From: an uncultured bacterium
Lineage (GTDB): Bacteria > Patescibacteriota > Saccharimonadia > Saccharimonadales > Saccharimonadaceae
Length of the DNA: 24,000 nucleotides
NCBI GenBank assembly: GCA_903821365.1
Contig: CAIJKY010000006.1
Coordinates: 1 to 24,000, forward strand
Reading direction: 5' to 3'
The translations under genes were made by a program, and so were the position numbers. Numbering within the stretch: the stretch's first letter is position 1; every line of letters begins with the position of its first letter. Under the pieces are notes generated by a model that saw only the letters and a program-made list of their open reading frames with translations, searched no databases and was not told the DNA's origin. This document shows positions 1-24,000 of this stretch, one piece after another.

Positions 1-23
1 CGATAGGGTACACTGAGTGTATT

Positions 24-1364
24 ATGCAATTACTGCAGCGTCGTTTTCTCTGGGTGGGCAGCTTATTTACGGTTCTAGCATCACTTTTTGTTGGAAGTGT
101 TATTTTTGCACCAAGCGCCAATGCCGCTGGAACTGAATATTATCAATATATTCCTGGACCACCGGCTTCTGTTCGCGTGACAGGGGGTAATATTGTTGGG
201 CCTTGGGGGTTAACGGCAACCGATGGGACCAACACGACATTTAAGGGAGATATTCTTGTTAAAGCGTCCGTCTCTCGTATTGGTTACGGCAAAGATCCTT
301 CTAAGACATATGCGGACTGTCGATATACGGCAACATTGAAGGTAAGTGGCGACACCAATGATGCCGCAGCGGCCAACCCGGTCGACGACACCGCTTACGT
401 TGACCTCACGCCAGACGGTGGCGGTTTTGGTGCTAAACCGGCTGGTTTCAGTGCTACTGAAGATGGCGCCTGCAAATTTGGTGACATTTCGTTTACTTCT
501 GGCGCAGAAGCTGGCTACGTAGAAGGCCAAGGCGCTGGCGGTGACGTAAAGCTACACGTCAAAGCCAGCCCAACTGATACTGGTGGTGCCGCAGGAGACC
601 CGGCCAACCCTAATGCGAGCGGTGGTGAAGTAAAGTGTACGAGCGGCGGGAGTCTTGACTGGATTCTTTGTCCTGTTATTGACGGCCTCCTAACATTTAG
701 TACCTTTTTGACTGGTTTAATAAGTAACCTCCTACAAGTCCCCGCAATAACGCCGACTTCTAATGGTGGTGTTCTTTATAATGTCTGGCAGAACATGCGC
801 AACATTGCCAACGGCTTCTTTGTGCTTGTCATGTTAGTAATCATCTTCTCTCAAGCCAGTTCAATGGGGTTAAGCGCCTATGGCCTCAAAAAGACGATTC
901 CTAAGCTCGCGCTGGCAGCAATTTTTGTAAATCTTAGCTTTTATATCTGTTCTTTCGGTGTCGATGTTTCAAACGTGCTTGGTAACGGTGTATCGACCAT
1001 CATGAATAGTGCGCTCAATGGGGCAGGTGGTACGGGTGATCCGGTTGGTATTATTAGCTCTATCTTGGGTGGCATTACGGCAAGTATTATTGGTGCGGCT
1101 ATTGCCTTCTTTTGTCTTGGAAGTCTTGGTGTTTTGGCGCTCTCACTTGTTGTTGGATTCTTGGTAATTGCTGCTCGCCAAGCGCTGGTTGTTATTTTGA
1201 TCATTGTTTCGCCAATCGCCTTTGTCCTCTGGATATTACCGAACACCGAGCAATACTACCGACGCTGGTCTGAATTGTTTATGACCGTACTGTTTATGTA
1301 TCCACTGATCATGTTGATACTCACAGGGTCGCAACTAGCAGCTAAAGTAATCGCAGGAATATAG
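24..1364 (+). CDS. VirB6/TrbL-like polytopic membrane protein with a secreted N-terminal domain (T4SS-like channel subunit)
   Basis: 446-aa ORF. Signal peptide ends in ...FAPSANA/AG. A ~190-aa Gly/Ala/Thr-rich domain with 4 Cys follows, then about 6-7 hydrophobic helices (res ~215-446) typical of the TrbL/VirB6, PrgH/TcpH class. It is the first gene of an operon that contains VirB3-like and VirB4 genes. Function is assigned from topology and context, not from a strong motif. Confidence 0.6.
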   Translation: MQLLQRRFLWVGSLFTVLASLFVGSVIFAPSANAAGTEYYQYIPGPPASVRVTGGNIVGPWGLTATDGTNTTFKGDILVKASVSRIGYGKDPSKTYADCRYTATLKVSGDTNDAAAANPVDDTAYVDLTPDGGGFGAKPAGFSATEDGACKFGDISFTSGAEAGYVEGQGAGGDVKLHVKASPTDTGGAAGDPANPNASGGEVKCTSGGSLDWILCPVIDGLLTFSTFLTGLISNLLQVPAITPTSNGGVLYNVWQNMRNIANGFFVLVMLVIIFSQASSMGLSAYGLKKTIPKLALAAIFVNLSFYICSFGVDVSNVLGNGVSTIMNSALNGAGGTGDPVGIISSILGGITASIIGAAIAFFCLGSLGVLALSLVVGFLVIAARQALVVILIIVSPIAFVLWILPNTEQYYRRWSELFMTVLFMYPLIMLILTGSQLAAKVIAGI

Positions 1365-1371
1365 ACGAAAT

Positions 1372-2592
1372 ATGGATGATTTAACACGAAAATTAGTTGC
1401 AGGAACAGTAGTAGCCGCTGGATTGTTAGCATTACCGGCTACGCTTCAGTTTGGTAAAATGGGATTTAATACGCTTAAAGGTATGGCGGCTGGTAGCCGG
1501 CTTGGTAAGAAGATTACGGGCGGCAGCGAAGGTGCTGCAGAGCGCATGAAAGAGAACCTGGGAGCGCGCATGGCAAGCAACAACCTTGGCCAGAACGCGA
1601 CAGGACGAGGCGCTGGCGCGAAGAGAGCTGCGGGTAGTGCAGCGGCATATCTCGGCGGCCGTGGTGCACGCAAGAAATACCAACGTGAATCAAGGTCAGC
1701 GAATGCGGCGCGTATTCAGCAAGAGCAGTTAGCAAAGAATCTGTTGGACGAAAAGCAGACCGGTATCAAAGGCGCTCCTGGAATATTCGGCAAGAAAACC
1801 TTTGCCCAGAGAGCTGCTGGACCTGGTGGCGAAGAAGCTGCACTGCGCGCACAGGCTAAGGGCGCAAGCACATTGAGCAGCATGATTGGCGAGGATATGA
1901 AGGCTGCGCAGACTATGATTGAGGATTCTGGGCTTACGGCTGGTGGACTTAGGGATCTTGCGGTAGACGGGAAAGCAACAACACCTTCTGGAAAAACGAT
2001 CTCTGGAGAACTTTATCAGAAAGCAGCTATAGGCAAGGCGGCTAAGGAGGGCCGTATAAACATACTAGAAGATGTAGTGAATAAAAGTACGCAAACTAAG
2101 CCGGATGGCAGTCGTGCACTATCTCATTCGGTTAGTGAGACACTCGCGTACCATCTTGGAGAAAACTACACTACACTCAAGGCAAAAGGACACGGTCTTA
2201 ATGATGACCGTGTAAAAGCAGCGCTTTCTCGAGGAGAGAGTGTGGGTCCAGCATTGCGAGAAGCGGCTTCGATGAAGGCTATGGGTGGGCTCACGGCAGA
2301 AAAGTTTGCAAGCCAAGACCCTCTTGAACTGAAGCATGTAAAGAGAGCACTTGAAAACAACATTGTTGTTCCACCTAAACCAGCCGATCTTAGGGCCGGC
2401 GCGAGCGAATCAGAAAAATCAGCGTACGAAACAGCTTTGGCAAATCATAAAATATACGCAGACATTGCCGACAATAGACAAAAAGTCATTGCACTTGCTA
2501 AGCGCACAATTGAAGATGCTCGTTTAAGTCAAGCATTTACTCAAGAGTCACGCGCAGATGCTGAAGCAATTGCAGCATTTGATAAGCCATAG
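1372..2592 (+). CDS. Hypothetical membrane-anchored protein, Ala/Gly/Lys-rich and probably helical; T4SS-associated by context
   Basis: 406-aa ORF starting 7 nt after the VirB6-like gene. It has one N-terminal hydrophobic helix (LVAGTVVAAGLLALPATL) followed by a long charged, Ala/Lys-rich soluble region. I recognise no catalytic motif. Confidence 0.5.
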   Translation: MDDLTRKLVAGTVVAAGLLALPATLQFGKMGFNTLKGMAAGSRLGKKITGGSEGAAERMKENLGARMASNNLGQNATGRGAGAKRAAGSAAAYLGGRGARKKYQRESRSANAARIQQEQLAKNLLDEKQTGIKGAPGIFGKKTFAQRAAGPGGEEAALRAQAKGASTLSSMIGEDMKAAQTMIEDSGLTAGGLRDLAVDGKATTPSGKTISGELYQKAAIGKAAKEGRINILEDVVNKSTQTKPDGSRALSHSVSETLAYHLGENYTTLKAKGHGLNDDRVKAALSRGESVGPALREAASMKAMGGLTAEKFASQDPLELKHVKRALENNIVVPPKPADLRAGASESEKSAYETALANHKIYADIADNRQKVIALAKRTIEDARLSQAFTQESRADAEAIAAFDKP

Positions 2593-2644
2593 TGTTACGG
2601 CAAATTTTCATCTCGCAATGATACTAAATTAAGGAATTCGTTTA

Positions 2645-3628
2645 ATGGCAGTATACAAAGTCCCCCAAGACGTAGAAGCAGAAGACAAGTTAGTCGGTCC
2701 ATTTACATTCCGGCAATCGGTGTATATGGGTATCGCCGTTGGTGCTGGTGGTTTGACCTTCTTGTTCATTCGCGCGCCGATACCGTTTCCGTTTTTCGCG
2801 GCATTAACAGTGCCAGTGATGATTGGCTTTTTGGTGCTTGCGCTTCCACTGCGTAAAGATCAGCCGATGGAGATCTACTTGATGGCGATTCTTCGCTTTA
2901 TGCTCAAGCCGAAGCGACGCATTTGGAGCACTGATGGCGTACCAGTCAGTGTTATTGTTGATGCACCAAAAGTTGTCGAGCAACATCTCACAAAAGACTT
3001 TACTGGCGACGAAGCCTCTGACCGTCTTAGTTACCTTGCGAAAATTGTCGACTCACGCGGCTGGGCGGCAAAGGGGATTGATATTCCAAACGGCCCGTCG
3101 CTCAGTAGCGCCGTGTTAAACGAAGCCGAGTCAACGGTTGACGTACTCGACGAAGACGCGCAGGTGGCGAAATCGTTCGACATGCTCTTGGCACGGCAAA
3201 AAGAAGTCTCGCGCAACGCCGCACGACAAACTATGCAGGGCATTGCACTTCGCATGCCCGGTGGCGCGCCATTACCGCTTGCACCAACGCCGATGGTAAG
3301 CAATATACCACCGCCAAGTCCTTACGCGCCGCCACCAGCCACCAGCGTACCTGGCTCACAACTATTACAGTACCTCCCAAGCCAGGCGCCAACCGCTCGT
3401 CAAGCGCCACAAATGTCAGTTATTCCAAATGAAGCGCCATCAATTGCGGCAGCGCCAACGTTTACACCAATGGCTCAATCTATAGCCACGCCAGACATGA
3501 CACAGACTGTCGCGCCTGCTATACTTAACCTGGCAAATAACAAAGACCTGAGCATCCAAGCAATCGCTCATGAGGCGGAGCGAATGGCGAGGAATGATGA
3601 GCTTGAAGTGGAAATTCCTTTGCGCTAG
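2645..3628 (+). CDS. PrgI-family (VirB3-like) T4SS membrane protein with a Pro-rich C-terminal extension
   Basis: The N-terminus MAVYKVPQDVEAEDKLVGPFTFRQ followed by two hydrophobic helices is the characteristic PrgI/TcpE-family opening. An AAGGA SD lies upstream. The gene sits immediately upstream of the VirB4 genes, as in Gram-positive conjugation loci. Res ~203-290 are P/A/S/T/Q low complexity. Confidence 0.7.
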   Translation: MAVYKVPQDVEAEDKLVGPFTFRQSVYMGIAVGAGGLTFLFIRAPIPFPFFAALTVPVMIGFLVLALPLRKDQPMEIYLMAILRFMLKPKRRIWSTDGVPVSVIVDAPKVVEQHLTKDFTGDEASDRLSYLAKIVDSRGWAAKGIDIPNGPSLSSAVLNEAESTVDVLDEDAQVAKSFDMLLARQKEVSRNAARQTMQGIALRMPGGAPLPLAPTPMVSNIPPPSPYAPPPATSVPGSQLLQYLPSQAPTARQAPQMSVIPNEAPSIAAAPTFTPMAQSIATPDMTQTVAPAILNLANNKDLSIQAIAHEAERMARNDELEVEIPLR

Positions 3629-3674
3629 GATGTTAGTATTAGGTGTAATCTTTAGGGTGGCAGAATAAAATACA

Positions 3675-4769
3675 ATGGATCCTCAAAACTATCCAGGACA
3701 ACAGCAACCAGGTAACGCTAATGTTCCTCCGACTGCATTTCCAGGCGGACAATATGCTATGCCGACACAACCGATGCAGGGCCAACAACCTTTGCCACCA
3801 CTTGGTGGTCCAATAGGGCCTATGCCAATGCAACCTGCTCCGCAATCAATGCAGCAGGCTATGCCTCCAATGGCGGCGCCACAACCGCAGGCACTACCGC
3901 AACAACCCGTTGCGATGCCTCAGCAGCAAATGCAAGCCCCAGCAATGGCGCAACAATCAGTTCCACTTCCGGCACAAGCAATGGTCGGCGGCGTGCCGCA
4001 AACCGTTCCGCCCGCAGGTAAAGGGGCGGCAAGCGTTCAAAAGCGTAATCTTAACAGCACTCAAAACACGCTACTTATCTCTGAGATTCGTGATAACATC
4101 GTCATTATGAGCGATGGTGGCATGCGCGCAATTGTTGCGTGTCGTTCAATCAATTTCGACCTGATGAGCGCCCGTGAACGCGAAGGCGTTGAGTATGGTT
4201 ACCAGAGTTTCTTGAACTCGCTTTACTTCGCTGTCCAGATTTTAATTCGCTCGCAGCGTGTCGACATTGGCCCGTATCTACAAAAGCTCAGCAAGCTTCG
4301 TCGCGACCAAGACAACATGCTACTCGGTGTCTTAATGGATGATTACATCGACTTTATCGCGACTATTTCTGAAGAGACGAACATTATGGATAAACAGTTT
4401 TACGTTGTAGTGCCGTTTTACCCAACAGGTGACTTAAGCAGTGCCGTCAACACAAGTAAAAACTTATTTGCGGGCATCGCACCAACAACGAAGCAGGCAG
4501 TGACGCACATTCCCGAGGCATCGTACCAAAAGGCTAAAGATGAGCTCCAAAACCGTGTCATGACGGTCATTAACGGCCTCTTGCAGATGGGTGTCCATTC
4601 AACACGACTTGATACTAAGCGTCTTGGTGAGTTGTATTACAACGTCTACAACCCAGACACCGCTGTCCGCGAACCGCTCGGTAGTTTCGACACTAGCACA
4701 CCGCCAATCGCTATCCGCAAAGGTACCGGCGAAGCACCACAGCCGCATCTAGAAAGGGAGTCAGCATAA
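3675..4769 (+). CDS. P/Q/M-rich protein carrying a VirB4 N-terminal-like domain (putative detached N-terminal module of VirB4)
   Basis: 364 aa. Res 1-118 are extreme Pro/Gln/Met/Ala low complexity. Res ~125-364 (NSTQNTLLISEIRDNIVIMSDGG..AIVACRSINFDLMSAREREGVEYGYQSFLNSLYFAVQILIRSQ) resemble, from memory, the extreme N-terminus of Tn916 Orf16/PrgJ/TcpF-type VirB4 proteins. The TAA stop overlaps the ATG of the VirB4 gene (ATAATG). Confidence 0.5.
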   Translation: MDPQNYPGQQQPGNANVPPTAFPGGQYAMPTQPMQGQQPLPPLGGPIGPMPMQPAPQSMQQAMPPMAAPQPQALPQQPVAMPQQQMQAPAMAQQSVPLPAQAMVGGVPQTVPPAGKGAASVQKRNLNSTQNTLLISEIRDNIVIMSDGGMRAIVACRSINFDLMSAREREGVEYGYQSFLNSLYFAVQILIRSQRVDIGPYLQKLSKLRRDQDNMLLGVLMDDYIDFIATISEETNIMDKQFYVVVPFYPTGDLSSAVNTSKNLFAGIAPTTKQAVTHIPEASYQKAKDELQNRVMTVINGLLQMGVHSTRLDTKRLGELYYNVYNPDTAVREPLGSFDTSTPPIAIRKGTGEAPQPHLERESA

Positions 4770-6700
4770 TGGGATTATTTGGCGGCAACAAAAAAGATCC
4801 AACTGATATCGCACAGGCACAGCGCCTCCGCGAACAGCAAGAGATCGAGCAAGAATTTCAAAAAGGTATCACGACACTTCGTGATCTGATTGCACCAAGT
4901 TCAATCGAATTTCAATCAAGTCATTTCCGTCTCGGCACAAAATATGGCCGAACGATTTATATTTATGGTTACCCTCGACAGGTCTACACTGGCTGGCTCA
5001 GTCCACTGATTAACATCGATGAAGTGGTTGACGTTAGTATGTTCGTCTACCCAGTTGAGAGTCAGATCGTATTGACCAACCTCCGCAAAAAAGTGTCACA
5101 GCTTGAGGCAAGTATCCAGCTCAACGCCGAACATGGCAAAGTACGTGACCCAGGCCTTCAGGCGGCTGTACAAGACGCTGAAGAACTGCGAGACCAATTA
5201 CAGGTTGGGTCTGAGCGCTTTTTCCGTTACGGCTTATATGTAACCGTTTACGCTGACAGCCTCGATGAACTGCAGTTTGTGCAGCATAAGATCGAAACTA
5301 TTCTTGGCCAACAATTGGTCTTTAGCAAGGTTGCATCGAGTCAACAAGAGCAGGGTCTTAACTCAACCTTGCCACAGCTATCTGACCAACTACAGATTCG
5401 TCGCAATATGAACACTGGCGCTATCTCTACCAGCTTTCCATTCACGAGCGCTGATTTAACGCAAGAATCGGGCATTCTTTATGGCATCAACATGCATAAT
5501 AACGGCCTGGTGATTTTTGACCGCTTTAGTCTTGAGAATGCCAACATGGTAGTCTTTGCTAAATCTGGTGCTGGTAAGTCGTACACCGTGAAACTCGAGG
5601 CACTACGCTCGATGATGATGGGTGCCGAAGTGTTGATCGTCGACCCTGAAAACGAGTATCAAAAATTGTGTGATGCGGTTGGTGGTGCTTACATTCGTTT
5701 GAGTCTTAATTCTGACACGCGTATCAATCCATTTGATTTGCCACGTGTTATCGATAGTGACGACGCCGAGGATGCGCTTCGTGCGAACTTAATCACACTG
5801 CATGGTTTACTGCGCTTGATGATGGGTGGTGCGCAAATTATGGCGAGTGGCGGCACAATGCCAGCACTGAGCCCACTCGAAGAGGCTGATCTTGACCAAG
5901 CGCTTATCGACACCTATGCTCGCGCTGGTATCACGAGCGACCCATTAACCCACAACTCCGTACCGCCAACAATTGGCGACCTTTACGAAACACTCCTCCA
6001 CATGGGTGGTACTGGCCCACAACTTGCACAGCGCTTGCGCAAGTACACCAGCGGTACGTTTGCCGGTATTTTCTCTCAGCAAAGCAACGTTCACATCGAC
6101 AACCCAATGGTCGTGTTTAATATTCGCGACCTTGAAGATGAACTACGGCCGGTCGCTATGTACATCGTTTTGAGCTACATCTGGAACAAGACCCGTAGTG
6201 ATCAGCGTCGTCGCTTGCTACTTGTTGATGAGGCTTGGCAGCTGATGAAATATGACGACTCTGCAAACTTCTTGTTCAGCCTGGCAAAACGTGCTCGTAA
6301 GTACTTCCTTGGCCTTACCACCATTACTCAGGACGTTGAAGACTTTATGGGTAGCAAAATGGGGCGGGCAATTGTGGCCAACGCCTCTATGCAGCTTCTA
6401 CTCAAACAATCGACAAGTGCGGTTGATGTGCTTGCTGAAGTCTTCAAGTTAACTGATGAGGAACGTAAGCGTCTTGCGCAATTCCCGGTAGGGCAGGGGT
6501 TATTCTTTGCTGGACAGAGCCATGTGCACGTACAAATTATTGCCAGCCCGACCGAACATTCGCTTATTACAACCGATCCTCGACAATTGCAGCAAATTCA
6601 ACAGATCCAAGATGCTTCGGCGGCGGCCGCAACACCAGTGGCGCCGGGTAACGACGTCAGCACAAGCTCACCATACGCAACACAAAATTTAGGGAACTAG
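4769..6700 (+). CDS. virB4: VirB4-family type IV secretion ATPase (Gram-positive PrgJ/TcpF/TrsE type)
   Basis: 643 aa. Walker A is AKSGAGKSYT (nt 5561-5590) and Walker B is LLLVDEAWQLM (around nt 6221-6232). The N-terminal LIAPSSIEFQSSHFRLG..YGRTIYIYGYPRQVYTGWLSPL motif is typical of Firmicute-type VirB4. A strong SD (AAGGGAG, 4754-4760) lies 8 nt upstream of the ATG. Confidence 0.9.
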   Translation: MGLFGGNKKDPTDIAQAQRLREQQEIEQEFQKGITTLRDLIAPSSIEFQSSHFRLGTKYGRTIYIYGYPRQVYTGWLSPLINIDEVVDVSMFVYPVESQIVLTNLRKKVSQLEASIQLNAEHGKVRDPGLQAAVQDAEELRDQLQVGSERFFRYGLYVTVYADSLDELQFVQHKIETILGQQLVFSKVASSQQEQGLNSTLPQLSDQLQIRRNMNTGAISTSFPFTSADLTQESGILYGINMHNNGLVIFDRFSLENANMVVFAKSGAGKSYTVKLEALRSMMMGAEVLIVDPENEYQKLCDAVGGAYIRLSLNSDTRINPFDLPRVIDSDDAEDALRANLITLHGLLRLMMGGAQIMASGGTMPALSPLEEADLDQALIDTYARAGITSDPLTHNSVPPTIGDLYETLLHMGGTGPQLAQRLRKYTSGTFAGIFSQQSNVHIDNPMVVFNIRDLEDELRPVAMYIVLSYIWNKTRSDQRRRLLLVDEAWQLMKYDDSANFLFSLAKRARKYFLGLTTITQDVEDFMGSKMGRAIVANASMQLLLKQSTSAVDVLAEVFKLTDEERKRLAQFPVGQGLFFAGQSHVHVQIIASPTEHSLITTDPRQLQQIQQIQDASAAAATPVAPGNDVSTSSPYATQNLGN

Positions 6701-6703
6701 GAC

Positions 6704-9700
6704 ATGCCAACGACGCTTCCTCCAGGTGACAAAAAGCACGAAGACAATCGCTTTGCGCGCAATGTGGCCGACGACCACGAGCGTCGTATTACTGGTGGCG
6801 CGTTTACCGAAGAAGAGAAGCGCAAAATTGGCGACCAGGCGAGAGAAGAAGGACGTCAGACGGCAGATATGTCGCGTCAGCAGCAGCTTGACGCATTAGA
6901 GCGCAACGAGAATCCTAAAGCGAGTCCTGTTAGCAAAAAAGACATTGCCAAGCAAGAATCGGCGCCATGGGAAACAAATGTTAATCCCGAGGGGCCAGCA
7001 AAGACCAAAGGACCGAGTAAAAAGCGCATGAAAATTTTCGTGGCGTCTATCTCGGTTTTTTCGGTTGGCAGTATTTTGGCCTTTTCGTTCTTATTGCCAT
7101 TAAAACTTTTGCATTTTATTGGCAATATCGATCAAGCCGCTGCATACGTCGGCGACAAAGCAGTTGGCAACTGGGTGGAAAACCGTCTTGATTTTTATAT
7201 TGCTGCGCGCATCCTTGCTACTGGTGGCGATGGCAAAGTCGATGGCAATAAGTTTGACCAATATGTCTGTAAGGGTGGTAACATCGCGTGCTCGATGTTC
7301 AAAGGTTGGCGGCTTGGCAAGATCGAAGATAAACTTGGCCTAAAGATCGAGAGTAACCGTACGGGTGTCGGTAATACTGCGACAAAGTGGAAAATTACCC
7401 ACACTGAAAGCGGCCAATCGGTGAGTGGTGACGGCGCTGATGTCGATGGTATTTCGCGTGAGATTGAAACTAGTTCGTCGAATGAATTCCGGCGTATTAT
7501 TGCCGAGCGCACAGAGTCGGTTTCAAAATATAAGTTCTCGTACAAACGTTATGCCACGCGTAAGATGCTTGCCAGAAAGTACGATGTGCGGCGCTGGACG
7601 GGACTCTTGAAACCAGTCGGGCTTGATCAAAAGTTTGATAATGCACTCGACAAAAAGAATGCGTTCTTTAAAGACATCCGCAAAAAGTTAGTGAAAGCGA
7701 CCGTATCAAAAACAAATGCGCGCAATGGGCTCTATATCGAATGTCTCTTGGGTGGCGACTACGATGCGTGTAAAGAGCGGTTGCGCCAGCGATCGTCTGG
7801 CGCAAATGGGCCAGATACAGCCAATAATGGGACCGATGACACCAACGCTGCCAATGAAGCCTCGCAAGTCGACCCAGACGAACTGGTTGATGAAGTAAGC
7901 GCCAATGGCGAAGCAGATGCCGTTGGTAAAGAAGCCGGTAAAACGGTCAGTAAATTCTTATCGAAAAAAGTTCTTGCCAGTGCAGTCGCAGGGGCGGGTG
8001 TCATCGATATTATTTCATCAGCCGTTTCAGCCACCAGCGATGGTACACTCAGCATGATCCAAGCCGACAGGGCAAAAGTGGCCTATGCCGGTTACTACAC
8101 CGAGCTCGCAACCTCAGCGCATCAACTCAAGTTTGGTGATATCGACCCAGAGGCTTATCAAGCACTTGATGGCATTATGTCAGGCATGGAGGGGAGCCCA
8201 GTTGCCCAGCATCAGCTTGGTGTTAATCCGACGCTTGGTACTGCCTCGAACCCAGTAAAACGTGACTGTAACGACGGTCAAGGCACAGTACAGCTCGACG
8301 TTGGTGAATATACTTGTACGGATAAACAAATTCAGCAGGATGTCGCTGGATTCCAGAAATTCTATGCAACCGAAGTTGGTCAAGTTATTACTAACATCAA
8401 TACCATTTGGAAAAACACTGGTCATGCCATTATTCAGTTTTTCGGCCAATTGCTTCCAGTTGACTGGCTCGTTCAGAAATTACTTGAGGCACTTCCAGTA
8501 CTAAAAACCGCCATGGCTGATTTAGTAGACGCAGCCGTTGGTTGGATATTCTCTACGCCAGTAACTGGTCTTGAAACTGGCCCTGATGCCTACGACGCAA
8601 TGGCAGCCGGTGGCGAAGTGGTTAATGACAGCATGCTTGCAGAAGGCCAGGCCGATGATGGTACCGGTATGGGCATGGGTGCCGTACCGGCAGCACCAAA
8701 AGTAGCCGCCGACTACCAGCGTGCTTACGCCGAAGAAAAGCAAGTAGCCTACGAGAAAAGCTCATTGGCTGACAAGATCTTTAACCCTGACATTCAAGGC
8801 TCTGTTGCCGACAGGGTGCTCATGACAACACCGACCAACATCGCCAGCATTTTCACCCAGCCAATCTCGCTCGCAGCAAGCATGCTCAGTTACTCGCCAC
8901 AAGCAAAGGCCTTCCAAAATATAGGCGACAACATCTTCCATGATGACAAATACGCTTGGCCACTTGATCCAAAAGATGCAGCGTACAATACCGATCCAAC
9001 GCAAATTAACGAAGCCACCTGTGATGCGTCACGCAAGTTCCGTAATGATAGCTATGAGAAACGCGACGGTGAGATTATACCGATGTATCACGAGTACGAT
9101 CCGTGCGCGCTTGAAAAAGTCGGGGCAGTGGCTGGCTCGAACACTTTCACCGATGCTTACAAGAAAGACTTTGATCTTAATGTTGGAGACGCTGCGGCGG
9201 CCGCACCAACACCGACCGCACAGACTGGAACACCAGGGCAGACAAAGCCGCTTGGTAGTGGTTTCACGCTTGCCGATGGCACGGATTATACTGCAACTCC
9301 ATGTGCAGCAGGATCAACCGAAAGCCGCATCTACACCCACCCGATCAAGGCATTTAAGGTACGTCTTTGTAAAGTCAAAAGTATGGAAGTTGCATCGATT
9401 ATTAGCGACAAGTTAGTCGCCATGGTGAATGCTGCGCAAGCCGCCGGTATCGACCTTAATGGTGGCGGATTTAGAACCTACGAGCAACAAATTGAAGCGC
9501 GTAAACGTAATGGCTGCCCAGCTGACCCAACCGCAGCCAGTACTACTTGCCGCGTTCCGACTGCGCCTCCTGGAACTGGTCAGCATGAGCGGGGCTTAGC
9601 TATCGACTTCACTGCCGGCGGTGGCACTATCGGCAAAAGCTCAGCTCAATACAAATGGCTCACCGCTAACGCCGCAAAATTCGGCTTCATCAACTATCCG

Positions 9701-9736
9701 GCCGAAAGCTGGCACTGGTCAACCTCAGGAAATTAA
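6704..9736 (+). CDS. Large membrane-anchored T4SS-associated protein with a C-terminal peptidase M15 (VanY-like D-Ala-D-Ala carboxypeptidase/endopeptidase) domain
   Basis: 1010 aa. It has a charged N-terminal ~110 aa, one TM helix (IFVASISVFSVGSILAFSFLLPL) and a ~715-aa ectodomain I cannot assign. An Ala/Pro/Thr linker leads to a C-terminal domain with M15B motifs GGFRTYEQQ, GQHERGLAIDF (HxxGxAxD) and ESWHWS (ExWH). Confidence 0.8.
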   Translation: MPTTLPPGDKKHEDNRFARNVADDHERRITGGAFTEEEKRKIGDQAREEGRQTADMSRQQQLDALERNENPKASPVSKKDIAKQESAPWETNVNPEGPAKTKGPSKKRMKIFVASISVFSVGSILAFSFLLPLKLLHFIGNIDQAAAYVGDKAVGNWVENRLDFYIAARILATGGDGKVDGNKFDQYVCKGGNIACSMFKGWRLGKIEDKLGLKIESNRTGVGNTATKWKITHTESGQSVSGDGADVDGISREIETSSSNEFRRIIAERTESVSKYKFSYKRYATRKMLARKYDVRRWTGLLKPVGLDQKFDNALDKKNAFFKDIRKKLVKATVSKTNARNGLYIECLLGGDYDACKERLRQRSSGANGPDTANNGTDDTNAANEASQVDPDELVDEVSANGEADAVGKEAGKTVSKFLSKKVLASAVAGAGVIDIISSAVSATSDGTLSMIQADRAKVAYAGYYTELATSAHQLKFGDIDPEAYQALDGIMSGMEGSPVAQHQLGVNPTLGTASNPVKRDCNDGQGTVQLDVGEYTCTDKQIQQDVAGFQKFYATEVGQVITNINTIWKNTGHAIIQFFGQLLPVDWLVQKLLEALPVLKTAMADLVDAAVGWIFSTPVTGLETGPDAYDAMAAGGEVVNDSMLAEGQADDGTGMGMGAVPAAPKVAADYQRAYAEEKQVAYEKSSLADKIFNPDIQGSVADRVLMTTPTNIASIFTQPISLAASMLSYSPQAKAFQNIGDNIFHDDKYAWPLDPKDAAYNTDPTQINEATCDASRKFRNDSYEKRDGEIIPMYHEYDPCALEKVGAVAGSNTFTDAYKKDFDLNVGDAAAAAPTPTAQTGTPGQTKPLGSGFTLADGTDYTATPCAAGSTESRIYTHPIKAFKVRLCKVKSMEVASIISDKLVAMVNAAQAAGIDLNGGGFRTYEQQIEARKRNGCPADPTAASTTCRVPTAPPGTGQHERGLAIDFTAGGGTIGKSSAQYKWLTANAAKFGFINYPAESWHWSTSGN

Positions 9737-9744
9737 CGAGAAAA

Positions 9745-10992
9745 ATGATGCATAAAAAGTTACTCTATTTCAAAAAAGGCCTACTCGTACTCATCGCTTT
9801 GGTGTGCGCAAGCGCCAACGTTGCAACAGTACATGCTGCTGTGCCCACGCCAAATGACCAAAACGCCATCAATCTTGAGGCGCCATTCTACGACCCAAAC
9901 TTTGTTGACCAAAGTTGCACGGGCACTGTGCCTCCAGGTGGATCGGTCGGGGGTGCAGCCGGATCAACAGCAGCAGCAAACGTTGAAGCGTTTGTCGATA
10001 AATATGGCAAACAAGCTTTTGACGTTGGCAAGAAAAACGGCATTCCTTACGAAGCAATCTTGGCGCAAGCAATTCTAGAGTCAAGTTATGGAAAATCACA
10101 GCTCACTCAGCAGGCTAATAATTTCTTTGGCATCAAAGCTGGTTCGTCATGGACGGGCCCGACCGTCACTAAACGAACAGCCGAGCAAAAACCCGACGGC
10201 TCAGTGTATTACGTTGATGCTGCGTTTCGCGCTTACCCAAGTGCCGAAGCGGGATTTCAAGGCTATGCCGACTTTATTCGCGGCTCAGATCGCTATAAAA
10301 AAGCACTTGCATATCCTGGCGACCCAGTAAAGTACATACAAGCAATTAAAGATGCTGGCTACGCCACCGATGTCAGTTACGTTCAAAAGAATGTCACTAT
10401 TCAAGAAAAAGTAAAGTCTTACATCGCGAGTAAAAACCTCTTCCCACCATCGTCACAGGTAGTACCTGATGTCGCGGCGACCACCCCCGGCGTTGCCGCA
10501 CCAAATGTCTGCAGCTCCGCAGCCGCAGCGGGTGCAGGTGGCAGTGTCGTACAAGTTGCAATGGCAGAGCAAGCCGCCTGGAAAAAGGGGAGTGACTACC
10601 ACAAATATACACTTGGCGGCTCGGGCAACTGGTGTGCATGGTTTGTTTCATGGGTGTTTAAGCAAGCGGGTCGGCCAATGATCGCACCACCGAATGTTGG
10701 CCAGGTGCAGGGATGGAGTATTTCTTCAGTCGACAATATAAAAGCATACATGGTTGGCAAGAACGCTTTCAATGCTAAAGCAAACGCACCCGCACCAAAA
10801 CCCGGTGATATCGTTATTTACAAAGAAGGCATGAGCCACACTAACATCGTTGTTTGGTCGGATGGCTATATGGTTAAGACTATTGGTGGCAACCAAGCCT
10901 CAAATGACATCAATGCCAGCAGTGTCACCATCAGCCCAGCAGTCGATATTAGAAACTTAAGTGGCGTAACCGGATGGGGGACACTACCGTAA
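9745..10992 (+). CDS. Secreted bifunctional peptidoglycan hydrolase: GH73 N-acetylglucosaminidase domain + CHAP amidase/endopeptidase domain
   Basis: 415 aa. The signal peptide ends in ...ATVHA/AV. GH73 motifs are PYEAILAQAILESSYGKS, NNFFGIKA and AGYATDVSYVQK. An Ala/Pro linker follows. The CHAP domain has catalytic Cys in NWCAWFVSWVFKQAG and His in MSHTNIVV. This matches the PrgK/TcpG/TraG class of T4SS hydrolases. Confidence 0.85.
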   Translation: MMHKKLLYFKKGLLVLIALVCASANVATVHAAVPTPNDQNAINLEAPFYDPNFVDQSCTGTVPPGGSVGGAAGSTAAANVEAFVDKYGKQAFDVGKKNGIPYEAILAQAILESSYGKSQLTQQANNFFGIKAGSSWTGPTVTKRTAEQKPDGSVYYVDAAFRAYPSAEAGFQGYADFIRGSDRYKKALAYPGDPVKYIQAIKDAGYATDVSYVQKNVTIQEKVKSYIASKNLFPPSSQVVPDVAATTPGVAAPNVCSSAAAAGAGGSVVQVAMAEQAAWKKGSDYHKYTLGGSGNWCAWFVSWVFKQAGRPMIAPPNVGQVQGWSISSVDNIKAYMVGKNAFNAKANAPAPKPGDIVIYKEGMSHTNIVVWSDGYMVKTIGGNQASNDINASSVTISPAVDIRNLSGVTGWGTLP

Positions 10993-11693
10993 TGAAAAAT
11001 AAGAAACTACTTATTGTTGGTGGATTTTTGGTGCTGTTAGTGCTTATAGGACTTGGTTTTGCAGGCGTCCAGAGTTTTACGTTTCAGCTTGCAAAGAGCT
11101 ATCCTGACAACAACGGCACCCTTAACGTCGGCAATTCGATCATCTTAACCTACAATCGAGATATTCAGGACGGTGCCAAAATAACTGCTCCATTTACTTA
11201 CACAACGAAAGTTGATGGTGCCAAGTTATATGTCACCCCAAATGCCGAACTTGCACAGGATAGGCCTTACCAAATCACTGTTAGCGGCGTCAAAGAGAAG
11301 AATGGCAGTGCAGTGGCGGCAAATACAACATTGATTTTTAAAGTAGCAGCATTACCATTCAACACACTGCCAAAAGAACAGCAAGACGAACTGTCAAACA
11401 CTGATAATATTGAGTATCGGCTCAACCCAGTCAGTGCGATTCTGCCAATTGCCGAACTTGAATACGCGATCGACTCAGCCAAGCTCAACGGCAAATACTA
11501 CACCGTCATTACACCAGCAGCTACGCCAAGCGCCGGCCTGACTGAAGATGAGTATAATGCTGAATATAAACGCGAGTACGACGAAGGCGTCGCCTTGCTC
11601 AAAGAAAAAGGTTTTGACGCTAAAAAGGTAAATGCTATTAGCGATCAAGACTACGCAAAATTACAATCAAAGACCACCGAAGGTTCTGAATAA
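10992..11693 (+). CDS. Membrane-anchored protein with a bacterial Ig-like (Big_5/SbsA-like) domain; last gene of the T4SS-like operon
   Basis: The ORF is open from 10974. I prefer ATG 10992, which overlaps the upstream TAA (TAATG) and gives MKNKKLLIVGGFLVLLVLIGL, a signal-anchor. The segment YPDNNGTLNVGNSIILTYNRDI...YQITVSGVKEKNGSAV..TLIFKV fits the Big_5 Ig-like pattern. Function is unknown. Confidence 0.5.
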   Translation: MKNKKLLIVGGFLVLLVLIGLGFAGVQSFTFQLAKSYPDNNGTLNVGNSIILTYNRDIQDGAKITAPFTYTTKVDGAKLYVTPNAELAQDRPYQITVSGVKEKNGSAVAANTTLIFKVAALPFNTLPKEQQDELSNTDNIEYRLNPVSAILPIAELEYAIDSAKLNGKYYTVITPAATPSAGLTEDEYNAEYKREYDEGVALLKEKGFDAKKVNAISDQDYAKLQSKTTEGSE

Positions 11694-11696
11694 AAG

Positions 11697-12752
11697 TTAC
11701 AGCGCAATGATAGCGCCGCCGCTAATACCACTTGGCACATAGGTTGCCTCTGTGGTCGTCAGTATCATCTGATAGCCCCTCAGAAGGCTCGCCAAGGCCT
11801 CCTGGCGGGTACTATCAAGCTCACTCATCACATCATCAAGCAATAATAATGGTGATCGTCCACTTAGCTCAGCAAGCTGAGTAACTTCGATATGTTTCAT
11901 TGCTAGCATAAGACTTCGCTGTTCACCGCGCGACGCAGTACTCAAAGCGGGTTGATTATTTATTTTGATGTTAAAATCACTACGATGTGGCCCGATGGTT
12001 GTGTAGCCGCGACGAATATCCAAACCGCGTAACGATCGTAGAGCAGCGATAAAATCAGATTTTTCAGTCTGCTGACTGGTTTCGTAATCCACGCGTATAT
12101 CGTGCGGTGCACGCGCAATACGACTGTATTCTTCGCTCATTGATTGATTTAAAATTGCGACCACTTGATGACGGTAGCGTTCAATATGCGCCGCAGCCTC
12201 AGCCAGCGATACGTCCCAGACGAACAACTGATCATCAAGTTGCGCCTGCGACAAATCATAGGCTTGTTTGAGTAAGTTATTGCGCTGCAATAAAACGCGA
12301 TCATAACGGCGCAGAAGCGCGCCACCATCAAAGAACCATTGGCCAATCAAGGTATTCAAGAATAAACGCCGACGGGCAGGCGAACCAGACAATACACGTA
12401 GCATGTCAGGCTCGAACAGTACAACCGGCAACGCATCTTCACGCTTGAAGCGTTTCTTAGCCCCGCCATTAATCGATAATGTCTTGGGCGGTCTGATAGA
12501 CGATTCGTACCGCATGGTGCGTTCCTGGTCGTCGTAGACGCCGTCTAAGCGAAACCACTTGGCGTCGGTCTGCACTACGTCTTTGTCGGCCACACGAAAC
12601 GATGTACCAGTCGACAGCATATGCACCGCTTCGAGCAAATTGGTCTTGCCGATGCCATTAAGCCCAACGATGACATTCACTCCCTCGGAAAATTCAAAGA
12701 AACTATCGCTATATGAGCGGAAATTCTGTACACGCAGCGAAACAATAGCCAT
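11697..12752 (-). CDS. recF: DNA replication and repair protein RecF
   Basis: MAIVSLRVQNFRSYSD...GLNGIGKTNLLEA (Walker A), SRGEQRSLMLAMK signature and LLLLDDVMSELD (Walker B). It lies directly downstream of dnaN. Confidence 0.95.
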   Translation of the reverse strand: MAIVSLRVQNFRSYSDSFFEFSEGVNVIVGLNGIGKTNLLEAVHMLSTGTSFRVADKDVVQTDAKWFRLDGVYDDQERTMRYESSIRPPKTLSINGGAKKRFKREDALPVVLFEPDMLRVLSGSPARRRLFLNTLIGQWFFDGGALLRRYDRVLLQRNNLLKQAYDLSQAQLDDQLFVWDVSLAEAAAHIERYRHQVVAILNQSMSEEYSRIARAPHDIRVDYETSQQTEKSDFIAALRSLRGLDIRRGYTTIGPHRSDFNIKINNQPALSTASRGEQRSLMLAMKHIEVTQLAELSGRSPLLLLDDVMSELDSTRQEALASLLRGYQMILTTTEATYVPSGISGGAIIAL

Positions 12753-12773
12753 AGGGTTTAGATTACAATATTT

Positions 12774-13868
12774 CTACGACTTTAACGGCATGATGAGATG
12801 TAAATAGCTGTCATCATTCTTGGCACGAAGAATACAAGCAGCCAGCTTGCCACTAAAAGAGAAGGTGAGGGGAGAGTCGTCAATGCAACCTAGCCCTTCG
12901 ATAAGATAGCGGGAATTAAGCGTTACTTTACCATCGTTCGAAACAACGGCTGTCGCCTCGGATGTGTTTTCACCCAGTTGTGAGGCAATTGAATGAATTT
13001 TAACCGTACCGCTTTCGGCCGAAGCGTCGATTGTCACACCGCCGCCACTTTCGCGGGCGAACAAACTGGCGACTTTCGTGATGCGTACAAAATCGGGCTT
13101 GGCGATTTCGACAACCGTATCGTTGTCGCTGGGGATAAGCTGTCGATAGTCAACAAAGGTGCCATCGATTAGCTTGCTGGTGATTTCGATATCACCAAGA
13201 CGCAATCGGACCTGAGCTTCATCGAGCAAAACTTTGACCGTCGTTATGTCGTCGGTGAGTACGCGAACCGCCTCTGATAGGGCAGTGGCCGGGATGATCG
13301 CCGCGACTTCACCATCGAATTGCTTCAGCAACTGGCGTTCAGCGAGACGGTAGCCATCGGTTGCAGCCATGTACAATGCGCCGCCATGACTGTGCCAATA
13401 CACACCAGTCAGAATGGGGCGGGTGTCGTCGTGTGATGCAACCAAGGCGACTTGCTGGATAGCGCGCTTGAGCAGTTTTGCATCCAGCTCAAGTTCAATG
13501 GTCGTCTCAATACTTGGCAGGTCAGGGAACTCATCAGCTTGCATGCCATGGATCTTTGAACTATAGCCACCGCTTTTGATATTGAGCGTCGTGCCTTCGA
13601 GTATCATTTCGACATTACCCGCAGGCAAACTGGTGATGAAGTCACTCATCAAGCGTGCTGGGACAGTAAAGCCGCCGTTTTGCTCAACTTTACCGCCGAC
13701 GTATTCAGTGATTGCGATTTCCAGGTTAGTAGCTGCGAGGAGAAGTCGATTATTATCGGCTCTTAAGAGAATATTGCCAAGAATCGGTAATGACGTCTTG
13801 GCACTAGCAACACGACCAACAGTTGTTAAGGCGCTGGCGAGTTTTTCTTGGGTGACGGTTAGTTTCAT
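12774..13868 (-). CDS. dnaN: DNA polymerase III beta sliding clamp
   Basis: 364 aa. The N-terminus MKLTVTQEKLASAL..LPILGNILL..LLLAATNLEIAI is typical of DnaN. A GGAG SD is present. Position in dnaA-dnaN-recF synteny supports the call. Confidence 0.95.
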   Translation of the reverse strand: MKLTVTQEKLASALTTVGRVASAKTSLPILGNILLRADNNRLLLAATNLEIAITEYVGGKVEQNGGFTVPARLMSDFITSLPAGNVEMILEGTTLNIKSGGYSSKIHGMQADEFPDLPSIETTIELELDAKLLKRAIQQVALVASHDDTRPILTGVYWHSHGGALYMAATDGYRLAERQLLKQFDGEVAAIIPATALSEAVRVLTDDITTVKVLLDEAQVRLRLGDIEITSKLIDGTFVDYRQLIPSDNDTVVEIAKPDFVRITKVASLFARESGGGVTIDASAESGTVKIHSIASQLGENTSEATAVVSNDGKVTLNSRYLIEGLGCIDDSPLTFSFSGKLAACILRAKNDDSYLHLIMPLKS

Positions 13869-13883
13869 TCGGCAAAAGCTCCT

Positions 13884-13938
13884 TCTTTATTATGTATTCT
13901 TATTCTTTTATATAAATAATAGTAATAACAATAAGCCC
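13884..13938. promoter_or_regulatory. AT-rich DNA-unwinding-element candidate with a DnaA-trio-like array
   Basis: ttctttattatgtattcttattcttttatataaataatagtaataacaataaGCCC. Six in-phase trinucleotides, five of them TAA/TAG, abut a GC cluster and a DnaA box. Confidence 0.5.
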
Positions 13939-14141
13939 TGTGGATAGTGGGTAAAAGTGCCTATGTAGATCTGTTATTATGCACTTTTTGATGGTGGACA
14001 AACGGTGGGGTGACATGTGGGATAAACGGTGGACAAAGCCGATTAATGAACAGCCACCTACAATGTACATACCCTGTCCACACAAAAGGGGGATAGCCTC
14101 CCACAGCTTATGCCCCCTATTTACCACCATCTGCACACAGC

Positions 14142-14150
14142 TTATCCACA
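14142..14150 (+). promoter_or_regulatory. Perfect consensus DnaA box TTATCCACA
   Basis: Exact 9-mer read directly from the sequence. Confidence 0.75.
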
Positions 14151-14194
14151 TTCTGTTCGCAGGACTCAACAATGTTTCTGGCAATTGTCTATAT

Positions 14195-15628
14195 CTATCC
14201 ATACAGCAATTCTCTGATGTTTGCAACTTGCTGTCGCGTCATTTGATCGAGTTTTATACTTTTCTCAATCTTATCGACTGAATGGATAGCGGTTGTGTGG
14301 TCCTTGCGGCCGAGTTCGTTGGCGATGCGCGGGAAGCTGAGGTGCAATTCGCTACGGAGTAAGTACATTGCAATTTGTCGAGGGCCAACAATGTGTTTGT
14401 CGCGCTTTGGGCTCATCATCTCGGCGGGTTCAAGTTGGAAATGACGGGCAGTTTTTTCGACGATCTGTTTCGCTGTTAGATGGCGAGGTCGTGTCGTGCG
14501 AACATCAGTAATAAGACCGGCAGCAGTTTGCGCATCTGGCACCGAGCCGCTCATTTCGCAGTAGGTAAGGAGCTTATTGAGCGCGCCCTCGAGCTCGCGG
14601 ATGTTGGTCTGTATGTTGCTTGCGATGTACTCGATGGTCGCACGATCTAAGGTAACGTTATGACCAGCGGCTTTGGTTTGAAGGATGGCACAACGTGTCT
14701 CAAAGTCGGGTAACTGCATATCAATTGACATGCCCCATTCGAAACGGCTGCGAAGGCGTTCTTCAAGTGTTGGGATACTTTTTGGTGGTTGATCCGAGCT
14801 GATGATAATCTGTTTATTCGCCTGATGCAGCGCGTTAAAGGTGTGAAAAAAGCCTTCTTGTGTAGCCTGCTTGCCAGCGATAAATTGAATATCGTCGATA
14901 ATCAATACATCAACTTTGCGGTAGCGTTCAGCAAAGCCTTGTTTTTTGAAGCGGATACTATCGAGAAACTCGTTCACAAAGGTTTCGCAACTGGTGTAGA
15001 GAATACGAGACTCCGGGTCATTGCGCTTGATCTCGTTGCCAACGGCTTGGATAAGATGGGTTTTGCCAAGACCTACTCCGCCGTAAATAAAGAGAGGATT
15101 ACACTTTGTTCCAGGATGCTTGGCGGCTGCTTGGCTGGCGGCAAAGGCAAGCTCGTTGCTGCCGCCAACGATAAAGGTTTCAAATGTATAGCGGGCATTA
15201 AGTCCGCTGGGGTTGCCAGCACTTGTTGGCCGGTTAGTACGTGATGGTGCCTGGCCAGGACTGACGGCGCGTGAGGCATATGAATACTGGGTTGAATCTG
15301 GATTAGTGGGGAGCGGTGTCTCGTCGCGGGGCTTGGAGTTTGAACTCGTCTCGTTACTGGCATTGGTAGTTGTTTTGCGTGCTGCCGAAGAAATGACGTA
15401 CTCGATTGTTGCCACTTCTTTGCTTACTTTTTGCAAGATAGTAAGAATCTGCTGGTTGAATTTTGTTTGCATTTGTTCACGTGCAAAAATATTTGAGACG
15501 CCAACAACCGCTCGGCCATTATTTATTTCAATAAGCTCTGAGTTTTTAAACCAAGTGATATAACTACCGCGAGTGACCGATAGTTCAATTTCACCAAGCA
15601 CGCTCTGCCACACAGACGCTTCGTTCAT
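14195..15628 (-). CDS. dnaA: Chromosomal replication initiator protein DnaA
   Basis: 477 aa. It has an AAA+ Walker A (GGVGLGKTHL), Walker B (DVLIIDDIQF) and a C-terminal DnaA-box-binding helix-turn-helix region (...RKDHTTAIHSVDKIE...). An AAGGGG SD is present. Confidence 0.97.
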   Translation of the reverse strand: MNEASVWQSVLGEIELSVTRGSYITWFKNSELIEINNGRAVVGVSNIFAREQMQTKFNQQILTILQKVSKEVATIEYVISSAARKTTTNASNETSSNSKPRDETPLPTNPDSTQYSYASRAVSPGQAPSRTNRPTSAGNPSGLNARYTFETFIVGGSNELAFAASQAAAKHPGTKCNPLFIYGGVGLGKTHLIQAVGNEIKRNDPESRILYTSCETFVNEFLDSIRFKKQGFAERYRKVDVLIIDDIQFIAGKQATQEGFFHTFNALHQANKQIIISSDQPPKSIPTLEERLRSRFEWGMSIDMQLPDFETRCAILQTKAAGHNVTLDRATIEYIASNIQTNIRELEGALNKLLTYCEMSGSVPDAQTAAGLITDVRTTRPRHLTAKQIVEKTARHFQLEPAEMMSPKRDKHIVGPRQIAMYLLRSELHLSFPRIANELGRKDHTTAIHSVDKIEKSIKLDQMTRQQVANIRELLYG

Positions 15629-15711
15629 ACCCCTTAGACCCCTTTGTTGACCTTTTTCATACGCTCACTTATTGGCGCGTTCGTAGTCTTTATAGTAGCG
15701 CTTTTCGCTAG

Positions 15712-15824
15712 TTTTCCACAACTCTATAATCCTTGTAATAAACACTACTGTTGCAAAACGGGTTGTACACATCGTGCTTTCTCATCTGTAAAAGTGTGGA
15801 AAAGTCTTGGCGATAAGTGGAAAA
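15712..15824. promoter_or_regulatory. Second DnaA-box cluster in the dnaA-rpmH divergent spacer
   Basis: TTTTCCACA at 15712-15720, TGTGGAAAA at 15795-15803 (reverse complement TTTTCCACA), AGTGGAAAA at 15816-15824 (reverse complement TTTTCCACT), and a weaker TTGTACACA at 15763-15771. Confidence 0.5.
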
Positions 15825-15835
15825 CCTGGTATGAT
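15807..15835 (+). promoter_or_regulatory. Candidate sigma-70-type promoter of rpmH with an extended -10
   Basis: TTGGCG (15807-15812), a 17-nt spacer, then TGgTATGAT (TG at 15827-15828, -10 at 15830-15835). It lies 39 nt upstream of the rpmH ATG, which has an AGGAAG SD. Confidence 0.4.
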
Positions 15836-15874
15836 ACCATTATTACTAGAACTAAATATTAATAGGAAGCGTGT

Positions 15875-16012
15875 ATGCCAAAACGTACTCACCAGCCAAA
15901 GACGCGCCACCGCGCTAAAACTCACGGTTTTCGTGCTCGCATGTCGAGTCGCACCGGCCGCACAGTGTTAAAGCTACGCCGCCTAAAAGGCCGTAAACAA
16001 CTCACGGTGTAG
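15875..16012 (+). CDS. rpmH: 50S ribosomal protein L34
   Basis: Not in the ORF track because it is under 60 aa. My translation is [45 protein letters not shown], the canonical L34 sequence. It precedes rnpA. Confidence 0.95.
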
Positions 16013-16030
16013 GTAGCTTGCATATCAGGC

Positions 16031-16063
16031 GACTGGCTCAAAAACGAGTCGGTCGTCTTTTTT
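16031..16063 (+). terminator. Possible intrinsic terminator/attenuator between rpmH and rnpA
   Basis: GACUGGCUC (16031-16039) pairs with GAGUCGGUC (16046-16054), including two G-U pairs. The loop is AAAAAC and is followed by GUCUUUUUU (T-run 16058-16063). Confidence 0.35.
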
Positions 16064-16504
16064 ATGAGCCATGTTAAAAATCTTAGACTAGGGTATTCTA
16101 AAGCTATGTTATCGCAACCATATCGTTTTCATGGCCACAGCAGCCTATCGTTTGTCTTTCGCAAAGGGCACTCTGTTCGTGGTTCTTTGATGATGGTTCG
16201 CACAATTCGTAATGATCGTCAGAAAAATTGTCGAGTCGCGATTATCGTCAGTAAAAAGATTGCCAAACGCGCACATGACCGTAATCTCGTGCGCCGCAGG
16301 TTGTACGAGGTAATGCGCGCGGCGCTGCCGAATGTCACTCAACCGTATGATATTGCAATTATGGTGACGAACAAGCAAGCGGTGGCGATGCCGTATGCCC
16401 AGTTGCAGCAGGAGTTATTGCACCTGCTTGGTTCGGCGCAGATCATGCGGCATGTCGCTGAACCGGATGCTGCGATGCATGACGGTGCGAAAACACTTCT
16501 TTAG
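16064..16504 (+). CDS. rnpA: Ribonuclease P protein component
   Basis: YRFHGHSSLSFVFRKGHSV... and VSKKIAKRAHDRNLVRRRLYEVMR match the RnpA RNR-motif region. The ORF is open from 16064, but the internal ATG at 16106 (MLSQPYRF...) fits homolog length better and clears the upstream hairpin. Confidence 0.85.
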   Translation: MSHVKNLRLGYSKAMLSQPYRFHGHSSLSFVFRKGHSVRGSLMMVRTIRNDRQKNCRVAIIVSKKIAKRAHDRNLVRRRLYEVMRAALPNVTQPYDIAIMVTNKQAVAMPYAQLQQELLHLLGSAQIMRHVAEPDAAMHDGAKTLL

Positions 16505-16569
16505 CAGCTGCTTCACCAGAGAGCTCATGCTTCTATAACAGATGTGGCCATGGTATACTATTTTTCAGT

Positions 16570-17502
16570 ATGAATTTATTTGAAACCGTCTTTACGCAGC
16601 CAATTTTTAACATTCTTTTATTCCTCTATGGAATCATTCCGGGACACGATCTTGGTATTGCCGTCATCGTCTTTACGATCATGGTTCGCTTCGCGCTTTG
16701 GCCGCTTGTCAAACGCCAGCTTCACCAAAGTAAAGTGATGCGCGACATTCAGCCACAGCTTGCTGTCATCAAGAAAAAGGCCAAGGGCAACCGACAAGTT
16801 GAAGGTCAGTTAATGATGGAGCTGTACAAAGAGAAGGGCGTCAATCCTTTTAGTAGTTTTGGCTTATTACTCGTACAGCTACCATTCTTTATCGCGCTGT
16901 ATAGCTCGATCAATATCGTTGCAAACCATCGTGACCAGATTGCGCATTACATGTATCCTTTCTTGTCATCTATCCCTCATTTGAAAGAAGTAGCAGCAAA
17001 TCCAAAGCAGTTCAACGAGTTGTCACTTGGGGTTATTGACATGACAAAGTCAATAACAACCACCCACAACTGGACGGTTGTTGTACTCGTCATCATTGCT
17101 CTCGTTACCGCCGCAGTACAGTTTGTGCAATCAAAGCAACTCTTGCCACAGCCAAAGGAGAAAAAGCGGCTTCGTGATATTTTCCGAGAACAAGCGAATG
17201 GTAAGAATGTTGATCAGTCTGAGGTTATGGCTGCAGTCAGCTCTCGTACGATCTTGCTGATGCCAATTGTTATCTTCTTCGCCTCAGTGAGCGTTGCCGC
17301 TGCCTTAAGCTTCTATCTACTAACAACCACTGTTGTTGGGTACTTACAGCAACGCCGCGTACTCGGCCAAGATACTGACGAGATGGAAACTACAACCGAT
17401 GCCATTGTTGCATCTGAAGCAAAAAAGTCGAAAGAATTAAAAGACCGATCCAAACAAGCGAAGCCAGCCAAGATAGTTGCTAGTAAACGTAAAAAGAGGT
17501 AA
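16570..17502 (+). CDS. yidC: Membrane protein insertase YidC (short Gram-positive/Oxa1-like form) with a Lys-rich C-terminal tail
   Basis: 310 aa. IFNILLFLYG...GIAVIVFTIMVRFALWPL is the conserved first core helix. There are five hydrophobic segments and a basic tail ...KPAKIVASKRKKR. It sits in rpmH-rnpA-yidC-jag synteny. Confidence 0.9.
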   Translation: MNLFETVFTQPIFNILLFLYGIIPGHDLGIAVIVFTIMVRFALWPLVKRQLHQSKVMRDIQPQLAVIKKKAKGNRQVEGQLMMELYKEKGVNPFSSFGLLLVQLPFFIALYSSINIVANHRDQIAHYMYPFLSSIPHLKEVAANPKQFNELSLGVIDMTKSITTTHNWTVVVLVIIALVTAAVQFVQSKQLLPQPKEKKRLRDIFREQANGKNVDQSEVMAAVSSRTILLMPIVIFFASVSVAAALSFYLLTTTVVGYLQQRRVLGQDTDEMETTTDAIVASEAKKSKELKDRSKQAKPAKIVASKRKKR

Positions 17503-17508
17503 CGCGCC

Positions 17509-17982
17509 ATGGACAGGGAAGCATCAATTGCATTTGCAGAGAAATATCTTGAAGATATGCTGGCATTTTTCGGTCTTAATGTCGCAGTCGCTGTCACTTG
17601 CGATGAAGATGTGATTGAGCTTTCAGTTCCCTCGACCCATCTCAATGGTTTCTTGATCGGGCAACATGGGGCAACGCTTAAATCACTTCAGATGCTGATT
17701 AGTGCAGCGCTCCGTGCCAAAGAAGCGGAGGTGCAGCGGGTGACCGTTGATATTGCCGATTACCGTAGGCATCAAGCAGAACGCTTAGAAGAGCGGGCGA
17801 GAGAGTGGTGTGCTCATGTGGTAAGTAGTGGGGAAGCGATGCACTTAGAGCCGATGAACCCGGCGGACAGGCGAGTGGTTCACCAAGTTATTCAAGAGTA
17901 CCCTTCCCTAGTTTCGGAATCGGAAGGGGAGGGGCGTACGCGCCATGTTGTTATTCAAGTGGGCGACATAACAGAGAAGTAA
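17509..17982 (+). CDS. jag: Jag/KhpB-type RNA-binding protein (KH + R3H domains; the N-terminal Jag_N domain is absent)
   Basis: 157 aa. A KH-like segment GFLIGQHGATLKSLQ is followed by an R3H-like C-terminus (LEPMNPADRRVVHQVI...). It lies immediately downstream of yidC. Confidence 0.8.
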   Translation: MDREASIAFAEKYLEDMLAFFGLNVAVAVTCDEDVIELSVPSTHLNGFLIGQHGATLKSLQMLISAALRAKEAEVQRVTVDIADYRRHQAERLEERAREWCAHVVSSGEAMHLEPMNPADRRVVHQVIQEYPSLVSESEGEGRTRHVVIQVGDITEK

Positions 17983-18059
17983 GCTACCAAAAATAATATT
18001 TCACACTCATAATTTAAAAAAGCAAACAAAGAATATTCAGCAAAAATATCATATATGAC

Positions 18060-18088
18060 AAAAACCGGCGTTATATCAGCCGGTTTTT
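18060..18088. terminator. Bidirectional intrinsic terminator between the convergent jag and GT4 genes
   Basis: AAAAACCGGC (18060-18069), a 9-nt loop, then GCCGGTTTTT (18079-18088). The A-run/T-run symmetry lets it serve both strands. Confidence 0.55.
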
Positions 18089-18151
18089 ATGTGGAGAAGT
18101 CGATGAAATGCGGGGATAAAATCAAAAGATGATTCTTGACCCGTATGAACG

Positions 18152-19279
18152 CTAAAGCGCTTCGTTGTAAATTGCGAGCGTTTGCTCGGCCATACGGCGC
18201 CAAGAGTATTTTTTATAACAAAGGTTACCCCTGGTGCGGAGTTTTGTGGCAATTTTCTCATCGCTCAGTACAAGCTCGAGCTTTGCAGCAATGTCGCCAT
18301 GGTTGTGTGCGTCAAAGTAGAGTGCAGCATTGCCGTAAATCTCTGGCAGGCTGGTCGCATCGCTACTGACAACGGGCGCGCCATGCTGCATCGCTTCAAG
18401 ACCTGGCAAACCAAAGCCTTCCATGAAAGATGGAAAAACATATGCTTTACAGTGTTCATACATCCATGCCAGCTCGGCATTGTCGGCAAAACCATAAAAT
18501 ACAACGTTTTTGTAGCCTTGCTCCCCCACCCAAGCTATATCGCGTTCGCGAAAGGTATCTTTTTTGCCAACGATGATGAGTTGCAAGTCAGGAAATTTTG
18601 ATAGTAGTAACTGATGGGCCCGTATAAGATTACGATTGTTTTTATAAGGTTCGGCACGCCCCACGTATAAAATAAACGGTATATTATGCAGTCTGGTGAC
18701 GGTACGCGGCTTATCGCTCAGAGCATCAGCAGCCTCGTACGTAACAGTTACCTTTGATTCGTCGATCTCGGTCAGCTCGATAAAATCGCGTTTCGTGTAT
18801 TCGCTCGGCGTGATGACATGAGCGGTTTGCCGGGCGACACGCTGCAGCAACCACTTTAAGACTCTCTGCTTGGCGCGTAGTACTACAACCGGCATGTCAT
18901 CAACCTCAGTCAGGCGCAGCTGGTTAAGGTCGTGAACGGTCGTGACGGTCGTACCTTTGTAAAGAACTGGCTGTTGAGGCATGCAGAAATGAACAAGATC
19001 GGCATTAAGAGTATCAAGAAAGCGCTTAAAACCAAGCTGCTCGGCAAAACTGTAATTGGCAAAATCAGCCACAGTGACTGTGAAGTTCGTAGATGTGGGC
19101 TGCCAATAATCTTTGTCGGCGCTCGGCACAAGTATTGTAAAACGATGTGGCGAGTTGAGCTTTTCAAGGTTGGTGAGCAAGCGCTCAACGTAACGCCCGG
19201 TACTAGAATTGATGATCCGGGCATCAATGACGATATGAGCCGATGCAGCGTGAGATTGTGTTTTATGAGGCATGTACAT
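18152..19279 (-). CDS. Glycosyltransferase family 4 (GT-B fold)
   Basis: 375 aa. The C-terminal EGFGLPGLEAMQHGAPVVSSDATSLPEIYGNAALYFD is the GT4 E-x7-E region. An alternative start lies at 19273. Confidence 0.85.
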   Translation of the reverse strand: MYMPHKTQSHAASAHIVIDARIINSSTGRYVERLLTNLEKLNSPHRFTILVPSADKDYWQPTSTNFTVTVADFANYSFAEQLGFKRFLDTLNADLVHFCMPQQPVLYKGTTVTTVHDLNQLRLTEVDDMPVVVLRAKQRVLKWLLQRVARQTAHVITPSEYTKRDFIELTEIDESKVTVTYEAADALSDKPRTVTRLHNIPFILYVGRAEPYKNNRNLIRAHQLLLSKFPDLQLIIVGKKDTFRERDIAWVGEQGYKNVVFYGFADNAELAWMYEHCKAYVFPSFMEGFGLPGLEAMQHGAPVVSSDATSLPEIYGNAALYFDAHNHGDIAAKLELVLSDEKIATKLRTRGNLCYKKYSWRRMAEQTLAIYNEAL

Positions 19280-19333
19280 GTATCGTCGGACATTCGGCTG
19301 TTTCTGTCAATTGCTGTATAATATGTCTCTGAT

Positions 19334-20137
19334 ATGAAAAACTTCCAACAGCGGTACCAGTACTCGGCGATTTTGCTGAGAGAGTTAGTAATAACTGATT
19401 TCAAGCTACGTTATCAAGGGTCAGTCCTCGGCTATATATGGTCACTTCTACGCCCACTGGCGTTGTTTGTGATCATGTACTTCGTCTTTGCTCGTGTTTT
19501 AAACACTGGTGGTGAAATTCCACACTTCCCTGTATACCTATTACTCGGTATCGTCCTTTGGAACTACTTCTCAGAGGTGACGAATGGTGGTGTCGGCGCA
19601 GTGGTTGGCAAGGGCGATATTTTGCGCAAGATCAACTTCCCGAAATATGTCATCGTGCTTGCTGGTTCTCTGTCGGCGCTTATCAATCTCGCTATTAACC
19701 TGATCGTGGTGTTTATCTTTATGCTTATCAACGGCGTTGACTTTCATTGGTCGGGCCTGTTGGTTATTTTCCCGCTGCTTGAGATGTTTACGCTCTCAAT
19801 CGCCTTGGCTTTCTTGCTGAGCGCGTTGTTCGTTAAGCTGCGAGATATGAACTACATTTGGGAAGTGTTTATGCAGGGCGCATTTTACGCGACGCCTATC
19901 TTTTATGCGATGAGCTTTCTTTCGCCAAAATATCAAATGATTCTGATCTTAAATCCAATGGCGCAAATTATGCAGGATGCTCGTTACCTGCTCATTACTC
20001 ACCAAACGCCAACAATCGGTACAATTTACGGCAATGAATGGATGCGGCTGATTCCAATTGGTTTTACGCTTATTATGCTTGTTGCCGCCGCACTCTACTT
20101 CCGCCACCGATCTAAATTCTTTGCCGAAGATATTTAA
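19334..20137 (+). CDS. wzm: ABC-2 type polysaccharide/teichoic-acid export permease (Wzm/TagG family)
   Basis: 267 aa. It has the hallmark LLRELVITDFKLRYQGSVLGYIWSLLRPL N-terminus and six hydrophobic helices. Confidence 0.85.
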   Translation: MKNFQQRYQYSAILLRELVITDFKLRYQGSVLGYIWSLLRPLALFVIMYFVFARVLNTGGEIPHFPVYLLLGIVLWNYFSEVTNGGVGAVVGKGDILRKINFPKYVIVLAGSLSALINLAINLIVVFIFMLINGVDFHWSGLLVIFPLLEMFTLSIALAFLLSALFVKLRDMNYIWEVFMQGAFYATPIFYAMSFLSPKYQMILILNPMAQIMQDARYLLITHQTPTIGTIYGNEWMRLIPIGFTLIMLVAAALYFRHRSKFFAEDI

Positions 20138-20157
20138 GGCTGTCTCACGATTATTCT

Positions 20158-21339
20158 ATGGCACGGTCATCTAAAAAACTGACACTGTTTGTCGAAGCAT
20201 CACCACTTGTGAGCGACCAGGTGAGCGGCGTCCCACATGCGCTGGCGGGTTTGCTGGCGGCATTGGCACGTCAGCCATACGTACAACAGCATTTTGACTT
20301 GACGCTGATTGTGCCAAAAAGTAGGATTCCGCTATTGCAACGCTGGAAAGGCCTCGAAACCTACAAACACAAAGCGGTACCACTGAAGTTTCGTATCATG
20401 AATGGTCTTGCTCGGCGCGGGCTATTGCCGCAGATGGATCGCCTACTCGGCAGTGGCGTCTACCTGTTTGGTAATTTCTTCAACTGGTCGGTTACAGGCC
20501 GTTCGCAGTCGCTTACGTATATTCACGACATTTGCTTTGCCCTGCACCCAGAATACGTACAGCCAGCAAATCAAGCGATGCTACAAAAGAATGTCCCACG
20601 CTATATCGCTCAAACTGACTATATAATTACGGTCTCGCAGAGCGTGCGCCGTGAGATTATCGAGCATTTTGGTGTTGCCGAAGAACGCGTAGTAGTGCTG
20701 TATAACGGTTTTGAGGCGTCAGTGTATAAGCCCTACCCTAAAGCCGCAGTTGCGCACGAGTGCCTTAAACATGGCCTTGCCGACAAGCCGTACTTTGTAT
20801 ACATCGGCAATATCGAGCCACGCAAAAACATAGAAGGCTTACTGAGGGCATTTATGAAATTACCGAAAAAGTATGGCTTGGTGCTTATCGGTAGTGATGG
20901 CTGGCTCAACGAGTCGGTACTCGCCCTGATTGCAAAGGCGCAGTCAAAGGGCTATACAGTTGTGCGCCCTGTTGGCTATGTTACTGATGTCCAGGTAGCA
21001 ACACTGATGTCGGGTGCGATTGCGCTTTTGCAGCCGTCATTCTATGAAGGTTTTGGTATGCCGCCACTTGAGGCGCTCGCCTGTGGAACGCCGGTCGTCG
21101 TGGCTGACATTGGGCCGCTACGAGAGGTTGCAGGTGAGGCTGGTATATATTGCGATCCGCACGACATCGGGTCAATTGAACGAGCGATGCAGCAAGCTAT
21201 TGATTTGAGCGTTACGCAAAAAGCAAAGCTCATAACAAAAGCACAGGCACACATCGCTCAGTTTAGCTGGGATGTCAGTGCACAGGCGCTACTGCCAGCA
21301 CTTCGCACAATTGTGGCACGACAAAAGGCGAGGGACTAA
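20158..21339 (+). CDS. Glycosyltransferase family 4 (GT-B fold)
   Basis: 393 aa. YEGFGMPPLEALACGTPVVVADIGPLREVAGEAGIYCDP is the GT4 motif. Confidence 0.85.
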   Translation: MARSSKKLTLFVEASPLVSDQVSGVPHALAGLLAALARQPYVQQHFDLTLIVPKSRIPLLQRWKGLETYKHKAVPLKFRIMNGLARRGLLPQMDRLLGSGVYLFGNFFNWSVTGRSQSLTYIHDICFALHPEYVQPANQAMLQKNVPRYIAQTDYIITVSQSVRREIIEHFGVAEERVVVLYNGFEASVYKPYPKAAVAHECLKHGLADKPYFVYIGNIEPRKNIEGLLRAFMKLPKKYGLVLIGSDGWLNESVLALIAKAQSKGYTVVRPVGYVTDVQVATLMSGAIALLQPSFYEGFGMPPLEALACGTPVVVADIGPLREVAGEAGIYCDPHDIGSIERAMQQAIDLSVTQKAKLITKAQAHIAQFSWDVSAQALLPALRTIVARQKARD

Positions 21340-21357
21340 CCATGGCGTCAAGCAGAA

Positions 21358-21377
21358 ACTACCAGTATACTGGTAGT
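21358..21377. promoter_or_regulatory. Perfect 20-bp palindrome ACTACCAGTATACTGGTAGT in the GT4-wzt spacer (operator or RNA hairpin candidate)
   Basis: Perfect dyad symmetry read directly from the sequence, with TATA at its centre. It lies 57 nt upstream of the wzt ATG (SD GAGGGAG at 21418-21424). Confidence 0.4.
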
Positions 21378-21433
21378 GATAATTACCTATGTAAGACAAC
21401 AGACGCGACAGATACAGTGAGGGAGAAAAACTG

Positions 21434-22627
21434 ATGAGTGAAAATATTGTCGTTAAAGTCGATAAAGTATATAAGAATTTTTTGCTGCCAAATGAAAAGA
21501 ATGATTCGCTTAAGCGAGTATTTACCGGCGTGTTCCGCAAAAAGAAAAAGGGCTACGAAGTTCAGCGTGCCTTGCATGATATTTCATTTGAGGTCAAAGA
21601 GGGTGAGTTCTTTGGTATCGTTGGCCGTAACGGAAGCGGCAAGAGTACGCTACTCAAGATGCTTGCAAGCATCTATCAGCCGACGAAAGGCAGCATCACG
21701 ACAAACGGGCGCCTCGTGCCTTTTATCGAACTTGGTGTTGGTTTTAACCCAGAGCTGACTGGGCGCGAAAACATCTTTCTTAATGGTGCGCTGCTTGGCT
21801 TTAAAAAATCGGTGATTGAGTCGCGTTATGATGAGATTGTTCGCTTTTCAGAGCTGGAGCGCTTCATGGATCAGAAGCTTAAGAACTATTCATCGGGTAT
21901 GCAGGTGCGATTGGCATTTGCAATCGCTACTCATGCTCAGGCTGATATTTTATTGGTTGATGAAGTACTTGCGGTTGGCGATGCGGCTTTTCAGCGAAAA
22001 TGTTTCGAATATTTCAAAGAACTCAAAGCTAAGAAAAAGACAGTTATCTTTGTAACGCACGACATGAGTGCTGTGCGTGAATATTGCGACCGTGCAATGC
22101 TTATTGATAATAGTGAACTACAGGCAATTGGCGACCCTCAAGATATCGCACGTGACTATGCCCTGCTGTTTATGGAAAACAATGTTGATCGCAACAATGA
22201 TTCAAACGGTAAGCGTTGGGGTAACGGCGACGCTGAAATCACCGAATCTTCGGCAGTCGTTGAAGGTGATGAGGTAGTGATTGATGTTAAAGCCGTAGTG
22301 AAGCGACCAATCGACCATCTTTTGTACGGCGTTCATGTTTCTTCGCAGGATGGTACTGAAATAACCGCTATGAATAACCGAATGTTGTTAGTGGATGATG
22401 TAAATCATCTTAAGCCTGGTGATGAAGTGACAATTCGCTGGCGTGTGCTTAACGTCTTTAACGATGGTAGCTATAGCGTCACGCTAACGCTTGCCGACGA
22501 CGTTGCGAATACGCTCGACTGGATGACTGATGCCACGATCTTTACCGTGCGTCGCATGCAACGCTCGACGACATCGGTATTGCCACCGGTCAAAGTGAAG
22601 GCTAAAAAAGTGACCAAAGAATCGTAA
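21434..22627 (+). CDS. wzt: Polysaccharide ABC exporter ATP-binding protein (Wzt/TagH family) with a C-terminal Wzt_C-like beta-sandwich domain
   Basis: 397 aa. Walker A is GRNGSGKSTLLK, the signature is YSSGMQVRLAFA and Walker B is ILLVDEVLAVGD. Res ~255-397 (RWGNGDAEITES...VVIDVKA...YGVHVSSQDGTEITAMN...GSYSVTLTLAD...ATIFTV) fit the Wzt C-terminal carbohydrate-binding pattern. Confidence 0.9.
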   Translation: MSENIVVKVDKVYKNFLLPNEKNDSLKRVFTGVFRKKKKGYEVQRALHDISFEVKEGEFFGIVGRNGSGKSTLLKMLASIYQPTKGSITTNGRLVPFIELGVGFNPELTGRENIFLNGALLGFKKSVIESRYDEIVRFSELERFMDQKLKNYSSGMQVRLAFAIATHAQADILLVDEVLAVGDAAFQRKCFEYFKELKAKKKTVIFVTHDMSAVREYCDRAMLIDNSELQAIGDPQDIARDYALLFMENNVDRNNDSNGKRWGNGDAEITESSAVVEGDEVVIDVKAVVKRPIDHLLYGVHVSSQDGTEITAMNNRMLLVDDVNHLKPGDEVTIRWRVLNVFNDGSYSVTLTLADDVANTLDWMTDATIFTVRRMQRSTTSVLPPVKVKAKKVTKES

Positions 22628-22631
22628 GGGG

Positions 22632-23642
22632 ATGAGCGAAATGGAAAAAGGAATCAAGCATGTCGTACGCCGTTCAAGAAGTAAGTTACTTGGCGGTACG
22701 CCAGAAACACTGCACTCAATCGATGGTCGCCTAGAAGCGCTCGAACACGCTCAGGCAGAGGCAACTAATAAACAGCTTCACTTGCTCCACGAAGTGTACG
22801 AGAACACCAAAAATTCTGGTGCCCTCGTGCTATCCCCTACCGAGATCATTGCCAAGTTGTTTAGTGGACTTAAGATGTATCTTGATGCTCGAGATTTGGC
22901 GATCACGCCACATATTGCGCTCGATGCAATCTGGGAATACCAGATTACCGCAGCTTGGATAAAAGCCGTCAAGCCACACTATACAGTGCTTGATATTGGC
23001 TCACACAATGCTTATTACGGGATCTTAGCAGCACAGAAAACCAGCAAGAAGCAGTCTAAGGTTGTAATGTTTGAGGCAAATCCAGGTCTTGTTCCCTACA
23101 TGCAAAAGACGCTTGATGTTAACTGGCTGAATGAGCAGTCAGTGATTGAGAATATGGCGGTTGCCGATAAAGACGGCACGTTAACGCTGACGGTCTTAAA
23201 AGACTATATTGGTAGCTCATCGGTTCATTCGATCGAAAAACTTGATGGCTATCTCCATGAAAAAATGCACCTTGAGGCGGCGGAGCAGATACAGGTTCCG
23301 GCCACTAGCATTGATAATTATTGCAAGAAAAACAACATAGATGCCGTCAATTTGATCATGATGGACATCGAAGGTTTTGAAGACAAAGCCTACGTGGGTA
23401 TGCGTGATGCAGTGCGAGCGAGTAGTGATGTTACATTGTTTATAGAGTTTACCCGTGAAGGCTACGATGATCCTAAGGGCTTTTACGAACAGATGTTGGG
23501 TGACTTCGGGTATGTCTATGCTATCGACGACAGTGGCAATTTGATACCTCAAAAAGATACGAGTTACGAGGCGGTTATCGGTGCGCCTGACGACTGGATA
23601 ATGCCAGTATTTTCGAAAGATGCACAGCTACACCTGCGATAG
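22632..23642 (+). CDS. FkbM-family SAM-dependent methyltransferase with an N-terminal helical extension
   Basis: 336 aa. VLDIGSHNAYYG...VVMFEANPGL...MAVADKDGTLTL...LIMMDIEGFEDKAYVGM matches the Methyltransf_21/FkbM pattern. An AAGGGG SD precedes the ATG. Confidence 0.8.
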   Translation: MSEMEKGIKHVVRRSRSKLLGGTPETLHSIDGRLEALEHAQAEATNKQLHLLHEVYENTKNSGALVLSPTEIIAKLFSGLKMYLDARDLAITPHIALDAIWEYQITAAWIKAVKPHYTVLDIGSHNAYYGILAAQKTSKKQSKVVMFEANPGLVPYMQKTLDVNWLNEQSVIENMAVADKDGTLTLTVLKDYIGSSSVHSIEKLDGYLHEKMHLEAAEQIQVPATSIDNYCKKNNIDAVNLIMMDIEGFEDKAYVGMRDAVRASSDVTLFIEFTREGYDDPKGFYEQMLGDFGYVYAIDDSGNLIPQKDTSYEAVIGAPDDWIMPVFSKDAQLHLR

Positions 23643-23701
23643 CGCTGTAATAAACGCTTAAGCCTATTCCAGTTCACCCCTGATTGTCCTATAGTAGTCA
23701 T

Positions 23702-24000
23702 ATGGAACGACTTGTAAGCTATGCCCAGAACCGCGAAGACATGATTCTTCACACCCTCCTTCACGCCACTAAAAAAGGATTTTACGTTGATGTTGGCGCA
23801 AATCATGAAGATTTGCATTCAGTGACAAAATTCTTTTATCTTCGTGGATGGCGCGGAATTAATATAGAACCCACAAAACGCCTGTTTGATGAGATTAATG
23901 AGAAGCGTAAACGAGATATCAATCTCAATCTAGCAATTTCTAACAAAACTGGCACGATTGCTTTCCGCGAATATCCCCATCACGATGGCCTATCGACAAT
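23702..24000 (+). CDS. FkbM-family methyltransferase (3'-truncated by the window end)
   Basis: Not in the track because no stop is reached. My translation is MERLVSYAQNREDMILHTLLHATKKGFYVDVGANHEDLHSVTKFFYLRGWRGINIEPTKRLFDEINEKRKRDINLNLAISNKTGTIAFREY..., a typical FkbM-family N-terminus (sQ.gED, GFYVDVGA, GW.GI.IEP). Confidence 0.8.
   Translation, partial: MERLVSYAQNREDMILHTLLHATKKGFYVDVGANHEDLHSVTKFFYLRGWRGINIEPTKRLFDEINEKRKRDINLNLAISNKTGTIAFREYPHHDGLST

Follow-up and report, generated by a model that had tools for sequence, protein, structure and literature searches.

Two published studies describe the systems closest to the locus analysed here. Wang et al. (2023, Cell; PMC10633639) used Tn-seq to show that the T4SS cluster SEML1_0004-0019 of Southlakia epibionticum is essential, with the exception of SEML1_0012, which has no counterpart in our window (the whole 24,000-nucleotide stretch of DNA that was analysed). 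Quinonero-Coronel et al. (2025, Microb Genom; PMC12102498) described the T4SS architecture of Patescibacteria in 3,035 genomes, including the lack of a relaxase and the proximity to dnaA. In that clade, as at the present locus, an MPF-FATA-related VirB4 has TrsD, PrgI/VirB3 and VirB6 nearby, VirB2-like pilin arrays are present, no relaxase is encoded, and the cluster lies near dnaA, dnaN, rnpA and rpmH; nothing essential differs. The block in the window is therefore a real but already known Saccharibacteria T4SS locus rather than a new finding, having been reported in 2023 and 2025 and found essential in a cultured relative. A preliminary description, made from the DNA letters, had suggested Tn-seq in such a relative, which had already been performed in S. 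epibionticum. It had also considered the architecture and substrates of these loci essentially uncharacterised, which still applies to the substrates (PMC11665869) but not to the architecture (PMC10633639, PMC12102498).

The block matched SEML1_0003-0020 one-to-one, Hsp20 flank included. Between a dnaA-dnaN-recF side and an Hsp20 side, S. epibionticum ML1 and the present locus have their genes in the same order and orientation. Small exported protein(s) of Ig-like type come first, then a protein combining lysozyme and Cys-peptidase, and one of about 1,000-1,100 aa that ends in a DD-peptidase fold. VirB4, a TrsD-like protein, PrgI, VirB6-like protein(s) and six divergent VirB2-like pilins follow. 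Both clusters are without a coupling protein or relaxase. However, S. epibionticum carries two long genes for VirB6-like proteins (1,088 and 998 aa), separated by a non-essential NTF2-like gene; in the window, a single VirB6 is divided into 446 + 406 aa, and there is no NTF2-like gene. Two small genes precede recF in S. epibionticum and one in the window, and the glycosidase at the ORF7 position combines phage-tail lysozyme and GH73 in S. epibionticum but is GH73 only in the window.

All eight plus-strand ORFs were confirmed in the ORF list of the window, spanning positions 24-11693 (Table 1). They are co-oriented, as previously described, although their spacing ranges from -19 to 52 nt rather than from -1 to 52 nt (7, 52, 46, -1, 3, 8 and -19 nt from ORF1 to ORF8). 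The right end had been placed accurately, as the ORF8 stop (11693) and the convergent recF stop (11697) are separated by 3 nt. DnaA boxes occur on both sides of dnaA (perfect at 14142; one mismatch at 13939, 15712 and 15795), followed on the plus strand by rpmH (15875-16012), rnpA, yidC and jag. Pfam and NCBIfam scans reproduced the earlier PrgI, VirB4, VanY, and Glucosaminidase plus CHAP calls. The count of three unassignable proteins was wrong; the list containing it sums to nine proteins, and only ORF2 and ORF8 were left unassigned.

Table 1. Features of the T4SS block and its boundaries in the window.
Feature	Position	Strand	Description	Evidence
Intergenic tail	1..23	.	Divergent intergenic tail before ORF1; end of the 150-nt gap between pilin array and ORF1	
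ORF1	24..1364	+	446 aa; VirB6/TrbL-like polytopic channel subunit	Hydropathy, phmmer, orthologue Pfam matches
ORF2	1372..2592	+	406 aa; hydrophilic C-terminal part of an extended VirB6, detached	Tail HMM
ORF3	2645..3628	+	327 aa; PrgI/VirB3-like membrane subunit with long Pro-rich C-terminal extension	Pfam PrgI
ORF4	3675..4769	+	364 aa; TrsD-like, VirB4 N-terminal domain as separate polypeptide	NCBIfam TrsD, alignment
ORF5	4769..6700	+	643 aa; VirB4 ATPase without the first ~180 model positions	NCBIfam conju_CD1110, Pfam
ORF6	6704..9736	+	1010 aa; membrane-anchored, C-terminal VanY/LdcB-type zinc peptidase	Pfam VanY, AF2, Foldseek
ORF7	9745..10992	+	415 aa; secreted/anchored GH73 glucosaminidase + CHAP peptidase, predicted VirB1-type wall breacher	Pfam
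ORF8	10974..11693	+	239 aa; N-terminally anchored exported protein, Ig-like (Big_5) domain	Pfam, hydropathy
recF, dnaN, dnaA	11697..15628	-	Right boundary/context, outside the T4SS	Pfam
recF	11697-12752	-		
dnaN	12774-13868	-		
dnaA	14195-15628	-		

Hydropathy of ORF1 indicated five hydrophobic helices, preceded by a signal/anchor segment and an ectodomain of roughly 180 aa (5-6 segments overall: 11-29, 214-232, 258-276, 291-309, 387-405 and 418-436). The Pfam scan gave no direct match for ORF1 itself, VirB6 models included. Nevertheless, phmmer found homologues in 59 loci, 18 of 46 ORF1 orthologues matched Pfam TrbL/VirB6 (best E 3.2e-6), and a precomputed domain table assigned TrbL_3 to ORF1. 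ORF2 consists of a single N-terminal hydrophobic helix and an Ala/Gly/Lys-rich region, and a word-based search returned nothing beyond ORF2 itself. We built an HMM from the C-termini of 66 VirB6-like proteins with lengths of 700-1437 aa, all from other Saccharibacteria. ORF2 scored 88.2 bits (E 2.6e-26, profile positions 33-363), against 3.5 bits for the best of 500 shuffles. This profile match identifies ORF2 as the C-terminal domain that has become detached from an extended VirB6, an assignment added by the present analysis; the same split occurs in three further loci (L003, L004 and L010). PMC12102498 reports neither a split VirB6 nor domain swapping at the hydrolase positions, but only extra M23/LysM domains in some VirB1 homologues.

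ORF3 matched Pfam PrgI over residues 5-93 (E 1.5e-14), has an orthologue in 71 loci, and corresponds to the essential SEML1_0010 (PMC10633639). The two pieces in which VirB4 had been described are not a broken gene; the TrsD and VirB4 pair is conserved and is found in Bacillota replicons too. ORF4 begins with a leader of about 120 aa that is variable and P/Q-rich, and its TrsD-like part follows. The protein matched NCBIfam TrsD at E 7.9e-8 as well as model positions 98-253 of VirB4_plasma. Its alignment (n=61) had a mean column identity of 47%, with many invariant residues in 125-350. The ORF4/virB4 junction is a stop-start overlap, TAATG, preceded by the Shine-Dalgarno AAGGGAG, and ORF4 homologues in Bacillota lie directly upstream of VirB4. 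ORF5 scored 369.2 bits against NCBIfam conju_CD1110 (curated cut-off 325; model positions 179-732 of 752) and additionally matched P-loop_TraG (1.8e-28), AAA_10 and DUF87; its translation has intact Walker A (KSGAGKS) and Walker B (LLLVDEAW) motifs. Together, TrsD and VirB4 tile one full VirB4, a split that Bacillota replicons share.

The AF2 model of ORF6 (pLDDT 77, pTM 0.70) comprises a disordered N-terminus of about 100 aa, presumably cytoplasmic, a long helix with the membrane anchor, a large all-helical Cys-containing ectodomain, a linker, and the peptidase. Pfam VanY matched residues 896-1006 (E 4.2e-13), where both the H-x6-D and E-x-x-H motifs of the peptidase are present. Foldseek against the PDB matched LdcB/VanY for the C-terminal domain only (E 4e-4) and found no match for residues 1-850. 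The N-terminal module had 301 cluster representatives at E<=1e-3, and Cys 347, 356, 522, 538, 773 and 801 are invariant. For ORF7, Pfam gave Glucosaminidase (9e-32) and CHAP (6.5e-10), hydropathy indicated an N-terminal hydrophobic segment (6-24), and the catalytic E112, C297 and H365 are almost invariant among positional orthologues. The counterparts of both proteins are essential, SEML1_0007 with a DD-peptidase fold at its C-terminus and SEML1_0006 with lysozyme-like domains and a Cys proteinase domain (PMC10633639). ORF8 is the fast-evolving final gene of the cluster, with a TM segment at 12-30 by hydropathy, a Big_5 score of 23.6 bits, exactly the cut-off, and a poor single-sequence AF2 model (pLDDT 42). 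The 91 small ORFs of relatives at this position included 12 with PEGA, four with CarboxypepD_reg, two with Big_5 and one with TcpC; SEML1_0005 is likewise an essential Ig-like/PEGA exported protein (PMC10633639).

A further addition of our analysis is that enzymatic domains at the two hydrolase positions are interchangeable between species. Such variable C-terminal enzymatic domains resemble polymorphic effector architecture, and both Wang et al. (2023; PMC10633639) and McLean (2020) put forward an effector translocator. It would export proteins, possibly ORF6/ORF7-type enzymes, into or onto the host and remodel its envelope and physiology, and the literature knows exporters without T4CP (Ptl and Brucella VirB). 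However, ORF6 is anchored in the membrane by its N-terminus and ORF7 starts with a Sec-type leader, so neither needs to pass through the T4SS; no effector is known, and we regard this reading as rather unlikely. The two hydrolases could have the epibiont's own wall as their sole target.

The set had been called minimal, but a six-gene VirB2-like pilin array lies just beyond the window edge. The 3 kb upstream of the window contain these six divergent genes on the opposite strand, then Hsp20. Contig L001, identical to window positions 1-2284 with 0 mismatches, reaches 2,971 nt further upstream; on it, the final pilin gene stops at 2844, and ORF1 begins at 2995. The 150-nt region between them is presumed to be a bidirectional promoter region. 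The six paralogues share 23-49% pairwise identity, the orthologous array is essential in S. epibionticum (PMC10633639), and antigenic or host-range variation has been proposed (PMC12102498). These features would also fit a machine that only assembles VirB2-type pili, which would serve host attachment as adhesins or spacers without passing any substrate. However, type IV pili of Saccharibacteria already provide adhesion and motility according to the literature, and the extended VirB6 and two dedicated wall hydrolases are retained, which suggests a trans-envelope conduit; pili alone are thus an improbable explanation.

VirB4 has 567 relatives. The best 80 of them, in species-representative genomes, were 78-91% identical and, bar a few, were labelled Saccharibacteria/Saccharimonadales or unclassified; the source of the window is a Saccharibacterium. 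In the same loci, the median identity was 82% for VirB4 versus 61% for DnaA, 55% for DnaN and 41% for RecF. Among the 52 loci with a flank of 9 kb or more, 51 had recF/dnaN/dnaA downstream of the block, a lineage-wide rather than patchy distribution; pilin genes were upstream in 38 of 48 loci, and the ORF-size order after VirB4 was identical in 56 loci.

These data bear on whether the block is an integrated conjugative element, or a decaying remnant of one, with DNA-processing genes beyond the window. The VirB4 family is named for conjugative elements, and the nearest plasmid relative is conjugative in layout: Embleya, with the closest plasmid VirB4 (39% identity), carries a T4CP and a gene of relaxase type at precisely the window's hydrolase positions. 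However, Pfam/NCBIfam scans found no relaxase, T4CP or integrase domain in any window ORF, in agreement with the preliminary description. The 3 kb upstream, with pilins and Hsp20, likewise held no relaxase, coupling protein or integrase. No tRNA or att repeat was found in the window plus these 3 kb, flanking direct repeats were only chance-level imperfect 16-26-nt matches, and there was no GC step at the block boundaries. Moreover, none of the eight ORFs is disrupted, conservation is higher for VirB4 than for DnaA, the Hsp20-recF slot is constant across dozens of species, the orthologues are essential (PMC10633639), and relaxases occur in just 103 of 3,035 Patescibacteria genomes (PMC12102498). 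A conjugative element is accordingly very improbable. A T4CP or relaxase may lie elsewhere in the genome; homologues of the former are widespread among Patescibacteria and dispensable in S. epibionticum. Synteny and literature thus agree with the earlier view of an MPF-FATA-derived T4SS fixed beside the origin, and no recent ICE.

The MPF-FATA conjugative systems (pCF10 Prg/Pcf, pIP501 Tra, pGO1 Trs and C. difficile CTn-type) share with the window the order VirB6 - VirB3 (PrgI) - VirB4 - wall hydrolase. The window VirB4 belongs to the CD1110 family, and TrsD is present as in pGO1. TraG and CwlT of Gram-positive conjugative T4SSs are bifunctional glycosidase plus CHAP hydrolases, like ORF7. In contrast to these systems, the present locus has no T4CP (PcfC/TraJ), relaxase, oriT or surface adhesin in view, is chromosomal and vertically inherited, and has VirB2-like pilins and the large ORF6 scaffold protein without counterpart. 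A colinear, pilin-bearing locus occurs on the 898-kb replicon of Pontibacillus sp. ALD_SL1 (NZ_CP062975.1, ~351-361 kb), with two PF18895 pilins, a TrbL/VirB6 of 779 aa, a PrgI/TraL-like protein, a TrsD-like match to ORF4 (5e-21), a VirB4 with 37% identity to ORF5, and a wall hydrolase of 1,050 aa. Its annotation shows neither a T4CP nor a relaxase within 12 kb. However, Pontibacillus is a free-living member of Bacillota, its locus is beside flagellar genes and away from the origin, and its hydrolase is NlpC/P60+M23, with an N-terminal part non-homologous to ORF6.

H. pylori ComB (DNA uptake), archaeal Ced (DNA import) and Bordetella Ptl (toxin export) are also without coupling protein or relaxase and offer precedents for import and export by VirB4-driven machines. 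ComB and Ptl are diderm and Ced is archaeal, their accessory proteins differ, and the sequence likeness to the window is limited to the VirB4/HerA ATPase core. A ComB/Ced-type importer of nucleic acids or nutrients, feeding a nucleotide-auxotrophic organism, would be a sub-case of the contact-site model below with its direction fixed. It is favoured by the absence of T4CP and relaxase from view and by the weak partial match of ORF5 to CedB (E 2e-12), although 46.6 bits is far under the cut-off of 700. In the literature, comEC of S. epibionticum is dispensable whereas its T4SS is essential and has been proposed as a nucleotide route, and another cultivated Patescibacterium takes up host RNA and has tubular structures that extend into the host, which is circumstantial for a penetrating conduit. 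However, the window encodes no DNA-/RNA-binding or nuclease component, and no Patescibacterium offers a direct link between T4SS and uptake; we hold this reading tentatively, at less than even odds. As to cargo, import of host material would come first on the same tentative footing, effector export would be a little less probable, and adhesion only would be doubtful.

We consider it likely (probability of about 0.8) that the block is the Saccharibacteria orthologue of a T4SS that is fixed in the chromosome and non-conjugative, as described in S. epibionticum (SEML1_0004-0019) and other Patescibacteria, and that it acts as a contact-site conduit or penetrating pilus. In this model, the VirB4 ATPase (ORF5) would be completed by TrsD (ORF4) as a separate N-terminal-domain protein and tethered to the membrane by PrgI/VirB3 (ORF3). 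It would energise assembly of the channel, an extended VirB6 whose membrane part is ORF1 and whose hydrophilic tail is ORF2, and also polymerisation of the VirB2-like pilins. Two points weigh against this model: no VirB8-like component was found in the window, and, to our knowledge, no monoderm T4SS has yet been shown to form a pilus. The membrane-anchored VanY scaffold (ORF6) and the GH73+CHAP enzyme (ORF7) would cut peptidoglycan, allowing the structure to cross the epibiont wall and probably that of the host, with ORF8 as an Ig-like accessory protein of the wall zone. As earlier proposed, and in line with synteny and literature, the channel is probably domesticated for host interaction in an epibiont. 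The machine would serve the epibiont-host contact as a macromolecule conduit or penetrating pilus, and not conjugation.

The eight ORFs that span positions 24-11693 of the window, all co-oriented on the plus strand, form a real type IV secretion system (T4SS) locus, which the preliminary description read correctly and which is already known. That description was right on the biology and wrong on the novelty: its claim that such loci were essentially uncharacterised did not hold, since the same system was described in 2023 (PMC10633639) and in 2025 (PMC12102498). The distances between consecutive ORFs, from ORF1 to ORF8, were 7, 52, 46, -1, 3, 8, and -19 nt, and the stop codon of ORF8 lies 3 nt from that of the convergent recF. 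Beyond recF, dnaN and dnaA follow on the minus strand, and then rpmH, rnpA, yidC, and jag on the plus strand. One perfect DnaA box (position 14142) and three with one mismatch (13939, 15712, and 15795) were found, all within the two short intergenic regions on either side of dnaA. The location next to the replication origin is thus warranted by these boxes and by the dnaA, dnaN, and recF neighbours. The earlier domain assignments of PrgI to ORF3, VirB4 to ORF5, VanY to ORF6, and GH73 plus CHAP to ORF7 were obtained again. Consensus scans for promoters and terminators gave counts no different from those of shuffled sequence, and the Rfam scan returned no match. A cell-surface polysaccharide module was also observed at 18152-23642 of the window, and its genes are listed with the other features in the table.

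Features of the T4SS block, its upstream pilin array, and neighbouring genes
Feature	Sequence	Coordinates	Strand	Remark
Six tandem VirB2-like pilin genes (101-157 aa)	L001	398-2844	minus	PF18895
ORF1, VirB6/TrbL-like	window	24-1364	plus	
ORF2, VirB6 tail	window	1372-2592	plus	
ORF3, PrgI/VirB3	window	2645-3628	plus	
ORF4, TrsD-like	window	3675-4769	plus	
ORF5, VirB4	window	4769-6700	plus	
ORF6, membrane-anchored, VanY	window	6704-9736	plus	
ORF7, GH73 plus CHAP hydrolase	window	9745-10992	plus	
ORF8, Ig-like exported protein	window	10974-11693	plus	
recF	window	11697-12752	minus	
GT4 glycosyltransferase	window	18152-19279	minus	polysaccharide module
ABC-2 permease	window	19334-20137		polysaccharide module
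GT4 glycosyltransferase, second	window	20158-21339		polysaccharide module
Wzt-type ABC ATPase with Wzt_C carbohydrate-binding domain	window	21434-22627		polysaccharide module
FkbM methyltransferase	window	22632-23642		polysaccharide module

The closest published counterpart is the unusual Gram-positive-like T4SS of Southlakia epibionticum, encoded by SEML1_0006-0019, in which the pilin array is essential and neither a coupling protein nor a relaxase is recognisable (Wang et al. 2023, PMC10633639). The published tables list its genes, and those on either side, in an order that mirrors the window gene by gene: dnaA (SEML1_0001), dnaN (0002), recF (0003), two small exported beta-sandwich proteins (0004 and 0005), a lysozyme/cysteine-peptidase protein (0006), a protein of 1,113 aa whose C-terminus has a DD-peptidase fold (0007), VirB4 (0008), a TrsD-like protein (0009), PrgI (0010), two VirB6-like proteins (0011 and 0013) with the NTF2-like 0012 between them, six pilins (0014-0019), and Hsp20 (0020). 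In Tn-seq performed in S. epibionticum only, all the listed genes scored as essential except 0012 (PMC10633639), and 0012 has no counterpart in the window. Additionally, a survey of 3,035 genomes placed a Patescibacteria VirB4 clade inside MPF-FATA, accompanied by TrsD, VirB3, VirB6, and arrays of VirB2-like pilins, with relaxases nearly always missing and the cluster tending to sit near dnaA, dnaN, rnpA, and rpmH (Quinonero-Coronel et al. 2025, PMC12102498). The same features (VirB4, TrsD, PrgI/VirB3, VirB6, pilins, no relaxase, and proximity to dnaA) were found for the window. A 2025 review counts the Patescibacteria systems as a new T4SS type (PMC12857230).

The pilins were invisible in the preliminary description because this part of the system lies outside the window. 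The upstream check it proposed was run on 3 kb of the metagenome contig L001, which is identical to window positions 1-2284 and reaches 2,971 nt further to the left, and it resulted in a pilin array and a housekeeping gene, with no DNA-processing genes. From the window outward, L001 carries a 150-nt divergent intergenic region, six small minus-strand genes, and the 3' end of an Hsp20 gene, so that the pilin array is divergent from ORF1 and is followed by Hsp20. Each of the six products has a signal peptide and two hydrophobic helices. Five match PF18895 (T4SS_pilin) above the gathering score, with E values from 6.5e-10 to 2.9e-7, the sixth match is weaker (E 4.8e-4), and pairwise identity among the six ranges from 23 to 49%. 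Past position 5255 of L001 (window 2285 onward), the last ~230 nt are wholly divergent and leave ORF2 truncated to 306 aa there; a chimeric assembly at the end of the contig is the probable cause, and not true biological variation.

Within the block, ORF3 matched PrgI with an E value of 1.5e-14, and ORF5 matched the NCBIfam model conju_CD1110 with 369.2 bits against a curated cut-off of 325, which classifies it as a VirB4 of the MPF-FATA type. The translation of ORF5 has intact Walker A and Walker B motifs and aligns only with positions 179-732 of the 752-position CD1110 VirB4 model. ORF4 matched NCBIfam TrsD (E 7.9e-8) and also positions 98-253 of a full-length mycoplasma VirB4 model, so that, judged from these alignments, the two ORFs tile a complete VirB4. 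The ORF4 domain (residues ~125-350), which is preceded by a variable P/Q-rich leader, is highly conserved: across 61 species, column identity averages 47%. The stop codon of ORF4 and the start codon of ORF5 overlap in TAATG, with a strong Shine-Dalgarno sequence in front, and the two genes are translationally coupled. Pontibacillus and Priestia likewise carry a TrsD-like gene immediately before a short VirB4, and further TrsD-like matches were found in Clostridium perfringens and in replicons of the Geobacillus group. The tiling, the conserved ORF4, and the TrsD-VirB4 pairs of Bacillota indicate that a two-piece VirB4 belongs to this VirB4 subfamily and is not damage. The earlier description of VirB4 as being in two pieces therefore stands in that two ORFs tile one VirB4, although the gene is not broken and the split is typical of the subfamily.

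ORF1 was assigned to VirB6 by homology, as 18 of 46 of its orthologues match Pfam TrbL, and its membrane topology agrees. Even with relaxed settings, Pfam matched none of ORF1, ORF2, ORF4, and the ORF6 N-terminus; precomputed entries nonetheless exist for ORF1 (TrbL_3) and ORF4 (TraC-like), and both were assigned by NCBIfam and orthologue-level matches. ORF2 has no word-level homologue and no Pfam match. The VirB6-like protein of most relatives is 800-1,200 aa long, and a profile made of the C-terminal tails from 66 such proteins matched ORF2 with 88 bits (E 2.6e-26), far above the best of 500 shuffles (3.5 bits). ORF1 and ORF2 are thus, on this profile match, the two parts of one 'extended VirB6' that is divided behind its last membrane helices; the junction lies at 1362-1374, where the two ORFs are in different frames and 7 nt apart. 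Equivalent fissions, each with a different junction, occur in three compared loci (L003, L004, and L010), whereas the second-closest relative, L005, has a fused VirB6 of 983 aa, which suggests that fission was repeated or is tolerated. A frameshifted pseudogene as an explanation of the split VirB4 or VirB6 was rejected, as neither half is disrupted, several species show the splits with different junctions, independent metagenome assemblies contain these ORFs too, and TrsD and VirB4 are translationally coupled. The extra 300-425-aa gene that relatives carry between the pilins and VirB6 is missing from the window. Many loci have a tandem pair of long VirB6-like paralogues upstream of PrgI, as SEML1_0011/0013 (for example L022, L029, L030, L031, L033, L038, L041, L044, L046, L050, L056, L075, L081, and L082), where the window has a single copy. 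PDB sequence and profile searches with ORF1, ORF2, ORF8, the TrsD family, and the VirB6 family returned nothing significant.

For the conservation check, a scan of one genome per species gave 567 relatives of ORF5, the best 80 of which share 78-91% protein identity with it; all but a few of these 80 genomes are labelled Saccharibacteria/Saccharimonadales or unclassified. By identity, ORF5 falls in the Patescibacteria VirB4 clade, the closest non-CPR VirB4 in PLSDB being only 39% identical. A component-by-component comparison of the 80 loci by tblastn, phmmer, and ORF maps gave the following conserved order: Hsp20, pilin array (minus), VirB6, PrgI, TrsD, VirB4, a protein of 750-1,600 aa, a protein of ~400-470 aa, one to three small ORFs, and recF, dnaN, and dnaA (all minus). 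From the 52 loci with at least 9 kb of flank, 51 have recF/dnaN/dnaA downstream. Upstream pilin genes were detectable in 38 of 48; in the loci without them, a second tandem VirB6 often occupies that space and may push the pilins out of range. In loci that were themselves picked by VirB4 similarity, VirB4 is the best-conserved protein of the neighbourhood, ahead of the replication initiator DnaA (median identity 82% for VirB4, with DnaA at 61%, DnaN at 55%, and RecF at 41% across the same 49-80 loci). The fast-evolving extracellular parts reach 36% (VirB6), 39% (PrgI), and 35-49% (pilins) identity, and ORF6-8 are mostly below BLAST detection among relatives. The block is vertically inherited lineage-wide under strong constraint, and the patchy distribution expected of an integrative and conjugative element (ICE) was not seen. 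The locus L015 (JASFQB010000003.1, labelled Candidatus Woesebacteria) carries PrgI-TrsD-VirB4 with a VirB4 of 85% identity; it is the sole fully flanked locus without pilins, VirB6, and recF/dnaN/dnaA within 10 kb. Either its genome is rearranged or the contig was wrongly binned or assembled.

Neither relaxase nor coupling-protein domains, including those of the VirD4/TcpA family, were found in any ORF of the 24-kb window and the 3 kb upstream, which agrees with the preliminary description, as does the lack of an integrase domain and of att-like flanks, where the search gave only chance-level repeats. The window has no tRNA and no notable inverted or direct repeats indicative of an oriT, and its GC content is flat, with no compositional step at the block. 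An ICE was therefore rejected on synteny and on the missing integration features. Pfam and NCBIfam revealed no VirB8-like protein (PrgL/TraM/TcpC, NTF2 fold) in the window, where the single-sequence AF2 model of ORF8 was poor (pLDDT 42); one small ORF of a relative matches TcpC. A functional analogy with DNA uptake by ComB/Ced is possible, although ComB-specific subunits and CedA/CedB were not found by sequence, and ORF5 gave only a partial match to the CedB ATPase core (46.6 bits versus a cut-off of 700).

Outside CPR, the nearest plasmid-borne VirB4s are 37-39% identical to ORF5. Embleya (Actinomycetota) has VirB6-like, PrgI, a small gene, VirB4, T4CP, a replication-relaxation protein, and NlpC/P60, in this order; the layout is conjugative, and its DNA-processing genes occupy the very positions that ORF6 and ORF7 take in Saccharibacteria. 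A colinear locus occurs in Pontibacillus sp. ALD_SL1 (Bacillota; NZ_CP062975.1; positions 7038-17030 of the extracted locus L083), with two PF18895 pilins, an extended VirB6, a VirB3-like protein, a TrsD-like protein, VirB4, and a 1,050-aa NlpC/P60 plus M23 hydrolase; it adjoins flagellar genes, and the annotation shows neither a T4CP nor a relaxase within 12 kb. Patescibacteria are therefore not alone in having VirB2-like pilins beside an MPF-FATA-type VirB4, and this layout hints that pilin genes and split VirB4 may already have been part of the ancestral monoderm element and did not first arise in Patescibacteria.

The domain search assigned the VirB1-type wall hydrolase function to ORF7 (GH73 glucosaminidase plus CHAP) and to ORF6 (C-terminal VanY zinc peptidase), with conserved catalytic residues. 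The AlphaFold model of ORF6 from 80 homologues (pLDDT 77, pTM 0.70) predicts a disordered, presumably cytoplasmic N-terminus, a 67-residue helix with the membrane anchor, an all-helical ectodomain up to about residue 820, a disordered linker, and a VanY/LdcB fold. The ectodomain has six invariant cysteines. Foldseek against the PDB matched the C-terminal VanY/LdcB domain only. Word-based searches with ORF2, ORF8, and the ORF6 N-terminus found themselves or two matches at most; the family ties of ORF2 and the ORF6 N-terminus were recovered through positional orthologues and a full HMMER scan, which placed the N-terminal module of ORF6 in a family of ~300 cluster representatives. ORF8 is an anchored Ig-like protein with a Big_5 score at the cut-off, and the domains identified in small ORFs at its position in relatives are mostly PEGA or other beta-sandwich domains, as in SEML1_0005.

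The C-terminal or second enzymatic domains at the ORF6 and ORF7 positions vary from species to species, as read from loci L003-L081 at positions equivalent to window 6704-10992. Among 47 proteins at the ORF6 position, 13 have M23, nine VanY, four Exo_endo_phos, one CHAP, and one C39-like, and no enzymatic domain was detected in the remaining members. At the ORF7 position, 44 of 57 have a phage-tail lysozyme domain; other domains across all 57 included CHAP (12), C39-like (10), M23 (7), amidase_3 (4), GH73 (4), and VanY (3), together with M15_4, GH43, GH3, and SLT. The pairing in the window is among the rarer combinations. The Exo_endo_phos domain, of nuclease/phosphatase type, reaches E 7e-32 at the ORF6 position and occurs in one ORF7-position protein. 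A constant scaffold with exchangeable heads may reflect adaptation to differing wall chemistries, possibly the host's, or the heads may be a simple non-orthologous replacement of a VirB1-type function. A bolder and rather unlikely reading takes the two genes after virB4 as host-range cassettes, with heads aimed at the host envelope and not at the epibiont's own wall. The scaffold would be the ~850-aa helical, disulfide-bearing ORF6 ectodomain, which lacks a solved structural relative, bearing M23, VanY, CHAP, C39, or EEP nuclease/phosphatase heads; the ORF7-position lysozyme module would bear CHAP, C39, M23, amidase, VanY, GH43, or GH3. If so, the head type would match host peptidoglycan chemistry and set which hosts the T4SS pilus can penetrate.

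The genes are those of a membrane channel built on VirB6/VirB3 and driven by VirB4, together with pilins and wall hydrolases; they are strictly vertically conserved, and no DNA-processing genes were found in the window and the 3 kb upstream. VirB4 with TrsD and PrgI would assemble the VirB6 channel and a VirB2-type pilus, ORF6 and ORF7 would open the peptidoglycan, and the structure would bridge to the host cell and pass macromolecules. A 2024 perspective considers the T4SS role completely unknown, with nucleotide acquisition as one possibility (PMC11665869). Precedents without a T4CP include ComB and Ced, which import, and Ptl, which exports (PMC12102498, PMC11665869); a 2026 preprint on another Patescibacterium reports tubes penetrating the host and uptake of host RNA, not tied to a T4SS. 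Among the possible functions, import of host material seems to us slightly more probable than effector export, adhesion only is less probable than either, and conjugation stands at a few per cent.

The window is one more orthologous copy and no new kind of system; its use is as a compact variant, with a single split VirB6 and no NTF2-like gene, for structural and comparative work. The comparative gains are the split VirB6, the modular hydrolase heads, and the colinear pilin-bearing Bacillota locus, and these three observations could guide experiments on host specificity and pilus origin. The system itself is the first T4SS shown to be essential for its own carrier bacterium, is conserved throughout a major uncultivated lineage, and is a leading candidate for the route by which ultrasmall epibionts draw on their host bacteria for what they need.

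What the first reader, a model, noticed from the sequence alone, without database searches (positions are those of the whole stretch)
6704..10992. Three distinct peptidoglycan-cleaving chemistries are encoded in the secretion operon
ORF6 ends in an M15/VanY-type zinc peptidase (HxxGxAxD and ExWH motifs present). ORF7 combines a GH73 N-acetylglucosaminidase (catalytic LESSYG Glu, YATD motif) with a CHAP cysteine peptidase/amidase (Cys in NWCAW, His in SHTNIV). Gram-positive T4SS usually carry one hydrolase protein of SLT/LytM/CHAP type. An M15 carboxypeptidase domain on a 1010-aa membrane-anchored scaffold is atypical. Cutting glycan strands, stem peptides and terminal D-Ala bonds would suit breaching a thick foreign cell wall (a host cell) as well as the organism's own wall.
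Basis: partly seen in the sequence, partly recalled or inferred. Interest (0 to 1): 0.6.

Follow-up and report, generated by a model that had tools for sequence, protein, structure and literature searches.

The report
Swappable wall-cutting genes beside a secretion motor
Two genes next to the motor of a type IV secretion system in a tiny Saccharibacteria genome encode three intact cell-wall-cutting enzymes; this pairing is already recorded for the group, and close relatives carry different enzyme types at the same spot.

Summary
ORF6 (6704-9736, 1010 aa) ends in an M15B/VanY-type zinc peptidase. ORF7 (9745-10992, 415 aa) joins a GH73 glycosidase to a CHAP cysteine peptidase.

The arrangement is unusual for classical Gram-positive conjugation systems but normal for Saccharimonadia. 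The syntenic genes of Southlakia epibionticum ML1 are tabulated as an M15-fold protein and a lysozyme plus cysteine protease, both essential (Wang 2023 supplement; noted by Quinonero-Coronel 2025).

In a 151-genome sample, by my hand comparison of coordinates, at least about 33 of 144 virB4-bearing genomes have a large frame ending in M15 close downstream of virB4, most of them directly adjacent. Division-type hydrolases lie elsewhere in this genome.

The new point is that ORF6-ORF8 form a hypervariable island. Relatives with 76-84% identical VirB4 carry M23, CHAP, C39-like or no recognisable domain on the ORF6-position protein. Most carry a different lysozyme family in ORF7. Two congeners with identical VirB4 share no detectable DNA across 6.4 kb here. 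Earlier notes of this scan report the same swapping on other genomes.

The bond cut by the M15 domain, and whether the target is the cell's own wall or the host's, remain untested.

The parts
4769..6700 (+). virB4 ATPase gene; the conserved left flank of the hydrolase island
   Evidence: NCBIfam conju_CD1110 VirB4-like, E 4e-110. Found in 144 of 151 sampled class genomes; matches of 60-84% identity lie at the main locus, and second copies of about 40% identity lie elsewhere. All 20 relatives' loci match window 5001-6500 by blastn.
6704..7027 (+). ORF6 aa 1-108: charged N-terminal tail, predicted disordered and presumed cytoplasmic
   Evidence: pLDDT below 55. It precedes the only strong hydrophobic helix and ends in a Lys/Arg cluster. 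In G107 versus G137, only the first ~145 aa of the ORF6-position proteins are still alike.
7028..7129 (+). ORF6 aa 109-142: membrane anchor
   Evidence: Kyte-Doolittle mean of 2.14 over a 19-residue window. It is part of one long helix, aa 105-172, in the model.
7130..9160 (+). ORF6 aa 143-819: mostly alpha-helical scaffold, presumed extracytoplasmic, with no known fold relative
   Evidence: The model is mostly at pLDDT 75-95. Cys347, 356, 522, 538, 773 and 801 are invariant in 71 homologues. No PDB match by profile. No fold match in PDB or BFVD beyond the M15 end. Homologous scaffolds occur in 89 of the 151 best library representatives.
9161..9256 (+). ORF6 aa 820-851: flexible linker at the module boundary
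   Evidence: pLDDT 33-42. Matches to other carriers of the M15 module start at about aa 828-850.
9257..9736 (+). ORF6 aa 852-1010: M15B (VanY/LdcB-type) zinc peptidase module; Pfam core aa 896-1006 = 9389-9721
   Evidence: Pfam VanY, E 4.2e-13. The whole-genome scan hits 9389-9721 as the only VanY match in the genome. PDB: VanY-B and LdcB. pLDDT above 90. R924, H961, D968, E1001 and H1004 are conserved in 127-129 of 129 T4SS-linked modules.
9745..9837 (+). ORF7 aa 1-31: Sec-type signal peptide or signal anchor
   Evidence: Hydrophobic stretch at aa 6-34. A basic N-terminus is followed by a VHA/A site in the translation. Cleavage is inferred, not tested.
10009..10413 (+). ORF7 aa 89-223: GH73 glycosidase (FlgJ/AtlA-type) domain
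   Evidence: Pfam, E 9e-32. FlgJ 2zyc, E 7e-23, with both Glu residues aligned. Only GH73 match in the genome. PHROG endolysin phrog_3513, E 5.8e-44.
10618..10893 (+). ORF7 aa 292-383: CHAP cysteine peptidase/amidase domain
   Evidence: Pfam CHAP, E 6.5e-10, covering positions 4-81 of the 81-position model. C297, H365 and N383 lie in the expected motifs. One of four CHAP matches in the genome.
10974..11693 (+). ORF8: 239-aa Big_5 Ig-like protein; third gene of the variable island
   Evidence: Pfam Big_5, E 9e-5. In congeneric pairs of genus g4, DNA similarity resumes only after the equivalent third gene.

Best explanation
ORF6 and ORF7 are the dedicated cell-wall-remodelling module, the functional counterpart of VirB1/PrgK/TraG/CwlT, of the chromosomal, origin-proximal type IV secretion system of Saccharimonadia.

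ORF6 is a single-pass membrane protein. A disordered N-terminal tail is followed by one long anchor helix. Then comes a ~680-aa helical, disulfide-bearing scaffold of unknown fold, a flexible linker and a catalytically complete M15B zinc peptidase. ORF7 is exported and joins a GH73 glycan-strand hydrolase to a CHAP peptidase/amidase. Together they would cut glycan strands and stem peptides locally, so that the channel and its pilus can pass through peptidoglycan.

The M15 + GH73 + CHAP combination is one draw from a set of interchangeable catalytic cassettes that replace one another at two slots: the scaffold C-terminus and the two domains of ORF7.

Shown here: domain identity, intact catalytic residues, conserved synteny, module boundaries, cassette exchange, and separation from the stand-alone M15 paralogues.

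Inferred: enzymatic activity, topology, the bond cut by the M15 domain, and the target wall. I lean towards the cell's own wall for assembly, and probably the host wall at the contact site as well, because the chemistry changes between species whose motor protein is identical.
For: Domains and residues:
- Pfam hits and catalytic residues are as listed in the observation check.
- The catalytic residues of the M15 module are kept in 127-129 of 129 T4SS-linked modules.

Synteny:
- The order virB4, then a ~830-1500-aa ORF, then a ~410-570-aa ORF is found in 17 relatives; a third ORF of ~210-240 aa follows directly in eight of them.
- At least about 33 of 144 class genomes have an M15-ended large frame close downstream of virB4, most of them directly adjacent (coordinates compared by hand).
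- The orthologous pair in Southlakia ML1 (SEML1_0007: DD-peptidase fold at aa 951-1105; SEML1_0006: two lysozyme-like domains plus a cysteine proteinase) is scored essential in Tn-seq and cited in PMC12102498.

Dedicated rather than housekeeping:
- PcsB-like CHAP (two copies), LysM-CHAP, NlpC/P60 and MltG are encoded elsewhere.
- In the M15 tree, stand-alone 250-300-aa paralogues form their own clade (SH-aLRT 99). The window's module groups with T4SS-linked carriers and near an Iamia plasmid M15 that lies beside T4SS genes.

Cassette exchange:
- C-terminal domains of the ORF6-position proteins are M23 in 6, VanY in 5, CHAP in 2, C39_2 in 1, a weak NlpC match in 1 and none in 3.
- Among 43 library scaffolds with another tail, 20 carry M23 and 6 carry Exo_endo_phos, with several others.
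- The ORF7 position carries PF18013 in 13 of 18 and GH73 only in this window.
- The closest relatives of this M15 module (71%, 58% and 55% identity) sit on ~420-aa lysozyme2+VanY proteins.
- Domain type needs 10 changes on an 18-taxon VirB4 tree, which is no better than shuffled labels.
- G107 and G137 have 100% identical VirB4 but share no DNA similarity for 6.4 kb, from ~157 nt into ORF6 to the stop of the ORF7-like gene.
Against: - No activity, localisation or interaction data exist for these proteins.
- In pCF10 PrgK only the middle domain is the active hydrolase. Its LytM and CHAP domains appear to be regulatory (PMC12857230), so intact motifs do not prove that all three domains cut the wall.
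- The best sequence and fold matches of the M15 domain are carboxypeptidases (VanY-B, LdcB). These trim stem peptides and do not open the mesh.
- Essentiality in Southlakia applies to nearly the whole locus and does not separate a wall-opening role from other roles.
- Fast divergence alone could explain part of the lost similarity in more distant pairs.
- The count of about 33 of 144 rests on coordinates compared by hand, and contig breaks make it a lower bound.
Confidence: 0.7

Rival explanations
1. Host-wall weapon. The two proteins act mainly on the peptidoglycan of the actinobacterial host at the attachment site, either to let the T4SS or pilus reach the host membrane or to free wall fragments. 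Cassette choice then tracks host wall chemistry or host inhibitors.
For: - Peptidase type is distributed at random with respect to VirB4 phylogeny.
- The island is replaced wholesale between congeners with identical VirB4. This is hard to explain if the only substrate were the cell's own, presumably conserved, wall.
- The T4SS is essential for epibiotic growth and lacks a coupling protein and a relaxase (PMC10633639).
- The GH73 domain is closest to phage endolysin families.
Against: - No secretion or translocation signal is known for either protein.
- ORF6 is membrane-anchored in the producer.
- All characterised Gram-positive T4SS hydrolases act on the donor wall (PMC12857230).
- No immunity-like gene lies beside them in this window. 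The small ORFs at that position in relatives gave no family match.
- The hosts of these genomes are unknown, so no correlation could be tested.
Confidence: 0.3
2. Housekeeping autolysins that merely lie next to the T4SS genes. They would serve cell growth, budding or separation.
For: - VanY and GH73 are each single-copy in this 95%-complete genome.
- No M23, SLT, PF18013 or Amidase_3 match was found.
- This genome lacks the stand-alone ~270-aa M15 protein that many relatives have.
Against: - Division-type hydrolases are encoded elsewhere: two PcsB-like coiled-coil CHAP proteins, a LysM-CHAP protein next to mltG, and an NlpC/P60 protein.
- Synteny with virB4 holds across the class.
- The T4SS-linked M15 clade is separate from the stand-alone paralogues.
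- A housekeeping enzyme would not be expected to switch catalytic class between congeners.
Confidence: 0.07
3. The M15 domain is a trimming or regulatory module, not a wall-opening enzyme. As an LD- or DD-carboxypeptidase it would shorten stem peptides around the apparatus, limiting re-crosslinking or marking the site. GH73 would do the actual cutting.
For: - The best matches are VanY-B and LdcB carboxypeptidases by sequence and by fold.
- The profile scores 64-66 bits against them, compared with 29 bits for the L-Ala-D-Glu endopeptidase Ply500, entry 2vo9.
- Precedent: the LytM and CHAP domains of PrgK are regulatory.
Against: - The same slot is filled in relatives by M23, CHAP, NlpC/P60 and C39-like domains, families that from general knowledge are endopeptidases or amidases. 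This suggests an equivalent cross-link-cutting or stem-cutting role.
- The VanY family also holds endolysin endopeptidases (2vo9 and 6akv; phage hits).
Confidence: 0.3

Closest known systems
SEML1_0007 / SEML1_0006 of the Southlakia epibionticum ML1 T4SS locus (Wang et al. 2023, PMC10633639, Tables S1-S2; noted in Quinonero-Coronel et al. 2025, PMC12102498)
   Same: - Same position: directly after virB4 and beside recF-dnaN-dnaA.
- A ~1000-1100-aa protein whose only assignable domain is a C-terminal DD-peptidase (M15) fold.
- It is followed by a protein with a lysozyme-like domain plus a cysteine protease.
- Both genes are Tn-seq essential.
   Different: - SEML1_0006 is 643 aa and carries GH73, a PF18013 lysozyme and a cysteine protease. 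ORF7 here is 415 aa with GH73 plus CHAP only.
- The papers neither describe the three chemistries nor the cassette variability in their main text.
PrgK of pCF10 (DELTA-class VirB1-like hydrolase; Laverde Gomez 2014, Sun 2024, as reviewed in PMC12857230)
   Same: - Encoded in a Gram-positive-type T4SS operon.
- Has an N-terminal cytoplasmic part, one membrane anchor and extracellular catalytic domains.
- Three wall-directed domains are involved in total.
   Different: - PrgK carries LytM, a muramidase and CHAP on one chain, and only the muramidase is the active cutter.
- Here the domains are split over two proteins, the metallopeptidase is M15B rather than M23, and its catalytic residues are conserved.
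- A ~680-aa helical scaffold with no counterpart precedes the M15 domain.
TcpG of pCW3 and CwlT of ICEBs1 (bifunctional glycosidase plus papain-like cysteine peptidase of Gram-positive conjugative elements)
   Same: ORF7 has the same two-domain logic: an N-terminal glycan-strand hydrolase and a C-terminal cysteine peptidase, in an exported protein encoded in the transfer operon. The NlpC/P60 domain of TcpG is documented in PMC5770547. The glucosaminidase domain of TcpG and the muramidase of CwlT are from my own knowledge and were not checked here.
   Different: - The cysteine peptidase here is CHAP, not NlpC/P60.
- The system lacks a relaxase and a coupling protein and is chromosomal and essential rather than conjugative.
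VanY-B and LdcB/DacB (M15B carboxypeptidases; PDB 5hnm, 5zhf, 4ox5, 4mph)
   Same: - Best sequence and fold matches of the ORF6 C-terminal module.
- Same zinc ligands (H, D, H), catalytic Glu and conserved Arg.
   Different: - Those are ~200-270-aa stand-alone enzymes for resistance or wall maturation.
- This module sits at the end of a 1010-aa T4SS protein.
- It belongs to a clade separate from the stand-alone M15 proteins of the same class.
M15B genes beside actinobacterial T4SS clusters on Iamia sp. SCSIO 61187 plasmids (NZ_CP050950.1, NZ_CP050949.1)
   Same: - Best plasmid matches of the module: 38-40% identity, E 2e-17.
- On NZ_CP050950.1 the gene lies within about 2 kb of a T4SS cluster holding genes annotated TraM-recognition (coupling-type) protein, SCO6880 family protein, ATP-binding protein and type IV secretion system protein. 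On NZ_CP050949.1 an SCO6880 family gene lies about 2.5 kb away.
- They fall among the T4SS-linked carriers in the tree.
   Different: - They are 350-aa proteins without the scaffold.
- They are transcribed divergently from the T4SS genes.
- They sit on plasmids of a free-living actinobacterium and are uncharacterised.

Membership tests
Peptidase M15B (VanY/LdcB), Pfam PF02557 | Profile score above the curated threshold | tested here: met
   49.7 bits against a cut-off of 25, aa 896-1006; 51.9 bits in the genome scan.
Peptidase M15B (VanY/LdcB), Pfam PF02557 | Zinc ligands His-x6-Asp plus a distal His, the catalytic Glu of ExxH, and the conserved Arg | tested here: met
   R924, H961, D968, E1001 and H1004 are present. 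They align with VanY-B and are conserved in 127-129 of 129 related modules.
Peptidase M15B (VanY/LdcB), Pfam PF02557 | LAS/DD-peptidase fold | tested here: met
   The model has pLDDT above 90 for aa 852-1010. Foldseek probability is 1.00 to VanYB, BaLdcB and DacB.
Peptidase M15B (VanY/LdcB), Pfam PF02557 | Carboxypeptidase activity (removal of terminal D-Ala) | not testable with these tools
   This needs muropeptide analysis. The family also contains endopeptidases (2vo9 and 6akv).
GH73 N-acetylglucosaminidase/muramidase, Pfam PF01832 | Profile score above threshold and the catalytic Glu | tested here: met
   110.8 bits against a cut-off of 30.2. E112 aligns with the Glu that is Ala in the FlgJ mutant entry 3k3t.
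GH73 N-acetylglucosaminidase/muramidase, Pfam PF01832 | Second acidic residue on the beta-hairpin and the YATD tyrosine motif | tested here: met
   E147 aligns with a conserved Glu of FlgJ in the RTxE segment. YATD lies at 206-209.
CHAP, Pfam PF05257 | Profile score above threshold with the Cys and His of the catalytic pair | tested here: met
   39.8 bits against a cut-off of 26, covering 4-81 of the 81-position model. C297 and H365 lie in the expected motifs. No solved structure is close enough in sequence to confirm this by alignment.
VirB1-like peptidoglycan hydrolases of Gram-positive T4SS (ALPHA/BETA/DELTA classes) | Encoded within the T4SS operon | tested here: met
   The genes lie directly after virB4 with 3-nt and 8-nt gaps. 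The order is conserved in relatives.
VirB1-like peptidoglycan hydrolases of Gram-positive T4SS (ALPHA/BETA/DELTA classes) | Membrane anchor with extracellular catalytic domain(s) | tested here: inconclusive
   A hydrophobic helix at aa 109-142 in ORF6 and a leader at aa 6-34 in ORF7 were found by hydropathy only. Conserved Cys pairs fit an extracytoplasmic location. No topology experiment exists.
VirB1-like peptidoglycan hydrolases of Gram-positive T4SS (ALPHA/BETA/DELTA classes) | SLT or muramidase domain, with CHAP or NlpC/P60, homologous to TrsG/CD419/PrgK | tested here: not met
   There is no SLT anywhere in the genome. The glycosidase is GH73 and the metallopeptidase is M15B. PMC12102498 reports that the standard VirB1 profiles miss these genes in Saccharimonadia. 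The pair works like these hydrolases but is not a sequence member.
VirB1-like peptidoglycan hydrolases of Gram-positive T4SS (ALPHA/BETA/DELTA classes) | Required for function of the system | not testable with these tools
   The orthologues in Southlakia are scored essential. Nothing is known for this organism.
Saccharimonadia T4SS hydrolase pair (SEML1_0007/0006 type) | Large single-pass protein with a C-terminal peptidase directly after virB4, then a lysozyme plus peptidase protein, beside the replication origin | tested here: met
   Window layout. The same order holds in 17 relatives and across the class.
Saccharimonadia T4SS hydrolase pair (SEML1_0007/0006 type) | Direct sequence homology to the Southlakia proteins | not tested
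Homology is inferred through the shared scaffold family.
Polymorphic toxin-like loci (conserved N-terminus, variable C-terminal domain, adjacent immunity gene) | Variable C-terminal catalytic domain on a conserved carrier | tested here: met
Polymorphic toxin-like loci (conserved N-terminus, variable C-terminal domain, adjacent immunity gene) | Cognate immunity gene immediately downstream | tested here: not met
   No ORF lies between ORF6 and ORF7 in the window. The small ORFs at that place in relatives match no family.

The most novel reading that the evidence does not exclude
The ORF6-ORF8 island is a recombining host-interface cassette. Interchangeable wall-cutting domains (M15, M23, CHAP, C39-like, GH73, PF18013, GDSL esterase, amidase), carried on a T4SS-docked scaffold, would be matched to the peptidoglycan chemistry or defences of the bacterial host. 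They would thereby help set which hosts a Saccharibacteria strain can grow on.
Probability: 0.25. Interest if true: 0.75.

Novelty: new member of a known kind. Interest (0 to 1): 0.42.

Why it matters
The T4SS of Saccharibacteria is essential for their life on host bacteria, yet what it does is unknown. The hydrolase genes are its fastest-changing part. Knowing that all three domains are catalytically complete gives a concrete handle on how these epibionts cross one or two thick cell walls. So does knowing that they belong to a T4SS-dedicated lineage rather than to housekeeping enzymes, and that relatives exchange them as cassettes. These genes may also contribute to host specificity. As an isolated annotation of this window, the finding is ordinary for the group.

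Tried and rejected
- **Word-indexed homologue search with ORF6.** It found one protein, so it was too insensitive for this family. The exhaustive HMMER search replaced it.
- **tblastn of ORF6 and ORF7 against 19 virB4-adjacent loci.** It found almost nothing. This first looked like gene absence. ORF maps showed that positional equivalents are present but unrecognisable.
- **Phage origin of the M15 module.** Phage hits are weak: identity is 39% or less over full-length hits, and E is 4e-6 or worse. The module does not group with the two phage rows in the tree. Rejected as the nearest source.
- **Tape-measure-like or virion-protein analogy for the helical scaffold.** BFVD and PDB fold searches gave only noise outside the M15 end, with probability 0.09 or less. 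Rejected.
- **Known T4SS component hidden in the scaffold.** A profile of 71 homologues against the PDB hit only the C-terminal domain.
- **CHAP domain against PDB by sequence.** No usable match.
- **Immunity genes.** Pfam on ten small ORFs from relatives gave nothing above threshold.
- **Promoter and terminator scan of 4500-12000.** Counts are within chance. The operon inference rests on gene spacing only.
- **Structure prediction.** It succeeded later.

Full report
**Setting.** The window is contig 6, bases 1-24000, of a 1.03-Mb genome in 17 contigs that is 95% complete. An earlier follow-up of this scan calls the locus a Saccharibacteria T4SS. The plus strand carries a tightly packed operon:
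- two unassigned ORFs (24-1364 and 1372-2592);
- a PrgI/VirB3-like gene (2645-3628);
- a TrsD-like gene (3675-4769);
- virB4 (4769-6700);
- ORF6 (6704-9736), ORF7 (9745-10992) and ORF8 (10974-11693, Big_5 Ig-like).

recF, dnaN and dnaA follow on the minus strand.

**Check of the observation.** Pfam places three domains, all above the curated thresholds:
- VanY (M15B) at aa 896-1006 of ORF6, E 4.2e-13;
- GH73 at aa 89-223 of ORF7, E 9e-32;
- CHAP at aa 292-383 of ORF7, E 6.5e-10.

For M15 these are R924, H961-x2-G-x-A-x-D968 and E1001-x-W-H1004. For GH73 they are E112 and YATD at 206-209. For CHAP they are C297 and H365.

The GH73 domain aligns with Sphingomonas FlgJ (2zyc, E 7e-23). E112 falls on the residue that is Ala in the mutant entry 3k3t, and E147 falls on a second conserved Glu. 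The M15 domain is closest to VanY-B (5hnm, 5zhf) and to LdcB/DacB/YodJ.

ORF6 has one strong hydrophobic helix at aa 109-142, after a charged tail. ORF7 has an N-terminal leader.

**What ORF6 looks like.** An AlphaFold2 model built on 71 homologues (mean pLDDT 77.8, pTM 0.71) shows five parts:
- a disordered tail, aa 1-102;
- one helix spanning aa 105-172 that includes the anchor;
- a mostly helical body up to aa ~819, largely at pLDDT 75-95;
- a disordered linker, aa 820-851;
- a compact M15 domain with pLDDT above 90.

Six cysteines of the body (347, 356, 522, 538, 773, 801) are invariant in the 71-sequence alignment. This fits an extracytoplasmic, disulfide-bonded location.

Only the M15 end matches anything solved or viral. 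Foldseek gives VanYB, BaLdcB and DacB at probability 1.00 and noise for the rest. BFVD gives phage M15B/VanY domains only. A profile of the family against PDB sequences also hits only the C-terminal domain: VanY-B 1.5e-17, YodJ/LdcB 9e-17 to 6e-13, and Ply500 (2vo9) 3.9e-6.

**Is it unusual?** Against classical Gram-positive T4SS, yes. The reviewed VirB1-like classes use SLT or muramidase, CHAP and LytM domains (PMC12857230).

Within its own lineage, no:
- The Southlakia epibionticum ML1 tables list SEML1_0007 directly after virB4. It is 1113 aa, and its only assigned domain is a Hedgehog/DD-peptidase fold at aa 951-1105. Its best AlphaFold-DB neighbour is named Peptidase M15B.
- They list SEML1_0006 next, with GH73, a PF18013 lysozyme and a cysteine proteinase.
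- Both are scored as essential. [quoted passage not shown]

In a sample of 151 genomes of the class, 144 have virB4 and 70 match ORF6, nearly always through the M15 end of an 850-1600-aa frame. I compared coordinates by hand. At least about 33 genomes have that frame close downstream of virB4 on the same strand, and in most it is the next gene. This is a lower bound because contigs break there.

The exhaustive library search gave 2939 hits at E of 1e-3 or better and 153 at 1e-30 or better.

**Modularity.** I split ORF6 into scaffold (aa 100-845) and M15 module (aa 846-1010) and compared each with the 151 best representatives:
- 35 have both parts;
- 43 have the scaffold with a different tail;
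- 11 have the scaffold without a tail;
- 28 have the M15 module on another long protein;
- 34 have it on a short protein.

Pfam on the 43 'other tail' proteins finds M23 in 20, Exo_endo_phos in 6, divergent VanY in 4 and GDSL in 2. CHAP, C39_2, NlpC/P60, M74 and a beta-helix occur once each.

The closest relatives of this window's M15 module are not scaffold proteins. They are ~420-aa Phage_lysozyme2+VanY proteins at 71%, 58% and 55% identity. In the module tree the window groups with one of them at SH-aLRT 98. One sampled genome has GH73 and M15 fused in the ORF7 position next to virB4. The M15 cassette therefore moves between the two slots.

**Close relatives.** I fetched the regions beside virB4 from 20 genomes of the same family or order; 19 covered the downstream side. 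VirB4 is 76-84% identical to the window's, yet tblastn with ORF6 and ORF7 finds almost nothing. ORF maps nevertheless show the same order in 17 of them: virB4, a ~830-1500-aa ORF, then a ~410-570-aa ORF. A ~210-240-aa ORF follows directly in eight of these.

Counting the window, the ORF6-position proteins end in M23 (6), VanY (5), CHAP (2), C39_2 (1), a weak NlpC/P60 match (1) or nothing recognisable (3). Where a domain is found, it always lies near the C-terminal end of the protein.

The ORF7-position proteins carry PF18013 in 13 of 18. They also carry CHAP in 5, GDSL esterase in 3 and M15_4 in 2. Amidase_2, M23, C39_2 and others occur once each. GH73 occurs only in the window.

On a VirB4 tree of the 18 genomes, the ORF6 C-terminal type needs 10 changes. 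The minimum possible is 5 and the shuffled mean is 10.6, so the label shows no phylogenetic clustering.

**Island boundaries.** G107 and G137 belong to the same genus and have VirB4 segments that are 100% identical over 572 aa. Their DNA is 93% identical up to ~157 nt into ORF6. It then shows no blastn match for 6.4 kb and resumes at 86% at about the stop of the ORF7-like gene. One carries M23 and the other a C39-like domain.

In the three pairs of genus g4, similarity ends at the virB4 stop and resumes just after the third gene. The pairs within genus g6 show a similar gap. The g9 and g11 pairs keep weak similarity inside the island. All 20 loci match the window at 5001-6500 and none match between ~6600 and 12500.

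In this window the variable island is therefore ORF6-ORF8. The clean breakpoints in the near-identical pair argue for replacement by recombination. In more distant pairs, fast divergence may contribute.

**Dedicated or housekeeping?** VanY and GH73 are single-copy here, and no M23, PF18013, SLT or Amidase_3 match was found. The genome does, however, encode several hydrolases elsewhere:
- MltG;
- a LysM-LysM-CHAP protein beside it;
- two tandem PcsB-like coiled-coil CHAP proteins;
- an NlpC/P60 protein.

In the M15 tree (149 rows), the stand-alone 250-300-aa M15 proteins of the class form their own clade (SH-aLRT 99) together with one unverified phage contig. T4SS-linked modules lie on the other side, with the M15 genes of two Iamia plasmids. 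On one of those plasmids the M15 gene lies within about 2 kb of genes annotated TraM-recognition protein, SCO6880 family protein, ATP-binding protein and type IV secretion system protein.

The module is neither of the housekeeping type nor endolysin-derived. It belongs to a T4SS-associated lineage.

Its catalytic residues are kept in 127-129 of 129 T4SS-linked modules clustered at 50% identity. That argues for an active enzyme.

The nearest relatives of the GH73 domain are also virB4-adjacent: G130 at 63%, G034 at 55% and G019 at 51% identity over the domain. Stand-alone GH73 genes on other contigs are similarly or less alike, at 48% and 42%.

**Mechanism.** The best-supported reading is a T4SS-dedicated wall-remodelling module that stands in for VirB1/PrgK/TraG/CwlT:
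- ORF6 is held in the membrane next to the motor and presents a peptidase on a long extracellular scaffold.
- ORF7 supplies glycan cleavage and a second peptidase or amidase.

The following are not shown:
- enzymatic activity;
- topology;
- the bond cut by the M15 domain, whose best matches are carboxypeptidases although its positional equivalents belong to endopeptidase or amidase families;
- the target wall.

The switching of catalytic class between species with the same motor is easier to explain by an external, variable substrate such as the host wall than by the cell's own wall. This is only an inference. The hosts of these genomes are unknown, and no immunity-like partner was found.

**Verdict.** The finding is a correct annotation of a feature already recorded for Saccharibacteria. 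The less obvious property is that the hydrolase genes form a hypervariable, cassette-swapping island. Earlier notes of this scan reached the same conclusion on other genomes. I read those notes after my own searches had shown the pattern. No paper found in the searched library describes this variability.

Noticed in passing
L049 (G107:C3:105000-117000) versus L055 (G137:C1:1-11000): Two congeneric genomes have VirB4 segments that are 100% identical. They share no detectable DNA for 6.4 kb, from ~157 nt into the ORF6-position gene to the stop of the ORF7-like gene. Flanking identity is 93% and 86%. This looks like a clean cassette replacement.
   Followed up: partly
L038:2203-6714 (G110), aa 828-1068 of a 1504-aa protein; also 6 of 43 library representatives: Longer versions of the scaffold protein carry an Exo_endo_phos (nuclease/phosphatase/sphingomyelinase-type) domain between the scaffold and a C-terminal CHAP. 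This is not a wall-cutting chemistry and may point to another activity delivered at the contact site.
   Followed up: no
L050:5078-7621, L053:5100-6773, L054:5161-6882 (ORF7-position proteins of relatives): Some ORF7-position proteins add a GDSL esterase domain, which could be an O-acetyl-peptidoglycan esterase, or an Amidase_2 domain to the PF18013 lysozyme.
   Followed up: no
L057 (NZ_CP050950.1) and L058 (NZ_CP050949.1), Iamia sp. plasmids: The best plasmid homologues of the M15 module are 350-aa proteins. On one plasmid the gene lies within about 2 kb of an actinobacterial T4SS cluster (SCO6880 family protein, ATP-binding protein, T4SS protein, TraM-recognition protein). On the other an SCO6880 family gene lies about 2.5 kb away. 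PLSDB's resistance predictor labels these genes vanY, which is probably a mislabel.
   Followed up: partly
G000:C5:92371-94672 (L005:730-3031) and G000:C9:56931-59252: This genome has two tandem PcsB-like (coiled-coil plus CHAP) genes. It also has a LysM-LysM-CHAP gene just downstream of mltG. These are likely the division and growth hydrolases.
   Followed up: partly
whole genome G000: This genome shows no stand-alone ~270-aa M15 protein of the kind found away from the T4SS in many relatives (for example G089, G050, G077). It also shows no M23, SLT, PF18013 or Amidase_3 match. The assembly is 95% complete, so absence is not proven.
   Followed up: partly
L042:6278-6802, L043:5411-5926, L055:4813-5828, L056:4602-5464, L038:6714-7172, L049:6983-7408: Several relatives have one or two unassigned 140-180-aa ORFs between the ORF6-position and ORF7-position genes. 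The window has none. No Pfam family reaches threshold for any of them.
   Followed up: partly
L074 (G130:C1:286000-296000), about 2983-4266 on the minus strand: A 427-aa protein next to virB4 fuses a GH73 domain (63% identical to the window's) directly to an M15 domain. The same chemistries occur in another arrangement.
   Followed up: partly
L079 (Synechococcus phage S-SSM4, NC_020875.1 176659-179583): A 975-aa cyanophage protein annotated as endolysin contains an M15 domain 34% identical to the window's. It is another large carrier of this domain, and it sits on a long branch in the tree.
   Followed up: no
window 11697-15628 (minus strand): recF, dnaN and dnaA lie convergent with the T4SS operon. 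The ORF8 stop and the recF stop are only 3 nt apart.
   Followed up: no
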